This document shows, piece by piece, positions 1-52,976 of a DNA stretch of 52,976 bases. The notes below the pieces were generated by a model. That model saw nothing but the letters and a program-made list of their open reading frames with translations, was not told the origin of the DNA and did not search any database. Both the position numbers and the translations under genes were made by a program. Positions within the stretch are counted from its first letter, which is position 1, and each line of letters opens with the position of its first letter. Source of the DNA: a phage; sequence record PZ049337.1; one strand, given 5' to 3'.

Positions 1-665
1 ATAAGCAATTGATGCAGGAAGAATTTAGGGCCATTACCTTTAACTTCTTTCTTCTTCGACTTGCCATTGTCCTTGATGATTAATTTGAGTTCACCATAAT
101 CTTTAGGGATTACGATTTTCTCACCAATACCCTGGGTTTCACGTTCCCATTGGTAATGTTTGATTACTGGACCAACACCACCGTTCTGCCCGATTTGTCG
201 CAAGTCTTTGTCCAGCGACGCAATCCAGACTTCATCATATGTGCAAGGACCAATACGCTTGAGGCTCTTAATCTCATTACGTTTACCCATTGTTGCTTCG
301 TATTCATGACGAGCGAATACAGCCAGAAGGTCATCTGCTTCCAGACCTTTCATCCACATTCCGTTCCATGCAACCATGAGATGTGCTTTCGCATTCTTAA
401 GGTTTTCTGGACGCCATACGGTATCACGGTTGCCCTTGTAGTCAGGAGCAAAGACATGTCTCATAGTTTCAGACGGGGATACAAAACTCATAATCTCCGT
501 GGCGCCAGAACGCTTGGCAAGGAACTCCATCTTTGAGTCTATGGACATTTGAATCTTGGCGAAGTTTATATCTCCTGGCTCTTTCCCATATTCTTCTGCC
601 GCGCAGTGGGAAAATGCAATCATATCTGCATCAACGAGAAGCAGGACGCGCTTCTTACTTACCAT
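1..665 (-). CDS. 5'-3' exonuclease / flap endonuclease (T7 gp6-like); C-terminus runs off the window start
   Basis: Minus-strand frame open from ATG at 665 to the window edge (absent from ORF track because truncated). Hand translation MVSKKRVLLLVDADMIAFSH...PDYKGNRD...EADDLLA shows FEN/PIN-type acidic motifs. Sits in the replication module. Confidence 0.55.
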   Translation of the reverse strand, partial: MVSKKRVLLLVDADMIAFSHCAAEEYGKEPGDINFAKIQMSIDSKMEFLAKRSGATEIMSFVSPSETMRHVFAPDYKGNRDTVWRPENLKNAKAHLMVAWNGMWMKGLEADDLLAVFARHEYEATMGKRNEIKSLKRIGPCTYDEVWIASLDKDLRQIGQNGGVGPVIKHYQWERETQGIGEKIVIPKDYGELKLIIKDNGKSKKKEVKGNGPKFFLHQLL

Positions 666-1083
666 TAAGTCCTTCTCCATTCTTGGTGTGCCACTGCTTG
701 TGGTGGAAGTTGCACAACCACCTTACATCCAGAGGCTTGGAATAGTCGTCGTGGTGAGCTACTGAATTAGTATCTCCACAACATTCGCAAGCACCTTTTA
801 CAAGTCTGTGCTCTCTAAGAGCTATTTGGACTGCAACATGTGCTGCACGTTTTATTGGGTTTGAGTTTCTGTACAAAGAAGTTTGCTCTCGAACTTTGTC
901 GATATTAGCTTTCTTATACTTACGGTTTGCTCGAAGTTTGGCCTCTGGGTTCTTGCTTATGCTGCTGTTGTTTTGTTTGTTTACACAAAACTTGCAGCTT
1001 GCTCGATGCCCATCTTTACCCAACTTCCATTTATAGAATTCAGATAAAGGCTTTGGTGTTTTACATGAACTACAAACTTTCAT
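655..1083 (-). CDS. HNH endonuclease with N-terminal zinc-finger (homing-endonuclease-like)
   Basis: CxxC...CxxC cysteines plus AHHDDYSKPLDVRWLCNFHHKQWH HNH core; paralog of ORF 4243..4632. Confidence 0.6.
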   Translation of the reverse strand: MKVCSSCKTPKPLSEFYKWKLGKDGHRASCKFCVNKQNNSSISKNPEAKLRANRKYKKANIDKVREQTSLYRNSNPIKRAAHVAVQIALREHRLVKGACECCGDTNSVAHHDDYSKPLDVRWLCNFHHKQWHTKNGEGLNGK

Positions 1084-1124
1084 TTGAATTCCAAATTAAA
1101 GGCTCCCGAAGGAGCCAATTATGA

Positions 1125-1991
1125 TTAAAAGGGCATACCTGTGCCGCCAGCAGCACCACCTTCAGCTTCACGCTGTGCTTTCGCAGCAGCCTGTGCTTCC
1201 AGTTCAGCTTTCATAGCTGCATCAACTTCTTCATCAGAAGCCTGATTCGGTACAGCACCAGCATCGGCAGGTTTGCCACCTAACAGAGCAGACAGCTTGG
1301 TCTTGTAGAAATCAACACCGGAAGTAATACGGTTCTTGATTGCATACGGAGATTCGCCACCAGGCAGCTTGTTGAATACTTCCAGGTCTGGTTCAGACAT
1401 GTCGAAGAAGACAGTCGGGTTCACCAGAGCTTTGGCTTCTTTCTTCTCTTTGGACTTCATTGGAGAGAAGGTAGCAACCTTGTTCGCAACCTGACCAGCA
1501 TTCTTGCCGGACTGCTTGGTATATTGAACAATGCCAACAACCAGAGGTTCGGTCAACCAATCTGGTAGGTTCTTGGCAGGATGGCCCTGAATACCTTGTT
1601 CCAGGTTAGGTTTAACTTCCAGAGCATCAATCGCTTTAGCGAATTTGTAGATGTGGGAGTTGTCACCCATGAAGCCATCGGCATTGTAGGTAAACTCAAA
1701 GTCAAACCAACGTGGCTTGTCTTCAAGATTCTTCGCCATCATGATGCCGTCATCTTCGTCTGGGTCTTGAACCATGACCATTTTACCTTCACTGTCAACT
1801 TCTTTCATGTACTCGTCGAGCAGTTCGAAAGTCACCAGAAGTTTCAGGGACGGAGTAGGATATTTAGCAGAACCCGGCTGTAAGCCCAGGTCGATAATAC
1901 GGCAAACACGAGCAGGATAACCCCCCGCTTCCAGTAATGGTGCAGCAGAAGGAGTCTTGTTCGAGGCCAGGGTAGGAGCAGCAAATGCCAT
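1125..1991 (-). CDS. hypothetical protein, possible gp2.5-like ssDNA-binding/annealing protein
   Basis: 288 aa; ATG at 1991 with AGG Shine-Dalgarno; acidic/Ala-rich C-terminal tail ending GMPF; located between polymerase and exonuclease. Function is inferred from position and tail only. Confidence 0.4.
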   Translation of the reverse strand: MAFAAPTLASNKTPSAAPLLEAGGYPARVCRIIDLGLQPGSAKYPTPSLKLLVTFELLDEYMKEVDSEGKMVMVQDPDEDDGIMMAKNLEDKPRWFDFEFTYNADGFMGDNSHIYKFAKAIDALEVKPNLEQGIQGHPAKNLPDWLTEPLVVGIVQYTKQSGKNAGQVANKVATFSPMKSKEKKEAKALVNPTVFFDMSEPDLEVFNKLPGGESPYAIKNRITSGVDFYKTKLSALLGGKPADAGAVPNQASDEEVDAAMKAELEAQAAAKAQREAEGGAAGGTGMPF

Positions 1992-2022
1992 TTTGAGTAC
2001 CTTTAAATTTCAGTTTTGGGAG

Positions 2023-2295
2023 TTAATCAACTTGCAACATTGCAAGCTGGAAGTCATATCCAACTAATACTTCGGACAGCTCTTCAATTGAAGTCGTTGC
2101 CGAGATTAAAGTTTGGAGGTTTTTGAATGTCTCATCGTTAAATGCTTGAGACTGTGTGTCGGACGAATAGAATACTTTGTCCTTAATCTTTTCAAGGAAC
2201 GCCATTACGGCGTCTTTTGCGAGAACTTCGGAATCAGTAGCAAACATATGATGCTCTAACTCCTGCATATCGAAAATAGAATATACAATTTTCAT
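2023..2295 (-). CDS. hypothetical protein (90 aa)
   Basis: Minus-strand ORF packed between DNA polymerase and the 288-aa gene; no recognisable motif. Confidence 0.45.
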   Translation of the reverse strand: MKIVYSIFDMQELEHHMFATDSEVLAKDAVMAFLEKIKDKVFYSSDTQSQAFNDETFKNLQTLISATTSIEELSEVLVGYDFQLAMLQVD

Positions 2296-4250
2296 TAGTG
2301 AATCTCTGCGTAGTTATCACCGAACTGTACATCACATGCACAATCACGGTTAAGTTTAAGTTCTTTGTTGGTTCGGTCCATTGCCTCATTAAGTAAGTCT
2401 GTCCACAAATCACGGAAACCTTTCTTAACTTGGAGAATCAATTCATCATGGAATTGTCCAGACAGAAGCGGGTCACAGCCCCAACGTTCGTTACAAATTG
2501 CAATAATGTTATTACACCAAATATCAAACACATATGCGCCAGTACCCTGACACAATGTGGAGAAGCGGTCTTTCTCTGTACGCAATGAATACCAGAATTT
2601 GTTTACTGGATTCTGTTGCCACATCTGACCATCAACTGTGATAACTTTAGTGTTAGCAGCAATTTCTTTGATAGACCAGTTCAAGTCCCAATATGCTTTA
2701 TGCAGTCGTGCAGCAGTATTCTGGTCGCAACCAGCAGAACGGGCTACAGTTGGTACACCAGCACCATACTGACAAGCATAGTTTGTGGTCTTAAACATTG
2801 GACGTTGTTTACACTTCTTAATTCCGTCCTTATGGTCCTGAGATTCTTGTTCGGTGATAAATCCACCAATTACGCCGATTGCAAGGTGAGCATCATAGTC
2901 TGGTGCCAACTGCTTCTTAACGTATTCAGGGTCATACATCCACTGGAAGTGGTGCTTACAGCGGTCTTCCAGTGAACACAAGTCAGAGCCTAACTGCTCG
3001 TAGTCTTCGCGCCACGCTTCCAACATTGAACGAAGCTCTTCACCGCCAAATACGCGAATAGAAGGGAGGTTAACAAGTTCGCGGTGTTTAAGACGTAAAG
3101 TATTGGTAAGACCACCGCATCTTGCAGTAAGGAATCCATCTTCATCGACGTCGCGAAGGAAGCCATTAACAACAGACAGACGGTGTTTATACACGCCCAT
3201 ACCAATAAGGTGTTGAATACCGGAGTCGGGGTTTCTTTCTGCCAGCTTATGCAAGCTCGGACAGATTTCAGGATTTCCATCTTCATCCTTCACAGTGATT
3301 TGCGGAATCTGGCGAGTTTCACCTGTTTCCTTGTTACGGTCAAACTTAAAGGTTTCCGGTTCCCAACCTAGGCTGAACAACCAATCTTTGATTTGAACAT
3401 GTGAACCAGCATTAGGCTTCTTATAACCTTTAAGAACCTTGATAGCCAGGTCTGGGTCTTTCCAGTCCAAACCGTTTGCATCACAAATAGCCTTCCACTT
3501 AATTCCAGTGGCAGACAGTTGCCCGTTCATTTTGTGGCATTTAGTTGGACGGGTTTTGATAACATATTCCGGAACACGCGGCATTGATGCTTCCAATGCG
3601 TCCGTCTTCTCTTTAATCATTGGTTCCAGCTTGGCCTTAAACGCCAATGCCTTCTCAATGTTCAGCTTCCAGCGAGTACGTTGTTGAATAACTTGTTGAC
3701 GAGCTTTTGTCATCAGGTATTCAACGAAGCGTTTAACTTCGCTAGGAGATTTATAAATCTTCAAGAGTTGGATGTATTGCTGTTCCCACAGCTTCAACTG
3801 AATCTTGCAGTCTTCCATCACACGATGGTTGTACTCTTCTTGAGTTTGATTTTCCCAATCTTCAATGACTGGTTTTGGCACACCAAACTCTTCGCCGTAA
3901 CCTTCTAAGCCGTGCTTAACACGACGAGGTTGCAGATACCAACTGATAAACAAAGTATCAATTAGTGTACATTTTGAAACGTCGTAGCCCAGGAACCTCA
4001 GTGCCTCAAAGTCGAAGGTTGCGCCATTGTGAGTACAAAATGTTGGACCAGTATCTAGGAAGTCCTGAATAGCCTTTCTTTCAGTCCATTCAAACACCTT
4101 CTCTTCACGAGAAACAACATCAATGATTCCCATGTTGTGCAAGCGCGGTGCTTCTTGCTTCTTCATTTGGTCCAGTAAGCCAGTGGTTTCAATATCCATA
4201 GCATACATATTGGAGTAAGGATACAACATTTCAGGCTCCGAACTATTCAA
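2295..4250 (-). CDS. DNA polymerase, family A, with 3'-5' exonuclease domain
   Basis: Exo I motif DIETTGL near N-terminus; Pol A motif B RPMFKTTNYACQYG (R-x3-K-x7-YG); motif C FHDEL. Confidence 0.8.
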   Translation of the reverse strand: MNSSEPEMLYPYSNMYAMDIETTGLLDQMKKQEAPRLHNMGIIDVVSREEKVFEWTERKAIQDFLDTGPTFCTHNGATFDFEALRFLGYDVSKCTLIDTLFISWYLQPRRVKHGLEGYGEEFGVPKPVIEDWENQTQEEYNHRVMEDCKIQLKLWEQQYIQLLKIYKSPSEVKRFVEYLMTKARQQVIQQRTRWKLNIEKALAFKAKLEPMIKEKTDALEASMPRVPEYVIKTRPTKCHKMNGQLSATGIKWKAICDANGLDWKDPDLAIKVLKGYKKPNAGSHVQIKDWLFSLGWEPETFKFDRNKETGETRQIPQITVKDEDGNPEICPSLHKLAERNPDSGIQHLIGMGVYKHRLSVVNGFLRDVDEDGFLTARCGGLTNTLRLKHRELVNLPSIRVFGGEELRSMLEAWREDYEQLGSDLCSLEDRCKHHFQWMYDPEYVKKQLAPDYDAHLAIGVIGGFITEQESQDHKDGIKKCKQRPMFKTTNYACQYGAGVPTVARSAGCDQNTAARLHKAYWDLNWSIKEIAANTKVITVDGQMWQQNPVNKFWYSLRTEKDRFSTLCQGTGAYVFDIWCNNIIAICNERWGCDPLLSGQFHDELILQVKKGFRDLWTDLLNEAMDRTNKELKLNRDCACDVQFGDNYAEIH

Positions 4251-4632
4251 TAGGTGTATTATTCATATGCCACAGGGTGTGACATTCTTTGCAAAGCCAA
4301 CGAACAACCTTTGGCTTATTGTAGTCGTCGTGATGTGCCTCAAGTTTCTTATCTTGGCAACATCCCATACAACGTGCAGGAGGAATCATCCCACGTACCG
4401 CGACTCTGGCAGCACGCTTCTTAGGATTTAACTCTGCATGTTTCTTAGACCTTGCCTTATTGAGTTCCCGCTCTCGTCCGATATTACGAACAGGCTTCTC
4501 TGGTAATGGTGCAGATTTGTACTCTGCGCGATACTTCAATTTCTTGCAAAGCTTACACCAAGATGAACTCTTGTGAAAGTTTGCTTCATCTTGAGGTACT
4601 TTGCACTTAGAACAAATTTTCATCATTTCCAA
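4243..4632 (-). CDS. HNH endonuclease with N-terminal zinc-finger
   Basis: CSKCK...CKLCK zinc knuckles and EAHHDDYNKPKVVRWLCKECHTLWH; overlaps the DNA polymerase start by 8 nt; paralog of 655..1083. Confidence 0.6.
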   Translation of the reverse strand: MEMMKICSKCKVPQDEANFHKSSSWCKLCKKLKYRAEYKSAPLPEKPVRNIGRERELNKARSKKHAELNPKKRAARVAVRGMIPPARCMGCCQDKKLEAHHDDYNKPKVVRWLCKECHTLWHMNNTPIE

Positions 4633-4687
4633 CTATTGTAAAGTGAGGTCTACGCTGGTGGGCGAACCATGCAGCGTAGAAGCTCTG

Positions 4688-6454
4688 TTATTGATGCGGA
4701 CCGTTCTTCTTAGTAAGTTGAACAATCTCTTTGGTTTCGAACAAGGAGTCGTCCCAAGAACGTTGAATGATTCGACCAGAGTCTGTGTCATAGTACGTCT
4801 TGAAGCCCTCTGTTTTACCACTCTTACGAGCTTTGATGGAACGAATAATAGAACAGTTTGGGTCTACTGCCTGACTATTACGCTCAAAACCAAACATACC
4901 ATGAGAATATTTAGCAGCAGCACGAGAGCCAGTAAAGTCTGACTTCTTAATACGTCCACCATCTTCATGAGGTCGCTGACCTTTTGCCACAGGGTTAAGG
5001 TGTGACAAGATATTAACATGGAACTGATATTGGTCTGCCAGCTTGGTAATGTCTGCATACAGCTTACCTAAGAAGTCGTTCTTCTCTGAGGCAGAAATCC
5101 CTTCTGATAAGTAGGTTAAGTTATCAAGAACAAACATATCAATGTCTGGACCAATCTGACGAAGAATCGTCTTTAACCCATCCCAAGTTTCATAAGGGTC
5201 TTCTCCAGCTTGCTTGCGGTCCCAAATCTCCATGTTACGAAGCATCTTCGCAGCAGTTTGACGGAACTTAGCTTCATCATATCGAGGGTCTTCACGAGTA
5301 AACGCGGGTTCCCAATATGGCAAGTTGTCGTTAAGGCCAGCCATTCGGCGTAATGTTTCCGCAGGAGTTTCCTCCATGTATGCAGTAAACACTCCCCAAT
5401 CATGCTGAACAATGTTGTGATGCACAATCTGTCGAGACAGTGTAGTCTTACCACCACCTTCTGCACCACCGATTGAGATAACTTCGGCACGACGTTGACC
5501 GAACATTAAGTCAGTCAGTTTGGGCCAAGGGTAGTCCACACCCTGTTCAACTTCGTCATCAAGCTCTTCCATAAGAAGTTCTTTGTTGACAAGTGCTGTA
5601 GGTAGAGGACGGGCAGCACGGAACACAACAGCAGATTGAGTAGCTTTAAGCAAGCCACGTTTCAAACAGTCGTTGGCATCGTTGGCAGGAAGTGTGGCAA
5701 TCATTGCACCAGGCAACAATCGACACGCTTCTTTTGCAGCTTTACGACCAGGTTCATCATCATCAAATACGATAACAACCTGCTCCCAACGTTGCTTAAT
5801 TTCTTCTGCAACTGGTGACAAACATTTGTGTACGGAATCACTTCCATCACTCAAACTAATTACAGCAAAATCCAAATCTTCATATGCACCACCACGGTTC
5901 ATAGTCTTGAGGATTTGACGCAATGCGATACAGTCTTCTTCACCTTCAGTGATGAACAATGTCTTACCGCCAATTGCTTTTGCAGCCAACCAATTGTAGG
6001 GTTCGTTGCCTTGAGTATCACCAACAGACCACATAACTTTCTTGTTCAGAAGTTTAATCTTCCAACGAACAAGTTTACCATTTTTGGTGTAGCCATGCGC
6101 CAAAGCATTTGGAGTCTTGCCATCAAACTCTGAATACAGAAGTCGGACACCAGCAGCTTTCCAAAATTCTGGTTCAATGCTGCGATGGTCTAAATCAAAC
6201 GGAGGACACGAGGTTACTTCGTCAATTTCTTCCTGAATTTCTTCTGGAGTCTTGACCTTAATTTCCGGAATATTCTCCGGATTATTGCCGTACGGATTCG
6301 GAACGAGAACGCCACATGCAAAGCAGTAACCAGAGAAGTTCTTATTACCAGCTTCATCGACATTCAACCAAACCTGTAAAGACTTGCCAGATGTGGATTT
6401 ACAGTCTGGTACATCGTGCTTAATCTTGGCAACACATTGCTTAACGTTCATCAT
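4688..6454 (-). CDS. bifunctional DNA primase/helicase (T7 gp4-like)
   Basis: N-terminal Cys4 zinc ribbon (CKSTSG...CFACG), central TOPRIM-like acidic region, Walker A GGAEGGGKTT of DnaB-type helicase. Confidence 0.8.
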   Translation of the reverse strand: MMNVKQCVAKIKHDVPDCKSTSGKSLQVWLNVDEAGNKNFSGYCFACGVLVPNPYGNNPENIPEIKVKTPEEIQEEIDEVTSCPPFDLDHRSIEPEFWKAAGVRLLYSEFDGKTPNALAHGYTKNGKLVRWKIKLLNKKVMWSVGDTQGNEPYNWLAAKAIGGKTLFITEGEEDCIALRQILKTMNRGGAYEDLDFAVISLSDGSDSVHKCLSPVAEEIKQRWEQVVIVFDDDEPGRKAAKEACRLLPGAMIATLPANDANDCLKRGLLKATQSAVVFRAARPLPTALVNKELLMEELDDEVEQGVDYPWPKLTDLMFGQRRAEVISIGGAEGGGKTTLSRQIVHHNIVQHDWGVFTAYMEETPAETLRRMAGLNDNLPYWEPAFTREDPRYDEAKFRQTAAKMLRNMEIWDRKQAGEDPYETWDGLKTILRQIGPDIDMFVLDNLTYLSEGISASEKNDFLGKLYADITKLADQYQFHVNILSHLNPVAKGQRPHEDGGRIKKSDFTGSRAAAKYSHGMFGFERNSQAVDPNCSIIRSIKARKSGKTEGFKTYYDTDSGRIIQRSWDDSLFETKEIVQLTKKNGPHQ

Positions 6455-7105
6455 TTATTCCTGTTTAATGAGTGCCTCCCAGCAAACAGGAAACAACTCT
6501 GACATAATTTTATTAACTTCTTCTGCAAACAAACGTGCCTCATATTGGGCGTGCTCTGTAGAGCGTTGCTTGTACATATTAGCCCAGCCCAGTAAAGAGC
6601 CAGTCCAAATCCATGTAGTCATCATGGATTGTGGCAACACCATTCGGGCTTGCTCTGGAGCAATCCCCAAACCAATTAACGTTTCATACTCTGCAATGCA
6701 AGCCTTGTTGTGGATTTCCATGCGATAGTGAATATCGTCAGCAAAATCCTGTGGCAATGGTTGTGCAGTCTGAGTCATCAACTTTTCAGGACGACCAAAC
6801 ACCACATCAGGTACAAAGCATTCAATTTCGATTGCTTCGCCATCTTTGTAACGACGGCTAACTTCGTTCCAACGAAAGCCCACCTGGTGCTTACCCAGCT
6901 GCCGCGCAATAAAGATTGGTGCTGTACAACGTAGTGTTACATACGCGTGGGCAAAAGGTGTATTGTGCTTATGCTTTGCGAGAAATTCAATCAGCTTCTC
7001 GTCGCGCAATGTCATCTCGTGGGACTCTGCACCATAAGAGGCTCGTGCAGCATTAACAGTTGTGAGGTCGCTGCCCATGTGGTCAACGAGTGTTGCAGTA
7101 ATCAT
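6455..7105 (-). CDS. thyX: flavin-dependent thymidylate synthase ThyX-like
   Basis: 216 aa; MGSDLTTVNAARASY...HNTPFAHAYVTL...APIFIARQLGKHQVGFRWNEVSRRY aligns with the ThyX signature region (from memory), but canonical RHR is KHQ here. Confidence 0.65.
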   Translation of the reverse strand: MITATLVDHMGSDLTTVNAARASYGAESHEMTLRDEKLIEFLAKHKHNTPFAHAYVTLRCTAPIFIARQLGKHQVGFRWNEVSRRYKDGEAIEIECFVPDVVFGRPEKLMTQTAQPLPQDFADDIHYRMEIHNKACIAEYETLIGLGIAPEQARMVLPQSMMTTWIWTGSLLGWANMYKQRSTEHAQYEARLFAEEVNKIMSELFPVCWEALIKQE

Positions 7106-7161
7106 TTGCTCTCCGGTTCATATGGTGGGAGATTAATTAGCTCCGCACCATAACAATGGTA

Positions 7162-7383
7162 TTATTTTAATGACGCCTGTAAAGACGCATTTAGTACACA
7201 ACGCTTCTCATATTCGCGATGGTTGTACGTGTTTGTCAGTGCTTCCGCAGCTTCTATTGACAAGATTGCAAAACCACCAAAGGCATTGCGAACTTCTTCA
7301 ATATCCATGTGCAGGACTTCACTTGTGATTTGGTTGGCTATTACGGCCTTATAAATCTCTTCGGCAATTTCAGCAGTTTTCAT
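7162..7383 (-). CDS. hypothetical protein (73 aa)
   Basis: Minus-strand ORF directly upstream of thyX; no motif recognised. Confidence 0.4.
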   Translation of the reverse strand: MKTAEIAEEIYKAVIANQITSEVLHMDIEEVRNAFGGFAILSIEAAEALTNTYNHREYEKRCVLNASLQASLK

Positions 7384-7794
7384 GTTTCTCTCCAGTTAAA
7401 ATTTAAGTAAGTGCCCTGACGTGGACTATTACGAACATTACAATACATTGGCTTAAATGATGTTTCCACTGCGGCCAAGACACTTATTAAATTTGATTCG
7501 AACCGCCCAAGTGAATCAGCCTTGTTTATGGGGACCATCGGGGAAAAGTATAAACCCGCTTAATGCTCGCATCATGTTTGAACATTAAGAACCCTTGACT
7601 TGCATATTTCATGTGAATAGGGGCATAGTCTATGTTTAATAGCTAACACCGGACAAGGAGGATTCCAGCTTAGAGCCTGAACTCAGTTCCCGACACATCA
7701 CAATCAGCGCAACTAAGCCGTATCGCTACGGTATGCCAGACGCTAACTTGAGCCTTTTGTACAGAGGCATAACTGTTTGGAAAGTGGCGGGCAC

Positions 7795-7863
7795 GTGACT
7801 GACATTTTGCACATTATGGAAGACGTTTTGCAACACATCTCCTAGTGACTGACATTTGCACTA
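7795..7863. repeat. direct repeat pair GTGACTGACATT(T)TGCAC
   Basis: Two near-identical 19-nt copies at 7795-7813 and 7845-7863 inside an ORF-free block. Confidence 0.5.
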
Positions 7864-7961
7864 GCCCATTGATTTGGTGGATTCGGTGAACCCTACGTTC
7901 ACAATTACACAGTCGGCCTCGGATGCTTCATCCCTATCCCATCGTGCAGGTTTCATTAACT

Positions 7962-8168
7962 CTACGAATCCATTGATTCTTTGTCAGGTTCTGACAGCAA
8001 ATTGCGGAGGAATGTATCCTCAGCGTTATAAAGAAATGCGTAGTAGAGTTGTTTAGCCTTGTTCCGGCTACATCCAAGAACTTGCATAATTTCTACATAC
8101 TGATACTGACGCACTCTATTATTAATGATTGCGTTACGAATGATTGCACGAATGCTAATTTTGTCCAT
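7962..8168 (-). CDS. hypothetical small protein, possible helix-turn-helix regulator
   Basis: 68 aa, basic; segment VRQYQYVEIMQVLGCSRNKAKQLYYAF resembles an HTH; flanked by ORF-free sequence. Confidence 0.3.
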   Translation of the reverse strand: MDKISIRAIIRNAIINNRVRQYQYVEIMQVLGCSRNKAKQLYYAFLYNAEDTFLRNLLSEPDKESMDS

Positions 8169-8594
8169 AGAAGACTACCTTATGTGATTGAGGTTGCGGC
8201 CTTTACGCGGCCAACGTGCCATTAATGCTGGCAAGACAGAGCTAACGTTCTCAAGCACTTTTGTCTAGGTCTGTTCCCGGCCACTGTTCTAGGAAGTGAC
8301 TACCTGAACTTTCTCGCGTTCAATACGAGGCAGCAATTTCAATTGTTATGCCCAGAGCAACTTGCAGGTTTGTTTGAGTTGGAGTCCTGCTTCCAAACGC
8401 ATGGAATTACACCACCAATACTACGAAGTAGCTAGAGTCTCGTTATTTAAAGTCGCGCACTCCCTCGACTGTGATATACGTGTGTTTAAAGTCCCGTACC
8501 GGACTGCCAAATGAAATGCGATGGCGAGCATTTGTTTGGCTGTCGTCACCTTGGTCAGTCTTTTACACCACCAACTAGCTAGGCCATGTTCAAC

Positions 8595-8804
8595 TCACTG
8601 TCGGGTAAGTTGAGAACACTTTTGTGCCCACGTTTCGTTGTGGACTAAAATCTGTGTTTTGGTTTCGCGTGATAAGATTTTAACTTCTGCAACATCCAAA
8701 TAGATTGGTTGTGCAATTAAGCAATAATCACTTACGAACCCACTTTGAGAGCAACTCACTATCGACATTGCTATCAGAACTGCTAGACACTTCTTTCTGA
8801 ACAT
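8595..8804 (-). CDS. outer-membrane lipoprotein, o-spanin (Rz1)-like
   Basis: Lipoprotein signal MFRKKCLAVLIAMSIVS|C with lipobox IVSC; start embedded out of frame in the 3' end of ORF 8728..8964. Confidence 0.45.
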   Translation of the reverse strand: MFRKKCLAVLIAMSIVSCSQSGFVSDYCLIAQPIYLDVAEVKILSRETKTQILVHNETWAQKCSQLTRQ

Positions 8805-8964
8805 GCGATTTAATCTCGATAGATTCTTTTAATGAATCCAGTTGCTTCTCTTTGGCTTCCTGACGCTCCTCGGCTTTGCCTGAGCTTTTGCCTTTGAGGA
8901 ACACTGCAATGAGAATGCCCAATGCAGTCAAGACGCCAAGAAATATTGACTTAAGCTGTTGCAT
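8728..8964 (-). CDS. inner-membrane spanin (Rz)-like protein
   Basis: 78 aa; N-terminal transmembrane helix IFLGVLTALGILIAVFL followed by charged coiled-coil-like segment; overlaps the lipoprotein ORF. Confidence 0.45.
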   Translation of the reverse strand: MQQLKSIFLGVLTALGILIAVFLKGKSSGKAEERQEAKEKQLDSLKESIEIKSHVQKEVSSSSDSNVDSELLSKWVRK

Positions 8965-8972
8965 GAATCACC

Positions 8973-9113
8973 TTAGATGGCGCACGCACCACTTGAACAG
9001 TCGTTATCGCCAGCACCAGGAACGATTGCTTCTTCGTCCTGCTTCTTCTTGAGTTCTTCAATTGCTTCTTCGGCAGCACCGAAGTCCAAATTGTCTAGTG
9101 CATCAATGTCCAT
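8973..9113 (-). CDS. small acidic protein (46 aa)
   Basis: Below the ORF-track cutoff; hand-translated MDIDALDNLDFGAAEEAIEELKKKQDEEAIVPGAGDNDCSSGACAI; GGAG Shine-Dalgarno 6 nt upstream of ATG at 9113. Confidence 0.3.
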   Translation of the reverse strand: MDIDALDNLDFGAAEEAIEELKKKQDEEAIVPGAGDNDCSSGACAI

Positions 9114-9140
9114 GAGGACTCCATGTTATTGTTGAAAGTG

Positions 9141-9235
9141 GGTGGACGAGGTTGGATTCGAACCAACGACACATCTGTCGAACAGATTGCTCTACCTGAC
9201 TAAGCTCTGGAGCAGACCTTCTGAGCTACTCGTCC
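9141..9235 (-). tRNA. tRNA-like gene with expanded D-arm; possible tRNA-Arg(UCG), isotype very uncertain
   Basis: Minus-strand read GGACGAG-TA-GCTCAG...GGTAGAGC...ATCTGTTCGACAGAT...GTTGG-TTCGAAT-CCAAC-CTCGTCC-A: perfect 7-bp acceptor stem, canonical T-arm, classic D-arm halves, but about 22 extra nt inside the D-loop; CCA not encoded. Confidence 0.4.
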
Positions 9236-10393
9236 AAAATTGGGTGGGTTTTGGTAACGCAGGTTTTCCCGAACTGCGAGGCTTGTAGAATCTGTGAGTC
9301 ATCTACTGTGTTTTGACATAACGTGGGATTGATGGTCCCGACTCACTTCATCTCAGGTACAAGGCACTACTTTGCGAGTGCAAGCAGGTGTTGAACCCAA
9401 GTACCAACAGGCAACCTGATTTAATCTACCTTTGTAGATACCATCGGTTATGAGCAGTTTATTTCCATGCTCAGGGCAACTCACTTTAGGGTGAATTAGG
9501 TTACGCAGTGCAGCTTCGAAGTCGCTGCCACAGGTTTGAGATTCCTGTGTGGAGGGAAATCCAGAGGAGCACTTCCCCAAGGAGTTACGTTTCAAATTGG
9601 CATAGCTTCTCACACTAAGCCAATTGAAGACATTCCAGTGTGCTCGTCCGTCCTCTAGAAATATCCAACTGCATAATTAAGTTTGTACTCTGTCACATCT
9701 CCACGCGCACTGGAAGACTTAAGCCTGCATTGCATCGCAGAATACAAATTAATTATTGCTCCGATTTATTAATCACATCTCGAAGCCACAATGCGCCAAA
9801 TTTGGTTACATGGGATTGGAAGACCACGGAGAGAACTTAAATTTAATTAAGCTGCAACTCGCATTTCAGAATCATTTGCATTTATTTTAAATGAATAAAA
9901 CAGTCGCAATAACTTCAGGCAGTTTAGACCCGTCGTAAGACTCAGAAAACTACTTCAATATGGACTCTGGCATTCAACCAGACTCGACTACTTTTCAAGG
10001 CACTACCCTCTACTTTTTCATCACCCGTACTGGATATACTTTCACTGGTGCCCTTCCGCAAAGATTTCTTAAAGCGTTTCCAGGATGTTTCGCGGTAGTG
10101 AATCGCTACTACTTCCAGGGTCTCCACCAATACTTTCTAGTGAGCACGTCCTTCCAGCTAATTGTCTTCTCTTATCGGAGAAGGGTTCGTCCATTGCACA
10201 TCCATATTGAAATAACTTCAATGAACACTCTTGTCTGGGCCATGAGCTTGGGCATCGGCCTACCTCCCAACTCTAATCACAAGAATGCTCATTGAAGCCC
10301 ACTCACTCTGGAATGGGTTCAAGGCAGCACCGGAAAACTTCCAGTGCATGCCAGATCGATTTAGCTTAGTCTCTCAAGTTTGCCATCGGCAAC

Positions 10394-10732
10394 TTAGAAT
10401 ACCGGAGCTTCTTCAACAGCAGCTTCGGCAGCTTCTTCAACAACTGCGTCAGCAACTTTAGCTTCTTTCGGGGTATCGAACTTAGTACGCTCAACTTCCG
10501 GCTCACCAGCTTCAACCCACGGCAGATAGAATGCCAGGAACTGCTCGACGGTGTTCTTCTGCATGGAGCGAGAACGGTCGATAGCGCCAACGGTGTTCAG
10601 GTACGCTTCGGCAGCTTTCTCAATTTTAGCACCGTTTTCCAGTTTGAAGTCATGTGCATTACACTCTGCTTCGGTCAGGAACAGGGAACCATCGTTAGCT
10701 TCGTACTGAGTTACGGTTACAATCTTAGCCAT
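10394..10732 (-). CDS. hypothetical acidic protein with C-terminal ...EEAPVF tail
   Basis: Track ORF 10394..10816; I prefer ATG at 10732 (MAKIVTV...) with AGG Shine-Dalgarno, because the recurring 17-nt motif lies in the upstream extension. Confidence 0.5.
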   Translation of the reverse strand: MAKIVTVTQYEANDGSLFLTEAECNAHDFKLENGAKIEKAAEAYLNTVGAIDRSRSMQKNTVEQFLAFYLPWVEAGEPEVERTKFDTPKEAKVADAVVEEAAEAAVEEAPVF

Positions 10733-10810
10733 TTGTATATACCTTATATTGAATAGTTTTTGCACGCCACGGTGACGCGACTTAGATAAAATTAAAGAGC
10801 CTTTCTCTTT

Positions 10811-10827
10811 CCACATCCAATTAATGT
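10811..10827 (-). promoter_or_regulatory. copy of recurring 17-nt motif (minus strand ACATTAATTGGATGTGG)
   Basis: About 80 nt upstream of ATG 10732. Confidence 0.35.
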
Positions 10828-10856
10828 GTCAGGACTGCTCTGATTTAACAAACAAC

Positions 10857-11531
10857 TCAATACATATTGAATCGTTCGATTGTTTTGATTACCAAATCCT
10901 TTGTCTCAGCGACAGTGAGTTCAGTGATGATTGATTCGTCATAACCCTCAATCTGGATTGCTACAAAACGCCCAACACCTGTTACGGTAAGTCGGTTGGT
11001 TCTGTCACGAACAACTACACCAGCTTCTTGCGCGACTGCTCGCAACAATTTCCAGCGTAAAGTTCGGTTTGGTACAGTAAAGCCCTTTGTCAAGAACAAC
11101 TCTTTCATGAGTTCTCCAAGGCAAACAGCTTCAATGTTTTTTCCTCTTCCAACTAATTCTTGCAACAGGCACAGCGTCAACATTTCTAAATTGTTGAAGT
11201 GACCAGCGCGCTCCAAATTAAAGAACTCTGGAGGAACAGTTGAACGAGATTTAACAGCTTGCTTATATGCACGTTCTTCTTCCTGTGCAGCAAGCATTAG
11301 CATCTCTGGCTTAATGTATTTCATAGCAGAGAAGCCAGCGCGTGTGGCTTTAATTATGCGACAAGCCTCTTTCATCTTGTAGCGTTGCCACTCACCGCGC
11401 TTCGATTCTGGATTAAAATGGACCCACATAATGATAACATCTTCCTTGGCAAGATAGACGGCATCATTATCATTGAGCCATTGCTTGCACGTTGATAGTG
11501 CAATCTCTTTGTCATCATCATGATAAGACAT
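10857..11531 (-). CDS. hypothetical protein (about 224 aa)
   Basis: Track ORF 10857..11588; ATG at 11531 (MSYHDDD...) has AGG Shine-Dalgarno and sits 1 nt after the upstream stop. Confidence 0.45.
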   Translation of the reverse strand: MSYHDDDKEIALSTCKQWLNDNDAVYLAKEDVIIMWVHFNPESKRGEWQRYKMKEACRIIKATRAGFSAMKYIKPEMLMLAAQEEERAYKQAVKSRSTVPPEFFNLERAGHFNNLEMLTLCLLQELVGRGKNIEAVCLGELMKELFLTKGFTVPNRTLRWKLLRAVAQEAGVVVRDRTNRLTVTGVGRFVAIQIEGYDESIITELTVAETKDLVIKTIERFNMY

Positions 11532-11532
11532 T

Positions 11533-11823
11533 TTAGTGGCCTTGTAGGATACGTTTGTTCGCAGTTTCTGCGTCGATTCCCAAATCAACTAATGTAACCA
11601 AGCACTGCGAAATCCGCTCTTGCGCAGCTTTCTCCAGAATTTGGTATTTTTCGTCGTTAACGCCTAACACATTCTTGGCATGAATGAGTGTAGCCATTAG
11701 GCCATGACCCAAAGCAACAGCTTGCATTGCCTGGAGTTCGAAGTTGATTGTGATGCCAGCAAGTTCGTGCTCTTTCTGGATAATCTCAATCAACTCTTCT
11801 TTGGATTTGTCTTGTAAGTTCAA
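11533..11823 (-). CDS. hypothetical protein (96 aa)
   Basis: Minus-strand ORF, 4-nt overlap with the upstream gene. Confidence 0.45.
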   Translation of the reverse strand: MNLQDKSKEELIEIIQKEHELAGITINFELQAMQAVALGHGLMATLIHAKNVLGVNDEKYQILEKAAQERISQCLVTLVDLGIDAETANKRILQGH

Positions 11824-12140
11824 AATGGGACTCCGTAAATTGGTTGGTTAGTTGTCCACTCGCGAGTTGCGATTTGCATGGACTTGTTTGGGCCGTGGTA
11901 GAAGTATTTCTTGACTTCCTCAAGTGTGTATTTAGCACTGCTTTCGAGAATATCTTTGAAAGTGTGCTTCCAGAACCCATCTTTCTCCGAAATTCCTACG
12001 GTAAAGTCGTTGGTGCCGTTGTACCACCAACGTCCACCAACCAGGACGAAGTGGATTGTTTCTTCCCCATCTTCCCCACTTAGAACAGACGTTAGTACAT
12101 TTCTTAATGTCAAAACTTTAGCAGAATGCTTGCGAATCAT
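11820..12140 (-). CDS. hypothetical protein (106 aa) ending ...GVPF
   Basis: ATG at 12140 with GGAGAG Shine-Dalgarno; C-terminal VPF tip. Confidence 0.5.
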   Translation of the reverse strand: MIRKHSAKVLTLRNVLTSVLSGEDGEETIHFVLVGGRWWYNGTNDFTVGISEKDGFWKHTFKDILESSAKYTLEEVKKYFYHGPNKSMQIATREWTTNQPIYGVPF

Positions 12141-12783
12141 AGGAACTCTCCAATTTTCGATTCAGTGTTTGTGACTTCTCTCTTCTCATCTTTTGGCCTC
12201 ATGAAACAGGCCACAGGGTTGCGAAAATAGCCCTATTTTAGGACTATAGCCAACCGTTTGTGTCAATTCTGGATAACTGCATTGGTGAAGGGTTACTCTC
12301 GTTAGGGTGCGATACGCTAATCACATGAGTGTCGTCGCCTTGCGGCTCAGGCGTGTCACAAAGGCTTTGCAACCCTTCCCAATACATTCACCCAAATCCC
12401 AGCGTTGGCGTAGCTGGTGGCTTGGTTTTGTGCGGATTATGCCACTCTAAGCCCTGTTTGTCCGACTTCCTCGGAGCACCAGCGGCTTGTGGCACAAACC
12501 TATTTTCGAATGACTAACATAAGCATGAGGCACAACCCTCTAATTATTCAGCCCTAACAGCTTGCTTATTTAGTACCAATTCATCCCAATACATCGACCT
12601 ATAACAAGTGAATAGCGTTTCTGCGAAGAAGTATTCTGGCCCTTTGGCCTATGTTAAAAGATAAGTGTATTTGATGGAAACATTCCATCGAAAATAACTT
12701 TGTAGAATGAGTCGAACATTCTCACACGTCTAGCGGCCGCAACGGTCTACCGAGTTACAAAGTTATTATCTGATGTTGTTTCT

Positions 12784-12800
12784 TCAATTCCAACTAATGT
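12784..12800 (-). promoter_or_regulatory. copy of recurring 17-nt motif (minus strand ACATTAGTTGGAATTGA)
   Basis: In ORF-free region 12150-13010. Confidence 0.3.
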
Positions 12801-12864
12801 TTCAGAATTATTCCAATATTCCAAACAAAAAGAATAATAAGAATAAATTAAAATAAATGAAGAA

Positions 12865-12900
12865 AGTGCTTGACACCCATTTGGCGATAAGTGTATAATG
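12865..12900 (+). promoter_or_regulatory. sigma70-type promoter on the plus (antisense) strand
   Basis: TTGACA (12870-12875), 18-nt spacer ending TG, TATAAT (12894-12899): consensus -35, extended -10; points opposite to all genes. Confidence 0.4.
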
Positions 12901-12924
12901 CATTTCTTCCCTAAGAGGTCAGAA

Positions 12925-12941
12925 TCAAATCCCACTAATGC
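12925..12941 (-). promoter_or_regulatory. copy of recurring motif, degenerate (minus strand GCATTAGTGGGATTTGA)
   Basis: Adjacent to hairpin 12949-12995. Confidence 0.25.
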
Positions 12942-13011
12942 TTCAGACGAAGTGCCGAAGGCCAATGCGAGTACAAAACCCGCTTGGCACTTCGAAGAAA
13001 CCCGCCTGGAA

Positions 13012-13248
13012 CTATAGTGCTTTCCAATCTGAATCAAACAGTTTCTTTGGTCTTGAATAAATTATCGAATTAATTCCCAAGAAAGTATGATTTCCATACT
13101 TCTTAACTTCCTGGTAAGCAAAACCATCTACCCAATCTCCGGAGTGGGTTTTAATCTTTGTAGCAAACAGGATTCGATAGTAGTGGCCGCGTGGCTGGTG
13201 GAAGAGTATATCTTCTGGCTTGATTGAGCTAATATTTAAATCACGCAT
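13012..13248 (-). CDS. hypothetical protein (78 aa)
   Basis: Minus-strand ORF, tightly packed early-gene block. Confidence 0.4.
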   Translation of the reverse strand: MRDLNISSIKPEDILFHQPRGHYYRILFATKIKTHSGDWVDGFAYQEVKKYGNHTFLGINSIIYSRPKKLFDSDWKAL

Positions 13249-13789
13249 TTAAGAACAATACTCCTTCGGAGAAGATGTAGTCGCTTCCATAATCTTTTGC
13301 AACTGCATCCCAATCAATGTATGGACGAAGATGGTCTGGAACTTCTATCCCATCATAGTTTTTGAAGTAGTCTGCAATTGAGTCGCAACGAGTGATGAAC
13401 ATGTCATTCAAATCATTCACAGTGAAAATATCAATCTCACCACTACGGAATGCAGCAAGAATTACAAACAAATCAGTGTCATTTAAAAGTTCATTGAATT
13501 TGTCATACTTGCGTAGGCTGAACAGGCCATCAACAAAGCAAACTTCCGTAACATCCTCATCTCTTGATTCGAGAATGTCGTAAGTCCCTGTTTCTGGGTA
13601 CTCGATACCATATTCTTCGTGTAAATATTCTGACATGTTGAAGTCATAGAGCCGCCACGCCAGACCATCAATCCAAGCATCTTCATGCTCGGAATTGTTT
13701 TCGCCTGTGTAGAAACGAACCAATAAGGTTTCATCTCTACGCCAGGACTTAAGCTGTGATACTGCTTGAGTAATGTTATCGTTTTGCAT
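13241..13789 (-). CDS. ArdA-like antirestriction protein (DNA mimic)
   Basis: 182 aa, strongly acidic; C-terminal PYIDWDAVAKDYGSDYIFSEGVLF resembles my recollection of the ArdA C-terminal motif (YIDYQAYGRDL...GIFEI). Confidence 0.45.
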   Translation of the reverse strand: MQNDNITQAVSQLKSWRRDETLLVRFYTGENNSEHEDAWIDGLAWRLYDFNMSEYLHEEYGIEYPETGTYDILESRDEDVTEVCFVDGLFSLRKYDKFNELLNDTDLFVILAAFRSGEIDIFTVNDLNDMFITRCDSIADYFKNYDGIEVPDHLRPYIDWDAVAKDYGSDYIFSEGVLFLNA

Positions 13790-14066
13790 TTAGTTTCTCC
13801 CAAGTGCCTCTCAATTCTGTGTCCAGAATCTTAAGTTGATTGATTCGCTCATTTCCACCTTTGATAAGTGCACTGAGGATAGCAACCTTCTCGTTGTAAC
13901 TGACAGTGTAGACTACATCGTCAAGTTCCATAGTGTACTGCATCTTCTTTTCATCACCTACGTTAATTGATAGGTGCTGGTGGAGAATATTCTCTGCACG
14001 GATGGTTCTTGACTCTAGTGCATTCAACTCTCTTGGAATATCTTCGTAATTCATCGGATGCTCCAT
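13776..14066 (-). CDS. hypothetical protein (96 aa)
   Basis: Minus-strand ORF. Confidence 0.4.
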   Translation of the reverse strand: MEHPMNYEDIPRELNALESRTIRAENILHQHLSINVGDEKKMQYTMELDDVVYTVSYNEKVAILSALIKGGNERINQLKILDTELRGTWEKLNAKR

Positions 14067-14074
14067 TGATGAAG

Positions 14075-14470
14075 TTATGCTGGAAGTTCGAAGTGTGGTG
14101 CGTCTAGGAATTTAGCCCATTTCACCGGCTTAGTGAATGAACGCTCCCATGTTCCGCCCCAACGAATGACAATTCCAAGCTCTTCTGCGGCTTTGAACAT
14201 GTGTTCAGCTACAATTTGGAATCGTTCGAGGTCATTCCAGTCAATTGGATATGGTGCAATGTCCAAAGCGTTGCCTGACATGTGTCGGCTAACTGAAACT
14301 TTGGTTGCACCCTGTTTTAACAGCTCTTGTTGACGTTCATAAGAGCGTAAACCTTCCAAAACAGTTACATCAAAAGGCATGGTTTCACATGCCCGTTTGA
14401 AAACTGCAACTAATGAAGGATTTACTCCCTTAAGTCGGTCTAAAGAACGCTGACCGAGCTTAACATTCAT
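14075..14470 (-). CDS. peptidoglycan L-alanyl-D-glutamate peptidase, M15 family (T5-type endolysin)
   Basis: 131 aa; SRHMSGNALDIAPY...IDWNDLERF...ELGIVIRWGGTW...DAPHFE gives the H-x6-D...H zinc-binding pattern; no signal peptide. Confidence 0.7.
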   Translation of the reverse strand: MNVKLGQRSLDRLKGVNPSLVAVFKRACETMPFDVTVLEGLRSYERQQELLKQGATKVSVSRHMSGNALDIAPYPIDWNDLERFQIVAEHMFKAAEELGIVIRWGGTWERSFTKPVKWAKFLDAPHFELPA

Positions 14471-14745
14471 TATTTACCCTTTAATGCGTCGTTTAAGGTG
14501 TTGTTTAACAACGTGTTGAGGTTATTAAGCTCGTCAAATGCTACCTGAGCTTTGTTAACTTCGTCAACAAGCAATGCCCGAAGGACTGCATGCTCAACAA
14601 GCACCCATCCGTCGATACAGTCGATGAAAACTTTGACTTTATCAACTGGAGCGTTTAAATCAAAGGCTGACAAGTCGGATTTGGCATTGTCCAACTTACC
14701 TTTTGCCTTGCTTAGTTCAACTGGAACTTGGTCTATCGAAATCAT
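14470..14745 (-). CDS. hypothetical protein (91 aa)
   Basis: Minus-strand ORF. Confidence 0.4.
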   Translation of the reverse strand: MISIDQVPVELSKAKGKLDNAKSDLSAFDLNAPVDKVKVFIDCIDGWVLVEHAVLRALLVDEVNKAQVAFDELNNLNTLLNNTLNDALKGK

Positions 14746-14975
14746 TGAAATTTATTCCCACTAGGGTGAATGGTTAATTTGAAAGGCACTAATTCTTTAT
14801 TGATTGAGGTTGTTCCAAGAACTGTTGCCTCAAACAGCATAGATTTAGCTGTTTCCTTACCAACACGTTCCAAGTATTTTACAACTCGGTCGTGAATTAC
14901 TGCCCAATGGCGATATTCGCAATCGGATTCCAGCAGGTATTGAACTCCATCAATGATAAATTCGGTTGAAGTCAT
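14742..14975 (-). CDS. hypothetical protein (77 aa)
   Basis: Minus-strand ORF. Confidence 0.4.
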   Translation of the reverse strand: MTSTEFIIDGVQYLLESDCEYRHWAVIHDRVVKYLERVGKETAKSMLFEATVLGTTSINKELVPFKLTIHPSGNKFQ

Positions 14976-15331
14976 TTCTTCTCCGTACAGCTGGTGGATA
15001 AAACAGGATAGTTTGCTTTGAGGAAATCTCCATCACGGAAAATCTGAAGTACAAGTTTGTCTTCATGATTTATAAACAGTGCAGCAAACCTGCTATCTTT
15101 AATGTTGTAAAACAAAACTGTTGCAGGATTTGGTTCATCGCTTGGAACCTCCATCCAAACACCAGCTTCAGGAATTATTGACGCAATCAGAGGTTGGCTG
15201 TCTCCAATATTATCAATTACAAGAGCATACGCTCCGCATTTGAAGTTCTTTGTTGACGCTTTGGACTCAAAGCTGAAGAACGCCAAAACAATTAATGCTA
15301 AAGTATAAATGATGATGTACTTAAGTTTCAT
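14972..15331 (-). CDS. secreted/periplasmic hypothetical protein
   Basis: N-terminal signal-peptide-like MKLKYIIIYTLALIVLAFFSFESKAS. Confidence 0.45.
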   Translation of the reverse strand: MKLKYIIIYTLALIVLAFFSFESKASTKNFKCGAYALVIDNIGDSQPLIASIIPEAGVWMEVPSDEPNPATVLFYNIKDSRFAALFINHEDKLVLQIFRDGDFLKANYPVLSTSCTEKK

Positions 15332-15383
15332 AATTCCTCCAATAATTAATCGAGGCCACTCGAAGTGGAATGGCCTCTGTTAA

Positions 15384-16088
15384 TTACAGCTTCTTGATAA
15401 GCTCTGCGGATTTGCTTGCAGCAACTTTCATTTCATCGCGTGCGGCTTTGGTGATTGATGCCTTATCCACGCGAATGTTACAGTTGCCGATTGCAATCTT
15501 GCCATCTTCTGTTGGTGCAAGTTGCTGTAAGTCGAGCATTTGCTCCAGCTTTTGCAGAAGAATACGTTGTGCTTCGATTGCATTTTGAATATTTAAAGTT
15601 TCCATTACTGCTCTTACCTTTCTTGAATAAGTTTCAAATAATGATAGGCGCACTTGCAAACCTTTTACGCCATCACAGTCAAAATTGACTTTGTTGAATG
15701 GTGAATTTGGATGCTTATATACATTTGTAACAGTTTTCCAATTACCCTTATGCAAGATAACATCACCAACTTCCACATCAGCGCCTTTAACATCCTCTTC
15801 ATCTGAGAATGGTTTCACTGCTTCACCATAAGGGAGAAACACTGGTGTTATCTGTGTGCTGAATGTCGCTGTTGGAGTCCCCAAAGCTGGTGGCCTGTCG
15901 AGCACTTTGACTATGCGGCCAAATTCAAAATTGTAGTACCCACCAGAATATTGCAACTGAACTGCATCACTAAACCGGAGGATGTTTTCAATCCGGTATT
16001 CCCTGTTGCCGTAAACCAATACATCACCAGGCTTTACCAAATTGGCAGGTATTTCGACAAATTTAGTTCCCATTATGGTATTCCTCAC
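15384..16088 (-). CDS. hypothetical protein (about 230 aa)
   Basis: Largest early-region ORF; no motif recognised. Confidence 0.45.
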   Translation of the reverse strand: MRNTIMGTKFVEIPANLVKPGDVLVYGNREYRIENILRFSDAVQLQYSGGYYNFEFGRIVKVLDRPPALGTPTATFSTQITPVFLPYGEAVKPFSDEEDVKGADVEVGDVILHKGNWKTVTNVYKHPNSPFNKVNFDCDGVKGLQVRLSLFETYSRKVRAVMETLNIQNAIEAQRILLQKLEQMLDLQQLAPTEDGKIAIGNCNIRVDKASITKAARDEMKVAASKSAELIKKL

Positions 16089-16197
16089 GCATTGCTGAAC
16101 AGTGCTTACACACCCAAAAGGTTACATAATCGTTTTCATGTGAAATTTCCCAATTATGTAGCCCTATAAAACATAAAATTTTCATAGGGCATCCCAA

Positions 16198-16551
16198 TTA
16201 GAATGGAATATCGTCGTCGAAGTCTTTCGGCTCGTTCGGATTGTAATTGCTCTGCTGTTGCTGAGCAGAAGGTTGCTGACGTTGCTGTCGCTGTTGAGCA
16301 GCGGCTTGAGGTTGAGCTTTGGCTTTAGCTTTCTCTTCACGCTTACGCATCATTTCATCAACCTGTTCTTGGGTCATGATGGTCAATGCAAGTGAGGTAA
16401 ATTCATTACCATTTGCTTGCTTGTTCCAGCCAGATACCCAATACCAGATTCCGTCAACGTTAATACGTCCACGAACGTCGGGATGTTTTGGGTCTTTCTT
16501 GAAGCCATTGGAACCGATGATGCCAGTGTTTACGTCTGAATATTGTGCCAT
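16198..16551 (-). CDS. small protein carrying a host-SSB-like C-terminal tip (DFDDDIPF)
   Basis: 117 aa; ATG at 16551 with Shine-Dalgarno; Gln/Ala-rich linker then NEPKDFDDDIPF, matching the E. coli SSB tip as I recall it; N-terminal domain about 70 aa, too short for a canonical OB fold. Confidence 0.55.
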   Translation of the reverse strand: MAQYSDVNTGIIGSNGFKKDPKHPDVRGRINVDGIWYWVSGWNKQANGNEFTSLALTIMTQEQVDEMMRKREEKAKAKAQPQAAAQQRQQRQQPSAQQQQSNYNPNEPKDFDDDIPF

Positions 16552-16623
16552 GATTAAGATTCTCTTAAGTTAATTACAGTTTAAGTTTCAGTGACATTGC
16601 TAACCACGGAATAGCTTTGTCTC

Positions 16624-16640
16624 TCACATCCAACTAATGT
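16624..16640 (-). promoter_or_regulatory. copy of recurring 17-nt motif (minus strand ACATTAGTTGGATGTGA)
   Basis: 73 nt upstream of ATG 16551; identical 17-mer at 20704-20720. Confidence 0.4.
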
Positions 16641-16680
16641 TGAATTAATCAGGAACACTCAATGAATGCTCCTTGTTAAT

Positions 16681-16968
16681 TTACATCGACTTGGAAATAG
16701 GAATCGGGTCAATGTTTGATTCAGGTTTATACCAGCTTACTTCACCAGAATCTTTCACAAGCTCCCACAAATTGGAGAATGTACGATAGAGTAGAACTTT
16801 GTTATCATCAATAACGACAAAACCCAAAGGAGATTGAATATACGCACCCAATGTACCACTGTTTCGAGGAACTCCGTCACCACGACCTGCGACGATTTTG
16901 TACTTCTTGCCTTTGGTGAAGCTGGAATTAGTTTCACCAACATATTTAACGATTGAATTCTTGTTCAT
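16681..16968 (-). CDS. hypothetical protein (95 aa)
   Basis: Minus-strand ORF. Confidence 0.4.
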   Translation of the reverse strand: MNKNSIVKYVGETNSSFTKGKKYKIVAGRGDGVPRNSGTLGAYIQSPLGFVVIDDNKVLLYRTFSNLWELVKDSGEVSWYKPESNIDPIPISKSM

Positions 16969-17198
16969 TGCTTTAGTTTCTCCAAAGCGGATAATACGGA
17001 ATCACCAGAACCACTAATTACAAGCGTTTCCCCTGGAAGATTGTAGGATATATAAGAGAACGTCCATTTTACAACAGTTCTCTGATATGAGGAGCTGTAT
17101 TTATCAGACAGCTCTATATCTTGCCTTGCATCGTTTAGTAAGAACTCCTGCCCATCAATAGTCAGTTGCTTAAACATTTCGATATGACTCTTACCCAC
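16965..17198 (-). CDS. hypothetical protein (77 aa)
   Basis: Minus-strand ORF. Confidence 0.4.
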   Translation of the reverse strand: MGKSHIEMFKQLTIDGQEFLLNDARQDIELSDKYSSSYQRTVVKWTFSYISYNLPGETLVISGSGDSVLSALEKLKQ

Positions 17199-17481
17199 GC
17201 TTCACCTTCTCCCATTTAGATAAACCACCCTCAAGACTGAATACGCGGTTACAACCAGATTCATCTTTAATGACGAATTGAGTTCCGGTTAACTGAACTG
17301 GCTCAAGTGCACCAAACAACACTTTAGGTTTTGACAAGCTGGTGGCAAGAACTTTGTATGCTTTGCTTGGGCAAATGTCAAAAGCAAAGTCACGAGTGTA
17401 AACTAAGTCACCAACCTTCAAATATGCTGGTAACAAGCGACCTGTGGCTGGGTCACGTTGTAAACGAGTACGTTGTTTCAT
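17191..17481 (-). CDS. hypothetical protein (96 aa)
   Basis: Minus-strand ORF. Confidence 0.4.
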   Translation of the reverse strand: MKQRTRLQRDPATGRLLPAYLKVGDLVYTRDFAFDICPSKAYKVLATSLSKPKVLFGALEPVQLTGTQFVIKDESGCNRVFSLEGGLSKWEKVKRG

Positions 17482-17544
17482 AAATGCTCCAAGTTAATTA
17501 ATAATATTCAGCAACCACTCTCATTATGAGAATGGTTGAGGAAA

Positions 17545-17796
17545 TTATTTAACTTCTTCCCAGGACCAGACACTGCCTTTTAGCGGAACGCTTTCACCAG
17601 CATTCCAGTAAGGTTTTCCATCAACATCCTTGTGGTCACTATCTTTCAAAAGGTTTATGCGAGCTTCCACACCGTATTCTCGCTGAACATGTACAAGTTC
17701 TCCCTCAAGCACGACACCAACCTGCGGAGAATACTCCCCAGAAGATGTTGATTTTACACATTTAAACTTTGTCATTGTAATACACCTTGTTCGCAA
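17545..17796 (-). CDS. hypothetical protein (83 aa), tandem paralog of 17772..17999
   Basis: Shares N-terminal M(T)KFKCV.S...VG...EGE.V pattern with the neighbour. Confidence 0.4.
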   Translation of the reverse strand: MRTRCITMTKFKCVKSTSSGEYSPQVGVVLEGELVHVQREYGVEARINLLKDSDHKDVDGKPYWNAGESVPLKGSVWSWEEVK

Positions 17797-17999
17797 ATAT
17801 CTGCAAACTCTGCACGATGGTCACGCTGCCATGTCCAGAATGCACCATTCATAGGAACAACAGCGCCTTTACGAAATGCTGGAGAAATACTCTCAGCAGA
17901 TTTGGTAACTTTAAATTCTAAAGGTGAAACAGCTTCACCCTCGATGATTAGGCCAACTGGGACGTAGTCTTTGTTGGAAGCAACACATTTAAATTTCAT
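17772..17999 (-). CDS. hypothetical protein (75 aa), tandem paralog of 17545..17796
   Basis: MKFKCVASNKDYVPVGLIIEGEAV... Confidence 0.4.
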   Translation of the reverse strand: MKFKCVASNKDYVPVGLIIEGEAVSPLEFKVTKSAESISPAFRKGAVVPMNGAFWTWQRDHRAEFADICEQGVLQ

Positions 18000-18001
18000 G
18001 G

Positions 18002-18184
18002 TTATCCTCTTGGTGGAATATTTCCACTATTATCTATAAGTTTACCGCGATAAATATTTAAACCACAATCTGCACAGAATGCGTTATCCAGAACTACGGG
18101 ACCATACATTCCCACAGCTTCATGAGCCACATGGTCTACATTATTGCTGCCACACTTTGGGCAAACAACATCATCCTCATTCAT
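18002..18184 (-). CDS. zinc-ribbon small protein
   Basis: CPKCGS...CADCG double CxxC. Confidence 0.4.
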   Translation of the reverse strand: MNEDDVVCPKCGSNNVDHVAHEAVGMYGPVVLDNAFCADCGLNIYRGKLIDNSGNIPPRG

Positions 18185-18488
18185 GGTATAAAACTCCCAA
18201 TTCAGATTCTAATTTAAATTCACGGAAGAAATCCATTGTTACAAATCGGACTTTACCTTCGTCATCAACTACGTTACAGGAAATGTCGGAGTGGACCATC
18301 CTGCCTAGCTTCAGAGCAACTTCTGAAAGATTCGCTTCGCCAGTCCCTGAGATTACACGGTAGATGCGATACGGTGTAAAGCCGCTTAAAGAGTTATTAC
18401 GGCTTGGGACAATCATCATGCCTGTTCTAGTAGCCATAATAACTCCAATATTAAAAGTACATGAATGCGCCAATAGTAAGTAGCACAA
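18177..18488 (-). CDS. hypothetical protein (103 aa)
   Basis: Minus-strand ORF. Confidence 0.4.
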   Translation of the reverse strand: MCYLLLAHSCTFNIGVIMATRTGMMIVPSRNNSLSGFTPYRIYRVISGTGEANLSEVALKLGRMVHSDISCNVVDDEGKVRFVTMDFFREFKLESELGVLYHE

Positions 18489-18709
18489 GTGGAAACATCA
18501 GAATGCAGAATACTAATTTCTTAACAATGTCCATTATTTCACCAGGAAGTAGAGAACAATAGCAACACCAACACATGCAATGATTGTTGGCATATAATTA
18601 TCAATTTTACGATATTGACGTTCGACTGGCTTCTTGCCTTTAATAGCATCCATCAATTCTTGATGATTAATCTGCTGCATGAATGTGTTAAATTGCTGGT
18701 CGTTCATTA

Positions 18710-18958
18710 TCACATACCTTTGTAGGACATAAAGTTGTTAATCAAACTGTCCATGATTCGGTCAGTCATAACATCTTTATTGAATTGTCTTTTTGTGATT
18801 TCGATGCCGAAATCGTTTTTAACTTCCTTAACTACATCACTTACTGGAAGGTGTATCCAATTATTAAAGTTGACAACAAGACGCTCCTGGATGAACTCAA
18901 TCTTTTCTTCATAAGAGGCCAACTCGATTAAGTCAGCCTTCAATTTAAACTGTGTCAT
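18710..18958 (-). CDS. hypothetical protein (82 aa)
   Basis: Minus-strand ORF. Confidence 0.4.
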   Translation of the reverse strand: MTQFKLKADLIELASYEEKIEFIQERLVVNFNNWIHLPVSDVVKEVKNDFGIEITKRQFNKDVMTDRIMDSLINNFMSYKGM

Positions 18959-19143
18959 TTAGCCTCCAGAATTTGGCTTAATGAACTGAACACGATTTCC
19001 TCATGTTCATCAGGTGTACATGCGTTGATGTATTCAAAGTCATACCCAACAAACTTCTCCGCCCACTCCTGTAAACGAAGTAAAGAATTGAAGTACAAAC
19101 GTTGCTCTACGCCATTTAACTTAAAGTAGACGATGAAGTCCAT
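18955..19143 (-). CDS. hypothetical protein (62 aa)
   Basis: Minus-strand ORF. Confidence 0.35.
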   Translation of the reverse strand: MDFIVYFKLNGVEQRLYFNSLLRLQEWAEKFVGYDFEYINACTPDEHEEIVFSSLSQILEAK

Positions 19144-19145
19144 GA

Positions 19146-19448
19146 TTAACCTCTTACTTTCAGGAAATCTGGATGTGCGGCAGTTGCCACAACTTTGTGA
19201 TGTTTGTCATTCTGGATTGCTTGCCAAACATATTCAGGATATGCGGCATTATTCCACACCAGCTTGTTTTCGTAAATTGATGTATAAGATATTAAGTCTG
19301 CCAACATTATTGCTCTGGTTTTAGTATTAACCAAAGCATGAGAAACAACACCATCACGATTGATATATTGATACAGTGCGTAATCCATTTCAGAATCCTT
19401 TAGTGTACCCAACAGTTTTGCGCAGAATGATTTCATCATTTGAATCAT
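19146..19448 (-). CDS. hypothetical protein (100 aa)
   Basis: Minus-strand ORF. Confidence 0.4.
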   Translation of the reverse strand: MIQMMKSFCAKLLGTLKDSEMDYALYQYINRDGVVSHALVNTKTRAIMLADLISYTSIYENKLVWNNAAYPEYVWQAIQNDKHHKVVATAAHPDFLKVRG

Positions 19449-19638
19449 CTGGCTCTAATTCGATTTCAATATTGACAACAATATTGTCACTAAAAGTACA
19501 TGCCTTACTTGAATCAAAGAACTTTACAGCATTATACTTATCTGACTCATTTACTTTAACCCACTTCACAGAACGAACAGTAAAGATTTGTCCATCTTGC
19601 AGGTCTTTAAAGTAAGCCGCTTTAGTAACAGTATCCAT
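19390..19638 (-). CDS. hypothetical protein (82 aa), first gene after the 1.1-kb repeat region
   Basis: Minus-strand ORF; start may be downstream of the listed one. Confidence 0.4.
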   Translation of the reverse strand: MDTVTKAAYFKDLQDGQIFTVRSVKWVKVNESDKYNAVKFFDSSKACTFSDNIVVNIEIELEPDDSNDEIILRKTVGYTKGF

Positions 19639-19832
19639 TTTATTCTCCTAAGTTAAAAGAAAACTCCCGTCATAACGATTGTGGAGGTCTTGTGTTACCT
19701 TAATCCACCTTAAAGAATCAGGGAGTATGTGACACAACAAGTGCCGAAAACTACAATGATTAGCTTGGAGACATAATCTCTCTAAAATCTGTCACACAAT
19801 TTCAGCAGAATTTACAGAGATTTGGTCTTATT

Positions 19833-19849
19833 CACATGCAACTAATGAT
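19833..19849 (-). promoter_or_regulatory. copy of recurring motif (minus strand TCATTAGTTGCATGTGA)
   Basis: 195 nt upstream of gene start 19638. Confidence 0.3.
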
Positions 19850-20039
19850 AAATGAACATGCTTAATTGCAACCAATTCATCTGCCAAATAGACGAATTTA
19901 GTCACAATCAAACATGCATCATTAATTACAGGTTTACTCCCACCTTGAATGTATTTGGCACATTAAGATTGGAGCAAGCAGGTACGGAAAACCGACCATG
20001 TACAGCATAATAAAACTAATTAAATAAAGGGTTTTATCC

Positions 20040-20312
20040 CAATATTGTCACAATATTTACATGCGATGATAAAGCCTTCGCTTGGCTGGAAGCCAGTATT
20101 CATGCGGGTTGCAAGAATATTGGGTGAATATTGATACATTTATTACATGCGAAATTGGCACAAATATTGTTACAAAATTAACATGCCGGATTGGTAGACA
20201 ATTGTATCTTCGAGGTGATTAGTCCTCTAACAATTCTGCCACATTCTAACATGCCAATTTGTAGCAATATTTACATGCCATACTGTGACGCAATTGTCAC
20301 AATATTTGTTGC
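20040..20312. repeat. iteron-like array of about 25-nt direct repeats (AATATTGnnACAnnATTTACATGC)
   Basis: Copies at 20040-20065, 20126-20151, 20162-20187, 20231-20255, 20256-20279, partial 20291-20312; further isolated ACATGC boxes across 19835-20660. Confidence 0.55.
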
Positions 20313-20703
20313 TCAAAATCGGGGCGGGCTACGGGATTAGTTTCGCGGCTTTGCTCCGACTCTTCTCTTCTTTCGAATTCTGATTGAAAGAAAGAAGCAT
20401 GTCCAAAAGTTCCAATATTACCAAAGTTATCTCCCGGCTTGTGGGTGGGCCTTTATAATAGGAGATGTGGCTCAATTGTCGCTAATAGACATGCTATAGG
20501 TGAAGAACAGTTTCGAATAATATTCCTACTTCACACATGGTTGCTGGAACTTTGTCCGGCCAAAGACAGGGAGTTCAATGATTGCCACATCATTACAACA
20601 CTGTATGTTTAGTTGACATGCTGAAATGTTTCTAGAATGATTTCAACATGACATGCGGAAACCCACGAACAACGTGAGTAATACTTCTCCGTATTCTGTT
20701 ACT

Positions 20704-20720
20704 TCACATCCAACTAATGT
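20704..20720 (-). promoter_or_regulatory. copy of recurring 17-nt motif (identical to 16624-16640)
   Basis: Exact 17-mer TCACATCCAACTAATGT on plus strand. Confidence 0.35.
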
Positions 20721-20794
20721 TACAGATGGCTACAATATTGAAGCCAGCTCTAAGATTAATTGAAACAAGAAAAGGGAGCCGAAGCTCCCAAATA

Positions 20795-21031
20795 TCAGAA
20801 CGGTATCTCTGTATCAAAGTATCCAGAATTGTGTAAGAATGCGTGCAATAATACATGCGACTCTTGTTTATATTCTGCTAACAACTCTAAGAAGTCTTTA
20901 GTCTCATTCACTGTGGGACGAGATAAGTTGCTCATGTCACAGGTGTGGTGAGGATTGAAACAGTTTTCGATTTGATTGATTTGTTGAGTATTCATTGTAG
21001 TCTCCAATTTGTTATAGTCATCCTTGACCAA
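20795..21031 (-). CDS. hypothetical protein (78 aa) ending ...FDTEIPF
   Basis: Immediately downstream of the RNA polymerase gene; SSB-tip-like C-terminus. Confidence 0.45.
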   Translation of the reverse strand: MVKDDYNKLETTMNTQQINQIENCFNPHHTCDMSNLSRPTVNETKDFLELLAEYKQESHVLLHAFLHNSGYFDTEIPF

Positions 21032-21041
21032 TTAATCCTAA

Positions 21042-22982
21042 TTATTGACAGAAGTAGTAAGCGTGTTCGCTCATCAGAAGCTCTTCAGTTACGATATTCT
21101 CATGATACATCTGAATGCCACCGAGTTGCTTAGACAGATTCTCGAATTGATTGTTGGTTACGAAGATTTCAACATATGCTGCACGAATAACTTCCATCAT
21201 ACGTGGAGCATCAGCTAAGCAGCAACGGAAACAGTCATGGATTGAAGTGAAACCACGAAGACCAGCTTCTTTAGCCTTAACTGCAACAGTACGAGCAACC
21301 AACGCGTCAATACCTTGAATGTAGTTAACAACGAAGGTACGCTTGAACTCTTCTTTAGTTGGGTTGGACTCACGAATGGTCCAAGGCTTATTCTCCTGAA
21401 TCTGACCAAAGATAACACGAGTTTGAGAGTCAACACGAATGCTGAATGCCTCACAGATTTCACGAGATGGGAAGCAAGGCTTCATTACAACCTGACCATC
21501 AGTGTGCTTATAGGTGATGTACTCTTTGTTGAGTTCAACACAACGAGCAAATGCAGCATCAGCAGCTTTCTCAATGAACATGTTAATCTTAGCACCCAAT
21601 GCGTTATGGATTGCTTCTACACACAGTTCAGCAAATGCCTCAGCTTTCTCCATAGGAATCTGAAGAGATGCAGTCATGTAGGAGATAAAGTCAGAAGAAC
21701 CAGTTAATGCTGCTTTACCACCACCATATTGGATAGCCATGTATGGAGTTTTGATAAACTTACGACCAGCTTTCGGATTCAAGAATTCATCCATAATTTC
21801 AGGAGATGGTTTCATTGAAGAACGGTCTAATAACTTTAACAGTTCACGAAGAGATAACTGGTATGGGTCAGATGCTTTAGTCTCAGAATCAACCAGACCT
21901 GTTGCACGAGCCATCTCCATGTTACCAGCAATGAATGCCAGATATTGAGTACCAGAACATTTAGCATCTAAGCCAAAGCCTACACGAGAATCACACTCAC
22001 CTGTAGTCTCAAACTTGAACCAATCCAGAGCCAGACGAACATAAGTGAATGGCTTAGAAGGACGTTCAGCTTTAGGCATGTTCATCATGCGAGCAAGTGA
22101 ACCAGCTGGATTCTGAGCAACATAGGTCAAACGTTTAGCACTGCACCATTCACCACCAGAAATATCTTCCAGCTCAGCCATGAACATGTTGTATGCAATG
22201 GTAGTAGAACCATCTTCGTTAAACTTCTTAACGATGTTCTCAACATTGTGAGAATACAGGCAACGAGCAAAGTCAGATGATTGTGGGTTAGGACCAGCAC
22301 ATGCTACATGATACAGGCGACCACGGTTATCAGCAAAGTAGTCAGAATAGAGTGTATCCTGAGTCATCATTGCTACAGCATTGTTCCAAACATGGAGTTC
22401 AGTCTGGATTGCTTCTGGCATCTGCAAACCACCGTAGGTACGTTGTTCAATCATGGACTGAATGATGCGAACCATTTCAGTCTCCACATGGTACTCAGTA
22501 TCTTGCAGGAATTCGATTGCAGCTTTCAGAGTCTTGGATGGCTTAACTTTGCCACCTTTAACGAAAGGCTTGCGACGAGATTCAGATGTAACACGCTCAG
22601 TGAATGGCACTGCTGTGTCTTTGGTTGTAACCAGCTCAACCCATGTATCAGTTTGTTGGAATGACTTGTCTTCGTTCATGGTGATGAAGCCAAAGTGTTT
22701 AGCTAAACCAATGAGGTTGATAGCTGGGTCAACATAGTGCATTGATTTCAAGTCGTTGTTATAGCGGTTGGCATCAGCAATAGAAGAAGAAGCCAGTTCA
22801 ACCATTGCAATGGCTGGGACAACATCATCACGAGTGAATGACGTCATCATCTTGAAGATTGCAAGAGCAGCAATAGCACAGGTCTGAGGCTGCATATAGT
22901 TCTGTTTCTCTTTGGCACGATATACCAGAGCCGTGATAGCAGGGACAACGGATTTGATAGTTTGAGTGGTGATAGTAGTCAT
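21042..22982 (-). CDS. single-subunit DNA-directed RNA polymerase (T7-like), N-terminally short (646 aa)
   Basis: DNRGRLYHV...NPQ matches T7 DWRGRVYAV...NPQ; CSGTQY versus T7 CSGIQH; motif B RKFIKTPYMAIQYG (R-x3-K-x3-M-x3-YG); motif C IHDCF; GGAG Shine-Dalgarno before ATG 22982. T7 comparisons are from memory. Confidence 0.8.
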   Translation of the reverse strand: MTTITTQTIKSVVPAITALVYRAKEKQNYMQPQTCAIAALAIFKMMTSFTRDDVVPAIAMVELASSSIADANRYNNDLKSMHYVDPAINLIGLAKHFGFITMNEDKSFQQTDTWVELVTTKDTAVPFTERVTSESRRKPFVKGGKVKPSKTLKAAIEFLQDTEYHVETEMVRIIQSMIEQRTYGGLQMPEAIQTELHVWNNAVAMMTQDTLYSDYFADNRGRLYHVACAGPNPQSSDFARCLYSHNVENIVKKFNEDGSTTIAYNMFMAELEDISGGEWCSAKRLTYVAQNPAGSLARMMNMPKAERPSKPFTYVRLALDWFKFETTGECDSRVGFGLDAKCSGTQYLAFIAGNMEMARATGLVDSETKASDPYQLSLRELLKLLDRSSMKPSPEIMDEFLNPKAGRKFIKTPYMAIQYGGGKAALTGSSDFISYMTASLQIPMEKAEAFAELCVEAIHNALGAKINMFIEKAADAAFARCVELNKEYITYKHTDGQVVMKPCFPSREICEAFSIRVDSQTRVIFGQIQENKPWTIRESNPTKEEFKRTFVVNYIQGIDALVARTVAVKAKEAGLRGFTSIHDCFRCCLADAPRMMEVIRAAYVEIFVTNNQFENLSKQLGGIQMYHENIVTEELLMSEHAYYFCQ

Positions 22983-23049
22983 TTGTAAGTCTCCAAGATT
23001 GTGTATGATTTAACTGAAACGGATTATAATAGCGTAGCCATTACACAAT

Positions 23050-23066
23050 TCACTTCCAACTAATAT
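23050..23066 (-). promoter_or_regulatory. copy of recurring 17-nt motif (minus strand ATATTAGTTGGAAGTGA)
   Basis: 68 nt upstream of the RNA polymerase ATG; a TATAAT-like hexamer lies about 25 nt downstream of it. Confidence 0.35.
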
Positions 23067-23170
23067 CACAAACCTGTGCCATTGTTAGCACAGCACGGAG
23101 ACTTTGACCTTGACTCATAAGCGAAGCGCCTAACTTGGTGTTATCATTAAGCCGATAGGCTGTAGAAAAA

Positions 23171-23229
23171 GTTGGGGTAGGGACCGTATTTTAAGTCCGA
23201 TAGGACGTTGGGCTTCCCCTCCCCGCGAC
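23171..23229 (-). terminator. possible intrinsic terminator after the late/nrdB transcription unit
   Basis: Minus strand GGGGAGGGG...CCCTACCCC stem (one mismatch, one G-U) followed by AACTTTTTC; loop is long, so uncertain. Confidence 0.3.
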
Positions 23230-23242
23230 CTCAAAAATAAAA

Positions 23243-23470
23243 ATTAATATTGCCACAATTCGAGTCTCATTAATATTGAAACAATTTGAGTCTCATTAAT
23301 TTTGTAGCAATATTAAAATAAAAAAAAATTATAAAAAAAAAATTATTTCATAGTCAGACAACTGTTCGAAAAAATTTCGGCGAGATACAGCTGACCGACC
23401 ATGTACCATTTGGTTTTGAACTTTACGCATTCCTAATATTACTCTTAATATTGTAGCAATATTGGGAATA
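23243..23470. repeat. AT-rich repeat region (24-nt direct repeat, A-tracts, TGTAGCAATATT boxes)
   Basis: CACAATTCGAGTCTCATTAATATT (23254-23277) and AACAATTTGAGTCTCATTAATTTT (23280-23303); poly-A runs 23318-23345; TGTAGCAATATT at 23298 and 23452, related to the 20040-20312 array. Confidence 0.5.
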
Positions 23471-23552
23471 AATAAATATTTAATTTACTTGTTTTATTCT
23501 AGCTCAAAGAGAAACGACGCTAACGCATCGAATCTCTTCTCACATATAATCG

Positions 23553-24671
23553 TTAAAGCTCAAATCCGCCCAGAGCATTGGTGTCAACTTCGGAGTCAAT
23601 CTGCCCGACAAGGTACGAACTAATCTCCGTTTCTTGTGGAGCAACCTGTACAGCATCCGAGTTCAGCCATGCGTTAATCCAAGGAATCGGGTTAGTTGCA
23701 CCTTTGAATGGGGCATCTAATCCAACTGCTTGCATACGAATATTCGTAATATATTCCACATATCCGCACAGAATTTGCTTGTTTAAGCCAATCATGGAGC
23801 CATCTTTGAACAAATAATCGGCCCAATCTTTCTCTTGTTGGGCAGCATCTTCGAACAATTTCTGGCATTCTTCACGACATTCTTGAGCAATTTCTCCCAT
23901 TTCTGGGTCATCTTTACCACTCGCAAGAATATTCAACATGTGCTGAGTTCCGGTCAAATGGAGTGCTTCATCTCGTGCAATCAGTCGAATAATCTTGGCA
24001 TTTCCTTCCATTAACTTGCGTTCAGCGAAGGCAAATGAGCAAGCAAAACTAACATAAAAGCGGATTGCTTCTAGTGCATTGATAGACATGAGGCATAAAT
24101 AGAGCTTCTTCTTCAACTCACGCAGACTAATTTCGTGACCAGCATGGTTCCCTTCTCCGAACAACTGCCATAATGCAGTGAGTTGTTGAAGTTCGTCATA
24201 ATACTGGGAGATGCCAATTGCTCGTGCTTTGATATGTTCGTTAGTTACGATTTCATCAAAGATAATGCTTGGGTCTGTAACGATGTTTCGAATAATGTGG
24301 GTGTAAGAACGTGAATGGATAGTCTCAGAGAAAGACCAAGTTTCAATCCAAGTTTCAAGCTCAGGAATGCTCACGATTGGAAGCAAAACTGTGTTAGGTC
24401 CACGTCCCTGAATGGAGTCCAGAAGGATTTGATAGCGCAAATTACTGGTGAAAATGTGCTGCTCATTTGGTGGGAGCTTCTGGTAATCAATACGGTCTTG
24501 TGAAACATCTACCTCCTCCGGTCGCCAGAAGAATGACAATTGTTTCTCAATCAACTTCTCGAATATGCCATACTTCTGTTGGTCATAGCGAGCAACGTTG
24601 ACGTTCTGACCAAAGAACATTGGTTCTAATAGTTGGTTATTCTTGGTTTGTGAAAAGGTAGTGTAAGACAT
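23553..24671 (-). CDS. nrdB: ribonucleotide reductase class Ia small subunit
   Basis: 372 aa; N-terminus [34 protein letters not shown]... closely resembles E. coli NrdB as I recall it; [17 protein letters not shown] (radical Tyr) and RDEALH iron ligands present. Confidence 0.9.
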
Positions 24672-24673
24672 TA

Positions 24674-25234
24674 TTATTTATTTCCTAAATACTTATAAAA
24701 TTTATGTCCACCACAGGCTCCTCTTCCAACAACTCTTTTGAAATTACATTTCTCTGTAGCTGTGCAGAAGTGGGTGGCATCGGTTACATCTGGAGCATCC
24801 AACAATGCGAAGTTAATTGCTACATTCATGGTGTCCCAAACCTGTTTTGATTCAGTCTTCCAATTTGTTTTAACTATATTCTTCCATTGAGCATTCTTCT
24901 TCTTTGCTTCTCTTGTCCAAGCAAACTGGTTGCGTTGATATACTACATCGCAAACGGTGTTAGCGAATGGCTTCCCGAATTTGATTCGATTACGGACGAC
25001 ATTAGCTACCAGAATCTTTCCATGCTTGCTTTCTCCACGAGCCTCAAACCAAATTACTTTGGCATAGCATTCTATATCTTTGCGTTGAGAAATAGATAGT
25101 TTCGGATTTCCATTTAAATAAGATTGACTTGCAAATTCTGTAATAGTGGCGTTCACTGCCCCAGCCGAAGCTGGGACATTTGCGTGAAACAGACTCACCA
25201 ACAGAAATGCAAGAACTTGTGCTGAGGGCATCAT
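24674..25234 (-). CDS. secreted SleB-like cell-wall hydrolase (candidate endolysin)
   Basis: N-terminal signal/SAR-like [26 protein letters not shown]; [24 protein letters not shown] resembles Hydrolase_2/SleB; adjacent to holin. Confidence 0.55.
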
Positions 25235-25249
25235 AGTTCCTTGTTTGCA

Positions 25250-25591
25250 TTATTTGGCCTTCTTAAACCAATTGAGTGGGTTGAGTTGTTTGATTGCAGC
25301 AGTGAAGCAATCTCGAATTGTGGTAATGATTAGGTTAGCCCCAATCAAACCAATCACCATTGCGGCGATTGTGGCATAGCGCGGTTCATTTTTGAATATG
25401 TCTACGAAGCCTGGGAGGGAGAAAACGAACGTACCAATAACCACACAAAGCAGGGCATCAAAAATAGCTTTCAGCAAGCCTTCCTTTTCATATGCCCCAC
25501 GAATGAGTGCAGTCAATCCAGCAAGAAGTCCATGCAGGACTCCATACTGGTGCATTGCTTCCCATACCATCTGGAAAGTTTGTCTATCCAT
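25250..25591 (-). CDS. holin (three predicted transmembrane helices)
   Basis: 113 aa; hydrophobic segments YGVLHGLLAGLTALI, LLCVVIGTFVFSLPGFV, ATIAAMVIGLIGANLIITTI; charged C-terminus; next to the hydrolase. Confidence 0.6.
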   Translation of the reverse strand: MDRQTFQMVWEAMHQYGVLHGLLAGLTALIRGAYEKEGLLKAIFDALLCVVIGTFVFSLPGFVDIFKNEPRYATIAAMVIGLIGANLIITTIRDCFTAAIKQLNPLNWFKKAK

Positions 25592-26133
25592 TAGATTTCA
25601 TTCCAGTCAATTACTTCGGTTAAGTCGAGTTGAGAAAGTTTGATACGCTTCTTCTTAAGTTCAATCAACATTTCGTTGTCAGACTTCTTAGCCATACCAA
25701 GCTCAGCCACGTCAGTGAGAATACCGATTTCTTCGGACAGTGGTGCAAGTTTCTTCTTACGCATAAACTCGTTATATTTCACACGGTTTTCTTTATGCTC
25801 AACAAACTTCTCACCATCAAACTTCCAGAAGTGTCTGTTTTCTTCAACACCATCTGGTAGGGCATCCAATTCAACTATGTTTCCACCTAGCGGCGTAGCC
25901 ACAGTGTCACCAGGTCCAAAGTCGATATGACGAATAGAGCCATCATTCTCATACACGACCTTGGCAGTTCCATCTTTAAGACCCTTTCGAATCTTATACC
26001 AGCATGTTCCATTCTCATCACAACCGAAGAGAATCTTGTGCTCGTCCCTGAGCACTTGCTGTTTTTCAGTTAGGTCTGTGTTCTCAACAAACCTTTTATA
26101 GTTACACAGAATAGCAGTCATACCATTCTCCAT
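25591..26133 (-). CDS. hypothetical protein, possible tail-fibre assembly/accessory protein
   Basis: 180 aa, downstream of the three fibre genes; assignment by position only. Confidence 0.3.
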   Translation of the reverse strand: MENGMTAILCNYKRFVENTDLTEKQQVLRDEHKILFGCDENGTCWYKIRKGLKDGTAKVVYENDGSIRHIDFGPGDTVATPLGGNIVELDALPDGVEENRHFWKFDGEKFVEHKENRVKYNEFMRKKKLAPLSEEIGILTDVAELGMAKKSDNEMLIELKKKRIKLSQLDLTEVIDWNEI

Positions 26134-27454
26134 TCACATATTTCTGCAATTTACGACGACCAATGTAGTCGATAATTTCGTCAGCAGTTTGGTTGACTAC
26201 AGCGGTGATTACCCAACCAGATTCATCTCGATACCCATAGCCATGCCATGTGGTAGTCTCTTGGTAAGACCCTAAACGAATGTCCCTCAGGAATGAGGAG
26301 TTGGCCCAATTCTCTCGTGCAAATCGGAAAGGGCCACCGTTGCCAGTGTAATCAATGTTGCCGTCATTCTGGAATACCCATCTGTGTACATTACCATCAT
26401 CACCTCGGCGAGAGATTACAGGATTTGAGAAGTCGGATGTTTTGGAGTAAGCGCCAAAGGAAATCCAAGTACCATACCCATAACCAGCCGTAGTTGTGTT
26501 AAGTGTTAAAATAGGGACCCAAGCATCTGGACCAACCTCACAATTATAAACACCGTATGGAACAGTGCCGTCTGCTTCCTGACCCCAACCCCGACCCCAA
26601 GTCAATCCACGATAATGCCCTTCTAAGAACAGCTTGAAGTCTGTGCCAGTACCACGTATGGCAAGTTGGTTGTGGCCCTCTGCGATAAGACGTGCAGTAT
26701 AATCCAAACCAGAGTTAGCATGGTGGAAGTCGATGTATGGAATATTGTTATACAACTCTATTGCACCAACTTCTGTGGTGCGGTCACGCTGATTCACTCG
26801 CGCAAGCTCTTTCCAACTGACCCAGTTCTGAGAGGCATCCAGTGTACGACTGCGAACCCAAACGTTACCGTAGATTGATGTGTAGCGTTGTTGAACACCA
26901 TATGCAGTCGGGAGAACTTCCAGTGTACCAGCATGTGATGCTGGATAGCCACCAGCAGAGCCAGCAACAGCATCAGACTCTTGGTAGTAAACACCAACAT
27001 CTGACGCACCTGTAAGCAGGTTAATGTTGAAGTTTGAGGCATTTTTGCAAGTCATCACAGCATGTGCTGTATACGACCTGCCGCCAGATGGACCTTGCGA
27101 GTAGTACATAATTGGCGGCCGTGCTGCCTGACTATGTGATACCAAGATTGACGCATTGCTGATATCAGACACGCCAAGAACAGTAATGATTACATACGCA
27201 CCGCTTACAGAAGAGAGGTCCCACTTCTGTAACTCTGGAGGAACGTTGACAGCAGAGTTCATCTCAACATACAGAACCTCACCATTTACAAAAGTGTAGG
27301 TATTGAAGTTGAAGTTTCTTACAAATGCTGTGGTTGGAATCTGGGCATTCTTTTGTCCAACAGTGATTACTTCACCACGAGCAGTACCTGCATTTAAGAA
27401 TGCAGCAGACTTTAAGGCGGCAACTAAGCCGCCAAATGACCAACCTTTAGCCAT
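26102..27454 (-). CDS. tail fibre / receptor-binding protein (third fibre gene)
   Basis: 450 aa, Gly/Ser/Thr/Tyr-rich, in the fibre block; unrelated to the two upstream fibres. Confidence 0.45.
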   Translation of the reverse strand: MAKGWSFGGLVAALKSAAFLNAGTARGEVITVGQKNAQIPTTAFVRNFNFNTYTFVNGEVLYVEMNSAVNVPPELQKWDLSSVSGAYVIITVLGVSDISNASILVSHSQAARPPIMYYSQGPSGGRSYTAHAVMTCKNASNFNINLLTGASDVGVYYQESDAVAGSAGGYPASHAGTLEVLPTAYGVQQRYTSIYGNVWVRSRTLDASQNWVSWKELARVNQRDRTTEVGAIELYNNIPYIDFHHANSGLDYTARLIAEGHNQLAIRGTGTDFKLFLEGHYRGLTWGRGWGQEADGTVPYGVYNCEVGPDAWVPILTLNTTTAGYGYGTWISFGAYSKTSDFSNPVISRRGDDGNVHRWVFQNDGNIDYTGNGGPFRFARENWANSSFLRDIRLGSYQETTTWHGYGYRDESGWVITAVVNQTADEIIDYIGRRKLQKYVNGEWYDCYSV

Positions 27455-27463
27455 TACATTACC

Positions 27464-28855
27464 TTATAAAGTGGATATTTGGTTTGGAGTCATTTTGAAA
27501 TCCCAAACTCGGAAGTTGCGAACCGCATAGTTTCTTGATGTTGGATAGAAGTGAATCTGCGGATACCTGCCAACACATGCAGCAGCAACGTTCTGTGATG
27601 TATCCGCTGCCACACGCACACCATCAACATAGATTTCAAGGCCAGCGGTCGTGCTTAATGTTGCAGCTATACGATACCACTTATTAACCTGCCTAGGAAG
27701 GATGTAGTAAATCCAGTCAGAACCAGCAGCAGAGCTTCGGACAACACTGAGTTGTCCTTTGTTCTTCAAAAAGAGGTCTATGTTCTCGCCACCAACACCA
27801 TTAAGCGAGAAGTAGATGCCAACACTATCGTCGCTATCTGGTGCACGAGGTGTGTTAGAAAGAACATCAACACAGATTGTGCAATCCGTAAATCCGTACC
27901 CATTACCTTCGTACAAAGTTTCTCGAACATCCTGGCCAGCAGTTCTGTACAGAGCACCACCATAAGCATTGTTAAAATACAAATTGTCGGAGGCGTTAAT
28001 TGCACCCTTACCGTAGTAAATATTAAAGTCACCAATCAGATGCTGACAGAAGTTTGGTTCTGGTACTGAATACTTAGGTTCTTCACGAGCCTTAACTTCT
28101 GCGAATGTTGCATCAGTAATGATTCGAGAGTTGGTGTTTGTTGAAGCCTTGCCAACAACTGGAACACCACTGGCATCCAGACCAATACGTGTATCACCAG
28201 ACTGCATGTAGAAGCCAGCAGGACCGAATGACAACTTTGTGGTTCCACTTGCATCAAACAACATACCTTGCTGGAATGTAACAGGTCCGGTATAAGTGCC
28301 GCCAGCTACAGGAACAGCACCTGCCTGGGCAGCAGTTACTTTATGTGGATTGTTTCGGTCGTTGGCGTGACTTGCAACAAGGGCATTATATTGAGCAATC
28401 AACGAATCAATTTGTGCTTTGTTGTATGCACCAATCGTGTTGGCTGTTAGTCTGTGCGGGTTAGAAGTAACATCTGCAATGTGTGCAGAAATCTTACTAA
28501 CAATATCGTCGTAGTCATAACGAGATACTTGAATCGCACTTGCAGCCCACTGCCCTAAGTTCTGACTAGGGCGTAGGGTACGACTAGGGGAGCCAACAGT
28601 TGCAACATAAACAGTTCGAGTTGCATCATCCCACACAAGGGAACCAAGTCCGTACTGAACATCAGTTCCCCATTCGAAGACACCACGCTCAGCTAATGCC
28701 AGAAGAGTAGTGTCAACCTTATATTGCAAGTAGTTAAGAACCTGGAAGGTTGGGATTTCTGCAATCCACCCTTGAAGATACTTAGCATCCCCAGGGTCAC
28801 GCCGTAAGTTGGCGTTGTTCGAAGTCCAGACTCTATTAAGTTTTGGTCTTAACAT
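27464..28855 (-). CDS. tail fibre protein (paralog of 28855..30054)
   Basis: 463 aa; shares N-terminal domain, NPHK(V/D)T, GGTYTGPVTF and C-terminal NQIS(T/M)L with its neighbour. Confidence 0.55.
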   Translation of the reverse strand: MLRPKLNRVWTSNNANLRRDPGDAKYLQGWIAEIPTFQVLNYLQYKVDTTLLALAERGVFEWGTDVQYGLGSLVWDDATRTVYVATVGSPSRTLRPSQNLGQWAASAIQVSRYDYDDIVSKISAHIADVTSNPHRLTANTIGAYNKAQIDSLIAQYNALVASHANDRNNPHKVTAAQAGAVPVAGGTYTGPVTFQQGMLFDASGTTKLSFGPAGFYMQSGDTRIGLDASGVPVVGKASTNTNSRIITDATFAEVKAREEPKYSVPEPNFCQHLIGDFNIYYGKGAINASDNLYFNNAYGGALYRTAGQDVRETLYEGNGYGFTDCTICVDVLSNTPRAPDSDDSVGIYFSLNGVGGENIDLFLKNKGQLSVVRSSAAGSDWIYYILPRQVNKWYRIAATLSTTAGLEIYVDGVRVAADTSQNVAAACVGRYPQIHFYPTSRNYAVRNFRVWDFKMTPNQISTL

Positions 28856-30054
28856 TATCGTCTCGCAAGCATAGAGATTTGGTTGGCAGAAAGCCTCGGA
28901 TATACGGCAAAGAATCTTAGAGCCATAACAGTCTTGTCTGCAAATAAGTTATTATCAATGTAGTCTTTCAAATCGAGTCCGTCAGGAAAGTTGAAAGAAT
29001 CCCCATTGGCAGTTCGCATGACCACGTCAACTTCATCGGTAGTAACCACAACAACCACAGTAGTAGGTATGTTCAGAATCGGACCAAAGAATTTCAACCC
29101 ATTGTTGGAGATTTTAAATCCACCATACCAAAACTCTGGGTCAATGGTTGTCTCGACAGTCCATAAACCAACAGACTCTGCGTCATTAATATCTTCATGG
29201 AAGTTGGCACGGAGCATTGGAACAGGAAGTGCAAACTGATTGCCATACTTAATGTTGAAGTTGTTATAGTTTGCTTCTGTAATGATTTCAAAAGCACCAG
29301 CAGAGTTGATGAACCACGCGTGTCCACCACTGTCTACACCTATTGCAGTGGTTCCATTGACCAACTCAAATACACCAGTCGAATCATTTCGATGTGCATA
29401 TTGTGAAACACCGCTACCAGCATATGCTTCTTCGATGAAAGTTATTGGCCCTGTGAAAGTTCCGCCAAATGTTGGAAGTGTTCCGAGTTGTTTCGGAATT
29501 ACCCTGTGAACAGATGCACCAGTTCTGGAGATATGATACGGGATTGTTGTAACTCGTTCGTCACTGGCGAACCTGTCATACACATAATCTTGAAGGTATG
29601 TCCCATCAACAATTGTGTCTACAGTATCTTTGTGTGGGTTCTGTTCTGCCATGTGGGCATTGAACGTGTTCTTGAGATATTGGACCTTTTCATTATACTG
29701 AGCAAGGTTGGTCTCAAGAACTTCTTGCCATCCACTTCCAGAAGTTGAAGGATTTATATTCCCAGGAATCTCTTCCCGCTTCTGATAAATCTTACCATCA
29801 ACTAATGCAAAAGCGCCAAGCGAATATGTTACAGTGTCGCACCATTGAAGTATTCCACCAAGCAACATCTCTCGAATCTTGACGTCAGTGATTTGAGTTA
29901 AGAAGTTCTGCCACTGTTCAGGAGGCTTTTCAGCCTCCCAACCAACAGTGGCATATCGGTCTGGAGTATAGGATGGTGCAGTTGTATCCAAGTCGGGGTC
30001 AAGTGCTTTGCCATCCTGCGCCCAATATTCTGGGTAATTCAAACGATTTGTCAT
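28855..30054 (-). CDS. tail fibre protein (paralog of 27464..28855)
   Basis: 399 aa; shared motifs NPHKDT, FGGTFTGPITF, C-terminal NQISML. Confidence 0.55.
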   Translation of the reverse strand: MTNRLNYPEYWAQDGKALDPDLDTTAPSYTPDRYATVGWEAEKPPEQWQNFLTQITDVKIREMLLGGILQWCDTVTYSLGAFALVDGKIYQKREEIPGNINPSTSGSGWQEVLETNLAQYNEKVQYLKNTFNAHMAEQNPHKDTVDTIVDGTYLQDYVYDRFASDERVTTIPYHISRTGASVHRVIPKQLGTLPTFGGTFTGPITFIEEAYAGSGVSQYAHRNDSTGVFELVNGTTAIGVDSGGHAWFINSAGAFEIITEANYNNFNIKYGNQFALPVPMLRANFHEDINDAESVGLWTVETTIDPEFWYGGFKISNNGLKFFGPILNIPTTVVVVVTTDEVDVVMRTANGDSFNFPDGLDLKDYIDNNLFADKTVMALRFFAVYPRLSANQISMLARR

Positions 30055-30695
30055 TGGTTCTCCGGTGGATAAACTTTAGAGACATATGGAAGTTCAATAG
30101 CACCACCATTGTCCGAAAGAGTTATGGAGATGCCAACAGGCTTAAAGTCTGGCAGCATGTAAGCTAACAAGACTTTCTCAGCAACTGACAATGTGTTATG
30201 TACTTGGTATTGTAGTGTCTGGAATCCTTCAACAATTTCAAGATTCAAGTTACGGCCAAGAACAAGGTCTACATAAACAATCAGTTCTTCGATTGTACAT
30301 CTTCCGACAATCTTACGAATACGGGCACGTATCGCATCTTTAAGCTGAGTGTCGGTACGAACAAAGTCACCAGAGTCTCGGTCGCCATCTGACTTCAAGA
30401 CACCACCAACGCCAGGATTATTATCATCTCCAGCAGGGAATGCACTTGGGTCAGAATAGAAGCCGAAGTACCCAAGTGGTGCAGCACCATAGATAGTACG
30501 GCTGGCACCAATGAGATATGCAATATCATCAACCATGACGCCGAATGAATCAGCAAGGTAGCGATATTTAACAGACTCTTCTTGAGCATTTTGGACGAGC
30601 TTTAACTCGTCCAAGAAAATCTGGATATATGCCCGTAAGTTTGGAGAATCGCTATACTGCATTAGCAGCATATCTAAACCAGATTTACCAGCCAT
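30051..30695 (-). CDS. baseplate protein (P2 gpI / Mu gp48-like by position)
   Basis: 214 aa directly after the J-like gene. Confidence 0.45.
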   Translation of the reverse strand: MAGKSGLDMLLMQYSDSPNLRAYIQIFLDELKLVQNAQEESVKYRYLADSFGVMVDDIAYLIGASRTIYGAAPLGYFGFYSDPSAFPAGDDNNPGVGGVLKSDGDRDSGDFVRTDTQLKDAIRARIRKIVGRCTIEELIVYVDLVLGRNLNLEIVEGFQTLQYQVHNTLSVAEKVLLAYMLPDFKPVGISITLSDNGGAIELPYVSKVYPPENQ

Positions 30696-30703
30696 GATTA
30701 ACC

Positions 30704-31858
30704 TTATAGTGTTTCAGTGAAAATTACAGATGCAGTTGTAGCTTCCGCTTTCTTATCAATGTCCAGTTCGATTGTAGCAATGCCAGTAGGACTTGCAGAA
30801 GTACCAATGAACAATGAATCAACCTGAACACCATTAGTGGCATCCATGATAGGCTTGAAACACTCTGACCAGATAACAGAATCACCTGGGTTCAGGGAGT
30901 TGATATAATCCATCATAGCCGTTTGCAACTGGCGTGCAGCATCGTTGGAACTAATGTTAGAACCAGGACGACGCTTGAATTTACCAGTTACATAAATGAT
31001 TTCATCTTTTGGGCGGCTAAACTTAACTTCGTGTGGATAACCTTTACTGTCATAAATAGACACAGATGTAGTCCCATGAGTTGGGACACCGCCCGTTTTG
31101 GAAGAGTAGATTCGACGAGCAATTTCGTCTTCTGTTCCACCCTCTACGACAACAAAGACTGTGCCCGAAGGCTGAGTCCCAATAGGAGCGCCGGTATCAT
31201 TATCACGAATACGAAGGTAAGATAGATTAAGGTCAGCGAGTGCAGCGTAAATAGCTTCAACAAAGGCCGAGCCGCTGTGTGCAGTAGTCCTGTCACGGCG
31301 AGTACGAAGTGCTGGGTCAGACTCATAATCCACACCTGTTTGACCAATCTCTGGGTTGTTAACTGATTCCCAACCTGCGACTGGTGTATTGATTTTATTA
31401 ACAGTGTTGGCAGCAATATAATATTCACCAGTTTCTGTGGCTACTGCCGTAACAGTTCCTGGAATAATGCAGTCATATTGCGTCTTGAAATCCATTGTTC
31501 CATCACTGACAATAGAGCCAGCAGGAACAAGAGTGCCAGCCTGACCAGCACAACGGACACCAACACGAGAAGGCCAGTTGACCAATCGTTTAGTGAAGGT
31601 CAGTTCACAGATGTTGTCCAGACCAATCTTCTGCATTGCACCAGGACGATAGGCATTGAATACCATTTCAGCCTGTTGCCAGCACTTAGAGATTTCTTCT
31701 GAAATGATTCCAATAACCTGGCCATCTGGGCCTTCTGGACTAATGTCAAAGTTGGCACCAAACACGCTAAGGAATCTGCTATTAATGTGCGACACGATTT
31801 CTTGAACAGGCTTCTGTACGAACCCGTTTTCAGTCACGCCATACTGGATTGTTGCCAT
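30704..31858 (-). CDS. baseplate J-like protein (Mu gp47 / P2 gpJ family)
   Basis: 384 aa, position between W-like and I-like genes. Confidence 0.55.
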   Translation of the reverse strand: MATIQYGVTENGFVQKPVQEIVSHINSRFLSVFGANFDISPEGPDGQVIGIISEEISKCWQQAEMVFNAYRPGAMQKIGLDNICELTFTKRLVNWPSRVGVRCAGQAGTLVPAGSIVSDGTMDFKTQYDCIIPGTVTAVATETGEYYIAANTVNKINTPVAGWESVNNPEIGQTGVDYESDPALRTRRDRTTAHSGSAFVEAIYAALADLNLSYLRIRDNDTGAPIGTQPSGTVFVVVEGGTEDEIARRIYSSKTGGVPTHGTTSVSIYDSKGYPHEVKFSRPKDEIIYVTGKFKRRPGSNISSNDAARQLQTAMMDYINSLNPGDSVIWSECFKPIMDATNGVQVDSLFIGTSASPTGIATIELDIDKKAEATTASVIFTETL

Positions 31859-32205
31859 GTTAAGTAATCCTCAAGATTCCCGTAATCGGAGATAGCAATG
31901 AAAGAAACTCTCACTTCACGCTCACGGAAATCAGCATCAATGTTTATGGAGATAAGTTGTTGAACACCAGGAGTGCTTCGAATGATGTTGGCGATAGCCG
32001 CCTCAATGTCAGCAGTTCGAACAGTTTTAGTGAAGATTCCTTCAAACCAAGGAAGGCCAGTGGTCGGGTCATGTTTCCATTCTCCGAACACCGTCAGTAA
32101 TCTGCACTTAACTATTTGAGCAACTTCTTCTGCACCACCAACCCTGGTTGCACCACGACCAATAATAATATCGTGGTTAGAATCTAATAATAAGTTTCCA
32201 GCCAT
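31834..32205 (-). CDS. baseplate wedge protein (gp25 / GPW-like)
   Basis: 123 aa, position between spike and J. Confidence 0.45.
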   Translation of the reverse strand: MAGNLLLDSNHDIIIGRGATRVGGAEEVAQIVKCRLLTVFGEWKHDPTTGLPWFEGIFTKTVRTADIEAAIANIIRSTPGVQQLISINIDADFREREVRVSFIAISDYGNLEDYLTWQQSSMA

Positions 32206-32996
32206 TATTTCATCGGCCCTACATCGCCGCCTTCTGGGTTAGTGTGGGTGTGTTCGTTAACCGTGACTCCGTTAATGGTGAACGTACCTTGTTGAACCAT
32301 GTCGCCTGTGATTGCCATAGTTCCACCACTGCCTCCGGATACTGACATTCCACCGAGGACTGTGAGTGATTTGGTAACTGTTGTGTCGCCATCCAGAAGG
32401 ATTTGCGGCGAGATAACAGACGCTTTCTCTGTCGCTTCAATTACTATCTCCGAATCTTTCGTGATTGTAATCTTTGCAGCACCAGTGATAAGTTCTACCT
32501 TTCCGTCACCATGAAGAGTCAGACGTTGGTCACGACTTGCATTTCGGAGTTCAGTAACTCCGGCATTAAATCCTGGTATTGCACCTGGAATTGGCTGTGT
32601 CCCAATAATGCACACAGCAGAGTTGTGAGAGAACAACTGACTGAATGCTGGGGCAGGTCTTCCGCCAATCATGCCAGCAGAGTCTTTATTCTCTGCCAGC
32701 CAATGTTCGATTCCTCGTTGTGCAAAATGGACATAGCAAGGAGTACCATCTGGAACTGGATGTGTTAAACTCCAGCCACCACCCTGAATGAATTGTACGG
32801 GAACATTTCTGAGCCGCTTCTTCTTCTCCAGGGTGTAGGCATTGGTGTAGCCTGTGAATAGGTTTTCGATTGCAAGCTGTACCTCACATGTTTGAGTTAC
32901 AGCATCGAAGTTATAAATATGGCCTGGGTATCCTGTGTTAACAGTTGCAGACTTTACATCGTTGTTATGACTCGCCACGTTCAAGCACACTCGCAT
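32205..32996 (-). CDS. baseplate central spike (gpV / Mu gp45-like)
   Basis: 263 aa; C-terminal Gly-rich beta-like repeats ending HTHTNPEGGDVGPMK. Confidence 0.45.
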   Translation of the reverse strand: MRVCLNVASHNNDVKSATVNTGYPGHIYNFDAVTQTCEVQLAIENLFTGYTNAYTLEKKKRLRNVPVQFIQGGGWSLTHPVPDGTPCYVHFAQRGIEHWLAENKDSAGMIGGRPAPAFSQLFSHNSAVCIIGTQPIPGAIPGFNAGVTELRNASRDQRLTLHGDGKVELITGAAKITITKDSEIVIEATEKASVISPQILLDGDTTVTKSLTVLGGMSVSGGSGGTMAITGDMVQQGTFTINGVTVNEHTHTNPEGGDVGPMK

Positions 32997-33327
32997 CTAC
33001 AATGAAGAGGAACATTTGTCGCCAAGTGTAAACCTCTTCTCCTGGGCTTACAGTATTTGTAACGTACATGTTAGGCAGTGGTGTACTGTATTGTTTAAGA
33101 ATATCAATACCACCACGAATTGGGATTCCGTAAATCTTTTCAGATGCACCCCAAGCAAGGTCAAACATGTAACAGTTTAAATACTCGTTTAAATACAATG
33201 CAGACATTTTGACTGTGATTCCACGAAACTCAAAAGATACATCCTTTGAAATATCATATGGAACAGTCTTCACATATCCTGGAGGGAGTAGTGATAATAT
33301 TTCTTGCAGTGCTTGTTGTTCTGTCAT
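32965..33327 (-). CDS. hypothetical baseplate-module protein
   Basis: 120 aa within the baseplate cluster. Confidence 0.4.
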   Translation of the reverse strand: MTEQQALQEILSLLPPGYVKTVPYDISKDVSFEFRGITVKMSALYLNEYLNCYMFDLAWGASEKIYGIPIRGGIDILKQYSTPLPNMYVTNTVSPGEEVYTWRQMFLFIVDASVLERGES

Positions 33328-34226
33328 TTGAACAGCCTTCCTTTAACCGAGGACAGTGGTGAATCAAGCTTGGCTAACTTATCTTTCAAAGTTCCAAGTT
33401 GACTTACAGCAGTTGCACCAACAGCACCCAATCCAGGAAGAGAAATGCCAGCACCACCAAGAGCACCTATTCCAGCACTCTGTGCAATCTTTGCAAACTC
33501 TGAATAGTCTGTCATTGATTGCATTGCTTTTCGAGCTTCAATTGCGAGCGTATCTTCTCCGATAACTTGCAACTCTTCGACTGTGATTTCAACAGCCAAT
33601 ATTGCAGAAGTCATCTTGTCGGTTTTGGTTCGAATGCCTGTAACCACGCAATTCAAATAAGGCCCAACAATTGTGGAAATGTACAGCTTGGTTCCGTTTG
33701 CCCGAAAGCCATTAAACAATTCATAGGTAGATTGGATTCGGTTGCTTGTTTCGAACGCAGAAGCAACAGCACCAGCGGCAGAGCCTAAGATTGGTATGAT
33801 TGGGTTATTAAAGATTGCACCAGTTGCAACAGACAACCCTTGTACTGAGGCAGTCCACATGGCAGAGTTCTGCATGTTGGAAGCAACAGCAGTTAACTTA
33901 AGGACTCTGTTATGCTTGATGATGTGGTCACTGACTAAGAAGCCAGAGCTTACAGGGAACTTAGTAACTGTAGACTGCGCATCATGCTCTTCACTAACCA
34001 TTGCATCAAACTTGAAAGAGTTAAAACTCTCCGGTGCATCTGTGGTGACAAGTGATTCCATTGCCTTGGCTATTCCACCAAAGGCTTTGCCAAATAACCC
34101 TTCATCTTCCTTCTGTGCAACTGGCCCATTAGACCACATAATTACGGACGGGTTGTGTCCATAACTAAAAGCCTTTGTTAGCGTGGAGATTCCATCGCCC
34201 AACAAACTTGTATCAATTAATGCCAT
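33324..34226 (-). CDS. tail/baseplate protein (Mu gpP/hub-like by position)
   Basis: 300 aa in baseplate cluster. Confidence 0.4.
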   Translation of the reverse strand: MALIDTSLLGDGISTLTKAFSYGHNPSVIMWSNGPVAQKEDEGLFGKAFGGIAKAMESLVTTDAPESFNSFKFDAMVSEEHDAQSTVTKFPVSSGFLVSDHIIKHNRVLKLTAVASNMQNSAMWTASVQGLSVATGAIFNNPIIPILGSAAGAVASAFETSNRIQSTYELFNGFRANGTKLYISTIVGPYLNCVVTGIRTKTDKMTSAILAVEITVEELQVIGEDTLAIEARKAMQSMTDYSEFAKIAQSAGIGALGGAGISLPGLGAVGATAVSQLGTLKDKLAKLDSPLSSVKGRLFK

Positions 34227-35332
34227 TAGAAAGACTCCATCGCCATTCCACTGTTTAAATACATTTGCTGCCAGGCAGCTTCTTTACCACCCATAGCAGT
34301 ATTGCCACCAAGCATTGCTGTGATGGTAGTCTGGAAGACAGTTTCATGGGTTGAGCCATGATGAACAACTTCTGTAATGAAGTATTTATCTTCCATAGCC
34401 CAGCGGAATACACTTTGGTCAGTGTTAAGAACAACACCCTTTCCTGTAACAGACGTTACACCATTTGCAAGCAGTTGCTCTCCCAACAATGGAGACACAT
34501 CAAGAATCATCCCTGGTTGATAACTTGCATTCAGGAATGTATTCAATGAATATGTTGCAATGCCAGCAATCGGGTTGCCTATAACTTGGTTGGCATCCAG
34601 CTTGATTGGTTCACGGTCTTTCGACATTCTGTCTACGGCATCTTTATTCCCGTAGGTATCTGGGAAGATTTGAATCTCACCAGTGGTTACAGAGAACAGA
34701 AGGTTGTATTCACCAAGGAGGGTTCTGAACTCTTCCAAGAATGTGTCATGAAATACACGACCAAGTTTAAGAACAGATTTGAAAACAGATTCATCAACAC
34801 CAAAAGAAGAAATGGTTGAGAACCCATAGTCAGCACACATTGAACGAATCGCATCCTCAAGAGTTGCACCATTTGGAATGTCATTCATTTGAGTGAATTC
34901 GGTTGATGCACCATACGCTTTGGAAATGCAAAACAGTTGTGTTACATGTTCTGGTGGACGTCTGAATCCAACTGCGTTTGTAACTATGCCAGAAAAGATT
35001 GTTGGGAGCTTAGGACCAATTTCAATCCTTACTTCTGAATCCGCCTGTTCTGGACTTTGGTACTTACTATGACCAGCGCTGACTCCACGCTCGTCTTCGA
35101 AATATCCTGCACGAATTTCAATATACATATCACCATAGGTTTTGTCTTGAAGGAACTTCACTTCATCAACACCAAGGTTGTATAGAGTAATGTCGGCAGT
35201 GTCAGCAGGCCAACCAACAGTTGACCGGATGGTGAAATCAATCTTGTGTGCTTTAAACACAGACTTTGTTTCAGGGTCATCCTTACGAGAGACAACTATC
35301 TCTATACCACGCATCCACGGCATGTTATACAC
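34226..35332 (-). CDS. tail protein immediately after the tape measure gene (Mu gp43-like position)
   Basis: 368 aa; assignment by position. Confidence 0.4.
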   Translation of the reverse strand: MYNMPWMRGIEIVVSRKDDPETKSVFKAHKIDFTIRSTVGWPADTADITLYNLGVDEVKFLQDKTYGDMYIEIRAGYFEDERGVSAGHSKYQSPEQADSEVRIEIGPKLPTIFSGIVTNAVGFRRPPEHVTQLFCISKAYGASTEFTQMNDIPNGATLEDAIRSMCADYGFSTISSFGVDESVFKSVLKLGRVFHDTFLEEFRTLLGEYNLLFSVTTGEIQIFPDTYGNKDAVDRMSKDREPIKLDANQVIGNPIAGIATYSLNTFLNASYQPGMILDVSPLLGEQLLANGVTSVTGKGVVLNTDQSVFRWAMEDKYFITEVVHHGSTHETVFQTTITAMLGGNTAMGGKEAAWQQMYLNSGMAMESF

Positions 35333-35346
35333 CTATTGAAATTAAT

Positions 35347-35363
35347 ACATGTTCAACTAATAT
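35347..35363 (-). promoter_or_regulatory. copy of recurring motif, degenerate (minus strand ATATTAGTTGAACATGT)
   Basis: 15 nt upstream of gene start 35332, just after a hairpin. Confidence 0.3.
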
Positions 35364-35367
35364 TAAA

Positions 35368-35398
35368 GAGGAATGCCGAGACGAATCCCGGCACTTTC
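35368..35398 (-). terminator. possible partial intrinsic terminator after the tape measure gene
   Basis: Minus strand TGCCGGG-ATTCGT-CTCGGCA hairpin followed by TTCCTCTTT, directly after the stop at 35399. Confidence 0.3.
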
Positions 35399-38300
35399 TT
35401 ATCTACGTTCCATTGCACCATTACCCATGTTGATTGTTTGGGTAACAGTTTGACCGTTCGGAGTTGACACGGTTGCAGACGCTTGCTTGTTGTTCACAGT
35501 AGCTTTGACTTCAACGTTAACTACAGTAGCCTGTGTCTGACCATAAGATAGTCCATTTCTGGTGAAGCCGGTTGCACCTTCTGCAATAGAATCGCCCTGA
35601 GAAGCCCATTCGCGGTACTTCTTGACGCGGTTCTGTGCCTGTAGAGGAACAGCATTGAGCCAGTCGGTTCCGTGTTTGTTGATAGCATCATCAACAGTTC
35701 CAGCACCATCCGTATACGCCGCCATAGCCTTCTCAGCGTCACCATTATAACGCTTGAGCATTGCATCATAGTAGTCACGACCAACGCGAGCACGTTCTTC
35801 CAGTGAGTTATCACGGGCAGGTTTAACGCCGAATCCTGGGTCACGGGAAGTTGAATCAAGAACCTGCATACGACCTTTGGCACCAGTCGGAGATGTAACC
35901 ACCGAACCATCTGCGTTCAAATCGCGGTTCCCTGACTCTTCTCCTGCGATAAAGTCGTAAACATTACGTGCTGCATCGGCTGCACCGTTGGAGGTCATAC
36001 GCATCACTCTGGCTGCGTCACCGCCTGCCTCAATAAAGGTGCTGCCGTATGAGATTGCAGCTTGCGGAACAGCGTAACCAGGCAATACCCCAGCACGCTC
36101 CGTCTGCGCAATTCCTAGCTGTGCAACGCCTTCGGCATAGTTTGAGTCAGCCCCACGCTGAACGTTCGCCTCAGCCTCGCCCATGCTGTATTCTGTGCGG
36201 TCATAGGCACGAGCCATACCGTCCAGTCCAGCCATTTGCATAGCACCAGCGATACGCGCCTGACTCCAGCCTCGTTCCTGACCACGTTCGCGCATTACCC
36301 GCGCTAAGGCTACAGGGTCGCCCTGTGCCTGCCTAATGTCGCCAATGGTGATAAGACCACGGGTTCCCTGAACAATGCTCACAGCGCCGCTGGGGTCGCC
36401 ATTTAGGAGGGTGTTATAGGCACTATGTGTGGTTTGATTCAGTCGGCTGGCTTGCTGGGAATTAAGTCCTAACATCTCCATGCCCTGAGTCATGGAAGAG
36501 TATTCGTTAGGGTTATTTACACCAGCATCTAACGAGTTTCCGTAGAAGTCATTCAGACCTTCCAGAGCTTCGTTGCCAATTTGGGTAGCACCAATAGCCA
36601 TACCAGCGACACGACCCCACGGAGTCATCATCATGGCATTCATTGCACCAGTGGATAAAGAGCCAATACTGCCGCCAGCTACGCCAGCAGCTAATGCCCC
36701 ACCCATACGACCGAAGTCATCACCAAAACTGCCACCAGCTTGCCACCCACGACGTCCACCACCGCCACCAGAACCACCACCGCTAATACCATAGCTACTA
36801 GCATCAATGTTGTCCCAGAAGCCGCCTGAGCGCCCACCGTCGCCACCACCGAAATCTGCATCCTGACCACGGAGCTTGTTCTCTTCCTGTGCTGCGAGGA
36901 TACCTTTCTTAACTGACACAGCCATCAGGTCATTGCCAGTTGTGCTATCAGCGCCCACAGCAGAGGCTGTAGCAGCACCAATTCCAGCATCGGTACGGTT
37001 TCTTAAGAACGGGTCATCATCAGTGCCAGCAGCAGCACTGTATCTTGCCATTCCACGCTTGCCAGCCGTGTATCCTTCGCCTTCCCTGTGGTCACGAGTC
37101 TGGTATCCCCAGATGCCACCACCAGACATAACTTCACGAGTTGCATTAATAAGGTCTTTGCCTTCAAGGTCAGAGCTTTCCATAAACTCACGACCAGCAT
37201 TCATGCGTGCTTGTGAAGATGCAATCTTATTCTTGTTACGTTCGAACCACGTTGGGTCAGCATCAACCCACTGGCTACGAGATTCTTCGCCAACAGTTTG
37301 AGTAAATAGGGTACGACTACGACCACTCAAATGCATACCAAGTTGCATCTGGTCCATGTAGTTCGGAGTAGATTCCAAATCTTTAAAGTCGTTTGGAGCC
37401 TTATGTTCCCACAGAGCATCATCACCAATTAATCCATCTGGCGAGTACATCATGCCAGGATAGTTATCGTTAGTGATTGCACCAGTTTCTGTTATCTCAA
37501 CCCCATACTTCTCGCCAACTCTCGGCCTGGCCCATGCCTCTAATCTGTGACCACGCTCAAAGTTCTCACGCGCTCGTGGAGAATCCTTTCTTACTGTGAG
37601 GCCAATCTTCTCGCCCATTGTATGTATTGGACTATTATTGGTTGCGGGGTTGTGGCCCAGATAATCACCAATAGTAGAGCCAGTAATATCGTACTGCTTA
37701 CGAAAATCAAGCCACTCCTGCGTACCTTGTTCGAGCGCATTGTGGTATTTAACCGAACTAGGCTGTCCAGCACCAGCACTATCGAGATTTGCAATAGCAA
37801 TAGCTTCTCTTCTATCCCTTGCAGAATTCCAACTTGTCGGTTCATTCAGATTTGCCGTAAACTCTCTGGATGTACTAAGTTCAGTAGGTCCAGTATTTCT
37901 TAAACGTTCAGCAGGGTCGAAAGTTCTGCTTACTTCTGCTTCATTATATTGGTGGGCATTCTCAAGTACACCACGAATAGATGCACCAGAGTAACGAGGG
38001 TCATCACCAATATCTTTCTTGAGGTTGTCATAACCAGAACGAGCATCTGCAAGGTCTATATAACGAGATGCAGAATCAAGAATTAAATCTCGGTCAGAAG
38101 ATTGAGTGCGATAAGCATTCATCCCTCGTTCTGAGCCACCAGCATATACCTGAGCAGCAGATTTAACTACGCCAGATACATCTTGATATAAAGATTTACT
38201 TGCATCAGACCAACCTGGAGAGCCAGATAGTGATGCAGATAAAGAGTATTCAGCCTTAATGCCAGAACCCATAGAGCCTAGAGGTAGGCCAGATGCGTTA

Positions 38301-39088
38301 AGAGGTTGGCGAGGATGTTGAATATCACCAACAATAGACTCGGAACCAAGTTGAGGAAGAGAATCCATGTATGAAACTCTTGGCCCCGACTTATTACCTA
38401 CATTCATTGCAGATACGGCAGCAACTTCACGGAAGTTTTGCGGCAATTCTGATTCTAAACGTTTGGCTACACGATAAACATCTCGTGCATAGCGGTCTGG
38501 GTCGTCATATTGTTGACGGTCAACATACATATGAGCTAGGTAGCCCATAGATTTGGCAATATCTCCACGGTTTGTGGAATATTCACCCATAATATCGCCA
38601 GTGTAATGCCCAGGAAGTTCCGGCATTATATCTTGATGACCTGCCAGCGTATCACGCATGTACGCATTAAGCATTCCCCAATGGCCTTCTGGCTTGTTTG
38701 TGTTTGCTTTAGGCATGTGCATCCACACATCATCGGTGGATACACCTAATTTCTCCATGTAGGCATGAACAGCTTCTACATGGTGACTTGGACCGTTCAT
38801 TGCAGCATGGAATGTTTCAGTCAGCCCAGCACCAGAAATCATCTGTGCAATGTGAGCTGAATCTGAAATCATGTCGGAAGTACCATAAGAGATGCCATCA
38901 TCTTCTGTGTAGGTTTCTTCCATAAGCTGTGAATTTGTTTCCATCCAACCAGAGGCAGCACTTGATTCAAGTTGCTGTGCCATATCTCGTTTGCGCATAC
39001 CTGGATTGAATGACAGACCATATTGAGCGCCTAAGCCAATCAATTCGGCTTCGGACATTCTCATCAAATCTTTTATGTTATTAGCCAT
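35399..39088 (-). CDS. tail tape measure protein with lytic transglycosylase (SLT) domain
   Basis: 1229 aa; long Gly-rich tract; SLT-like AGEESGNRDLNADGSVVTSPTGAKGRMQV and following YYDAMLKRYNG...AYTDGAG. Confidence 0.75.
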   Translation of the reverse strand: MANNIKDLMRMSEAELIGLGAQYGLSFNPGMRKRDMAQQLESSAASGWMETNSQLMEETYTEDDGISYGTSDMISDSAHIAQMISGAGLTETFHAAMNGPSHHVEAVHAYMEKLGVSTDDVWMHMPKANTNKPEGHWGMLNAYMRDTLAGHQDIMPELPGHYTGDIMGEYSTNRGDIAKSMGYLAHMYVDRQQYDDPDRYARDVYRVAKRLESELPQNFREVAAVSAMNVGNKSGPRVSYMDSLPQLGSESIVGDIQHPRQPLNASGLPLGSMGSGIKAEYSLSASLSGSPGWSDASKSLYQDVSGVVKSAAQVYAGGSERGMNAYRTQSSDRDLILDSASRYIDLADARSGYDNLKKDIGDDPRYSGASIRGVLENAHQYNEAEVSRTFDPAERLRNTGPTELSTSREFTANLNEPTSWNSARDRREAIAIANLDSAGAGQPSSVKYHNALEQGTQEWLDFRKQYDITGSTIGDYLGHNPATNNSPIHTMGEKIGLTVRKDSPRARENFERGHRLEAWARPRVGEKYGVEITETGAITNDNYPGMMYSPDGLIGDDALWEHKAPNDFKDLESTPNYMDQMQLGMHLSGRSRTLFTQTVGEESRSQWVDADPTWFERNKNKIASSQARMNAGREFMESSDLEGKDLINATREVMSGGGIWGYQTRDHREGEGYTAGKRGMARYSAAAGTDDDPFLRNRTDAGIGAATASAVGADSTTGNDLMAVSVKKGILAAQEENKLRGQDADFGGGDGGRSGGFWDNIDASSYGISGGGSGGGGGRRGWQAGGSFGDDFGRMGGALAAGVAGGSIGSLSTGAMNAMMMTPWGRVAGMAIGATQIGNEALEGLNDFYGNSLDAGVNNPNEYSSMTQGMEMLGLNSQQASRLNQTTHSAYNTLLNGDPSGAVSIVQGTRGLITIGDIRQAQGDPVALARVMRERGQERGWSQARIAGAMQMAGLDGMARAYDRTEYSMGEAEANVQRGADSNYAEGVAQLGIAQTERAGVLPGYAVPQAAISYGSTFIEAGGDAARVMRMTSNGAADAARNVYDFIAGEESGNRDLNADGSVVTSPTGAKGRMQVLDSTSRDPGFGVKPARDNSLEERARVGRDYYDAMLKRYNGDAEKAMAAYTDGAGTVDDAINKHGTDWLNAVPLQAQNRVKKYREWASQGDSIAEGATGFTRNGLSYGQTQATVVNVEVKATVNNKQASATVSTPNGQTVTQTINMGNGAMERR

Positions 39089-39359
39089 TGTCTTCTTCTT
39101 TAGGTTTTAATTCGTTACGCAAATCGAGTATTGCGTGGAAGGTCAACAAATCCATAATAGAGTAGGTCCCATCTTGTAACTCTTTAAGAGAACAGAGTGA
39201 ACTGTCCTCTATTACAGGACGGTGCAAGAAGTATTTTATTTCCGGGAACTTTGCAGTTAAATCGTTTCCGGACTCGAATTCTTCTGCTCGGCCATCTTGG
39301 ATGCTTCCACCGCCTCCAATCGTCTGCGTTCGTTGAGTTCGAGCCCTTGCTTGAAAAAA
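39081..39359 (-). CDS. -1 frameshift extension of the tail assembly chaperone (G-T type)
   Basis: Slippery heptamer T_TTT_TTC at 39353-39359 (codons D119-F120-F121); the -1 frame is closed by TGA immediately before it and then open for 92 codons to a TAA overlapping the tape measure ATG. Confidence 0.5.
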   Translation of the reverse strand, partial: FFQARARTQRTQTIGGGGSIQDGRAEEFESGNDLTAKFPEIKYFLHRPVIEDSSLCSLKELQDGTYSIMDLLTFHAILDLRNELKPKEEDNG

Positions 39360-39715
39360 TCAAGGAAGTTCGATTCCAAAACAAATGCAAACACATGGTG
39401 CATGAGCATCAAGTTGCCGTTGTATTTCATTTGCATAGTGCGTGGAGTAACTTCGACACCATCAATGGTTGCCATGCACACTACACGTTTAATTAATTCT
39501 GTTACTTCGTTACTCGTCCCACCTTGCTGCATTAAATAAATAATGTCTGCAAAGTTATATTTATTCTCAACGAACGGGAAGATTGAAGTTCCGAGTTTCT
39601 GAACAAGCTCGACTTGAAGGTCAAGAGCTTGGCTGGCACCCAATTGACGAGTACCAACCAAGACAACATCACCAGAGTCGGCTTGTAACTCGCGTTGACG
39701 AAGTTCACAAGCCAT
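39257..39715 (-). CDS. tail assembly chaperone
   Basis: 152 aa between tube and tape measure; contains the slippery site. Confidence 0.55.
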   Translation of the reverse strand: MACELRQRELQADSGDVVLVGTRQLGASQALDLQVELVQKLGTSIFPFVENKYNFADIIYLMQQGGTSNEVTELIKRVVCMATIDGVEVTPRTMQMKYNGNLMLMHHVFAFVLESNFLDFFKQGLELNERRRLEAVEASKMAEQKNSSPETI

Positions 39716-39730
39716 GCTCTTACCTTAATG

Positions 39731-40186
39731 TTATACGCCGATTTCTGGATACTGACCAGTTACGATGGTGAGGCGCTCTACAAAGATAGCCCACATGTTG
39801 GATGTAAAGGTTACACCACGAACAATAGCAGGCTGTTGTAGGATTGCACCGTTAACACCGTTAACCAGAACGTCACCCATCTTATCCACCAACTGAATCT
39901 GCAAAGGTTCCCACAGAGATTTGTTACCAGACAGGCCAGTTGCACGAGTAAGCTGTGCACGTTGATACAGAATTTCGTTCCAGTCTGCCGTTTGCAGCAG
40001 GGGGAAAGTAATAACCCCCGACTGGTCAGCAGTGGTTGCTACAGCAAGTTTACCGTAAGCATCCATTACAGGAACATGTTGTGGCACGTTGTAGCGTGCC
40101 GTAATTACAGATTGCCCTGCCTGAAAACCGTCTACACGAGCACCGTCAATCAGGAGGTCTGTATTATAAAACGAATATTGCTTCAC
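39731..40186 (-). CDS. tail tube protein
   Basis: 151 aa immediately downstream of the sheath gene. Confidence 0.55.
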   Translation of the reverse strand: MKQYSFYNTDLLIDGARVDGFQAGQSVITARYNVPQHVPVMDAYGKLAVATTADQSGVITFPLLQTADWNEILYQRAQLTRATGLSGNKSLWEPLQIQLVDKMGDVLVNGVNGAILQQPAIVRGVTFTSNMWAIFVERLTIVTGQYPEIGV

Positions 40187-40195
40187 TGTTCACCC

Positions 40196-41644
40196 TTACT
40201 GAATGAAGTTGCCAGAGATTACAGCACCCTGGATTGCACCGGAACCGATAGCAATAAAGGAAGTACCTTCCCAAATACGTTCACCCTTCTGCGACTGCAA
40301 GAGTTCTAACGGGGTGGAGATAACTTTGTAGCCTTCTGGGTAGAAGACGCCTTCGTTATCGTAGCCAGGGGCAATGAGGCCGTTAGTCTTGGCGAGTTCG
40401 AGCGCCAGGGTTACTTGTTGGTTAACCATCGCTACACCAGTGTCCGTCCAAGGAATCTTAGTATTGGAGGTGTAGAACAAGTTGAACACATTCAGTCGAA
40501 CTTTCTGGGTAAGCCATTCAACACCCTGTACGGAGTCGAACCATGTGCCATCAGCCATACGACCGTTGTAGAACATCACGTTGCCAGCAACAGAAATGAA
40601 TGCGTTACCACCACAAGAAAGCAGTGCACTTAACTGGCCAGAAGACAGGTCAGCAGTGGAAATACCTGGACCTTTCTTGTATGCCAGAATAAGAACAGAG
40701 TTTGCAACGTTAAAGTTGACAGTTGATGCACGACCCAGGATAGAAATTTCCGGATATTCGTCACCATTTGCAGAAGCATCGTAAACACACAGAGTGTTAC
40801 GCAGGTTCTGGTTCTTAGCACGACGGAAGCTGTTATCAGTACCGTTGATAAGAATGTTCTTGTCGTTATCGCCCCAGCCAAATACTTTGCTGGATGCTTC
40901 ACACCACTTCGCCACAGACATTTGGTTGTCTACTGGAGCAGACTTGCCACGATACTTGCGGTCAAGACCTACATAGAAGAAGTTAAATGGGGCATCTACA
41001 ATAGCAGCCAGGTCAGAGGAAATAGACAACTCGTTCTTGCCACCAACAATGACTGCACTGTCGGAAGATTGCAGCTTCAACACTTCCCCAACTTTACCAC
41101 CAACGTTGCTGATAGTTGCGTTAGCGCCAGTTGCAGAAGTAGTCAGCTTAAACTTGCCAGCATCTTGAGTAACAGTTACGCCAGCACCAGCAGAAGACAG
41201 TGCAGTAGTTACCAGAGTTGCAACTTCTTCAAAGTCTCCAGCAGAGGAGAAGTTAATCGGGTCAGTGACATACTGAACACCACTAACACTCAGCTGTAGG
41301 GTTGCAGCAGTTTCCAGCTTAATCGTTGACAGTACACCAGCAGATGCAGCAGTGACAGTGGCAGGAGTTGCTGGAGTCATTGTATCATTCTTGATAGCGC
41401 CGACCAGGAAAGTCTTCGGAGTTGGCTTCTGCGAGTACCAAGTGGTAGCAGCTTTAGCAATCTCACCACCAGGGAAGTCTGCAAGAACTTCTTTCAAGCT
41501 GGTGTAAGAGCGAACCGGATATACATCAACGGTTGGTACAAACTCTTTGCTCAGGAAGAGCAACGGCCCAAAACCATCAGTCGCAATGGCGTTCGGGGAG
41601 ATTGCGATATCAACCTGAACTAAGTCAGAAATTGGGATTGACAT
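40196..41644 (-). CDS. contractile tail sheath protein
   Basis: 482 aa, Ala/Thr/Ser-rich; sheath-tube-chaperone-tape measure order. Confidence 0.65.
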   Translation of the reverse strand: MSIPISDLVQVDIAISPNAIATDGFGPLLFLSKEFVPTVDVYPVRSYTSLKEVLADFPGGEIAKAATTWYSQKPTPKTFLVGAIKNDTMTPATPATVTAASAGVLSTIKLETAATLQLSVSGVQYVTDPINFSSAGDFEEVATLVTTALSSAGAGVTVTQDAGKFKLTTSATGANATISNVGGKVGEVLKLQSSDSAVIVGGKNELSISSDLAAIVDAPFNFFYVGLDRKYRGKSAPVDNQMSVAKWCEASSKVFGWGDNDKNILINGTDNSFRRAKNQNLRNTLCVYDASANGDEYPEISILGRASTVNFNVANSVLILAYKKGPGISTADLSSGQLSALLSCGGNAFISVAGNVMFYNGRMADGTWFDSVQGVEWLTQKVRLNVFNLFYTSNTKIPWTDTGVAMVNQQVTLALELAKTNGLIAPGYDNEGVFYPEGYKVISTPLELLQSQKGERIWEGTSFIAIGSGAIQGAVISGNFIQ

Positions 41645-41646
41645 TA

Positions 41647-42165
41647 TTAAACCTTTTTGGTTGTGATAAGTGTATTACCATCATAGAAGTTGCCACCAAC
41701 ATATGCGCCAGACATGACTCCGACAGGACTCAAATCTTCACGAATGATATTGAATTGCATTTTAACCGCTTGGCGAACTTCCCAATTGGTTTCCATTTGT
41801 ATGGTGGCAAGATTTAAAGGTTCTTTACCAAGAGCAGCAAACTTTTCCTGCTTCAATTTGGCTTGAACATCGGGACGGTAAAACGAATTATCAAACTTGA
41901 TAAATTCATCACCCTCACGAGAAAACATTATTGCAAATGTCAGAATACGAACACCACGAGTACGGAATACCTCTTCGCCATTAATGGTTACTATCCTGTT
42001 CTCGTCAAAGCCTGGGTTGGTGCTTGATAAACATTTGATTGCAGCATACTCACCATGGGGTCGGGGAGCGTTAATCTGCATGTTGTAGGTAAACTTTGGA
42101 ATACCTACACACACATCTACAATCTCTTTCATGGATTGTAGTTCTTCGAGTCGAATATCCATCAC
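41647..42165 (-). CDS. tail completion / sheath-initiation protein (by position)
   Basis: 172 aa directly upstream of sheath. Confidence 0.35.
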   Translation of the reverse strand: MMDIRLEELQSMKEIVDVCVGIPKFTYNMQINAPRPHGEYAAIKCLSSTNPGFDENRIVTINGEEVFRTRGVRILTFAIMFSREGDEFIKFDNSFYRPDVQAKLKQEKFAALGKEPLNLATIQMETNWEVRQAVKMQFNIIREDLSPVGVMSGAYVGGNFYDGNTLITTKKV

Positions 42166-42578
42166 TTCTCCAATACGCGAGCGGCAATTACAGAGAAGAA
42201 TCCGGCATCTTCATAGTCGTTTATTGCTATAACTTTATACTGAATGCCATAAACAGTGATGATTGATTTCATCGGCATCTCAGTACGACTATGAATCTTC
42301 ATGAATGATGGTTGACGCTCTCCAACATCCGTTGCTTTAAGCTGTTGACCAGCTACACCCGAATCCCTGTCTCCATATGCAATGGGAGTACAGCGGAACT
42401 TCTTCGGGGGTTCCCAAGAGTCTTCCACCCAATTATTAAGATTGTCATAATGACCTTCTACATATACTGCAAGGGTAGGACGACTAGTGGTTGTGTATTT
42501 GTTGAAAGCTAAGCGTTGATTAATCAAAACTGGGACCCAGGACTTACCCTCGGCCCAGCAAATGCCATGCGCCGCCAT
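42162..42578 (-). CDS. head-tail connector / neck protein (by position)
   Basis: 138 aa in connector block. Confidence 0.35.
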   Translation of the reverse strand: MAAHGICWAEGKSWVPVLINQRLAFNKYTTTSRPTLAVYVEGHYDNLNNWVEDSWEPPKKFRCTPIAYGDRDSGVAGQQLKATDVGERQPSFMKIHSRTEMPMKSIITVYGIQYKVIAINDYEDAGFFSVIAARVLEK

Positions 42579-42913
42579 TGCAAATAACGTTGACCGTACA
42601 CGGTTGACATGAAATCAGCTTCGATATATGGAATAGTCGAAATGATTCGGTCGCTAAACTCTACCTGCACATCGTCCACATCGGTACGACTTACAGGCAT
42701 AGCTGGCATTGCGGCATCACCAGGCATTATGTCATCAATTGTTGAAGACCAATGCGCGACAAGTGATGCCATAGCTGGGTCATAAAACCCACACCAACGC
42801 GATTCGATTGTACCCATAACAAGTTTTGCATCTTCAACTAAGATATCAAAACGGCCTTGGGTCATGTCAGCCATAGCCGGATAACGTTTCACCAAATCGG
42901 TCAGTGTAATCAT
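42524..42913 (-). CDS. head-tail adaptor protein (by position)
   Basis: 129 aa in connector block. Confidence 0.35.
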   Translation of the reverse strand: MITLTDLVKRYPAMADMTQGRFDILVEDAKLVMGTIESRWCGFYDPAMASLVAHWSSTIDDIMPGDAAMPAMPVSRTDVDDVQVEFSDRIISTIPYIEADFMSTVYGQRYLQWRRMAFAGPRVSPGSQF

Positions 42914-43353
42914 TATGCCAACTTATCGTAGAGAGCCAGTTTAACGTCTTCCGGCATACCCTTAATATCAATACCATTCTTAGTCAGAATAGCATCAATG
43001 TCAGGCATACCAACTTTCACACGTTCAACAATGGTAAGAGAACCAGCTTTGATTGCTTCTTTAACCAGGTTGACTTTGCGAGTTTTACCAGTGCTGTAAT
43101 ACTCCTTGATAACCAGAGCTTCTTTACCAGTCTTAACAGAAGCACCGATATTCTCGTCATCAAGTTGAACCACTTCTTCGCGCAGTTCTTCAACTTCCGT
43201 CATGGACTCTGTAAGGGACTTGTAAACTTCGTCATCAATTTCTACAGTTGCGCCACCAGGAATGTGAACAAAGTCTAGTTCAGATTTGCCAGACTTCCCT
43301 TTCTTATAGAAGAAGAATTGAAGGTTGCGGGATTCGTTGTTCTTAATCTGCAT
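42913..43353 (-). CDS. hypothetical structural protein downstream of the capsid gene
   Basis: 146 aa. Confidence 0.35.
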   Translation of the reverse strand: MQIKNNESRNLQFFFYKKGKSGKSELDFVHIPGGATVEIDDEVYKSLTESMTEVEELREEVVQLDDENIGASVKTGKEALVIKEYYSTGKTRKVNLVKEAIKAGSLTIVERVKVGMPDIDAILTKNGIDIKGMPEDVKLALYDKLA

Positions 43354-43400
43354 TACTATTTCTCTTAAGTTGTGGGCGAGAATAGTCCCGCCCTGTTTTA

Positions 43401-44408
43401 TTAGATGCCGGAGTTGATGGAGATTGCTGCCGGATACATCACCTGGAAGCCGGCGAAACGACCACGGCCAGGTACTTCATAAATCAGGCCATGAAGCTGT
43501 ACTGGTTGCCAGGTCAGTGGCAGAGGCTCACGCAGACGGAAGGTACGGTTGCCCATTGCATTGCGGCAAACAACAACGAAGCAATCAGAGCCAGAATTGC
43601 CATGACCTTTGATTGCGTTCAGACCCTTGATTTTATCGCGGGAGTTGATGAACTGGTTGTTGTCAATGAAGAACTGACCAATCGTCTTATCAGACTGCTC
43701 AGAACGTGCAGTGTTGAAGATGTACTGCTCATGCTCAACAGGCATCCAGATTTCATCAGGGCGCATGATTTTCAGAGTAGAGGCATACATTGCAGACACA
43801 GCAGCAGTCAGGTCGGCAATAACTTCGGTCGGAGTCTTCTCGGCCCACTTGGTAGACTTGCCAGCACCCTGAGCAACAGTTGCTTTGGTAATGTCTGGGT
43901 TTTCGAAGAAGCCAACAAAGCCGTTAGCTTTATCACCGTACCATGCAGCAGAGTTGACATACTGCTCGTAACCACGGATAGCAGCATTTGCTTTACGGGT
44001 TTCCAGCGGGAGGCCAGTAACAGCAGCAGACGCTACTTCATCAATGTCGTAATCGAATGCAGTACCAACTGATTTAACAGGGATGCTGTATTCTTTGCCA
44101 GAAATGCTGGACTTCGGAAGGTCGGTTGCACGGGCGTTAATCACCTGAGCTTTACCAACATGGTTGTAAGAACGGTAGGTCAGGGTGTTTACGCCAGCGC
44201 CGCCAGTGGTGTCCACGCCGAAAGCAGCACGCGCTTCCAGTTCAGGGTACAGGGTGTCGTAAGTTTGAGCTTCAATGAACTCAAGCTGACGTTGAAAGAA
44301 CACTGCGTCGTCGTCATTCAAAACAACGGTGCCAGAGTCCTGGATACGGGTGATGGCATCATTCAGTTCAAATTCAGAACCGTCGGCCAGTTTAATCATC
44401 TTTGGCAT
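43401..44408 (-). CDS. major capsid protein
   Basis: 335 aa after protease/scaffold and a small structural protein; assignment by size and gene order. Confidence 0.6.
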   Translation of the reverse strand: MPKMIKLADGSEFELNDAITRIQDSGTVVLNDDDAVFFQRQLEFIEAQTYDTLYPELEARAAFGVDTTGGAGVNTLTYRSYNHVGKAQVINARATDLPKSSISGKEYSIPVKSVGTAFDYDIDEVASAAVTGLPLETRKANAAIRGYEQYVNSAAWYGDKANGFVGFFENPDITKATVAQGAGKSTKWAEKTPTEVIADLTAAVSAMYASTLKIMRPDEIWMPVEHEQYIFNTARSEQSDKTIGQFFIDNNQFINSRDKIKGLNAIKGHGNSGSDCFVVVCRNAMGNRTFRLREPLPLTWQPVQLHGLIYEVPGRGRFAGFQVMYPAAISINSGI

Positions 44409-44572
44409 TAAATTTATTCCATTAGGCGCAGATTATTCTACGCCAATTAAACTTAAGGGTGCGTAATGGTGATTGCTTTAGTAGCAGTTACACCAGATGC
44501 AGTCTTATGTAAACAGTTTATCAACAGTCACAGCCGCCGCTACCGCAGTAACGGTCGGTGCTGGAGGTGGCG

Positions 44573-45046
44573 TTACGACTTTGGGACTACGTTAATCATG
44601 ACTGGGACAACATCACCAGCGGAAGCCGGATAACGCAGGGCAGTCAGGTTGGTTGCCTTAGTATACCCAGAACCAACGCCACCAAATTCACCTTTAGGGG
44701 ATACGCCAATGTTCTTGTCGGTGATTGCGGTTTTCAGTTTGACCATGATTGGGCCAGACAGCATAACACCCAGAGGCCAGCCAGCTTTAATTGCAACAGT
44801 GCCGTCACCAGGACGAGTTGCGGATTCGATGTTAATCTGGCGCATAGTGATGCCCAGAACAGTACCGTCGACACCAATACCAGGCTTAACCTGATTGGAA
44901 GCAGTACCCTGAACAACAGCTAAACCAAAGTTAGCCATTTCAGTTTCAGCATTGAAAGTCAGGCGCTGAGAGTTGGTGGTAGCCAGGCCATATTGCTCGC
45001 CCGCATATGCTTCACCAGTATTAATAGACCAATCTTGCTTTGGCAT
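44573..45046 (-). CDS. head structural/decoration-like protein
   Basis: 157 aa Gly/Thr-rich, between scaffold and capsid genes. Confidence 0.4.
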   Translation of the reverse strand: MPKQDWSINTGEAYAGEQYGLATTNSQRLTFNAETEMANFGLAVVQGTASNQVKPGIGVDGTVLGITMRQINIESATRPGDGTVAIKAGWPLGVMLSGPIMVKLKTAITDKNIGVSPKGEFGGVGSGYTKATNLTALRYPASAGDVVPVMINVVPKS

Positions 45047-45055
45047 TGTCTTACC

Positions 45056-46006
45056 TTATAAAGAGTTGAAGCGTTCTAAACGACGTTTGTTAGCTTCTTC
45101 GGAAATAGAAACTTTAGGCTTACGAGCTTCTGAATCTTTCTTAGCAGTGAATTGCATAGATTGGTTCAGGGCATCACCCAAAGTAATGGAATCACAATCT
45201 TCAAGTGCTGCATCGAAACGAGCGGAGATATAATCTTCACTCTTATCGCTGAAATCCTTGTCATGCAATTTATTAACTACAGCCAACTTAACTTCTGAAT
45301 CGGACTTGCCGGAGAAATCAAGACTGGAGAACTCGTCGCCAAGACGGGCCACATCAATGAGCAATGCTGTACGAGCAACAACACGTTTGTCTACCTCAGC
45401 CTGAATGGCTTCATCGGATAGTCGTGCAGTTTCTGCATCAGCAAGTTTCTGCTCAAGGGTGGTAATCTTGTCGAGCGCTGCATCACGCTCTGCTTCAACA
45501 ACATCAAAGGTTGCTTTATCAACAATGGAAATCTCTTCACCAGAGTCACCAATGCGAGTAGTCTGAGCACGACCACGAACAACAATTGCAGCATGGTTAG
45601 GGATAATACGAACTTTGTCGAAGTCTGCATCAGCATCTTCTGCAACAGCCAGTTCGGCATTATGGCCCAGAGAGATTTGGTCAACGCCAGAATCAACTAA
45701 TCGAATGGCTTGCTCGTCATTCAAAACGATTGATGCAGCCAAGAAAGAGCCGTCTGCAATTGGACGACCTTCGATAAACCCTTTCTGGAGTTCTTTGTTG
45801 TTCTTGATATTGACGTCATCTTTTGGATGACCGATAGTAACCGGAATTGAGCGACAACCTTCAATGGTTGCTTCATCAAATAATACTTCCGGCTTGGTGC
45901 GAACACGGCAAATAGATTCTGGGTCCAGATGTTTTGCAATGTCACCAAGTTCTTTCGCTTTGTACAGCATAATGCCAGTACGAGCGATGGTGCATTCTGC
46001 AATCAT
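45056..46006 (-). CDS. prohead protease / scaffolding protein
   Basis: Track ORF 45056..46297 overlaps the portal by about 200 nt; I prefer ATG at 46006 (MIAECTIARTG...). Acidic coiled-coil C-terminal half suggests scaffold. Start and function uncertain. Confidence 0.45.
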   Translation of the reverse strand: MIAECTIARTGIMLYKAKELGDIAKHLDPESICRVRTKPEVLFDEATIEGCRSIPVTIGHPKDDVNIKNNKELQKGFIEGRPIADGSFLAASIVLNDEQAIRLVDSGVDQISLGHNAELAVAEDADADFDKVRIIPNHAAIVVRGRAQTTRIGDSGEEISIVDKATFDVVEAERDAALDKITTLEQKLADAETARLSDEAIQAEVDKRVVARTALLIDVARLGDEFSSLDFSGKSDSEVKLAVVNKLHDKDFSDKSEDYISARFDAALEDCDSITLGDALNQSMQFTAKKDSEARKPKVSISEEANKRRLERFNSL

Positions 46007-46088
46007 TTCGCCAGAGTCACGTAAACGACGGGTCGTCAGAGTAGCCTTGTCGGTTAACAAAACTACTTCATTCACGGTATCTTCGTCG

Positions 46089-47408
46089 TTAAGCTGAACC
46101 AGGTTTTGGTTTTGCTTCACTTGCGTTACCCTTTTGGATGTTAGGAGGTTTAGGATTCGGCTTACCGAGGTCACAAGTTCCGAACACGCCCGAATGGAAC
46201 ATGACTTCGTTTGCAACTTGTGTGGTAATAGTTCCGTTGTTAACCAGCAGGTCAACAGCGAATGCCAAATCTTTAGCTCGCTTCGCTTTCTCAACATTGG
46301 ATTCAGGGAAGATATCTAACCATTCATAGTCATATTCTTCAATGCCAAAGTGCGCTTGGACAATCTTGTCTACCACATCTAAACGAGGGTCGAACACAGA
46401 AGTCTGCAAGCCAGTCAACAAGTCGATATAGTTTACGAGGTCAGATTCGCCCGTAGCATTCATACCGTCTGGAGATGCAGAAAGGAAACGTGTAGCCGGA
46501 ATACCAACTGCGGCAGCAACTATCTTCAAATATTCCCAAATCAAATCTTTCACACCAGATAGTGCAATTGACTTGGTATCATACTTCTCAGTGTTATCGA
46601 GAATTAAGACGTTGTAAATGCTTTTAGCCAGCTTCATCAGTTTGAAACGCTTCATCACAGCAGCTTCACCTTCCGGTGATGTAAGCAGGGATTGTAAGCC
46701 TTCCACAGTTACCACATCAATAGTGGCTTCCTGTGCTAAACTGGCAGCAGCAGCAGCGGTTGTATAAAATTGGTCAATCGTTTTCAGCAGTGGAATAAGT
46801 ACCGAATCAGAATACCACATGTTACGTTGGAATTCGAACAGTGGCAGTTCAGTACCCTCGAACCGAAGGAAACGAGTGTAGTGGATATAGCCGGGATACC
46901 CCGCCAAAGTGTAAAACTCTGGCAAACCGTAGTGAGGACTCAAAGGGTCCAGCACCATAGTTCCTGCGGCAAATAAGCGTGAGCGGTCAATAACTCTCAT
47001 GGATTTAATACATCCAGTCTTCAAGTTATCCAGTCGCAATGGTGTATCAAGTTTGCCCGTACCTTTCAGGTCGAGCAGAACAAATGAAGTGCCATACAAT
47101 CTGGCCCATTGATATGCCTCACGGAACAGCTTGCGAATACGAAGTTTCTTATCCGCCTTGCGTCCCTCTTCACTATCAATATGCCGCCACTTACGCGTCA
47201 TATCTTGAGGAATGACGGTACACACTTTCTGTGCAACCCAGTCCTCACGGAAGCGGTTCATAAGTTCGCGATAGTTCGCGTTCTTGTTTGAGAAAGTCCA
47301 CTGGTTAAAAGTAGACTTATCTGCTTGACCGCCTAACCCCGTTACAAGGTTTTCTAACCCATCTGCAACTTTAACAGAGAGATTGTTTTTCTTCTTCTTG
47401 GAAGTCAT
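46089..47408 (-). CDS. portal protein
   Basis: 439 aa between terminase and protease/scaffold. Confidence 0.65.
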   Translation of the reverse strand: MTSKKKKNNLSVKVADGLENLVTGLGGQADKSTFNQWTFSNKNANYRELMNRFREDWVAQKVCTVIPQDMTRKWRHIDSEEGRKADKKLRIRKLFREAYQWARLYGTSFVLLDLKGTGKLDTPLRLDNLKTGCIKSMRVIDRSRLFAAGTMVLDPLSPHYGLPEFYTLAGYPGYIHYTRFLRFEGTELPLFEFQRNMWYSDSVLIPLLKTIDQFYTTAAAAASLAQEATIDVVTVEGLQSLLTSPEGEAAVMKRFKLMKLAKSIYNVLILDNTEKYDTKSIALSGVKDLIWEYLKIVAAAVGIPATRFLSASPDGMNATGESDLVNYIDLLTGLQTSVFDPRLDVVDKIVQAHFGIEEYDYEWLDIFPESNVEKAKRAKDLAFAVDLLVNNGTITTQVANEVMFHSGVFGTCDLGKPNPKPPNIQKGNASEAKPKPGSA

Positions 47409-47620
47409 TATTTCTTCCTTAGAATAGTTCCATTACCCTTAACAATTTGAATGTTGTCGGAGGTGTGGAGTCGCAGATTTGACTCGTGCTTTAACTTAAC
47501 ACAGTCGCTCTCTGTGGTAGAAACTGCCTCAATCACACATAAAATGTTTCCTTCCAAATCTTGAATCTGGAAGGAGTTGTTCTTGCGTGAGCGGGCATCT
47601 AATCGAGTGATTACCGCCAT
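47408..47620 (-). CDS. hypothetical small protein (about 70 aa)
   Basis: ATG at 47620 is 1 nt after the terminase stop; upstream part of track ORF 47408..47770 overlaps terminase. Confidence 0.35.
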   Translation of the reverse strand: MAVITRLDARSRKNNSFQIQDLEGNILCVIEAVSTTESDCVKLKHESNLRLHTSDNIQIVKGNGTILRKK

Positions 47621-47621
47621 A

Positions 47622-49640
47622 TTACATCCATGCCGAGTAGTTGGCACTTGGGCCGGAGAATTCGATTGCAACCATATCTGAAACGTTATCGACACAATCG
47701 TCGTGTCCAGTACCACTACCCAAAGAAGTGAATCCAAGTATTTCACGTCTAACGTGGTCAATGTGTTCATGACCAGCAGGGAAGAATATCCTCTTTTGGG
47801 AGAAATATGGGATTGCGTTAAGGAATCGAGTTACCTTGTCATTACCATTAATCCCATCACGAGGTAATGGTAAAACTCGGACACTCCCATCTCTGATAAA
47901 TTGTTGGTTCAAGAATTGCCCAGCAGACTTGTCTTCCATGTACAGTGCACGAGGAATACAACCTACACACTTCAAGTCCAACCTGTTGCATTTGTTCCAG
48001 AAGTCGATAATAGCAGTCTTGAGTTCTGGAGTTTCAAACTTACCAAGCATAATATCTAAACAATAAACATCACGCTCTTTAGTCACGCCCCAATGCTTAA
48101 GGACCGAATAATCAGAATAGGACTTGGCAGTTGATGCTGTATCCGCTGTAATAAAACTTCTGACTACGCGACTTCTGTCGAAAACGTCTGGTTCATACTC
48201 TTGCCACCAATCTTCTTTGATAAGGCCGTGGCCTTGTGCAGATGGGTCGCCAGCATACTGTGAATTGTATGTGTATGGGTTAGACTCTTTCATTGCCTCC
48301 AGAGATTCTAAACTCTTACGTGAAGGCCATAATGCAGACTTCTCTTCCTTCCTGTTCAAATTATACAGAATGGGAATAGCATGAGTGTAGTTCTGCTTCT
48401 TGATTAGTTTATCATACCATTCAGCACTCCCAACACCTTTCTCAATAATCGCTGGGATATTGAGATAATGGTATTTGTCAGAAGAGCCACCACGGAGTAT
48501 GTAACCAACTAAATCCTGGTCATGAACTCGCTGCATGATGATAACCATTGGAGTACGAGAGCACTTAATTTGGTTTCCACGGGAATCGGTTATGCACCCA
48601 TCATTGGCAAGACGTGACATAAAGGTGTTATCAAATCGGTCGTTGATTTCTGCTCGAACTGTATCCGAGTAGGCATCTTTTGGTTTGATAACGTCATCCA
48701 CCACAAAACAGCCGGAGTAGTTTGCGACAAGAAGTCCAGCACCTTTACCAGTTAGCTTACCACCAGTAGGTACTGCGTGCATAACTCCAGCTTTGGTCGT
48801 ACCCCAGCGTTCAAGTGAACGTTTGTTAGGGTCGATTCTCACCTTCGGGAATATGCGTTGGAACAGCGGGTCCAACATTACTGCACGGATGTAACCACTA
48901 GATTCCAATACAACGTCTTCTGCATAGGAGGTGATAATGTTGTGGCTAGATTCATTGTGGCAAAATGAATACAGTGGCAGTGCAATACTCATAAGCTGGG
49001 TCTTAGAGTGTCGTGGTGGAATGGTCACTATTAAGCGGTCAATCTCACCGTCAACAACCTTCTGGCCAACACTGAATATTACATCGTGAAAGTCTTGTGC
49101 TTGAAATGGAAATCCCATCTGAATATGGAACTGCCATTTACCAAAGGCTTCGAAACTTTTCATCAAGATTTTGCGAACACGTTCTGCAACCTTGGCAGGG
49201 ATTACAGTTGGGTCCACGTTATGTGGGTCATGCAGAATCTTGTCTACAAGTTCGTCGGTGTTATCATGCTCAGAGTTTGGCTCCTCCAATGTGGAACCTG
49301 CAATACGGTCAGTAACACCTGCTTGAATACCTTTCTTCAACTCATCTGCATAGGCAGTCGAGTCTTTCTTGTCGCCAGAGCGAAGACGCTCAAGTTGTGC
49401 TCTGAAAACGGAACGCAATACAGCATCGTTTTCCAGACCCTGGCCTTCTAACTCTGCTTGAATTTGTTCTTCATAGCTGTCAACTATTGCAGTGTTTTCT
49501 GAAATATATCGACGGAGCAATGGCAAAGATAGAATACAGAATCTTTCTCTTGAGACTTTTAATACGTCACCGTAGTGTTTGGCAAGATACGAGGCTACTG
49601 TATCATTAAACTCCGGTCCGAGGTCATCAGTCTTTGACAT
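47622..49640 (-). CDS. terminase large subunit
   Basis: ATPase region (TIPPRHSKT, Walker-B-like FVVDDV) and C-terminal nuclease-like GHDDCVDNVSD; ATG 49640 preferred over the listed GTG start at 49667. Confidence 0.75.
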   Translation of the reverse strand: MSKTDDLGPEFNDTVASYLAKHYGDVLKVSRERFCILSLPLLRRYISENTAIVDSYEEQIQAELEGQGLENDAVLRSVFRAQLERLRSGDKKDSTAYADELKKGIQAGVTDRIAGSTLEEPNSEHDNTDELVDKILHDPHNVDPTVIPAKVAERVRKILMKSFEAFGKWQFHIQMGFPFQAQDFHDVIFSVGQKVVDGEIDRLIVTIPPRHSKTQLMSIALPLYSFCHNESSHNIITSYAEDVVLESSGYIRAVMLDPLFQRIFPKVRIDPNKRSLERWGTTKAGVMHAVPTGGKLTGKGAGLLVANYSGCFVVDDVIKPKDAYSDTVRAEINDRFDNTFMSRLANDGCITDSRGNQIKCSRTPMVIIMQRVHDQDLVGYILRGGSSDKYHYLNIPAIIEKGVGSAEWYDKLIKKQNYTHAIPILYNLNRKEEKSALWPSRKSLESLEAMKESNPYTYNSQYAGDPSAQGHGLIKEDWWQEYEPDVFDRSRVVRSFITADTASTAKSYSDYSVLKHWGVTKERDVYCLDIMLGKFETPELKTAIIDFWNKCNRLDLKCVGCIPRALYMEDKSAGQFLNQQFIRDGSVRVLPLPRDGINGNDKVTRFLNAIPYFSQKRIFFPAGHEHIDHVRREILGFTSLGSGTGHDDCVDNVSDMVAIEFSGPSANYSAWM

Positions 49641-49659
49641 TGATTCGTTCTCTTTGTTT

Positions 49660-49845
49660 TTAATCACAATCCACTAATGGCTGAGTTTGCACAGGATTGA
49701 TGCGAATGATGTTGCCCAAACTAGAATCAGCTTTTAAAATCAGTCGATTTAGTGGCATGAATGAATCACAGATAGGACATTGTTGGGTGATGAAATCATC
49801 CTCTGCCACCTCATAATGGCAGTTAGGACATTGTATTGTGCGCAT
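49660..49845 (-). CDS. zinc-ribbon small protein
   Basis: CPNCH...CPICD double CxxC; directly upstream of terminase. Confidence 0.4.
   Translation of the reverse strand: MRTIQCPNCHYEVAEDDFITQQCPICDSFMPLNRLILKADSSLGNIIRINPVQTQPLVDCD
49664..49680 (-). promoter_or_regulatory. copy of recurring motif (minus strand CCATTAGTGGATTGTGA)
   Basis: 24 nt upstream of terminase ATG 49640. Confidence 0.3.
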
Positions 49846-49900
49846 AAGCGACTCCGAATAAGATAGGAGGCCAGATAGCCTCCCTAATTACGCGTGTCGC

Positions 49901-50230
49901 TTAATATTTAATATCGCTCCAGGCCATATCTTTATAGAAATCTTCAAGATATGCTTGGGTAGAACCAACAACCACCACAATCTTAAATGGCAGTATCAGC
50001 GGCTTAACAGCCGACATTAAATCTTCGCGCCCACGCTTGATACGTTCGACGTTCTTGATTGTGTTTTCACCACGAGGGAGCATGAAAACGATAACATCCG
50101 CACCTGTTTCATTACGAACTGCAAGTGCACGGGTGAGATAAGTACCACCGCCAGTTGAAGTGACGGTGGATTTCAAATATGCAAACTTGACTTTGCGGTT
50201 ATTTACAACAACAGGTGAGGACAGTTTCAT
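49901..50230 (-). CDS. hypothetical protein (109 aa)
   Basis: Minus-strand ORF between dUTPase and terminase; no motif recognised. Confidence 0.4.
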   Translation of the reverse strand: MKLSSPVVVNNRKVKFAYLKSTVTSTGGGTYLTRALAVRNETGADVIVFMLPRGENTIKNVERIKRGREDLMSAVKPLILPFKIVVVVGSTQAYLEDFYKDMAWSDIKY

Positions 50231-50260
50231 TTCAGATAGGTTCCAATTAGTTACTAATTA

Positions 50261-50713
50261 CTAAACTCGTCCAGTTGAACCAAGCCCGCCTTCACCACGA
50301 ACAGTGGAATTTAAGTGGTCAACTTCAACGAAATGGTGTTGAGTAGCTTTACTAACTTGCACCTGACAAACACGTTCGCCTGGTTGAATAACAAAGGCTG
50401 TGTCCGAGTCGTTGTGCAGCTTAACCATAAGATTACCGCGATAGTCGGAATCCAGAATGCCTGTGCAGTTTGCAAGGCGAATACCAGACTTAAAGCCGTG
50501 ACCAGAACGGCTATGCACTTTGAGTTCGTATCCAATTGGTACTTCGAACTGGAGGCCAGTATCGACAACAACAGAAGAGCCGGGATTGATAACAACAGTG
50601 GTATCGGATACAGTACAAACATCAGCAGCAGCAGCGCCAGCTGTAGCGTACACAGGTAATTTCGCATTAGGATGTACTCGTTTAACTGCAACAACTTGGG
50701 TAATACAAGACAT
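50261..50713 (-). CDS. dut: dUTP diphosphatase
   Basis: All dUTPase motifs: YATAGAAAADV, HSRSGHG, GILDSDYRGNLMV, IQPGERVCQV, RGEGGLGSTGR. Confidence 0.85.
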   Translation of the reverse strand: MSCITQVVAVKRVHPNAKLPVYATAGAAAADVCTVSDTTVVINPGSSVVVDTGLQFEVPIGYELKVHSRSGHGFKSGIRLANCTGILDSDYRGNLMVKLHNDSDTAFVIQPGERVCQVQVSKATQHHFVEVDHLNSTVRGEGGLGSTGRV

Positions 50714-50715
50714 GA

Positions 50716-51342
50716 TTATTTCTCTACTTGATAAGTTACGCGTTCAATCCAGTTGAACACTTTAAATACGGAATCATCCACCTTACCATCAATTAGATGT
50801 TCATCCACTGTTACGCGGGTAGGTGTATTTGGGAGGTTGATGTATCTGCGAGAATCGCCCGTGAAATCAAAACCATCACGATGCAAACGCACAATGATGA
50901 CGAAATCATAAGCAGACTCAACGGCAACGACTTCATCGCCAAAACCGCCATCGGGATAAATGACATTAACAACGCCACCCATACGCCCCGCGAGTTCTTT
51001 AACACGAGCAGCTTCAACCTTACCGAAGTAGTCTTGTCCGTGGCGAGGTTTATACACGTCTTCGCTAACGTGAATAAGAGCCTGACGAGGTGTTCTGCCA
51101 CCAAGACCTGCAAGGGAGATAGAGTCTTTGAGGTCACGGTCCGAAGCGTAGTGAATAAACTTGTCCACATCAACTTGAAAGTGTTTGGCAGTATGCTCAT
51201 ACAGTGCATCCTTAAACTGGTGTTTAATGAATTTGCGCTTACCAAGAAAGTATGATTCCTCGGCAGCAACAATCTTATTTACGATGGTGTCTTTACCGCA
51301 GCCTGGAGGTCCGTTGAGAATAACAGCTAGTCGCTTAATCAA
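50716..51342 (-). CDS. P-loop nucleotide kinase, putative dNMP/dTMP kinase
   Basis: Walker A GPPGCGKDT near N-terminus; probable TTG start at 51342 with GAGGAA Shine-Dalgarno, overlapping the ligase stop. Confidence 0.5.
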   Translation of the reverse strand: MIKRLAVILNGPPGCGKDTIVNKIVAAEESYFLGKRKFIKHQFKDALYEHTAKHFQVDVDKFIHYASDRDLKDSISLAGLGGRTPRQALIHVSEDVYKPRHGQDYFGKVEAARVKELAGRMGGVVNVIYPDGGFGDEVVAVESAYDFVIIVRLHRDGFDFTGDSRRYINLPNTPTRVTVDEHLIDGKVDDSVFKVFNWIERVTYQVEK

Positions 51343-52090
51343 AACTTTCCTCACTTTTGTCTGCACGTAAACGAACGAGTGACGGGAACCGGAACTTACC
51401 AGCTTCTGTCTTCTCACGATATCGAACTTGCATAATCGAACCAATTAGCTCGTGGCGATGTTCCCACAACCACTTACGAATCAACGGGTTAGATTCTGGA
51501 ACGCCGTGGTCTGCCAGACAATCTTTCACCATTGAGCCAGCACTGCCGTAGTTCGAGGAAATAGAACCACACATACCTTTGAGAGCACCAGTACCTTCTT
51601 TCATACCAGTAATCTTCACATCGGCATATTTGTATGGTACAATCTTCCACCACTTACTTTTTGCATCACGGACAATGATACCTTCATGACCAAGCGCCAG
51701 ATATTTATCCATCAATGCCTTAAGGTTTTCATTGCTTGGGTCTTTGCACCAGCCGATGTACAAGCGTGGGTCAACAGCACCATCACTCAACTCATACACA
51801 TTGTCCTGGGTTAGAGGGATGCTTGGCGGGTCAATACGTCCGAGGATGCTAGAAGTCTCATTCCAACTATTACGGAATATCTCAGCATCTCTGAACTGTA
51901 AGTGGTCCAAATGAGGTAGGGGTTTGGAATTACGACTCCAGACACTACCTGATTTATTACGGATAGCTCGAATTCCGTCAATCTTGATGAAGAGTTCACA
52001 GCGCCCTTTGATTCGGCAGTCTGGGTCTTCCCAATCATGTGCGTGAGCCTTTGTGTATCTTGTACCATCATCGAGGAGCTTAATAGACAT
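51335..52090 (-). CDS. ATP-dependent ligase of the nucleotidyltransferase superfamily, probably a minimal DNA ligase
   Basis: 251 aa; motif I FIKIDGIRA (KxDGxR), motif IV-like EGIIVRD. Confidence 0.55.
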   Translation of the reverse strand: MSIKLLDDGTRYTKAHAHDWEDPDCRIKGRCELFIKIDGIRAIRNKSGSVWSRNSKPLPHLDHLQFRDAEIFRNSWNETSSILGRIDPPSIPLTQDNVYELSDGAVDPRLYIGWCKDPSNENLKALMDKYLALGHEGIIVRDAKSKWWKIVPYKYADVKITGMKEGTGALKGMCGSISSNYGSAGSMVKDCLADHGVPESNPLIRKWLWEHRHELIGSIMQVRYREKTEAGKFRFPSLVRLRADKSEESFD

Positions 52091-52604
52091 TAAGATTCTT
52101 TCTCAGGTATTCTCGAACAGCATTCTTGCGTCCGATTTTGGTTTTAGGAACTGGCCCTATTTTAGCAAGATTGCACTTGGCAACTTGCTCTTCGTCAGAT
52201 AATTTGGCAAATGCAATACACTTCTTCTCAATGACTGCATCACGTCGTGATACACCATATCGTTCCATGTATGTGATAATGCCGTGACAATCTTTACACA
52301 GCAATTCCAAATCTTCTGGCTGAACCAGTAGAAGGTTGTCCACAAAGCGGTGCAGGTCTTCCAACTTAAGGAGGCCACCAACTTGAACTTTGTGGTTTAC
52401 TTCAATATCTTTGAGCTTATACAACTTCTTGCAATGGTAACACTGAATGTGGAAGATTGGTTTCTTTGAGTCACCGACCTTCAATGCAATGCGTCGAGAT
52501 TGTATCAGCGCGAGTTTGCTTGGGTGTTTAGACCAAACACTTCGAATAGCAGATTGGAGCCAAGATACAAACTTGGCTTCCGTTCCACAATAACCGTAAG
52601 CCAT
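52080..52604 (-). CDS. HNH endonuclease
   Basis: CYHCKK...EVNHKV...GG...LLCKDCHG pattern. Confidence 0.5.
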   Translation of the reverse strand: MAYGYCGTEAKFVSWLQSAIRSVWSKHPSKLALIQSRRIALKVGDSKKPIFHIQCYHCKKLYKLKDIEVNHKVQVGGLLKLEDLHRFVDNLLLVQPEDLELLCKDCHGIITYMERYGVSRRDAVIEKKCIAFAKLSDEEQVAKCNLAKIGPVPKTKIGRKNAVREYLRKNLNVY

Positions 52605-52615
52605 TTCAACTCCAA

Positions 52616-52976
52616 TTATTTCTGGAGGTACTCTTCTTGAGTGAGGATACGATTCTCTTTAAGGTCAAAGTATTCGTTAATGTTCTTGTAATGCCACAAG
52701 CGAACACAATTTCCCTTTTCAACTTGATGGTGCATGTAAACAAGACGACCCACTTTGAGCAGTTCCTGTTCCCAACCATCTCCGAAGCGCATAATAAATG
52801 CACCAATAACTTTCTTCAAACCTTCTGCATAGGAGGTTGTGCCGTCCAGCATCTCGAATGAAGCAACTGCACCAACGCCATCACGACGGAAATAAGTTTC
52901 TCCGGCTTTGGCACCAGTTTTATAAATCTTTTCTTCAAGAACTCCGCAACCCATAACGTTATCCGTTGAGTCGCCA
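52616..52976 (-). CDS. hypothetical protein, probably N-terminally truncated by the window end
   Basis: Track ORF 52616..52954; frame stays open upstream of ATG 52954 to the window edge. Confidence 0.35.
   Translation of the reverse strand, partial: GDSTDNVMGCGVLEEKIYKTGAKAGETYFRRDGVGAVASFEMLDGTTSYAEGLKKVIGAFIMRFGDGWEQELLKVGRLVYMHHQVEKGNCVRLWHYKNINEYFDLKENRILTQEEYLQK

Follow-up and report, generated by a model that had tools for sequence, protein, structure and literature searches.

A conserved array of composite repeats just past the inner end of the predicted terminal repeat in a phiEcoM-GJ1-like phage

What is the role of the repeated sequences that lie between the RNA polymerase gene and the early genes of a phiEcoM-GJ1-like phage? 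The window analyzed here, a stretch of 52,976 nucleotides of phage DNA (PZ049337.1), represents such a phage of the Chaseviridae, a family of myoviruses that encode a single-subunit RNA polymerase of T7 type. Its minus strand carries all genes, including the RNA polymerase gene (21042-22982, minus strand), which is trailed by a 78-aa ORF. The replication genes are T7-like and comprise a primase-helicase similar to T7 gp4, a DNA polymerase, an SSB, an exonuclease and a ligase. A previous reading of the sequence alone had described an iteron-like array in an ORF-free region that separates the polymerase gene from the early genes. This description of the surroundings is correct: the segment 19639-20794 has no convincing gene-strand ORF, and it is bounded on one side by the RNA polymerase gene with its 78-aa ORF (20795-21031) and on the other by the small early genes. 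A coding role for the array region was rejected, as no ORF is conserved across relatives; the small ORFs annotated in Y2, SSEM1 and PYps23T disagree between records in both strand and position. The region is a non-coding control region kept across the phage family, starting just past the inner end of the direct terminal repeat (DTR).

Location and anatomy of the array

The DTR is predicted at 20362..23194 (minus strand) by homology to Mangalitsa and JL1, with a length of ~2833 bp and one copy in the window. DTR ends determined independently for six relatives of five genera are in agreement, based on PhageTerm annotations for Mangalitsa, 4HA13 and Myduc and duplicated ends for JL1, Y2 and PM1; the duplicated ends of JL1 are 100% identical. 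By homology, Mangalitsa and JL1 both map the inner DTR end to position ~20362 of the window, and the junction sequences of the window are identical to those of Mangalitsa, with a (T)CGGA(C/G)-type sequence at both junctions. PYps23T has been reported with a different repeat of 2339 bp. The DTR contains a promoter-like motif, the RNA polymerase gene, the 78-aa ORF, a terminator, the motif copy P1 and four scattered GCATGT boxes. Given a homology-mapped DTR of 20362-23194, the array starts 56-84 nt outside the inner end: the last repeat copy is 56 nt away from the boundary at ~20362, and the first GCATGT box 84 nt. In Y2, PM1, 4HA13, Myduc and the window, the first dense GCATGT box is found +67 to +102 nt past the DTR end, followed by later boxes at conserved offsets.

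The direct repeats themselves are real, AATATTGnnACAnnATTTACATGC occurring at 20041-20278 in four strong copies and one or two weaker ones. A repeat finder returned a 24-nt family of four copies (20041, 20127, 20163 and 20255) that share 79-100% identity with the first copy, and the consensus of the sequence-only reading, at no more than three mismatches, has four matches versus 0.01 expected (0/100 shuffles). The spacing of the units is irregular (24, 68, 36 and 86 nt), and they are thus not a tandem array. The functional orientation of the units is probably that of the minus (gene) strand, GCATGT-N5/6-TGTrnCAATATT. In the gene direction, each unit has a one-directional GCATGT box, and then, 5-6 nt on, a quasi-palindromic ATTG-N3-CAATATT element (termed boxP), which together may constitute a composite protein-binding site.

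In unit 1 (20041..20064, minus strand; GCATGTAAATATTGTGACAATATT), boxP forms a perfect palindrome of 17 nt, after which come GGG and an AT-rich tract. The first copy had been described as a near-palindrome, and it indeed encloses a perfect 8+1+8 palindrome, AATATTGT-C-ACAATATT; orthologous copies of this unit are present in 4HA13 and phiA050. On the same strand follow unit 2 (20127..20150; GCATGTAATAAATGTATCAATATT), unit 3 (20163..20186; GCATGTTAATTTTGTAACAATATT), the degenerate unit 4 with a spacer 1 nt shorter (20229..20254; GCATGTTAGAATGTGGCAGAATTG) and unit 5 (20255..20278; GCATGTAAATATTGCTACAAATTG). The stretch GCATGTWRGAATGTGnC of unit 4 is found in 9/9 distinct orthologous sequences retrieved. 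At 20281..20306 (plus strand) sits an inverted unit, TACTGTGACGCAATTGTCACAATATT, which lacks the GCATGT box and differs in type from the preceding units, but resembles the TAATGAGACTCGAATTGTGGCAATATT units of the other DTR flank; the copy at 20293-20306 retains the ATTGTCACAATATT part without ACATGC. A further copy is located at 19480-19503, within the first early ORF, and the array motif is found only at 19478-20278 genome-wide.

Single boxes extend beyond the units. Plus-strand ACATGC occurs 21 times genome-wide, and 12 of these 21 sites fall in the 1.4-kb gap 19640-21040, versus 0.56 expected. The isolated boxes noted previously were recovered at 19834, 19856, 19912, 20489, 20616 and 20651, in addition to an extra one at 20853. 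In the gene direction, they correspond to three GCATGT boxes at 19834..19917 (minus strand) and to the four boxes inside the DTR at 20489..20858 (minus strand), which have weak boxP-like tails.

The array is framed by copies of a dispersed promoter-like motif, ATTAGTTGGAnnTGA, which has nine copies versus 0.45 expected, all on the gene strand and many at 13-96 nt ahead of an ORF. Copy P1 (20698..20727, minus strand; AACATTAGTTGGATGTGAAG) lies just downstream of an intrinsic-terminator-like hairpin and T-run (20774..20789, minus strand; GGGAGCTTCGGCTCCC), which follows the RNA polymerase gene and the 78-aa ORF; P1 points through the DTR end into the array. Copy P2 (19826..19855, minus strand; ATCATTAGTTGCATGTGAAT) is located upstream of the early genes. 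The apparent overlap between ATTAGTTGGAnnTGA and GCATGT is limited to P2, inside which the box at 19834 falls.

Symmetry of the terminal repeat flanks and conservation across relatives

Search for boxP at no more than one mismatch gave 20 matches versus 2.3 expected (0/100 shuffles), 15 of which belong to two clusters, 20041-20306 and 23246-23463. One cluster lies on each outer flank of the DTR, at distances of 45-330 nt from the homology-mapped ends. On the other flank, three tandem units of ~26 nt (TAATGAGACTCnAATTGTnnCAATATT; 23246..23318, minus strand) form a second array in unique DNA, which ends 51 nt upstream of the outer DTR boundary. In the window, Mangalitsa and 4HA13, the boxP nearest to the cut is 51-53 nt away on the outer side and 45-55 nt away on the inner side, in mirror orientation; the boxP end of the inverted unit lies 55 nt from the predicted cut. 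In the window, the cut-nearest boxP copies are 20293-20306 (inner) and 23246-23259 (outer). Beyond the cut-nearest boxP, each flank has a T-rich and then a G-rich element, the inner one being GGGGCGGG (20321..20328, plus strand), which sits between the inverted unit and the cut and mirrors GGGGAGGGG of the outer flank.

Comparison with shuffled sequences modestly supports this mirror symmetry, as an inverted similarity of the flanks was reached by 4/500 shuffles for the window and 14/500 for 4HA13; it is absent in Myduc by the same comparison, and the sequence ahead of the ZPAH14 DTR showed no mirrored array. In addition, a 54-nt imperfect inverted repeat brackets the inner-flank array, the DTR and the second array. 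Its left arm (20004..20057) comprises the AT-rich tract, CCC and the boxP palindrome, and its right arm (23447..23500) is 70% complementary to the left. The other flank has no GCATGT box, and on the inner side these boxes reach more than 500 nt from the cut; therefore, cut-site symmetry alone is not enough to account for them. Altogether, a packaging or terminal-repeat role, one of three candidate functions among which the sequence-only reading made no choice, is favored by position, through the homology-mapped DTR end and the boxP cluster on the other flank, and the overall interpretation is partly supported.

The arrangement is conserved well beyond the closest relatives. Among seven phages of at least five genera, 76 GCATGT boxes are in the forward direction and three in the reverse, and the box-to-box spacer varies by 1 nt across phages. 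In Erwinia phages, the array core is recognizable at 66-74% DNA identity, with a 901-nt query matching only at ~19944-20285; across genera, the 24-nt composite repeat is better conserved than the neighboring genes. GCATGT is strictly kept, rather than any variant competent for pairing, which points to sequence recognition. It is also present in Aeromonas phage phiA050, whereas Aeromonas phage ZPAH14 has GTATGAGAC instead, in five copies that are all at the inner DTR junction and nowhere else in the genome. Repeats at this junction are thus kept even in a distant subfamily, with a different motif. As the motif tracks the phage lineage and not the host, the putative array-binding protein is probably phage-encoded. 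No relevant paper came up in a literature search with the motif strings, which did not extend to the genome papers of GJ1 and Y2, where the repeats may be mentioned.

Within the array, a conserved hairpin or imperfect palindrome of ~82 nt (20177..20258, minus strand) has two GCATGT boxes closing its stem and is part of a longer inverted repeat of ~125 nt, at about 20157-20283. The closing boxes are those at 20254 and 20186, and the stem continues past them, by ATTG/TAAT in the window and ATCC/GGAT in 4HA13. Across nine distinct sequences, 92% of cells are paired versus 85.7% in shuffles (0/500), and nine pairs show double changes (0/500 shuffles), with slid controls at 28-42%.

Candidate functions

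From the anatomy of the units, their conservation and their position relative to the termini, we infer protein binding, the type of binder and a role in cutting or pausing. The array is the most densely packed section of a conserved cis-acting region at the junction. As the best-fitting reading, we tentatively propose that it is a multi-site protein platform for the processing of concatemer junctions and for packaging. A phage-encoded sequence-specific protein, most plausibly the small terminase or some other component of the complex that processes the termini, would bind the boxP clusters outside both DTR ends in the concatemer. The cut-nearest boxP copies, mirrored at ~50 nt from the ends and each followed by a T-rich and a G-rich element, would position a nuclease that cuts or nicks at the (T)CGGA(C/G)-type sequence of both junctions. 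A pair of staggered cuts separated by 2.8 kb, combined with strand-displacement synthesis, would then duplicate the DTR. The five to six extra co-oriented units of GCATGT and boxP may extend the platform on the inner flank, in the path of transcription from P1. In T7 and T3, pausing of the RNA polymerase at the concatemer junction starts packaging (PMC3276506). By analogy, the units may couple polymerase passage or pausing at this junction to the start of packaging.

Several observations count against a packaging platform. The DTR boundary may sit here simply for want of any other large non-coding stretch. The termini of the phage are placed by homology, and the repeat reported for PYps23T differs. 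Moreover, GCATGT is one-sided, the mirror symmetry is modest and missing in Myduc, and no binder was found: scanning of 20 early and middle ORFs against Pfam and PHROG revealed no small terminase, DNA-binding domain or initiator. For one candidate, a 109-aa ORF (49901-50230) that precedes the large terminase, the AlphaFold model was unusable, with a pLDDT of 46.

A replication origin of T7 type is a possible but rather unlikely alternative. In such an origin, the phage RNA polymerase, starting from P1 or P2, would open or prime the DNA at the palindrome and the AT-rich tract, and the gp4-like primase-helicase would start at a TGGTC-containing motif, with the repeats serving as iteron-like organizers. 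The location right downstream of the RNA polymerase gene matches that of the T7 primary origin, promoter-like motifs flank the region on both sides, and the replication genes are T7-like. Directly after unit 1, the strongest one, runs a nearly pure A/T tract (20005-20031); an AT-rich stretch is conserved in this place across genera. The motif ACATGGTCGGT (19991..20001, minus strand) has only one other copy in the genome, at 23394-23404, so that one copy lies beside each end of the module; its GGTCGGT is conserved across genera, and it contains TGGTC, which is a T7 primase site and a candidate site here. The covariation-supported hairpin inside the longer inverted repeat also fits an origin. 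On the other side, no iteron initiator was found among the 20 ORFs, although a novel small one may exist and origins of T7 type need none, and the repeat spacing of 24-86 nt is unlike that of classical iterons. DnaA-box consensus matches are not enriched, the single match in the region being part of P2, and IHF sites are not enriched either, with none in the array region. An origin also leaves the second boxP cluster and the fixed offset from the DTR end unexplained.

It is unlikely that the region acts as a control region of the early/middle operon or as its structured leader. The units would then be operators for a phage regulator, or else pause sites or weak promoters of a second class for the phage polymerase; alternatively, the P1 transcript would form a non-coding leader in which GCAUGU boxes, self-complementary when G.U pairs are allowed, close hairpins. 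The strong bias of the boxes toward the direction of transcription (76 versus 3) and their location ahead of the first early gene, with P1 on one side and P2 on the other, are consistent with such a role. By contrast, the motif is missing from all other intergenic regions. A general promoter of the phage polymerase was rejected for this reason, as the motif is confined to the array region; the variation of the spacer by 1 nt also speaks against a rigid promoter of T7 type. The dispersed strand-specific ATTAGTTGGAnnTGA fits the promoter role better, and it, rather than the array motif, is the motif predicted by the GJ1 authors. A sigma-70 promoter cluster was also discarded, with 10 sites in 19400-23700 versus 12.7 expected and none on the units in the gene direction, and when the units were read by hand as extended -10 elements, no more than some of them fitted. 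As for the operator array suggested previously, no DNA-binding early regulator was detected in the Pfam and PHROG scans.

For the leader, the boxes at 20254 and 20186 close the covariation-supported hairpin, and the sense strand folds better than shuffles by minimum free energy (z = -3.75). However, the antisense strand folds even better (z = -4.89), and outside the boxes the G.U and A.C cells are about equal in number. A structure specific to the sense RNA is therefore not supported, and the symmetry lies at the DNA level with no pointer to a sense RNA. Likewise, the strict conservation of GCATGT argues for sequence recognition instead. P2 is downstream of the array, so its transcripts would lack it. 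The search against Rfam 15 gave mir-7131 as the sole match, at 22 bits versus a gathering threshold of 74 (E = 0.4), which was dismissed as a sub-threshold chance hit; hence, neither a sigma-70 signal nor an Rfam family backs a control region or leader.

A T5-like injection stop, in which the DTR with the RNA polymerase gene would enter first, the repeats would halt transfer, and the rest would be pulled in or released only after synthesis of the polymerase or of another pre-early product, is very improbable: the DTR does hold a small ORF and a terminator in addition to the polymerase gene, with repeats and palindromes at its boundary in an arrangement conserved even in the distant subfamily, but DnaA boxes are absent, unlike in T5, and the boxP cluster at the right-end flank is unexplained.

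A bolder version of the packaging platform, which we regard as quite improbable, is that array and covariation-supported palindrome form a concatemer-junction switch specific to phages that have a T7-type RNA polymerase gene of their own in a long terminal repeat, and maybe also a T5-like entry checkpoint. A polymerase launched from P1 would stall at protein-bound co-oriented boxes just past the DTR end, and the stalled complex would recruit the terminase and set the staggered cuts 2.8 kb apart; the block might also hold genome entry until the polymerase is made. Such a switch, if real, would tie transcription to genome entry and packaging in a myovirus in a new way that is defined by sequence.

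The ICTV profile of the Chaseviridae gives terminal repeats of ~3 kb and promoters as not yet identified (PMC12842549), and in the Chaseviridae literature searched we found no mention of how these repeats arise. The region offers concrete cis-elements in this respect, namely the junction sequences, the mirrored signature of boxP, T-rich and G-rich elements, the conserved palindrome and the 24-nt composite repeat. Should the boxes be a signal for termini or packaging, they would reveal how the length of a 2.8-kb repeat is set, would allow termini to be predicted from sequence alone for Chaseviridae, and could define minimal sequences for packaging foreign DNA; the family includes several candidates for therapy or biocontrol against E. 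coli, Erwinia, Pectobacterium and Aeromonas. If they instead mark an origin or a transcription checkpoint, the T7 paradigm would be extended to a different virion type.

Comparison with known systems

Iteron origins, such as lambda ori, P4 ori/crr and those of iteron plasmids, have at least three co-oriented repeats of ~17-22 bp, which are usually regular or phased. The array shares with them an adjoining AT-rich element (20005-20031). Its five to six 24-nt units are co-oriented but unphased, at spacings of 24, 68, 36 and 86 nt, and no cognate initiator of Rep, O or alpha type was found in the 20 ORFs scanned with Pfam and PHROG. In T5, the pre-early genes lie in a long terminal repeat, the inner end of which is non-coding and rich in direct and inverted repeats. 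The present phage likewise has a long DTR with the first-expressed genes, ending in ~1 kb of non-coding DNA rich in repeats and palindromes; it differs in having no DnaA boxes, and the phage, its polymerase strategy and the motif are unrelated to those of T5.

The primary origin of T7, downstream of gene 1, consists of the phi1.1A/B promoters, an AT-rich region and a primase site. The region resembles it in lying directly downstream of the RNA polymerase gene between phage-promoter-like motifs, and in combining an AT-rich tract and a conserved TGGTC-containing motif with a T7-like replisome. However, the T7 origin has neither an iteron-like array nor a large palindrome.

Multi-site recognition by terminases is represented by the R sites of lambda cosB, with R4 across cosN, by the hexamer clusters of P1 pac and by pacL and pacR of SPP1. 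As a lead only, the array resembles these systems in that a short motif recurs several times in the few hundred bp next to the predicted cut, on both sides, with the nearest copy ~50 nt away and inverted relative to the following ones. The differences are that two cut sites 2.8 kb apart have to be served here, because this is a DTR phage and not a cos or headful one, and that, compared to cosB and pac, the array has no IHF site and the scanned ORFs include no recognized small terminase.

The T7 SRL array consists of ~12 CCTAAAG units at 174-340, 15 nt past the 160-bp terminal repeat, and is followed by phiOL at 405 and then A1-A3; to our knowledge, no function has been established for it. Compared to the 7-nt core and 13-nt tandem period of T7 SRL and SRR, the units described here are 24 nt long, composite and irregularly spaced, and show no sequence similarity to CCTAAAG; on the opposite flank, just one half of the motif is found again. 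The terminal repeats also differ, that of T7 being 160 bp and non-coding, whereas the present one is 2.8 kb and carries the polymerase gene. Despite these differences, both phages place an array of direct repeats in unique DNA right past the terminal repeat, in T7 upstream of the first promoters, and both have a T7-type single-subunit RNA polymerase and replisome.

Genomic setting and anatomy of the repeat array

The region shares 84-96% identity with phiEcoM-GJ1-like phages, which belong to the genus Carltongylesvirus of the family Chaseviridae. All long ORFs of the window lie on the minus strand (the gene direction), in which the RNA polymerase gene (22982 to 21042) comes first, followed by a conserved 78-aa ORF, an intrinsic-terminator-like hairpin (20789-20774, minus), a 1.15-kb non-coding region and the small early genes (from 19638, minus). 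This order matches the position between the polymerase and early genes that the sequence-only reading had assigned to the repeats, and its ORF-free region also holds, with no convincing gene-strand ORF at 19639-20794. The polymerase of record PP952070.1, 'Staphylococcus phage Pel53' (listed host Staphylococcus hyicus), is 92% identical to that of the window's E. coli-type phage; the host assignment of Pel53 looks doubtful.

The iteron-like repeats proposed at 20040-20312 were confirmed by a repeat finder and a shuffle test. Their copies are present, except that the last one is of a different unit type and inverted, rather than a simple direct repeat. The repeat finder returned a 24-nt family of four copies (starting at 20041, 20127, 20163 and 20255) with 79-100% identity to AATATTGTCACAATATTTACATGC; further copies lie at 20229-20254 (degenerate), 20293-20306 (retaining ATTGTCACAATATT without ACATGC) and 19480-19503. 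The previously proposed consensus, allowing up to three mismatches, has four matches against 0.01 expected (0 of 100 shuffles). Among the 21 ACATGC hexamers on the plus strand of the window, 12 fall within 19640-21040, where 0.56 is expected and the reverse complement occurs once. The copies are not tandem, being spaced by 24, 68, 36 and 86 nt. The array is real and strongly conserved, and it reads naturally along the minus strand.

In the gene direction, each unit reads GCATGT, N5-6, TGT(G/A)nCAATATT, and consists of two separable parts. Across seven phages of at least five genera (the window, 4HA13, Myduc, Y2, PM1, SSEM1 and phiA050), the non-coding DNA that follows the polymerase gene has 76 GCATGT boxes in the gene direction versus three in reverse. 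The second part is a quasi-palindrome, ATTG-N3-CAATATT (termed boxP), with 20 matches in the window at up to one mismatch versus 2.3 expected (0 of 100 shuffles), 15 of which form two clusters, at 20041-20306 and 23246-23463.

Boundaries and flanks of the terminal repeat

Chaseviridae genomes have terminal repeats of ~3 kb (ICTV profile, PMC12842549). Six relatives provide independent evidence of the termini: PhageTerm-based annotations of the direct terminal repeat (DTR) in Mangalitsa (3234 bp), 4HA13 (3120 bp) and Myduc (3202 bp), and 100% identical end duplications in the records of JL1 (2995 bp), Y2 (2608 bp) and PM1 (2665 bp). The boundaries of Mangalitsa and JL1 agree within 4-5 nt and map by homology to ~23194-23199 (outer) and ~20362-20366 (inner) of the window, so that its DTR is predicted to be ~2833 bp. 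The outer junction in gene direction, CCTATCGGAC^TTAAAATACGGTCCC (^, cut), and the inner junction, GAAGAGAAG^AGTCGGAGC, are both identical in the window and Mangalitsa. The published repeat of Yersinia phage PYps23T, obtained by ligation-PCR, is 2339 bp, compared to ~2.6-3.2 kb in the six relatives; its end points (1 and 2339; window ~23053 and ~20710) fall inside two copies of the 15-nt promoter-like motif ATTAGTTGGA(A/T)GTGA, and may represent recombination or mis-joining between these repeats instead of true termini.

The array lies in unique DNA, with its last copy 56 nt and its first GCATGT box 84 nt past the predicted inner DTR end. In Y2, PM1, 4HA13, Myduc and the window, the first dense GCATGT box sits at +67 to +102 nt from the DTR end, and later boxes recur at similar offsets (~+105-135, +175-205, +210-240, +290, +440-480 and +500-540 nt) in the phages measured; boxes of different genera are therefore orthologous in position, not recent duplications.

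The other boxP cluster (23246-23463) occupies unique DNA directly upstream of the outer boundary, where boxP forms part of three tandem ~26-nt units (TAATGAGACTCnAATTGTnnCAATATT), of which the copy at 20281-20306 (TACTGTGACGCAATTGTCACAATATT) is an inverted version. The boxP nearest the cut is 51-53 nt away on the outer side and 45-55 nt on the inner side in the window, Mangalitsa and 4HA13, and is followed by a T-rich stretch, a G-rich stretch (GGGGAGGGG or GGGGCGGG) and, at the cut itself, a sequence of the (T)CGGA(C/G) type. Compared in inverted orientation, the two flanks show modest similarity, above the level of shuffles for the window (4/500) and 4HA13 (14/500), though not for Myduc. A 54-nt imperfect inverted repeat (20004-20057 and 23447-23500) encloses the entire module.

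The (T)CGGA(C/G)-type sequence, which may be a nuclease target, is found at both junctions of the E. coli phages (CCTATCGGAC^TTAAAATACGG and GAGAAG^AGTCGGAG), with variants such as TCG^GAC, GTC^GAAC and GAC^GGACA in other genera; the outer junction, CCAACGTCCTATCGGAC^TTAAA(A)TACGGTCCC, is near-identical in Mangalitsa and 4HA13. The final ~35 nt of the predicted DTR (20363-20397) make up a short inverted repeat, CTTCTTTC...GAAAGAAG, that reaches the cut, and the sole reverse-oriented GCATGT of the region (20397-20402) lies just inside it. On the outer side, a pure A/T tract of 38 nt (23308-23345, minus), mostly T runs, contains a perfect TATAAT and provides the region's best sigma-70-like site, CTGACT-18-TATAAT (23328-23357, minus). 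This site lies outside the DTR, upstream of the outer boundary, so that in virion DNA only the polymerase gene at the right end would have it upstream.

A conserved palindrome and the lineage of the motif

The GCATGT boxes at 20254 and 20186 close a stem-loop of ~82 nt. Over nine distinct orthologous sequences, 92% of cells pair, compared to 85.7% in shuffles (0/500) and 28-42% in slid controls, and nine pairs have changed on both sides (0/500 shuffles), such as ATTGT/ACAAT, CTGT/ACAG, TCTCT/AGAGA and TGACC/GGTCA. The stem runs past the boxes, with ATTG/TAAT in the window and ATCC/GGAT in 4HA13. Folding is better than in shuffles for both strands (z = -3.75 sense, -4.89 antisense), and G.U-type and A.C-type cells outside the boxes are about equally frequent; the conserved element is therefore an inverted repeat at the DNA level, which may act in duplex or cruciform form, as single-stranded DNA or as RNA.

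Erwinia phages retain a recognizable array core (window ~19944-20285) at 66-74% DNA identity, with matches that stop short of the rest of the 901-nt query. Elsewhere in the non-coding region, GJ1 (phiEcoM-GJ1) has 64 extra nt (alignment columns 867-930, window ~20505), and Mangalitsa has ~230 extra nt (columns 1182-1414, window ~20750) that include a short annotated ORF and one more TTCACATGCAACTAATG, which is the promoter-like motif read on the opposite strand. The DTR part of the region thus tolerates insertions, unlike the array core.

Aeromonas phage ZPAH14 (genus Shantouvirus, without subfamily) and Vibrio phage VPs20 (Nefertitivirinae), whose polymerases are ~33-35% identical to that of the window, also have ~1 kb of non-coding DNA after the polymerase gene, with a different repeat (3078-3444 and 2775-3068, respectively). 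The repeat at this place in distant Chaseviridae is GTATGAGAC or GTATGA-type. The ZPAH14 genome has five copies of GTATGAGAC, all at 3132-3444, across the end of a duplicated 3373-bp terminal segment, and none elsewhere or reversed. The first annotated gene past the VPs20 repeats encodes an AP2-domain (DNA-binding) protein. Aeromonas phage phiA050, closer to the window (74% DNA identity), has the GCATGT type. As two Aeromonas phages carry different repeats, the motif tracks phage lineage, not host, which points to a phage-encoded reader.

Candidate functions of the array

The units were rejected as sigma-70 promoters, since sigma-70-like sites are no more frequent in the region than expected and none coincides with the units. 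IHF and DnaA consensus sites showed no enrichment either. The array motif was also rejected as a general phage promoter, because a weight-matrix scan of the window found it only at 19478-20278, its internal spacer varies by 1 nt, in contrast to rigid T7-type promoters, and another motif is dispersed. In the authors' annotation of GJ1, nine "putative phage promoters" share a consensus, (A/T)CATTAGTTGGAnnTGAA, that is distinct from the array motif. In the window, ATTAGTTGNANNTGA has nine matches versus 0.45 expected, exclusively on the gene strand, many of them 13-96 nt upstream of ORFs; copies include P1 (20698-20727, minus), just after the terminator, P2 (19826-19855, minus), ahead of the early genes, and one that precedes the polymerase gene by 91 nt. 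The corresponding ATTAGTTGGAnnTGA lies at 2054-2068, 4623-4637, 12784-12798, 12925-12939, 16624-16638, 19832-19846, 20704-20718, 23050-23064 and 35347-35361 (all minus), is conserved in other genera, and matches the GJ1 annotation. The dispersed motif is a better promoter candidate than the array motif, and ATTAGTTGGAnnTGA is the best candidate for the promoter of the Chaseviridae RNA polymerase, whose promoters have not been identified according to the ICTV profile (PMC12842549).

Our highest-ranked reading, held tentatively, is that the array may be a multi-site protein platform of the concatemer junction. The boxP sites flanking both DTR ends would position the cuts that generate the repeat, and, on the inner side, the extra co-oriented GCATGT+boxP units would enlarge the platform and would be traversed by P1 transcription. 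In T7 and T3, packaging starts when RNA polymerase pauses at the concatemer junction (PMC3276506), which is one of two T7 precedents for this reading. However, the GCATGT box is absent from the other DTR flank, the boxes reach beyond 500 nt from the cut, the two flanks are only modestly symmetric, and the DTR end might be located here merely because this is the sole long non-coding stretch. Pfam and PHROG scans of 20 ORFs identified no candidate protein for binding the array.

A T7-like replication origin is rather doubtful, despite its agreement with the position, the AT-rich tract, the palindrome and the conserved ACATGGTCGGT, which occurs exactly twice in the genome (19991-20001 and 23394-23404, minus), with one copy outside either end of the array-DTR-array module. 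TGGTC, within ACATGGTCGGT, is a T7 primase recognition sequence, and GGTCGGT is kept in both positions across genera, even in ZPAH14 (AGTCGGTCGACC). Slightly less probable still is a control region or structured leader of the early operon; no Rfam family matched the region. A T5-like injection stop is very improbable. These readings and the junction platform are mutually compatible.

Chaseviridae terminal repeats and the dispersed promoter-like motif are already on record, whereas a search of sources other than the two original genome papers found none that described the composite repeat, its constant placement relative to the DTR end, the mirrored flanks or the palindrome. The array bears on how the 2.8-kb repeat of Chaseviridae is made and where their polymerase starts. 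Although it has no sequence or unit structure in common with T7 SRL, lambda cosB or P1 pac, it resembles these junction and recognition arrays in kind. In T7, a repeat array begins 15 nt after the terminal repeat, ahead of the first promoters, providing a precedent for such a platform.

Follow-up and report, generated by a model that had tools for sequence, protein, structure and literature searches.

The Chaseviridae are defined by a myovirus virion in combination with a T7-like RNA polymerase (RNAP), first described for phiEcoM-GJ1 in 2008; their dsDNA genomes comprise 52–56 kb with a G+C content of 39.3–52.5%, and their promoters were not identified (ICTV profile 2022, PMC12842549). Long direct terminal repeats of about 2.3–3.2 kb are typical of the family, the repeat of PYps23T being an experimental one (PMC8762354). 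A biochemical study of Chaseviridae polymerases was not found in the literature. RNAPII of phage N4 is an enzyme of 673 aa with a truncated thumb and N-terminal domain, which needs gp1 and gp2 (ssDNA-binding) and whose middle promoter is short and AT-rich, extending from -7 to +2 (PMC4496689).

Identity of the phage

The DNA analysed (record PZ049337.1, hereafter the window) has a length of 52,976 bp and represents a whole genome, which is about 91% identical to phiEcoM-GJ1 (Chaseviridae, Carltongylesvirus) and collinear with it in gene order. Its length and its G+C content (about 0.37–0.51 per 2-kb interval, mean about 0.44) lie inside the range of the family. Nucleotide identities of 90–92% to MLP1, EcoM1, GJ1 and Mangalitsa were determined over 81–87% of the first 25 kb. 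T7-like replication genes (a family A DNA polymerase and a Toprim-DnaB primase/helicase) and contractile-tail genes (sheath-like DUF3383, Baseplate_J) are present and, along with the single-subunit RNAP, make up the gene set of the Chaseviridae. Affiliation to the Autographiviridae, for which a podovirus with a short non-contractile tail and an RNAP with an RPOL_N domain was taken as the criterion, was not supported, as the window contains sheath-like and baseplate genes and its RNAP is without an RPOL_N match. Scanning the window for Rfam families and tRNAs gave no hit.

A tblastn search with the RNAP retrieved Chaseviridae-type records only (109 records). The gene is 95.6% identical to that of TH53 at the nucleotide level, and the protein shares 92–98.5% identity with Carltongylesvirus relatives and 98% with the annotated RNAPs of ST32-type phages. 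This polymerase is a known, already described hallmark of the phiEcoM-GJ1 group. A preliminary description of the sequence had pointed to an uncommon mosaic of T7-like enzymes and myovirus genes. The genes are there and the combination is uncommon, but it has already been published as the defining trait of the Chaseviridae. Since gene and mosaic are textbook features of an established family, they do not constitute a new kind of system. The phage is another isolate-level or species-level variant, in which nothing of substance differs from Carltongylesvirus.

The RNA polymerase gene

21042–22982, minus strand, single-subunit RNA polymerase gene, ATG start, 646 aa, full length
22335–22982, minus strand, codons 1–216 of this gene, reduced N-terminal module and short thumb

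The 646-aa protein matched PHROG 414 'RNA polymerase' (E = 8e-97) and, above the gathering threshold, the Pfam domain RNA_pol PF00940 (65.7 bits versus a cut-off of 22, residues 323–621). It has the Pol-A-type right-hand fold of the solved single-subunit RNAP structures, with palm, fingers and specificity-loop hairpin retained. In the alignment to T7 RNAP, D218-R222 corresponds to D421-R425, D339 to D537, R407/K411/Y419/G420 to R627/K631/Y639/G640, and H582-D583 to H811-D812. All of these residues, which represent DxxGR and the motifs A, B and C, are invariant in 39 homologues. The DNRGR motif (D218-R222) is preceded by 217 residues, whereas 420 residues precede the DWRGR motif (421–425) of T7. 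Thus, the preliminary description, which had reported a single-subunit RNAP of 646 aa with T7-like catalytic motifs and about 217 residues in front of DNRGR versus about 420 in T7, was right in each of these points; ahead of DxxGR, the protein is about 200 residues shorter than T7 RNAP. The specificity-loop beta-hairpin in the fingers (strands 506–537 in the model) aligns to T7 739–770; its sequence is constant inside the subfamily and varies between subfamilies.

The short length might, taken alone, suggest truncation or mis-assembly of a normal RNAP gene of ~880 codons or a decaying pseudogene, and two relatives have been annotated with longer proteins (Mangalitsa, 704 aa; ZPAH14, 845 aa). 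However, most of the 119 homologues, with identities down to 35%, have a size of 630–660 aa, and the length is also kept in 96 of the 109 matching phage records covering at least 80% of the protein. Moreover, in-frame stop codons lie immediately 5' of the ATG, an AF2 model is confident from residue 6 on, and the catalytic residues are invariant. A truncation or pseudogene is refuted by these data and extremely improbable; the sequencing or assembly error that the preliminary description had allowed for is excluded by the upstream stops and the conserved length. The 646-aa RNAP is a complete, unusually small T7-type enzyme. The homologue lengths, the stops upstream of the ATG and the N-terminal module conserved throughout the clade imply that it is full length and under constraint.

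The possibility that the true N-terminus is longer, as annotated in Mangalitsa and ZPAH14, was considered and rejected. The 58 extra residues of the Mangalitsa protein are unrelated. The ZPAH14 annotation, whose N-terminal part is without T7-like similarity, probably begins too early, the start probably being Met126, which follows a GAGGAG-like site.

The N-terminal domain is reduced rather than absent

In T7 RNAP, the AT-rich recognition loop reads promoter positions -13 to -17, while subdomain H is the element that is refolded to build the RNA exit tunnel. The RPOL_N domain (PF14700), to which T7 RNAP gives a score of E = 1.2e-34, had no match in the RNAP of the window at E <= 1 and none in five other clade members at E <= 0.1, and the precomputed Pfam domains of the homologues comprise PF00940 only. 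By phmmer and hmmsearch against the PDB, the T7 N-terminal domain was not detected by sequence, alignments starting only at about residue 165–193, and to the isolated N-terminal fragment generic winged-helix domains match as well as T7 RNAP.

Nevertheless, residues 1–216 form a well-folded module (pLDDT about 85–95) which is conserved across the family and collinear with T7 residues 68–411 in the profile alignment, the N-terminal part of which alone has a low confidence (E = 0.083 by hhalign). The module contains helices at 6–27, 32–46, 57–74 and 87–96, further helices between 150 and 205, and a conserved RRKPFVKGGKVKPSK at residues 136–150. A beta-hairpin (100–110) sits at the position of the T7 intercalating hairpin. 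Its tip (residues 102–107, MNEDKS) is polar and variable within the family, in contrast to the T7 tip around V237. Relative to T7, there is a gap of ~40 residues in the thumb, and the best profile alignment, itself weak (E = 0.083), places a 9-residue gap exactly at T7 93–101, where the model has a 4-residue turn only. With low confidence, the missing parts appear to be T7 residues 1–67, the AT-rich recognition loop (93–101), subdomain H and ~40 thumb residues, i.e. half the thumb. The promoter-binding domain would then have shrunk to a helical bundle of roughly 120 residues plus a short beta-hairpin. Hence, the N-terminal domain is reduced rather than absent. The assertion that most of the promoter-melting domain is missing was correct as regards the ~200 residues by which the region is shorter, but overstated in view of the folded, conserved module. 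The counter-case named with it, a domain present but diverged, applies by half.

Gene neighbourhood and terminal repeat

23074–23093, minus strand, terminator-like 8-bp stem-loop directly upstream of the motif copy of the RNAP gene
20795–20995, minus strand, 66-aa ORF of unknown function within the terminal repeat, directly following the RNAP gene; match to phrog_20790 (E = 5e-18)
20774–20789, minus strand, intrinsic terminator GGGAGCTTCGGCTCCC plus T-run, after the small ORF behind the RNAP gene
20362–23194, unstranded, direct terminal repeat predicted by homology only, single collapsed copy in the window

The RNAP gene follows nrdB (23553–24671) and precedes small early genes, as had been described before for its location between the late/lysis/nrdB block and the early region. 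The hairpin (23093–23074) and the motif copy TATTAGTTGGAAGTGAA (23065–23049) reported ahead of the gene were likewise found. The small ORFs after the gene are not kept across genera.

The predicted repeat of ~2.8 kb holds the RNAP gene with a motif copy on either side, as well as the small ORF and the terminator. Its boundaries (23194 and about 20362) were derived from the PhageTerm repeat of Mangalitsa and the repeats in the Y2 and PM1 records. An RNAP gene inside the terminal repeat is also seen in the annotations of Mangalitsa, Myduc and 4HA13 and in the records of Y2 and PM1. Judging from these homologies, the gene order at the left genome end probably begins with the RNAP gene, and because of its position within the direct terminal repeat, virion DNA should hold two copies of it. 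Upstream of the ATG of the RNAP gene, as far as the predicted left end (23194), no convincing sigma-70 promoter was found.

A repeated promoter-like motif

23049–23065, minus strand, motif copy TATTAGTTGGAAGTGAA, ends 67 nt before the RNAP ATG (26.2 bits)
20703–20719, minus strand, perfect copy of the motif, CATTAGTTGGATGTGAA, located about 320 bp downstream of the RNAP stop codon (32.4 bits, best in the window)
19831–19847, minus strand, motif copy, preceding the first early-gene cluster by about 190 bp
16623–16639, minus strand, motif copy immediately 5' of the SSB gene (27.7 bits), with syntenic counterparts in GJ1, Y2, PP101 and Myduc
16198–16551, minus strand, phage SSB gene; phrog_7364 (E = 8e-42), only nucleic-acid-binding early protein recognised
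12924–12940, minus strand, motif copy
12783–12799, minus strand, motif copy
10810–10826, minus strand, motif copy
2053–2069, minus strand, motif copy near the end of the DNA polymerase region
49659–49681, minus strand, weaker motif-like site immediately 5' of the large terminase gene (17.5 bits)
35342–35364, minus strand, weaker motif-like site before the baseplate genes, corresponding to 'putative phage promoter 9' of GJ1

The 17-nt motif CATTAGTTGGATGTGAA is the top family of a de novo repeat search in each genome. Five genomes of four genera yielded 56 matches on the coding strand and one on the other strand (13/0, 12/0, 11/0, 11/1 and 9/0 PWM matches per genome), while shuffled sequences gave less than 0.5. 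With up to three mismatches, eight copies are present in the window versus 0.19 expected, all of them on the coding strand. The sites occupy syntenic positions between genomes. The copy upstream of the RNAP ATG also exists in GJ1, Myduc and PP101 and is degenerate in Y2, and the perfect copy after the gene is syntenic in GJ1, Y2, Myduc and PP101. In the GenBank record of phiEcoM-GJ1, nine of these sites are annotated as putative phage promoters. More distant relatives have other specificity-loop sequences and other repeated motifs. On this comparative basis, the motif is likely the promoter of the RNAP.

The ~28-kb structural half contains no strong copies, so late transcription may rely on read-through, on weak sites or on the host RNAP. 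For the weak site at the terminase gene, syntenic weak sites were found in GJ1 (26982) and Myduc (26991).

A simple covariation of specificity loop and motif was not demonstrable. The Proteus phage Myduc differs in both elements, its loop having a Q-to-A exchange plus a 4-residue insertion and its motif a genus-specific change from GA to AG. In Y2, by contrast, the Q of the loop is replaced by T and the motif is unchanged; the comparison is therefore not decisive.

Some features of the two copies flanking the RNAP gene could also indicate a signal for genome-end formation or replication, with a polymerase that acts mainly at the origin or the termini and not as a general transcriptase. The deposited ends of PYps23T fall at the same point in both copies, ATTAGTTGGA^NGTGAA, and the copy after the gene is followed by a non-coding, repeat-rich region of ~1 kb, just as the primary origin of T7 follows gene 1 and two phage promoters. 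However, the PYps23T junction was obtained by PCR on ligated DNA, where jumping between identical 16-mers is possible. The repeats of Y2, PM1 and Mangalitsa have their boundaries elsewhere, at mutually homologous sequences, and owing to this agreement we judge it unlikely that the ends are made at the motif. About ten more copies, without exception on the coding strand, stand before gene blocks throughout the early and middle region, which fits promoters and not ends. Altogether, a function of the motif other than that of a promoter is improbable.

Proposed mode of transcription and possible cofactors

The best explanation of the data, to which we assign a probability of about 80%, is that the gene encodes the phage's own transcriptase, which initiates at the motif promoters. 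The first transcripts are presumably made by the host RNA polymerase. The phage RNAP would then initiate at about 10–13 co-oriented promoters with the core CATTAGTTGGATGTGAA. These putative promoters precede the early and middle gene blocks, weaker versions being located before the terminase and baseplate genes, and the copy in front of the RNAP gene itself would give positive feedback. A promoter core of only about 17 nt fits the apparent loss of the AT-rich recognition loop.

The preliminary description had raised the question of whether another early protein supplies the N-terminal function; tblastn, HMM and PHROG searches found none. A polypeptide acting in trans, like in the gp15/gp16 heterodimer of N4 RNAPII, would have a precedent in N4-like phages (PMC4496689), and the terminal repeat contains, linked to the RNAP gene, two small ORFs whose function is not known. 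However, a T7-family N-terminal HMM (residues 1–415) and N4 gp15, compared with all six-frame ORFs of the window, gave E values above 1 throughout. In addition, the single RNAP chain already includes the gp15-equivalent region (N-terminus, thumb, DxxGR), and the ORFs behind the gene are not conserved across genera. A split enzyme is thus very unlikely.

A tentative alternative is a factor-dependent minimal polymerase like N4 RNAPII, which, due to the loss of the AT-rich loop, subdomain H and the hydrophobic tip of the intercalating hairpin, could not open duplex promoters alone and would need a phage early protein or negative supercoiling. With its 646 aa, its truncated N-terminal domain and its truncated thumb, the RNAP matches what has been described for N4 RNAPII, and most T7-like RNAPs are factor-dependent according to the same review (PMC4496689). 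The polar, variable hairpin tip, unlike that of T7, is consistent with this idea, as is the strong motif copy directly before the SSB gene in all genera. The SSB (16198–16551) or a small ORF would be candidates, but the choice of SSB as cofactor is speculative. On the other hand, homologues of N4 gp1, gp2 and gp15 are absent, the best tblastn match for the cofactors gp1 and gp2 being no better than E = 1.8. PHROG annotation of 20 early proteins disclosed no cofactor homologue, just a conventional SSB and an anti-restriction protein, and no early protein is annotated for transcription; a non-homologous analogue is conceivable. By sequence and structure, the RNAP is nearer to T7 and mitochondrial RNAPs than to N4 RNAPII, and the long, information-rich 17-nt motif suggests direct sequence readout by the polymerase. 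Factor dependence overlaps with the explanation given above, autonomy being the sole difference.

Conversely, it is conceivable, though doubtful, that the RNAP is a naturally minimised single chain which recognises and melts a ~17-bp duplex promoter without a cofactor and without AT-rich loop, subdomain H and half of the thumb. It would combine T7-like autonomy with an elongation switch that dispenses with a large N-terminal refolding, as proposed for N4 RNAPII. The shortened promoter (about -12 to +5, if the start is the G of GTGAA) would in this case mirror, on the DNA side, the loss of the loop. An autonomous enzyme of this kind, an orthogonal polymerase of 73 kDa with a promoter of 17 bp, would be a useful tool in synthetic biology. 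It would also allow a natural test of the extent to which promoter melting and the elongation switch require the T7 N-terminal domain. Already now, the comparative data (56 coding-strand sites versus one, syntenic) offer a concrete promoter hypothesis for Chaseviridae polymerases and a concrete list of the T7 elements missing from them.

Comparison with known systems

Mitochondrial RNAPs (yeast Rpo41, human POLRMT) are much larger, possess PPR and N-terminal extensions, and depend on Mtf1 or TFB2M/TFAM, factors of which there was no sign here. T7 RNAP (Autographiviridae; PDB 1CEZ, 1QLN, 3E2E) shares 14–16% identity with the RNAP of the window and has 883 aa compared to 646 aa. Unlike in T7, the intercalating position is occupied by a shorter hairpin with a polar tip, a promoter-like copy stands ahead of the gene, the gene itself is part of a long terminal repeat, and the virion is that of a myovirus.

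The Carltongylesvirus phages (phiEcoM-GJ1 gp01, ST32, TH53, SKA49, PYps23T) have an equivalent RNAP gene at an equal genome position with equal copies of the promoter-like motif. Differences concern an annotated tRNA of phiEcoM-GJ1 and the 58-codon upstream extension of the Mangalitsa RNAP, both of which the window lacks. N4 RNAPII (gp15 and gp16, PDB 6DT7) resembles the Chaseviridae RNAP in its minimal size (673 versus 646 aa), in its truncated N-terminal domain and thumb, and as an early-/middle-phase enzyme in a phage that is not T7-like. It is, however, a heterodimer split after the DxxGR region, whereas the Chaseviridae enzyme is encoded by one uninterrupted ORF.

The RNA polymerase gene and its genome

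The RNA polymerase (RNAP) gene is an ORF of 646 codons with an ATG start on the minus strand, which carries all long ORFs of the window. Its product matches Pfam RNA_pol (PF00940) with 65.7 bits (cut-off 22) and PHROG 414 'RNA polymerase' with E = 8e-97. Since the latter match spans positions 154-816 of the 816-position profile, roughly the first 150 have no counterpart in the enzyme. The preliminary description had counted 217 residues ahead of the DxxGR motif versus 420 in T7 RNAP. These numbers are exact, DNRGR being D218-R222 and T7 DWRGR residues 421-425. The gene indeed lies between nrdB and a long series of small early ORFs, and the terminator-like hairpin and the motif copy reported upstream of it were located.

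Features around the RNAP gene
23553-24671: nrdB, flanking the RNAP gene
~23194 to ~20362: predicted terminal repeat, by homology to Mangalitsa, Y2 and PM1
23093-23074: terminator-like hairpin
23065-23049: motif copy, TATTAGTTGGAAGTGAA
21042-22982, minus strand: RNAP gene
20789-20774: intrinsic terminator

By sequence comparison, the window is the complete genome of a phiEcoM-GJ1-like phage. Over the first 25 kb, identity to MLP1, EcoM1, Mangalitsa and phiEcoM-GJ1 amounts to 90-92%. The RNAP gene is 95.6% identical to that of Escherichia virus TH53 at the DNA level and is covered to at least 80% by 51 phage records, while the protein shows 98% identity to the annotated RNAPs of ST32, SKA49 and others. 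All these phages belong together in the genus Carltongylesvirus (family Chaseviridae), and the RNAP is an already annotated enzyme of these phages. In the literature, no paper was found that analyzed its reduced N-terminal domain or tested its activity. The window encodes a family A DNA polymerase, a Toprim-DnaB primase/helicase, a sheath-like protein, a Baseplate_J protein, and portal and capsid genes. As T7-like replication genes and contractile-tail genes are both present, the mixed gene content is confirmed. Thus, the mosaic that had been called uncommon is real but not new, as it is a known hallmark of the established family Chaseviridae; the founding paper of 2008 reportedly names it in its title.

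The whole window contains neither tRNA genes (ARAGORN) nor Rfam families at threshold. A tRNA-Arg is annotated in phiEcoM-GJ1 and also in Myduc, and the same presence/absence polymorphism has been reported in a Yersinia-phage paper (PMC8762354). A 1,229-aa tail protein (35399-39088, minus strand) in tape-measure or central-fibre position harbors a YqaJ-like viral recombinase/exonuclease domain at residues 458-590 and a C-terminal SLT transglycosylase domain; a nuclease-type domain within a tail protein is unusual. Record PP952070.1 ('Staphylococcus phage Pel53', host Staphylococcus hyicus) contains an RNAP 92% identical to the Escherichia-type enzyme, and its host label is probably a misassignment or due to a contaminating phage.

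Length of the polymerase

Among 5.8 billion proteins, 119 homologues of the RNAP were identified, most of which comprise 630-660 aa, even at only 35% identity. In the window, stop codons occur in the same frame within 10 codons upstream of the ATG. When residues 1-216 alone were compared by phmmer with 1.84 billion cluster representatives, only 13 proteins were obtained, the full-length ones having 646-693 aa, and tblastn against 50,697 phage records detected the RNAP in 109 records, exclusively Chaseviridae-type genomes. The conserved length, the upstream stops and the narrow phmmer result together indicate that the short N-terminus is a stable trait of a clade that is small and well separated. 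A truncated or misassembled gene, which the preliminary description had considered, is excluded by the homologue lengths and the stop codons.

A 704-aa form annotated in relatives was rejected as the true length, its extra 58 residues being unrelated to any RNAP. In phage Mangalitsa (211-384, protein P0001), these residues correspond to an ORF of 58 codons that has a separate Shine-Dalgarno-like site (TTGGAGACTTATC ATG); in some close relatives, this ORF continues in frame into the RNAP gene, with no stop codon between them. The protein cluster has 271 members; in the window, the matching region is interrupted by stop codons. The RNAP CDS of Aeromonas phage ZPAH14 (L010:79-2616) is annotated with 845 aa, although family homology begins at about residue 160. 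Met126 is preceded by a GAGGAG-like site, and a start there would give ~720 aa, similar to Vibrio phage VPs20 (718 aa). From the sequence, the annotated ZPAH14 start is probably too far upstream.

Fold and N-terminal module

Comparison of the RNAP with known polymerases (two figures per polymerase)
Yeast mtRNAP: 28.4; 476
T7 RNAP: 26.8; 505 of 646
Human mtRNAP: 24.2; 480
N4 mini-vRNAP: 20.7; 467
N4 RNAPII large subunit (gp16): 13.7; 300
N4 RNAPII small subunit (gp15): 5.6; 145

In the family alignment, the equivalents of T7 D537, R627, K631, Y639, G640, H811 and D812 are invariant, and strands 506-537 align with the T7 specificity loop. Pfam RPOL_N, which T7-family RNAPs carry (T7: E = 1.2e-34), is absent from the RNAP and five other clade members. 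Residues 1-216 are nevertheless ordered and conserved, comprising four helices, a beta-hairpin (100-110), a near-invariant RRxxxVKGGKVKPSK, a TxYHV motif and three more helices. Profile-profile alignment against the T7-family profile revealed collinearity of residues 3-643 with T7 68-883 (E = 1.2e-12). Taken at face value, this alignment would imply several differences from T7. Nothing would correspond to T7 residues 1-67, a 9-residue gap falls exactly on T7 93-101 (KAKRGKRPT), the AT-rich recognition loop, and most of T7 148-213 (subdomain H) would be missing. At the position of the T7 intercalating hairpin, the RNAP has a hairpin that is nine residues shorter, with a polar and variable tip (MNEDKS). 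The thumb is ~40 residues short relative to T7, a gap shown by both the profile-profile and HMMER alignments.

Candidate promoters

The motif corresponds to the sites labelled 'putative phage promoter 1-9' in the phiEcoM-GJ1 GenBank record. CATTAGTTGGATGTGAA occurs eight times in the window at up to three mismatches (0.19 expected), always on the coding strand, and a de novo search for repeated 18-mers returned the motif as top family in the window, Erwinia phage Y2, Proteus phage Myduc and Pectobacterium phage PP101. With a PWM made from four genomes, for which shuffles give fewer than 0.5 matches, the numbers on the coding/non-coding strand were 13/0 (window), 12/0 (GJ1), 11/0 (Y2), 11/1 (Myduc) and 9/0 (PP101, 26 kb). 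The sites are syntenic, being located directly before the RNAP ATG, ~250-320 bp past the stop codon of that gene, and ahead of both the first early cluster and the SSB gene; weaker versions precede terminase and baseplate genes. Myduc has a genus-specific variant in which TTGAGTGTGAA replaces TTGGATGTGAA. Two distant relatives with divergent specificity-loop sequences possess strand-specific repeats of their own, VPs20 (2473-20997) four copies of the 20-mer CTCGCCCACTAGAAATTGGT and ZPAH14 (2764-9190) at least five copies of a GGCTCTTCGAGCC hairpin followed by AAAAG. The ZPAH14 hairpin (GGCTC-TTC-GAGCC, 5-bp stem, 3-nt loop) recalls the hairpins that serve N4 virion RNAP as promoters. Copies, strand bias, synteny and variants all fit a polymerase-specific candidate promoter.

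In the upstream part of the T7 promoter, an AT-rich element (-13 to -17) is read by the AT-rich recognition loop. High information content of the motif is restricted to ~17 positions, and this shortness would be consistent with the apparent loss of the loop.

Terminal repeat

A direct terminal repeat including the entire RNAP gene is annotated in Mangalitsa (PhageTerm, 3,234 bp), Myduc (3,202 bp) and 4HA13, and the records of Y2 (2,608 bp) and PM1 (2,665 bp) contain both copies with zero mismatches. For PYps23T, a repeat was shown experimentally (PMC8762354). The boundaries in Mangalitsa, Y2 and PM1 are mutually homologous and correspond to ~23194 and ~20362 of the window. Hence, virion DNA is predicted to carry two copies of the RNAP gene together with the motif copies on either side of it, a 66-codon ORF and the intrinsic terminator. 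A consensus scan detected no sigma-70 promoter between the predicted left end and the RNAP ATG. Promoter-like sites, among them the host promoter site annotated in GJ1, occur in an AT-rich region (23246-23463) that is situated just outside the repeat and would precede only the right-hand RNAP copy, or the copy in a concatemer.

The physical ends of PYps23T (MW147598) lie at the same point within the two motif copies flanking the RNAP gene (…CATTAGTTGGA / [C/T]GTGAA…; record positions 1, 2339, 52531, 54869; 2,339-bp repeat), while those of Y2, PM1 and Mangalitsa are elsewhere, at mutually homologous sequences. Either the ends differ among close relatives, or the PCR-based junction jumped between identical 16-mers.

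The leader that separates the predicted left end from the RNAP gene (window 23100-23200, with homologous leaders in the comparison records L003, L007, L008 and L011) contains blocks conserved across four genera, namely CCTATCGG-type hairpins, AATACGGTCCC, AGCCTATCGGCT and GGCTACGC. The GGCTACGC block and the motif follow each other in opposite order in Escherichia phages versus Erwinia, Proteus and Pectobacterium phages.

The near-palindromic 17-mer AATATTG-NNN-CAATATT has 19 matches in the window (4.5 expected), clustering at 23246-23463 and 20041-20306, with others at 19480 and 20723. Both clusters adjoin the predicted repeat boundaries from just outside; the downstream copies are longer, reading GCATGTAAATATTGTGACAATATT. 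In PP101, these palindromes occur at 1, 2451, 2959, 3097 and 3208, while Myduc has weak copies only. They could be operators, host promoters, or packaging/replication signals. A stretch of ~1.1 kb (19640-20795) that separates the small ORF behind the RNAP gene from the first early gene lacks a convincing ORF. This region harbors 13 of the window's 35 GCATGT hexamers (12 on the coding strand), two motif copies and palindromes. Its layout recalls the primary origin of T7 (after gene 1, behind promoters phi1.1A and phi1.1B). The region is a candidate replication origin or regulatory hub.

Relatives in integrated elements

Homologues of the short RNAP also occur within integrated elements of a Hafnia alvei chromosome (GCA_002206365.2, 52% identity) and of Pseudomonas (SRR28603075, 38%). 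The Hafnia order is integrase, holin, cell-wall hydrolase, RNAP and early genes including ArdA; in Pseudomonas, baseplate/tail genes, lysozyme, RNAP, small early ORFs and integrase are followed by host ahpC/ahpF. Chaseviridae have been described as strictly lytic. The two elements thus look like temperate relatives.

Cofactors and comparison with known polymerases

Most T7-like RNAPs require factors, and N4 RNAPII, a 673-aa enzyme in which both the N-terminal domain and the thumb are truncated, requires gp1 and gp2 (PMC4496689). The preliminary description had suggested testing whether another early protein supplies the N-terminal function. N4 gp1, gp2 and gp15 found no match anywhere in the window, an HMM of the N-terminal 415 residues of the T7 family hit nothing in any six-frame ORF, and a PHROG scan of 20 early proteins assigned a named function only to an SSB and an anti-restriction protein. 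These searches thus gave no homologue and no evidence for such a supplier, though non-homologous analogues may exist.

All catalytic and fold criteria tested place the RNAP within the T7-like ssRNAP superfamily. The original observation of a short polymerase was confirmed, whereas its interpretation is supported in part only and the system was already known. What remains of value is a testable promoter model and, possibly, an autonomous minimal RNA polymerase. With respect to RPOL_N, the enzyme does not conform to the T7/mitochondrial branch. Its size and its truncated N-terminal domain and thumb are similar to those of N4 RNAPII. Nevertheless, the RNAP is not a member of the N4 RNAPII group, as it consists of one polypeptide, lacks the cofactors, shows weaker similarity and has a candidate promoter that is both long and specific.

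Follow-up and report, generated by a model that had tools for sequence, protein, structure and literature searches.

The genomes of phages in the family Chaseviridae are linear and carry direct terminal repeats (DTRs) about 3 kb in length (PMC12842549; PMC6753284; PMC8762354). The DTRs of the family span about 2.3-3.2 kb and contain the RNA polymerase gene. For phages with long exact repeats, it is largely unexplained how two boundaries that lie kilobases apart are recognized and how the DNA between them is duplicated. In T7, formation of the genome ends starts at the concatemer junction, where a pausing complex of polymerase and lysozyme recruits the terminase (PMC3276506). The T7 record has a 160-bp terminal repeat, followed by an array of CCTAAAG words with a 13-bp period (175-341) and then by phiOL (405); related repeats occur at 39620-39725, before the terminal repeat and downstream of phiOR (39229). 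We know of no established function for these flanking repeats. In SPP1 (pacL and pacR, with A-tracts) and in lambda (the R sites of cosB), binding boxes are located on both sides of the cut.

The window, by which we mean the whole stretch of 52,976 nucleotides analyzed here (sequence record PZ049337.1), is 90-94% identical to Carltongylesvirus phages (phiEcoM-GJ1-like, Chaseviridae). The entire gene set, judged by all long open reading frames (ORFs) of the window, lies on the minus strand, hereafter the coding strand, and features are followed in this direction with descending positions. A gap of 570 bp separates the gene for the ribonucleotide reductase small subunit (nrdB; 23553-24671, minus strand) from that for a single-subunit RNA polymerase (21042-22982, minus strand), and this gap is the site of an AT-rich repeat region at 23243-23470 (region A). 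As judged from comparison with relatives, region A is a real and conserved unique flank of the chasevirus terminal-repeat junction, with a partner on the other flank, an array at 20 kb (region B). The gap contains no minus-strand ORF of at least 40 aa, no tRNA and no Rfam match. No tRNA was found in the whole window, and Rfam covariance models returned nothing at the gathering score; between 19600 and 23600 the sole match was a miRNA at chance level (E = 0.37). A structured RNA or tRNA reading of the region was dropped on these grounds.

The boundaries of the DTR in the window were transferred by homology from the ends of relatives, as given by their records or by PhageTerm. The left ends of Mangalitsa, 4HA13, JL1, Myduc, Y2 and PM1, which represent five genera, fall within a single 6-nt alignment window (23194-23199), and in all six phages they lie inside the conserved word CCAACGTCC-TAT^CG^GAC^TTAAATACGGTCCC. 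The right boundaries, again in six of six, are found where a purine-rich tract ends, ...GAAGAGAAG^AGTC^GGAS^. The annotated repeat of Mangalitsa (3234 bp, PhageTerm) aligns with its first base at 23194 and its last at 20362, and it holds about 400 bp more than the window, including a 5'-extended annotated RNA polymerase CDS. The repeats of the others measure 3120 bp (4HA13) and 3202 bp (Myduc), both by PhageTerm, 2995 bp (JL1, from a record with both copies), 2608 bp (Y2) and 2665 bp (PM1). Both boundary words are intact in the window, the left one (CCAACGTCCTATCGGAC^TTAAA(A)TACGGTCCC) at 23211-23180 and the right one (GAAGAGAAGAGTCGGAG) at 20370-20354, and therefore the repeat would run from 23194 down to about 20353-20362. 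The putative left physical end, which is also the left DTR boundary, is accordingly placed at 23194-23199 (minus strand) by homology only, and the putative right boundary (GAAGAGAAG^AGTC^GGAG^) at 20353-20362 (minus strand), likewise by homology. The predicted DTR (20353-23194, minus strand) would be about 2.83-2.84 kb long, as deduced from its homology to the DTRs of relatives (PMC12842549). Within it lie a copy of a promoter-like motif (23064-23049), the RNA polymerase gene (22982-21042), a 66-aa ORF, a terminator (20789-20774) and a further motif copy (20718-20703); the polymerase gene is thus found between the predicted boundaries. At both edges, the coding strand has a purine-rich tract before the boundary and a TCGGAS word at its end.

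Region A stops 49 nt outside the left boundary and the 20-kb array starts 56 nt outside the right boundary. Since the ends of the relatives map to 23194-23199 and 20353-20362, the two arrays bracket the DTR. The first-pass annotation had described the polymerase gene as bracketed by related repeats. The arrays do flank this gene and are indeed related through a shared box, an AT-rich arm and a GGTCGGT motif, but the bracketed unit is the DTR, with an array about 50 nt outside each boundary.

One relative, PYps23T, disagrees with this placement. Its repeat is 2339 bp long, and both of its boundaries fall inside the motif ATTAGTTGGA^NGTGAA, at window positions 23055 and 20709. These ends were determined by ligation-PCR and by sequencing of the product and of phage DNA, and PYps23T is the only relative with a readable experimental method. 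The motif has about a dozen matches with up to three mismatches (10 with up to two), on the coding strand only and many of them just upstream of genes, and in SA91KD it is annotated as a putative phiEcoM-GJ1 promoter. The boundary position shared by the six relatives appears more likely than that of PYps23T. Contigs from the public runs SRR21752587 and SRR32962181 are 100% identical to the window, and one of these (Logan) contigs spans exactly 23240-20340, which is the repeat plus 46 nt and 14-22 nt. Contig ends were dropped as a proxy for physical ends; other contigs break in the T-run or in the 26-bp repeats described below, and the breaks are therefore attributed to assembly difficulty or population variation. 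Many records of the genus Carltongylesvirus open at arbitrary points.

Nowhere is the genome richer in AT than in region A, which contains the lowest-GC windows at every scale tested, with the genome minimum of 8.3% GC at 23293-23352. The long A-tracts reported in the first-pass annotation are an A9 (23320-23328) and an A10 (23333-23342), the only A/T runs of at least 7 in 52,976 bases; on the coding strand, TTTTTT occurs once in the 49 kb outside the two flanks. Intrinsic bending, for which the first pass had suggested a test, was dropped in the form of phased A-tracts, given that the AA/TT periodicity of 10-11 bp in the region reaches only the 20th-80th genome percentile. The 24-nt direct repeat was recovered where it had been reported (23254-23277 and 23280-23303, plus strand). 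It belongs to a 26-bp tandem repeat at 23243-23311 with 2.7 copies and 86% matches, which is the top tandem repeat of the window (TRF score 96).

On the coding strand, a terminator-like hairpin (CGATGCGTTAGCGTCG then TTTCTCTTTG; 23515-23530, minus strand) is located just past the nrdB stop. It is conserved in relatives; the late operon ends here and the non-coding junction region begins. It is followed by a 37-nt AT-rich arm (23464-23500, plus strand), which on the plus strand starts with GGGAAT, and by box 1, a perfect AATATTG-N3-CAATATT at 23447-23463 to which no strand is assigned. Taken together, the arm and box 1 (54 nt) pair with 20004-20057 as an inverted repeat that is 70% complementary. 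Box 1 and the GGTCGGT motif (GTACATGGTCGGTCAGCTGTATC; 23384-23406, minus strand) are separated by about 43 nt of AT-rich DNA, and the motif lies 63 nt downstream from where box 1 starts. Runs of T6, T10 and T9 with a TATAAT word then span 23380-23319. Apart from the T10 and T9 runs around TATAAT (23319-23346, minus strand), the genome has no long homopolymers; these runs form its lowest-GC stretch and overlap with a weak sigma-70-like site, CTGACT-18-TATAAT (23357-23328). The next elements are three degenerate boxes at 26-bp intervals (23314-23298, 23288-23272 and 23262-23246, minus strand), which alternate with AATGAGACTC and correspond to the 26-bp tandem repeat. The cut-proximal unit (23195-23245, minus strand) consists of the T-rich AATTTTTATTTTT, the G-rich GGGGAGGGGAAGCCCAAC (23224-23207) and the palindrome GTCC-TATC-GGAC (23206-23195). 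Just inside the repeat, a very conserved stretch of 60 nt includes a second palindrome, AGCC-TATC-GGCT. A hairpin at 23093-23074 and a copy of ATTAGTTGGAAGTGAA at 23064-23049 come next, in the order noted in the first pass, and the polymerase start codon stands at 22982. A large hairpin across the left end (GGGGAGGGG...CCCTACCCC plus the T-run) was also considered and rejected; the consensus fold did not support it, its arms do not covary in Y2, PM1 and Myduc, and around the left end only the two small palindromes are kept.

The sequence TGTAGCAATATT occurs exactly at 23303, 23452 and 20260, i.e. at two positions in region A and one in the 20-kb array, as had been claimed. With up to one mismatch it has seven matches against 0.46 expected, a number reached in none of 100 shuffles, and six of the seven fall inside 20127-20271 or 23246-23463. 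The box is better described as the 17-bp AATATTG-N3-CAATATT, in which two self-complementary AATATT hexamers are placed one helical turn apart. Its perfect form is found in the window only at 23447-23463 and 20041-20057. When up to three mismatches are allowed, there are 19 matches genome-wide against 4.5 expected, 11 of which belong to the two arrays or to a neighboring site at 20723. Overall, boxes are essentially restricted to the flanks of the terminal repeat.

The partner array, region B (20041-20306, minus strand), has its first box 56 nt beyond the boundary and its last, the perfect one, at 20057-20041; most boxes have GCATGT in front. After the perfect box come GGGA, a 37-nt AT-rich arm and a GGTCGGT motif (19997-19981), the last lying within a twin of the region A motif that occupies 20003-19981, 60 nt downstream of the last region B box. 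The two twins share the exact 13-mer GTACATGGTCGGT (23406-23394 and 20003-19991), which lies 60-63 nt downstream of each perfect box; this 13-mer was missing from the first-pass annotation. Region B contains about 12 co-directional GCATGT elements with the directional consensus aattt-GCATGT-AA-TTGTGACAA-ATT, and copies are found about 340 nt into the repeat. Since these directional elements reach into the repeat, the 20-kb array is more than a mirror of region A. It is syntenic across genera, with GCATG at about +84, +108, +176, +212, +257 and +298 from the boundary and GGTCGGT at about +365. Common to both flanks are the box, the AT-rich arm and a module composed of the box, 39-46 nt of AT-rich DNA and GGTCGGT. 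The module is present once per flank, in direct orientation and with a spacing of 56-63 nt in nearly all genera, the exceptions to the spacing being 4HA13 and PM1 on the region A side. Each flank also has the box with GGGA and the 37-nt arm, the two copies being oppositely oriented. A mirror symmetry between the flanks around the repeat was dropped; local alignment of flank A with the reverse complement of flank B recovers the box alone, and such alignments are significant in two of six phages and overall no better than those in direct orientation.

The junction was compared with those of flopper, JL1, PYps23T, 4HA13, Faunus, Y2, PM1, Myduc and several uncultured relatives, and the RNA polymerases of the compared relatives are 66-98% identical to that of the window. 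The repeats are conserved, with boxes and layout kept in at least five genera of the Cleopatravirinae (Carltongylesvirus, Sabourvirus, Loessnervirus, Suwonvirus and Myducvirus), and the layout persists while the surrounding sequence diverges and small ORFs insert in some genera. The elements kept at the junction are one or two GGTCGGTCAACTGTACC motifs, TATAAT with a T-run, and the G-rich tract with its TATC palindrome; the GGTCGGT motif is kept in every Cleopatravirinae relative checked for it. A perfect box 1 occupies the same place in flopper, JL1, PYps23T, 4HA13 and Y2. It is absent in Myduc and L028 and degenerate in PM1; region A of PM1 does have a perfect box, but within its repeat array. 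TATAAT is followed by a T-run in most relatives, with a run length of 9 to 25, and the -35 part of the sigma-70-like site is not conserved. From the last box to the palindrome, the distance is constant at 57-61 nt across genera. On the other flank, five of the seven mapped genomes have their first box 46-61 nt beyond the boundary, and Y2 and Myduc have no box (within 2-3 mismatches) that close to the right boundary.

Compensatory change is seen in the stem of the TATC palindrome, which reads CTCCC-TATC-GGGAG in PM1 and Myduc; Faunus has TCCC/GGGA. Close relatives have between 2.7 and about 5 copies of the 26-bp unit, and the word between the 26-bp boxes is lineage-specific (AACGGCTC in PM1, AAGTCGTAAG in Myduc and GATTCG in Y2). 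In L036 the block of box, T-rich tract and G-rich tract is duplicated in tandem, and the block therefore behaves as a unit. The cut-proximal boxes are absent in L028 and L026. In the distant chasevirus ZPAH14 the boxes are absent; its sole analogous-looking features are a GGTCGAC word and a G-rich tract ahead of the left end. The flopper record has two bare "repeat_region" tags in this region.

Because region A lies just outside the left edge of the DTR, it is most likely part of the genome-end signal. We propose that it is a cis-acting element of the concatemer junction for end formation or DTR duplication, with a layout like that of T7 (phiOR-SRR-TR-SRL-phiOL, where SRR and SRL are the repeats on either side of the terminal repeat), and we would give this proposal about an even chance. 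In replicating concatemers region A would abut the left DTR boundary, and in virions it would be the last unique sequence before the right-hand repeat; it would act in cis, at the level of DNA, in the making of genome ends. The boxes are candidate binding sites of a protein, probably a dimer or multimer, and the far-flank boxes, about 50 nt past the right boundary, may let this factor mark or join both edges of the 2.8-kb repeat. The cuts would be made at the TCGGAS sites, which are conserved and purine-rich. The long T-runs could serve as an easily melted or a rigid spacer, and the distal module of box, about 43 nt of AT-rich DNA and GGTCGGT may support local DNA synthesis for duplication of the repeat. 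The first-pass annotation had suggested a bipartite origin or packaging signal, and a signal of packaging or origin type is still the best-supported class of explanation.

The box-binding factor might be the terminase or an accessory factor. The large terminase subunit is recognizable and is extended by 170 aa at its N terminus, and the start of its gene overlaps with a zinc-ribbon ORF of 61 aa; neither the extension nor the zinc-ribbon ORF has an informative family match. PHROGs and Pfam gave no small terminase subunit among the ORFs beside the large terminase, and a small terminase or other DNA-binding candidate at this location was dropped since no informative family hits were obtained.

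The observations behind the end-formation proposal are the position of region A relative to the ends of relatives, its conservation and the restriction of the boxes to the flanks. The proposal fits best because of the flank-restricted boxes, their fixed distance from the boundary, the conserved boundary-proximal block and the parallel with T7. The boundaries of PYps23T (23055 and 20709) count against it, as do the lack of cut-proximal boxes in L028 and L026, the lack of the box in ZPAH14 and the non-significant mirror symmetry of the flanks. The transfer of the boundaries by homology, the failure to tie a small terminase subunit or other DNA-binding protein to the boxes, and the lack of an established role for the comparable T7 repeats weigh on the same side. 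The cut sites have the same polarity while the arrays lie on opposite sides of them, and therefore no single fixed geometry from box to cut can apply to both. A more elaborate form of the proposal is that one box-binding factor, perhaps the N-extended terminase or the 61-aa zinc-ribbon protein, joins both arrays and loops out the 2.8-kb repeat, that both cuts are made in one synaptic complex, and that the twin modules fire T7-style priming which duplicates the repeat; taken as a whole, this scenario seems to us rather improbable.

The modules could have a different role, as twin secondary origins or replication promoters of the T7 type, like phiOR and phiOL, although we think this unlikely. 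The box followed by G would be a promoter for the phage polymerase, the AT-rich DNA would provide the unwinding and the zone of RNA-to-DNA transition, and TGGTCGGTC on the displaced coding strand would be the start site of a gp4-type primase, with the T-runs and 26-bp repeats as accessories. That the modules keep a fixed spacing (56-63 nt) and are directly oriented on the two flanks in almost all genera checked agrees with this, and phiOL and phiOR of T7 occupy the same positions relative to the terminal repeat. No other DNA of the genome melts as easily as this region. The primase-helicase is a homolog of T7 gp4 (E about 1e-29), the T7 primase recognizes GTC-containing sites such as TGGTC, and the GTC-rich word sits on the strand that transcription would displace. 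In all genera the region B box has GGGA, GTGGA or GTAGA directly after it, and in the form AATATT-GTGACA-ATATT^GGGA it is similar to the SP6 promoter, ATTTAG-GTGACA-CTATA^G. However, the box is essentially confined to the flanks, whereas the replication promoters of T7 share the general promoter consensus, and it is a different motif, ATTAGTTGGANGTGAA, that is spread before gene clusters. The box is palindromic, unlike promoters of the T7 type, and in region A the G-start is on the non-coding strand while GGTCGGT is on the opposite side of the box. GC skew shows no inflection near the region and was dropped as origin evidence; it is uninformative because it is monotonic, with all genes on one strand. 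No initiator protein was found, and a possible primary-origin candidate at 12.8 kb was judged better than the modules of regions A and B.

Control of transcription was weighed in the same way, with the boxes as operators at which a phage or host regulator would control the polymerase and early genes, and TATAAT with the T-runs as a promoter or UP-like element directed into the repeat. Arrays of palindromic 17-bp sites are typical of operators, and here the polymerase gene and the early gene block are found downstream of the arrays. The sigma-70-like site at 23357-23328, whose TATAAT is kept in most relatives, and the dozen or so co-directional GCATGT elements of region B could be accommodated as well. 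Sigma-70-like sites, however, are not enriched in the window (10 against 11.2 expected) and their -35 part is not conserved, and sigma-70 promoters in the arrays were not favored for want of enrichment. Region A cannot control the first polymerase copy that enters the cell, because the left copy in virion DNA has no region A upstream, and the operator reading is weakened by this and by the absence of sigma-70 enrichment. A terminator-like hairpin, a T-run and about 260 nt stand between the boxes and the polymerase start codon, and the distance that is fixed is the one to the repeat boundary, not to the gene start, which favors a function at DNA ends. No DNA-binding protein, helix-turn-helix or other regulator, could be linked to the boxes. 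A regulator shared by both arrays, which the first-pass annotation had raised, is possible, and no protein candidate for it was found. We consider transcription control an unlikely main function of region A. A functionless, slippage-prone AT-rich spacer, with boxes common to the 20-kb array from an old duplication, would account for the variation in 26-bp copy number (2.7 to about 5) and T-run length (9 to 25) among near-identical phages, for the assemblies that break in the region and for the small ORFs inserted at the junction in some genera, but it is very unlikely because of the conservation, in that box arms, GGTCGGT, the G-rich tract and their spacings are kept in five genera whose polymerases are only 66-76% identical (protein), the perfect box is kept on both flanks and the stem of the cut-site palindrome shows compensatory change.

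Chaseviruses are a compact case of long exact repeats, with conserved boundaries that are each flanked by the same box and composite module. Their replication proteins are T7-like, and methods developed for T7 should therefore transfer to them. If the boxes are a recognition code, they would provide handles for packaging assays, for phage engineering and for correct calling of genome ends. Several of these phages are biocontrol candidates. If the boxes are operators or origins, they would still be the first defined regulatory DNA element of the Chaseviridae, whose promoters are unidentified according to the ICTV profile (PMC12842549). If looping and synapsis take place as outlined above, the flanks would hold a cis code for making long exact terminal repeats, a process that is poorly understood in genomes of the T5, SPO1 and chasevirus types.

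Among the systems with which the locus can be compared, SPP1 and lambda have in common with it short repeated boxes and A/T tracts around a defined terminase cut site. They differ in that they use a recognizable small terminase and have ends that are cohesive or headful-permuted, whereas here the repeats are long and exact, two cut sites lie 2.8 kb apart and the A-tracts are not helically phased. A pac site that depends on a small terminase (SPP1/P22 type) was set aside, as no small subunit was found and the relatives have exact DTRs and not permuted ends. The comparison with T7 extends further, in that short related repeats are present on both unique flanks adjoining the terminal repeat and a discrete element is located just past each array, at the positions of phiOL and phiOR. 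The repeat of T7, however, is 160 bp long and non-coding, whereas the one here is about 2.8 kb long and contains the polymerase gene; the repeated unit of T7 is a 7-bp word, whereas the 17-bp unit here is a palindromic box that is absent inside the repeat. No homolog of gp18 (the small terminase), T7-type promoter or CJ pause signal is recognizable here, and the virion is that of a myovirus. The parallel with T7 is a resemblance in layout, homology of mechanism being unproven. For the Chaseviridae themselves, the publications and records found report that the repeat exists and how long it is, and in this accessible material on chasevirus repeats no description of the flanking boxes or modules was found; the repeat is already known, and the boxes and modules appear to be undescribed. 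The window also matches the DTRs of Mangalitsa, 4HA13, Myduc, vB_EamM-Y2, PM1 and PYps23T, which have homologous boundary sequences and the same gene content in the repeat.

For Yersinia phage PYps23T (MW147598.1; L004/L005), a terminal repeat of 2339 bp has been reported from experiment. It starts and ends at the same position within two copies of ATTAGTTGGA|NGTGAA, a motif annotated in another record as a putative phage promoter, and its boundaries correspond to 23055 and 20709 in the window. These boundaries conflict with six other end determinations: the PCR may have jumped from one motif copy to the other, or the phage may have a genuine second type of end. Two public runs hold contigs that match the window at 100% identity, L034 (Logan SRR32962181_239) and L033 (Logan SRR21752587_64225), so there are reads from which this phage's physical ends could be determined. 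One such identical contig (L034/L033) spans exactly 23240-20340, that is, the terminal repeat inferred from homology, extended by 46 nt at one edge and by 14-22 nt at the opposite edge.

The left flank varies among close relatives. In the regions homologous to 23243-23346 of near-identical phages (L038, L022, L035 and L036), the T-run ranges in length from 9 to 25 and the 26-bp units number from 2.7 to about 5; metagenomic contig ends are frequent in this homologous region. In L036, a block consisting of the box (AATATTG-N3-CAATATT), a T-rich segment and a G-rich segment is duplicated in tandem beside the cut site. Away from the two flanks, T-runs on the coding strand are strongly avoided, with a single TTTTTT in the remaining 49 kb versus 10 overlapping occurrences within the 1.1 kb of the flanks. 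In some relatives an additional small ORF separates the polymerase gene from the promoter-like motif, and certain records annotate it as fused to the polymerase, about 705 aa in total. Sabourvirus and Faunus have a different insertion, within the left-flank region (region A): an ORF (MKP(N/D)Y...) that is conserved and about 35 aa long. Relatives with one or the other small ORF are L002 (Mangalitsa, 4700-4890), L006 (JL1), L008 (4HA13, 194-361), L009 (4HA13) and L024 (Faunus).

Around the right boundary of the repeat, the non-coding ~900 bp within 19800-20700 contain about 12 co-directional GCATGT elements on the minus strand (consensus aattt-GCATGT-AA-TTGTGACAA-ATT), which lie on both sides of the boundary and whose positions are syntenic in five genera. 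The highly conserved word CCTATTATAAAGGCCCACCCACAAGCCGGGA (within 20425-20482, minus strand) lies inside the repeat, ~90 nt ahead of this boundary, and overlaps a sigma-70-like site, GCGACA-16-TATTAT (20482-20455, minus strand). It is a candidate early promoter that each end of the genome would carry. The genome maximum of 10-11 bp AA/TT periodicity is found at 19791-20046 (windows ranked first and fourth), just downstream of the partner array's module rather than in the 23243-23470 repeats, and the DNA of this segment may be intrinsically curved.

At the terminase locus (47622-49845), the minus-strand gene encodes a large terminase of 681 aa, in which the ATPase domain is preceded by ~170 aa of N-terminal extension, and the terminase start codon is overlapped by a 61-aa zinc-ribbon ORF (49660-49845, minus strand). 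Searches of the ORFs beside the large terminase against PHROGs and Pfam gave no recognisable small terminase subunit.

An Rfam search of 12140-13020 gave no match. Within this interval, two promoter-like motifs on the minus strand (12939-12924 and 12798-12783) enclose 60 nt of AT-rich DNA, exceeded in AT content by only one other place in the genome, and are followed on that strand by ~650 nt of ORF-free DNA. The layout at 12780-12960 recalls the primary origin of T7, with its tandem promoters and AT-rich region.

Follow-up and report, generated by a model that had tools for sequence, protein, structure and literature searches.

In the present study, we analyzed the phage DNA of record PZ049337.1 over its whole length (52,976 nucleotides, hereafter the window), and focused on an open reading frame (ORF) of 372 codons plus stop, from ATG to TAA, which was predicted to encode NrdB, the small subunit (beta) of a class Ia ribonucleotide reductase (RNR). 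The ORF lies exactly where the original prediction had placed it, and the features recognized within it are as follows.

23553..24671, minus strand: nrdB, class Ia ribonucleotide reductase small subunit (beta); ORF, NF006576, and PF00268
23958..24419, minus strand: span of the di-iron ligands and the radical tyrosine, by residue mapping on the global alignment; phage D85, E116, H119, E201, E235, and H238 correspond to E. coli D84, E115, H118, E204, E238, and H241
24303-24305, minus strand: codon of the radical tyrosine, phage Y123, corresponding to E. coli Y122, by residue mapping
24135..24158, minus strand: surface loop GEGNHAGH, shortened by 4 residues relative to E. coli, from alignments
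23556..23657, minus strand: C-terminal beta-tail, phage residues 339-372, corresponding to E. coli D342-L375, from the alignment

Regarding the identity of the product, its assignment to the class Ia NrdB family is indicated by profile scores above the respective cut-offs together with the presence of the cofactor and radical-transfer residues. The NCBIfam equivalog NF006576 ("class Ia ribonucleoside-diphosphate reductase subunit beta") matched residues 1-372 on profile positions 1-376 with 717.8 bits, the cut-off being 346 bits, and Pfam PF00268 gave 170.8 bits against a cut-off of 33.6. The top match among solved structures was E. coli NrdB (E = 1.3e-204), which is represented by many entries, such as PDB 1MXR, 6W4X, and 7AI8, and a global alignment of the two proteins contained 299 identical residues out of 372 (80.4%) and a single 4-residue gap. 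The close likeness to enterobacterial NrdB claimed in the original prediction was thus borne out by a proper alignment, and the low similarity to the host protein that would have spoken against it was not found. The six di-iron ligands, the radical tyrosine, and the radical-transfer residues W48, E52, D237, E350, and Y356 (E. coli numbering) are all identical in the phage and E. coli proteins, and the radical tyrosine, iron ligands, and docking tail are accordingly intact on residue mapping, as had been anticipated. The phage gene differs from its E. coli counterpart in having neither nrdA nor yfaE adjacent to it.

The window is the genome of a phiEcoM-GJ1-like myophage belonging to Carltongylesvirus (Chaseviridae, Cleopatravirinae), a group in which 52-56-kb myophage genomes have one coding strand, encode a single-subunit RNA polymerase, and are collinear with phiEcoM-GJ1; all large ORFs of the window are on the minus strand, and the placement in the genus was also based on the taxonomy lines of its relatives. 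The 8-kb neighborhood of nrdB was 88-91% identical at the DNA level to TH24, MLP1, Ecp_YSF, and flopper, with the best match at about 90%. These relatives, together with PYps23T and others, are myophages with genomes of 51.5–55.8 kb, recorded from E. coli, Shigella, and Yersinia, and these hosts agree with the enterobacterial host suggested beforehand. E. coli, Shigella, and Yersinia all have class Ia NrdA. The same gene at the same position, with nothing of substance different, is gp75 of phiEcoM-GJ1 (YP_001595470.1), and further orthologues are ORF79 of ST32, gp26 of flopper, and the nrdB genes of MLP1, Mangalitsa, and the Yersinia phages PYps23T and PYps3T. The NrdB of the window was 99.5% identical to those of MLP1 and PYps3T, 98.4% to that of a 52,975-bp viral record (L003), and 92% to that of flopper. 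In a phage collection, 46 records held an NrdB at least 90% identical to that of the window, none fell between 80% and 90%, and the remainder reached at most about 72%.

The orphan nrdB of this group is already known and was rediscovered here. For phiEcoM-GJ1, an nrdB without a partner has been on record since its annotation in 2008, and it entered a survey table in 2013; the paper on ST32 gives gp75 of phiEcoM-GJ1 as the beta subunit of ribonucleotide reductase, 372 aa long, and as the last ORF of both genomes (PMC6266442), and Dwivedi et al. (2013) stated that "two phages only contain nrdB" and listed phiEcoM-Gj1 with nrdB alone in their Table S1 (PMC3653736). The window is a further member of the phiEcoM-GJ1 group. 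As a separate observation, the DNA of "Staphylococcus phage Pel53" (PP952070.1, host Staphylococcus hyicus) is approximately 89% identical to this group of E. coli phages and its NrdB is 99% identical to that of the window; given the enterobacterial-type NrdB and the set of tail fibers, the Gram-positive host looks like a mislabel or contamination.

The reading frame of nrdB was intact in every clade member examined. Pairwise Nei-Gojobori comparisons among eight members gave dN/dS values of 0.011–0.084 at dS values of 0.13 to 0.86, which points to very strong purifying selection, as expected for an essential enzyme. Within the clade, NrdB varies mostly in a small number of surface segments. 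The trimmed hairpin loop, the most striking of these, is located around E. coli residues 171–185 and occurs in two alleles, one of 372 aa (loop 4 residues shorter) in the window, GJ1, MLP1, and the PYps phages, and the other of 366 aa (loop 10 residues shorter) in flopper, Mangalitsa, and 2KOFFS. The two groups are about 92% identical and represent nested deletions in one surface hairpin loop, the length of which is constant among the cellular NrdB variants printed.

No gene for the large subunit accompanies nrdB. A six-frame tblastn search of the 52,976-base genome with E. coli NrdA gave a best E value of 0.21, a tblastn search with YfaE gave a best E value of 1.7, and none of the ORFs of at least 400 aa showed a Pfam match to an RNR large-subunit domain. 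The canonical nrdA-nrdB(-yfaE) operon, arranged as nrdA-nrdB-yfaE in E. coli, is thus not present in the phage genome. The ten largest ORFs include those for a family-A DNA polymerase, primase-helicase, single-subunit RNA polymerase, tail/virion protein of 1,229 aa, terminase, sheath, portal, and DUF2213 protein as well as two ORFs without a Pfam match, which correspond to annotated tail fiber proteins in relatives, and no ORF big enough for a catalytic subunit of class I, II, or III is left over. Another class of RNR or a cryptic large subunit was therefore rejected on the basis of the domain search among ORFs of at least 400 aa. The RNA polymerase, which had been noted as a large enzyme nearby, is of the single-subunit type (21042..22982, PF00940).

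When the last 2,000 bases of the window were joined to its first 1,271 bases, they aligned without a break to the interior of Mangalitsa, a complete phage genome that served as the reference for this comparison, with 100% coverage and 96.2% identity, and the joined ends also aligned unbroken to other relatives. Therefore, the window is a whole genome, which is complete, circularly permuted, and arbitrarily linearized. A search of the rest of the genome for nrdA, as originally proposed, yielded nothing, and an nrdA gene located just outside the window was rejected, since the two ends of the window join up. In the complete genome of flopper, nrdB is present and nrdA was not found by annotation or tblastn. 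The lack of a large subunit asserted in the original prediction consequently holds for the complete genome, by tblastn, the ORF survey, and end-joining, and both this genome and flopper have the small subunit of an RNR without the large one. A gene for a 5'-3' exonuclease is apparently cut by the ends of the window (1-662 and 52616-52976, minus strand) and is annotated in Mangalitsa where the joined ends align; the split gene fits an arbitrarily opened circular assembly and not physical genome ends.

To place the orphan state among viruses, 80 loci on viral contigs that carry a relative of the phage NrdB were fetched, and nrdA was located directly upstream of nrdB in 74 of the 77 that had enough upstream sequence to be judged. 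The exceptions were two records of the phiEcoM-GJ1 group (L003 and L004) and a 77,727-bp metagenomic contig (L007, IMGVR_UViG_3300045988_117772). The latter encodes an enterobacterial-type NrdB (9992-11134) that is 78% identical to E. coli NrdB and 72% to that of the window, in an N4-like context with a polymerase A fragment, PriCT primase, AAA_24 protein, and a 2,771-aa ORF without a Pfam match. No nrdA was found within 10 kb on either side, a range that covers 21 kb of the contig, and L007 is a possible second orphan nrdB, with nrdA possibly elsewhere on the contig. Two other IMG/VR contigs, L005 and L006, carry ordinary bacterial nrdA-nrdB(-yfaE) operons, with the NrdB of L005 being 99.7% identical to that of E. 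coli, and are probably host DNA flanking prophage calls and not phage RNR genes. A 494-aa NrdB (P0004) considered as a phage fusion was rejected, as it is bacterial and its gene belongs to an ordinary nrdA-nrdB-ferredoxin operon. The 203 plasmid matches in E. coli assemblies were likewise set aside; the best rows were chromosome-sized records or large replicons and most others showed less than 60% identity.

Since an upstream nrdA is the usual viral state, the gene may be considered a decaying remnant of an nrdA-nrdB operon, or its partner may be hidden in the genome. This explanation is largely refuted and we regard it as scarcely credible, because the frame has been kept intact under strong purifying selection throughout the clade members examined, the endolysin gene is only 2 nt away and leaves no room for a lost neighbor, and the ORFs of at least 400 aa belong to other families or lack an RNR domain, with no similarity to NrdA in six frames.

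The neighborhood of nrdB contains the following features.

24674..25234, minus strand: endolysin gene; ORF, PF07486
23515..23530, minus strand: terminator-like hairpin, CGATGCGTTAGCGTCG followed by a T-rich run, from a consensus scan
22983..23552, no strand: non-coding gap of 570 bp between nrdB and the RNA polymerase gene, from the sequence

The endolysin gene is located immediately upstream of nrdB, with its stop 2 nt from the nrdB start, and a Shine-Dalgarno-like motif, AGGAAAT, precedes this start. The order endolysin-nrdB is the same in MLP1, PYps23T, PYps3T, 2KOFFS, and flopper, and the common order in Carltongylesvirus-like phages is tail fiber, holin, endolysin, nrdB, gap, and RNA polymerase, such that nrdB reads as the last gene of a tail-fiber/holin/endolysin unit. 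A scan limited to sigma-70-type sites did not reveal a promoter of its own for nrdB, with 6 sigma-70-like sites against 6.2 expected from shuffles. The terminator-like hairpin is located approximately 20 nt past the nrdB stop codon and is a consensus match only, from a scan that found 3 sites in the region against 1.9 expected. The position after the lysis genes, the 2-nt spacer, and the lack of a convincing promoter of its own suggest late expression, and nrdB probably belongs to a late transcription unit; its position is typical of an added accessory gene.

The gap contains AT-rich direct and inverted repeats at about 23240-23485, and repeat_regions are annotated in the equivalent gap of flopper. 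The repeat block comprises a tandem 26-mer, ATTAATATTG(C/A)(C/A)ACAATT(C/T)GAGTCTC, and copies of TTGTAGCAATATTAA in both orientations, and it may be an early promoter/operator region or the boundary of a terminal repeat. A direct terminal repeat of 2,339 bp has been shown experimentally in PYps23T (PMC8762354), which, from the coordinates of the record, would start in the equivalent gap. If the terminal repeat starts in the gap, nrdB would be the unique gene closest to the right end of the virion DNA.

The origin of the gene was examined next to its cellular and phage homologs. The nrdB DNA was only about 71% identical to nrdB in all 5,426 complete E. coli genomes searched, and synonymous sites of the clade members were saturated relative to E. 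coli nrdB (pS 0.80–0.86). GC3 was 0.43 in the phage gene versus 0.65 in E. coli nrdB, and the codon usage of phage nrdB correlated with that of other phage genes (r = 0.68) and little with that of E. coli nrdAB (r = 0.16). Recent capture from E. coli was therefore rejected, on the DNA identity of 71%, pS values above 0.75, GC3, and the phage-type codon usage. In a neighbor-joining tree, the phage NrdBs formed one clade with 100% bootstrap support, which branched outside the sampled Enterobacterales plus Pasteurellaceae (78%) and inside Vibrio; this tree is distance-based with limited sampling, and the long phage branch could be drawn to the base, so that it argues solely against a recent E. 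coli origin. The top cellular matches were all 76–80% identical to the phage NrdB irrespective of genus. Thus, the description of the gene as host-like is appropriate at the level of the bacterial order, but not in the sense of a recent E. coli capture, and the phylogeny that had been recommended as a check places the phage clade outside the sampled Enterobacterales.

In Erwinia phage Y2, a member of the same family and a different genus, no similarity to NrdB or NrdA was detected in the whole genome. The order in Y2 is holin, endolysin, and the terminal repeat with RNA polymerase, with two tiny ORFs at the position of nrdB. Since nrdB is missing from the equivalent position in Y2, the gene is an insertion after the lysis genes that is specific to the E. 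coli/Shigella/Yersinia lineage.

The surface that docks NrdA was compared with that of E. coli NrdB. According to the cryo-EM structure of the active E. coli complex at 2.6 Å, beta touches alpha through 44 direct contacts, 26 of which come from the tail D342–L375 (PMC11551348). The tail of the phage protein is identical to that of E. coli at 26 of 34 positions and includes two residues of the radical-transfer path, E350 and Y356. Only two of its positions vary across eight members of the clade, and it stays within the range of sequences seen in cellular tails, retaining the L-x-x-F-x-L anchors. Using the list of NrdA-contact residues in Table S10 of the structural study (PMC11551348), 29 of 32 direct contact residues were identical to those of E. 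coli, versus 80% identity overall; by region, these were 11/12 in the tail, 13/13 in the rest of the alpha–beta interface, and 5/7 in interfaces involving β′ or α′. Among water-bridged contact residues, 13 of 14 were identical. The higher identity at contacts than at non-contacts is a trend only (Fisher P = 0.09). The three changed direct contacts are D368N, which is within cellular variation, N131T, and N343A. Based on these comparisons, the phage protein appears to possess the C-terminal tail and surface required for NrdA, and should dock on enterobacterial NrdA much like host NrdB. Accordingly, among the readings considered, pairing of the orphan subunit with host NrdA, as originally suggested, appears to be the best supported by the sequence data.

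Many phages possess a complete class Ia RNR, including the T4-like NrdA-NrdB and most viral nrdB loci. These belong to the same protein family and are used by phages to boost the supply of dNTPs, but differ in that their own nrdA is directly upstream and in that their NrdB is only about 50-60% identical to that of the window. The tail in nrdA-carrying phages reads Y[VI]IGGTKQDV..., versus a different stretch of 12 residues in the NrdB of the window. This comparison suggests a tail of the host type and carries little weight because it is confounded by the lower overall identity of these proteins.

The tail also bears on the possibility of a function independent of NrdA, such as that of a ferritin-like di-iron oxidase or binding to another host or phage protein. 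The genome has no partner gene, and the protein has a weak, sub-threshold similarity to models of the R2-like ligand-binding oxidases, which is expected for any R2. We nevertheless consider such a function to be highly unlikely; the score for NF006576 is twice its cut-off, whereas the R2lox models gave 24 bits against a cut-off of 194, and the flexible tail, which serves only alpha docking and radical transfer, hardly changes across the clade.

Two further genes of the phage genome contribute to the supply of dNTPs.

6455..7105, minus strand: ThyX-type thymidylate synthase; PF02511, E = 1.4e-41
50261..50713, minus strand: dUTPase; PF00692, E = 2.9e-23

Taken together, we consider it probable that the phage encodes a catalytically competent beta2, which joins host NrdA and, in infection, adds to or takes the place of host NrdB. 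The points counted for this pairing are the intact gene, its strong purifying selection, the retention of catalytic and contact residues, the lack of a phage large subunit, and the occurrence of the gene in 46 records. In this model, phage NrdB would form a beta2 dimer after infection, possibly also mixed dimers with host NrdB, assemble the di-iron tyrosyl-radical cofactor with host factors, and dock via its conserved C-terminal tail on the alpha2 of host NrdA. The hybrid alpha2-beta2 may then reduce ribonucleoside diphosphates, such that the radical-supplying half of RNR would be raised or maintained during the takeover of host gene expression, and the hybrid enzyme, together with phage ThyX and dUTPase, would feed phage DNA synthesis. 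Cofactor assembly, pairing with host NrdA, activity, the time of expression, and a fitness benefit are what we infer for the phage protein.

A precedent for this strategy is found in eukaryotic viruses. Most chordopoxviruses encode R2 only, and the R2 of vaccinia virus (F4) forms functional hybrid complexes with cellular R1 via C-terminal residues, a pairing that efficient replication requires (PMC2900304). In both cases, the virus carries only the small, radical-generating subunit; however, vaccinia F4 is a eukaryotic-type R2 of a eukaryotic virus, and the hybrid and its importance have been demonstrated experimentally for F4, whereas they are predicted for the phage. The relationship is an analogy of strategy and not close kinship, and by this analogy phage NrdB most likely works as the hybrid between vaccinia R2 and host R1 does. 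With respect to phages, Dwivedi et al. (2013) noted that they often carry only rate-limiting steps, and stated that the functionality of incomplete phage RNR sets is unknown (PMC3653736). A full-text literature search found no paper on a phage nrdB with host NrdA.

Several points speak against the preferred reading of a hybrid with host NrdA. N131T and N343A, at positions invariant in 116 cellular NrdBs, are present in all phage copies, and docking could be weaker or altered. Late expression would be an odd time for an enzyme of dNTP supply. The RNR subunits of phage T4 and E. coli are not known to cross-complement, and hybrid activity therefore cannot be assumed from homology alone.

The vaccinia system also provides the basis for a contrary idea, namely, that NrdB is a dominant-negative decoy in which a radical-dead beta occupies host NrdA and stops host dNTP synthesis. 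Such a mechanism is physically conceivable, given that in vaccinia a viral R2 without a working radical still binds R1 and acts as a dominant negative (PMC2900304). On the other hand, the iron ligands, radical tyrosine, and radical-transfer residues, which a decoy would not need, are kept in the phage protein at dN/dS below 0.1, and the phage itself needs dNTPs and carries ThyX and dUTPase; we accordingly regard a decoy as extremely improbable.

The changes that set the phage clade apart raise the question of regulation. Eight sites, K78R, T81I, V93T, N131T, D139E, I161Q, Q306G, and N343A, are invariant in 116 cellular NrdBs and fixed for another residue in all ten phage sequences, and these substitutions, which include the contacts N131T and N343A, together with the shortened hairpin loop, distinguish the phage protein from E. 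coli NrdB. They may indicate regulatory re-tuning, in which phage beta2 with host NrdA escapes feedback control and overproduces dNTPs; the hybrid might form the dATP-inhibited alpha4beta4 ring more poorly, or the gating of tail binding by substrate and effector might be relaxed. N131 and N343 make direct side-chain contacts to alpha, Q306G adjoins the contact residue Y307 and is nine residues from I297, and the surface hairpin has lost 4 or 10 residues. I297 is the key beta residue of the small inhibitory interface (about 525 Å2), and fills a pocket in the dATP-inhibited alpha4beta4 ring (PMC11447812). However, I297, S295, M296, and N300 are unchanged in the phage protein, with R292K, D302Q, and Q306G differing nearby; we found no published list of the beta residues of the inhibited ring beyond I297 and no paper that names Q306, D302, or R292 as contacts within it. 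The phage-specific changes were not significantly enriched at NrdA contacts (2/8, P = 0.15), and the substitutions could represent neutral drift on a long branch. Re-tuning is therefore an unlikely explanation in our estimation. If true, it would mean that the host catalytic subunit is hijacked for unrestrained dNTP production, and would represent the first demonstrated phage-host hybrid ribonucleotide reductase.

The class Ia RNR of E. coli serves as the reference for work on radical enzymology and on allosteric control. A natural small subunit with 80% identity may be utilized as a probe of the beta residues involved in docking, radical transfer, and dATP inhibition, the more so as the phage NrdB has been selected over tens of per cent of synonymous divergence, presumably to work with the host large subunit. 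The phage also represents a clean bacterial example of a virus with one half of a two-component host enzyme, in parallel to the R2-only poxviruses, and the R2-only state suggests that, during infection, the half that bears the radical is the one that is limiting or labile.

In addition to nrdB, the 1,229-aa virion/tail protein (35399-39088, minus strand) contains a YqaJ-like recombinase/exonuclease domain at residues 458-590 (E = 7e-11) and a lytic transglycosylase SLT domain at residues 1064-1140; a nuclease-type domain within a structural tail protein is unusual.

Follow-up and report, generated by a model that had tools for sequence, protein, structure and literature searches.

A paralogous pair of tail fibres and a third, unrelated fibre in a family-wide Chaseviridae locus

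The window analyzed here (the whole 52,976-nt stretch of sequence record PZ049337.1) is the near-complete genome of a Chaseviridae (Carltongylesvirus-like) myophage, in which three neighboring genes, hereafter F1, F2, and F3, probably encode an adsorption apparatus of three components that is standard for the family, namely two separately anchored, lectin-tipped fibres (F1 and F2) complemented by a plug-in fibre (F3). The three-fibre layout as such is real but ordinary: It is family-wide and already known, three conserved fibre proteins having been reported for the group by Lukianova et al. 2020 (PMC6989608). Apparently unstated in papers on the group are the paralogy of F1 and F2, the probably lectin-like tip of F1, the family-wide gene-3 adaptor peptide, and the connection with the Pakpunavirus baseplate. 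The features concerned are the following.

30704..31858, minus strand: gpJ, Baseplate_J-like wedge protein, large "triplex" subunit, 384 aa (Pfam PF04865, E=1.2e-9)
30051..30695, minus strand: gpI, DUF2612 / P2 gpI-like small triplex subunit, 214 aa, presumed fibre anchor (Pfam PF11041, E=4.3e-10)
30387..30479, minus strand: fibre-attachment-loop (FAL)-like motif of gpI, aa ~73-103, LGYFGFYSDPSAFPAGDDNNPGVGGVLKSD (aligns with FAL1 of P7-1 gp89)
28855..30054, minus strand: F1, 399-aa fibre paralogue with N-terminal knob, helical His-motif shaft, and reduced beta-sandwich tip (phrog_8147, E=7.1e-87)
28858..29229, minus strand: C-terminal beta-sandwich of F1, aa ~276-399, ending ...YPRLSANQISMLARR
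27464..28855, minus strand: F2, 463-aa fibre paralogue with N-terminal knob, helical shaft with two NPH motifs, and LamG-like lectin tip (phrog_8147, E=2.2e-117)
27467..28069, minus strand: C-terminal ConA-like / Laminin_G_3 jelly-roll of F2, aa ~263-463, ending ...WDFKMTPNQISTL (PF13385, aa 341-461)
26102..27454, minus strand: F3, 450-aa fibre, predicted to be an exchangeable receptor binder (PHROG tail-fibre matches)
27419..27454, minus strand: N-terminal adaptor peptide of F3, MAKGWSFGGLVA (family motif M(A)[KR]G[WY]S[FL]xxL)
26108..26311, minus strand: Mu S / P2 H-type fibre tip, F3 aa 382-449 (phmmer vs. PDB 8ju3, E=2.3e-11)
25591..26133, minus strand: Tfa, tail fibre assembly chaperone, 180 aa, partner of the F3 tip (Pfam Caudo_TAP PF02413, 33.2 bits)

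Gene order of the fibre locus

The three fibre ORFs named in a preliminary description of this DNA are all present on the minus strand, exactly at the positions listed above, in a region that is ~94% identical to Yersinia phage PYps3T. Their direct orthologues, in the same order, are ORF078-080 of PYps3T (96%, 96%, and 90% identical to F1, F2, and F3, respectively), TF1-3 of PP101, gp74-76 of ST32, and gp70-72 of phiEcoM-GJ1. More generally, the order gpJ, gpI (DUF2612), F1, F2, and a variable gene 3 was found in every Chaseviridae locus inspected, in phages of Escherichia, Pectobacterium, Erwinia, Aeromonas, Shewanella, and Vibrio. This block stands upstream of holin and endolysin in the window, PYps3T, ST32, PP101, and Faunus; ZPAH14, MSO-5, and VPs20 likewise keep the core order but have additional genes ahead of any lysis gene. 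GenBank labels for these genes are inconsistent ("minor tail protein," "hypothetical protein," and "tail fiber protein," the latter even for gpJ and gpI). The stop codon of gpI overlaps the start codon of F1 (ATGA) and that of F1 the start codon of F2 (TAATG), a translational coupling which implies that F1 and F2 are co-expressed and not alternated.

F1 and F2 as divergent paralogues with putative lectin-like tips

F1 and F2 had been proposed to be paralogues with a common N-terminal domain, and this was borne out both by BLASTP with composition-based statistics (25% identity over 263 aligned columns, E=2e-16) and by the profile–profile alignment of the two families, built from 109 and 121 sequences, respectively, which pairs residues 1-319 of F1 with residues 1-307 of F2 (99.8% probability, E=9.9e-30). 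These scores indicate that the similarity, as had been claimed, is true homology and not a product of low complexity. As for the motifs said to be shared, GGT(F/Y)TGP(I/V)TF does align (GGTFTGPITF at F1 197-206 with GGTYTGPVTF at F2 185-194), and NQIS(M/T)L does occur at both C-termini (NQISML and NQISTL, one per paralogue), where it is the closing motif of the terminal beta-sandwich. The two cited copies of NPHK(D/V)T, however, are not counterparts: NPHKDT of F1 (139-144) pairs with the first F2 copy, NPHRLT (132-137), and NPHKVT of F2 (169-174) pairs with a degenerate F1 copy around H183. Two NPH motifs are found in 121/121 F2 homologues and one in 108/109 F1 homologues. The difference between the paralogues was, moreover, misplaced when located in the middle of the proteins, which are alignable to ~300 and diverge in their C-terminal third, the terminal beta-sandwich of F2 being ~70 residues larger than that of F1. 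Finally, the pair is tandem in that the paralogues are adjacent, but nothing supports a recent duplication confined to this lineage, the pair being present in every Chaseviridae locus inspected and an analogous pair in Pakpunavirus. Because both paralogues stand at each of these Chaseviridae loci, the duplication is ancient.

The same description suggested a broad or switchable host range. The corresponding reading, in which a recent tandem duplication gave rise to alternative receptor-binding fibres, is largely refuted by this family-wide conservation, and we regard it as highly improbable. It is true that adjacent paralogous genes with divergent C-terminal regions could be read in this way, and that relatives lyse strains of several genera (PMC8762354); nonetheless, identity between the paralogues is only 25%, each of them is found throughout the family, and their genes are translationally coupled. 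Signs of a switch were also searched for in the window, which differs from phage Mu in that no invertible G segment, alternative S'/U' genes, or Gin-type invertase is found. A repeat search recovered no DNA-level repeat between the F1 and F2 genes and, as inverted repeats flanking the tip genes, only chance matches of 19-28 nt with 79% complementarity; no large opposite-strand fibre ORF is present in the window; no Gin/Cin-type recombinase or reverse transcriptase domain was detected in the 20 large ORFs scanned; and no diversity-generating retroelement could be recognized, with no direct repeat >22 nt within 24000-31000, no template repeats, and no RT domain. The closest characterized relatives have, besides, narrow host ranges: Phages of the PYps23T group lyse 5.5-8.6% of 128 Y. 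pseudotuberculosis strains (PMC8762354), and MLP1, a close relative, has the narrowest host range of three phages compared (PMC8849078).

Instead, each paralogue would presumably form a trimeric fibre in which the knob is followed by a short helical shaft, whose His motifs are conserved, and then by a lectin-like beta-sandwich tip. The AF2 models have mean pLDDTs of 79 (F1) and 78 (F2), the N-terminal knobs of both being poorly modelled as monomers. F1 and F2 both end in a beta-sandwich, lectin-like in F2 and probably so in F1, which makes them putative sugar binders. For F2, the tip matches PF13385 (E=5.7e-8, 33.5 bits vs. a cutoff of 27.6) when the C-terminal domain is scanned alone, a match missed by the full-length Pfam scan but precomputed for most F2 homologues, and Foldseek relates it to the receptor-binding domains of botulinum neurotoxin / NTNH (E~1e-10). 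In agreement with this, an independent HHpred analysis assigned a carbohydrate-binding fold to TF2, the F2 orthologue of PP101 (PMC6989608). The F2 tip thus resembles Laminin_G_3 / ConA-like lectins such as the HCN subdomain of clostridial neurotoxins and beta-sandwich CBMs, whereas the F1 tip, with its ~70 residues fewer, gave no Laminin_G_3/ConA match by Pfam or Foldseek.

In both paralogues, conservation falls from the N- to the C-terminus, and nowhere does the locus vary more than in the C-terminal domain of F2 (~30% mean pairwise identity across F2 homologues). The C-terminal replacement is sharp in PYps16N/23T, where these domains are only 27-57% identical while the baseplate proteins stay at 95-99%. 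Exchange between strains concentrates on the F1/F2 tip, which probably binds a surface glycan (for example, LPS or O-antigen). With regard to this, MLP1 needs the O-antigen, its EOP being down ~4 log on a waaL mutant (PMC8849078), which, by analogy, may be taken as a circumstantial sign of carbohydrate binding by the fibres described here.

F3, its adaptor peptide, and its chaperone

The third fibre gene had been described as unrelated to the other two, and rightly so, F3 having no significant similarity to F1 or F2 (best E 0.21 and 1.2). It starts with MAKGWSFGGL, which fits the family motif; 25/25 Chaseviridae gene-3 proteins from GenBank and IMG/VR carry such a peptide of ~10 residues at the N-terminus, while a tblastn search against phages found it confined to this phage group. 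Behind this conserved peptide, at least 12 unrelated bodies occur across the family. For instance, the F3 body of TH26 is replaced after ~24 residues, and the Tfa gene is absent there; in PYps16N/23T, residues 1-60 of F3 are 100% identical. The comparison with related phages suggested in the preliminary description thus does reveal module swaps, in the C-termini of F1 and F2 in PYps16N/23T and in the F3 body of TH26.

At its other end, F3 is matched by phrog_5454 and phrog_454, and its residues 382-449 resemble the tip of Mu S. As in the S/U and H/G pairs of phages Mu and P2, a Caudo_TAP chaperone gene comes next (Tfa, phrog_136 E=1.9e-25; PF02413 above its cutoff of 22.1 bits), but at its N-terminus F3 has an adaptor specific to Chaseviridae in place of the Mu/P2 baseplate-binding domain. 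Judging from its sequence, F3 appears to be a plug-in receptor binder whose body is swappable behind the adaptor peptide: The latter would dock onto a conserved partner, everything behind it would be free to change, and the neighboring Tfa chaperone would assist the folding of the Mu-S-type tip. Host range would then depend on as many as three exchangeable binding modules acting together, without switching among them. As a side observation, the F3 peptide loosely resembles the fibre-attachment loop of gpI (GYFGF...), a likeness captured by a pattern that was designed after seeing both and that is speculation only.

Baseplate anchoring and arrangement of the fibres

The shared N-terminal knob of F1 and F2 is homologous to the baseplate-anchoring knobs of the fibres of Pakpunavirus P7-1. 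Residues 5-128 of F2 match the P7-1 short tail fibre gp92 (E=1.7e-7), and the F1 family profile matches the N-termini of the PAK_P1 LTF (E=6.8e-8) and STF (E=1.5e-6), whose knobs are themselves 36% identical (E=1e-13) and whose genes are in the same order as here. Among these knobs, STF matches F2 best, yet LTF is closer to STF than either is to F1/F2. The likeness extends to the baseplate: The best solved relative of gpJ, which is 95-99% identical in close relatives, is P7-1 gp88 (E=6.6e-31), and gpI matches P7-1 gp89 (E=2.2e-5), the solved P7-1 baseplate (PDB 9zd7) being the best PDB match for gpJ, gpI, and the F2 knob alike. P7-1 also encodes these homologues of gpJ and gpI, and the same gene order continues there with a pair of fibres whose knobs are paralogous. 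The homology ends after the knob, though, shafts and tips being unrelated, and P7-1 is without a third fibre, whereas the phage described here has F3. The Pakpunavirus-type dual-fibre baseplate bears twelve trimeric fibres on its triplex. In P7-1, both fibres attach to loops of gp89 (bioRxiv 10.1101/2025.11.26.690771), and by homology the knobs of F1 and F2 would anchor these fibres to the gpJ/gpI "triplex" at the baseplate rim.

Where P7-1 gp89 has two attachment loops, gpI has one that is recognizable. Its FAL-like motif, which aligns with FAL1 and weakly with FAL2 of gp89, is the sole NPxVGG among the minus-strand ORFs of the window and is kept in 6/7 Chaseviridae gpI proteins compared. A second FAL (FAL2) was not found in the 214-aa gpI, which is 29 residues shorter than gp89 and lacks the C-terminal extension that carries FAL2 there. 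Given this shorter length and single motif, we only infer that both F1 and F2 are anchored on gpI. Cleopatravirinae gpI proteins carry at the place of FAL2 a conserved C-terminal tail (..VYSSxxYPPE) without sequence similarity to FAL2, and a divergent second anchor may exist.

The single recognizable loop also suits the T4-like serial fibre proposed by Lukianova et al. 2020 for the orthologues of PP101, PM1, GJ1, ST32, Faunus, and Y2 (PMC6989608), in which F1 would be the proximal rod, mounted on the baseplate, F2 a knee/knob with a carbohydrate-binding domain, and F3 the distal, receptor-contacting half of six long jointed fibres, in place of separate sets of fibres. At least for F3, the short conserved N-terminal peptide in place of a baseplate-binding domain speaks for such a joint as well, and the electron microscopy of phage Y2, as cited in PMC6989608, shows bicomponent fibres with a globular junction; as worded in that citation, though, "bicomponent" means two parts, not three. 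The solved homologues of the F1 and F2 knobs, P7-1 gp90 and gp92, both bind baseplate loops and not another fibre, and the contrast in PYps16N/23T between variable F1/F2 C-termini and an invariant F3 N-terminus is awkward for a conserved joint. We thus find a serial fibre rather unlikely and favor separately anchored F1 and F2, against which it nevertheless counts that the exchange of the F1/F2 C-termini in PYps16N/23T goes along with host ranges that differ only slightly. A Y. pseudotuberculosis O:11 strain and a Salmonella strain tell PYps3T and PYps16N apart (PMC8762354).

It could also be argued that F2 is mainly a structural strut lying along the sheath, which would stabilize the extended tail like gp92 without binding any receptor. 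Indeed, it is the F2 N-knob that best matches gp92, and the P7-1 short fibre lies on the sheath, where it is thought to block premature contraction (bioRxiv 10.1101/2025.11.26.690771). However, this homology is limited to the first ~130 residues, the P7-1 STF is 92-99.6% conserved within its genus whereas the F2 tip is hypervariable, and a lectin-type fold in the C-terminal domain is the pattern expected for host binding, so that we consider this role for F2 improbable.

The docking place of F3 may be envisaged in one further way. Because the F3 peptide loosely resembles the attachment loop and gpI has one loop for two knob-bearing paralogues, the peptide (KG[WY]SF..L) might be a family-wide plug that threads in trans into the knob of one paralogue, producing a branched fibre. 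This is a long shot, but, if true, receptor-binding bodies could be exchanged without touching the scaffold, in what would be a very compact, naturally modular re-targeting system for a contractile-tailed phage.

Overall, the value of these observations lies mostly in annotation and phage engineering and not in a new mechanism. They provide a coherent annotation map of the locus, with two putatively lectin-tipped scaffold fibres and one putative plug-in receptor binder with its chaperone. In this regard, the adaptor peptide may mark a site where receptor-binding modules can naturally be spliced and swapped in those Chaseviridae that are considered for the biocontrol of E. coli, Yersinia, Erwinia, and Pectobacterium.

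The fibre locus and its genomic context

The three open reading frames of the preliminary description are confirmed at precisely the coordinates given there, all on the minus strand, and are here called F1, F2 and F3. They follow genes for a gpV-like spike, a gpW-like protein, gpJ and gpI, and precede the lysis genes:

30704-31858, minus strand: Baseplate_J protein (gpJ), upstream of the fibres
30051-30695, minus strand: DUF2612/gpI-like protein (gpI), upstream of the fibres
28855-30054, minus strand: F1, 399 aa
27464-28855, minus strand: F2, 463 aa
26102-27454, minus strand: F3, 450 aa
25591-26133, minus strand: Caudo_TAP tail-fibre assembly chaperone (Tfa), downstream of F3
24674-25591: holin, then endolysin (named as in the PYps3T annotation), downstream of the chaperone

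The window is essentially a complete, unidirectional genome of Chaseviridae type encoding a T7-like single-subunit RNA polymerase, and its 4.8-kb fibre region shares 94% DNA identity with Yersinia phage PYps3T and 87-92% with several Escherichia and Shigella phages, these close relatives all being assigned to Chaseviridae, Cleopatravirinae, with one placed in Carltongylesvirus. The stop codon of gpI overlaps the F1 start (ATGA) and that of F1 the F2 start (TAATG), which suggests that gpI, F1 and F2 would be co-expressed rather than alternated. The switchable host range formerly proposed for this locus finds no support: inverted repeats and opposite-strand alternative tip genes are absent, and neither an invertase nor a reverse transcriptase turned up among the 20 large ORFs scanned.

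Product names in GenBank differ between relatives for the same orthologues (loci L001, L002 and L006): the Baseplate_J and DUF2612 proteins of PYps3T and the DUF2612 protein of PO103-1 are called "tail fiber protein", the F2 orthologue "minor tail protein", and the F3 orthologue is a "hypothetical protein" in PYps3T and unannotated in PO103-1. The gene in the tape-measure position (35399-39088, minus strand; 1229 aa) goes in relatives under the names "tail tube initiator", "tail fiber" or "main tail fiber protein", which looks wrong. Its product carries a YqaJ-like domain of PD-(D/E)XK exonuclease fold (aa 458-590, E=7e-11), unusual within a tape measure protein, and an SLT lytic transglycosylase domain (aa 1064-1140); the sole GC-rich stretch of the genome (35600-37100, GC 0.51-0.56 vs ~0.44) falls within its C-terminal half (aa ~660-1160), at a different place from the YqaJ-like domain. 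The lysis cassette is also mosaic among relatives, the holin being 67% identical in PO103-1, BSBP01 and vB_Shi_2KOFFS and 96-99% in the others, and the endolysin 74-80% in these three, PYps23T and TH24, and 94-99% elsewhere.

Paralogy, architecture and divergence of F1 and F2

The similarity of F1 and F2 is genuine: a pairwise check by BLASTP with compositional adjustment gave 25% identity over 263 aligned columns (E=2e-16), and profiles built on 109 F1 and 121 F2 homologues aligned over F1 1-319 and F2 1-307 with 99.8% probability (E=9.9e-30). When the C-terminal domains are aligned separately, weak homology reaches F1 ~339 and F2 ~333 (E=7e-6). Both paralogues already fall in one PHROG family, F3 is unrelated to either, as initially noted, and no nucleotide-level repeat was found between the fibre genes. 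The motifs first reported do occur in F1 and F2, but the NPH pairing was wrong, NPHKDT of F1 matching NPHRLT, the first NPH copy of F2, rather than NPHKVT; likewise, the divergence placed in the middle sits in the C-terminal third.

At the N-terminus, F2 residues 5-128 match the knob of gp92 (E=1.7e-7), the short tail fibre (STF) of the Pakpunavirus P7-1, whose baseplate is solved (PDB 9zd7). Behind the knob, the shaft of both paralogues is a helical segment with conserved histidines, borne on two NPH motifs in 121/121 F2 homologues and one in 108/109 F1 homologues, and followed by GGT(F/Y)TG. The F2 model, with pLDDT >88 from residue ~200 onward, ends in a predicted jelly-roll tip that Foldseek matches to botulinum neurotoxin and NTNH receptor-binding domains (E~1e-10); scanned alone, this tip hits Pfam Laminin_G_3 (33.5 bits, threshold 27.6), a domain precomputed for most F2 homologues. 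The NQIS(M/T)L shared by F1 and F2 forms the closing strand and helix of the tip fold and, in generalised form, is found in 92/109 F1 and 114/121 F2 homologues.

The tandem arrangement does not reflect a recent duplication, as every Chaseviridae locus examined (ST32, PP101, Faunus, Aeromonas ZPAH14, Shewanella MSO-5, Vibrio VPs20) has the order gpJ, gpI, F1-like (379-417 aa), F2-like (453-477 aa) and third gene. Mean pairwise identity drops from N- to C-terminus, from 85% to 30% in F2 and from 68% to 37% in F1, and baseplate proteins are 94-99% identical among close relatives. In PYps16N and PYps23T, the C-terminal halves of F1 (40-57%) and F2 (27-57%) are replaced, with the abrupt mosaic junction that is usual for receptor-binding modules.

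The third fibre gene

The C-terminal tip of F3 is of Mu S type (8ju3, E=2.3e-11), and the gene for its chaperone, Tfa, comes next. The gene in this position (gene 3) is far more plastic than F1 and F2: its products measure 181-940 aa, only some are accompanied by a chaperone, and their bodies fall into at least 12 unrelated clusters; all 25 gene-3 proteins nonetheless begin with M(A)[KR]G[WY]S[FL]xxL, a peptide restricted to the Chaseviridae-type phage group by tblastn. In the close relative Escherichia virus TH26, the F3 body is swapped after ~24 residues and the chaperone lost: its gene 3 (2519-3064 of locus L003) encodes 181 aa sharing just those first residues with F3, its N-terminal ~45 residues resemble gene 3 of Pectobacterium phage PP101, and a ~230-nt gap without a Tfa gene separates it from the holin.

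Proposed fibre anchoring, and host range

The best solved relatives of gpJ and gpI are P7-1 gp88 (E=6.6e-31) and gp89 (E=2.2e-5; both PDB 9zd7). Both fibre types of P7-1, six short and six long, attach to gp89 via two fibre-attachment loops, FAL1 and FAL2 (bioRxiv 10.1101/2025.11.26.690771), and in the related phage E217 a loop of this kind passes into one fibre at its trimeric N-terminal interface (PMC10329688). The fibres of Pakpunavirus PAK_P1 are also paralogous over their N-terminal ~115 residues (36% identity, E=1e-13) and follow the same gene order; F2 is clearly nearest the PAK_P1 STF and F1 leans weakly towards the LTF. The most likely working of the locus is that F1 and F2 would be conserved scaffold fibres, held at the gpJ/gpI triplex through their homologous knobs and ending in exchangeable lectin-like tips, with F3 as a plug-in receptor binder docked via its conserved N-terminal peptide.

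The alternative put forward by Lukianova et al. is a serial fibre of T4-like build, with TF1 proximal, TF2 as knee and TF3 distal (PMC6989608), for which they cite electron microscopy of phage Y2. Unlike gp89, the gpI of the window shows a single FAL-like motif for two knob-bearing paralogues and lacks the FAL2-bearing extension; the single motif would also fit a serial fibre. A joint on the F1/F2 tips fits poorly with tips that are highly variable and an F3 peptide that is invariant. The C-terminal ~15 residues of gpI form a conserved tail (..LVYSSxxYPPE in 4/4 Cleopatravirinae gpI compared; ELPYVSKVYPPENQ in the window) in the position of the second FAL of gp89, and may be a divergent second fibre anchor.

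Functional data on relatives agree with recognition of glycans and with a narrow host range: MLP1 plates ~4 log less efficiently on a waaL mutant (PMC8849078), and the PYps23T group lyses 5.5-8.6% of 128 Y. pseudotuberculosis strains (PMC8762354). In a weak natural experiment, PYps3T, 4T and 16T, whose F1/F2 tips resemble those of the window, lyse one O:11 and one Salmonella strain; 16N and 23T, in which the tips are swapped, lyse neither. The core host range is common to all five (PMC8762354).

Database entries for the orthologues already exist and describe them as tail or fibre proteins, and it was published in 2020 that phages of this group have three fibres, the second with a carbohydrate-binding fold (PMC6989608). 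To this are added here the explicit paralogy of F1 and F2, a putative lectin-like fold for the F1 tip, the probable adaptor peptide at the start of gene 3 across the family, and the connection with the P7-1 baseplate structure.
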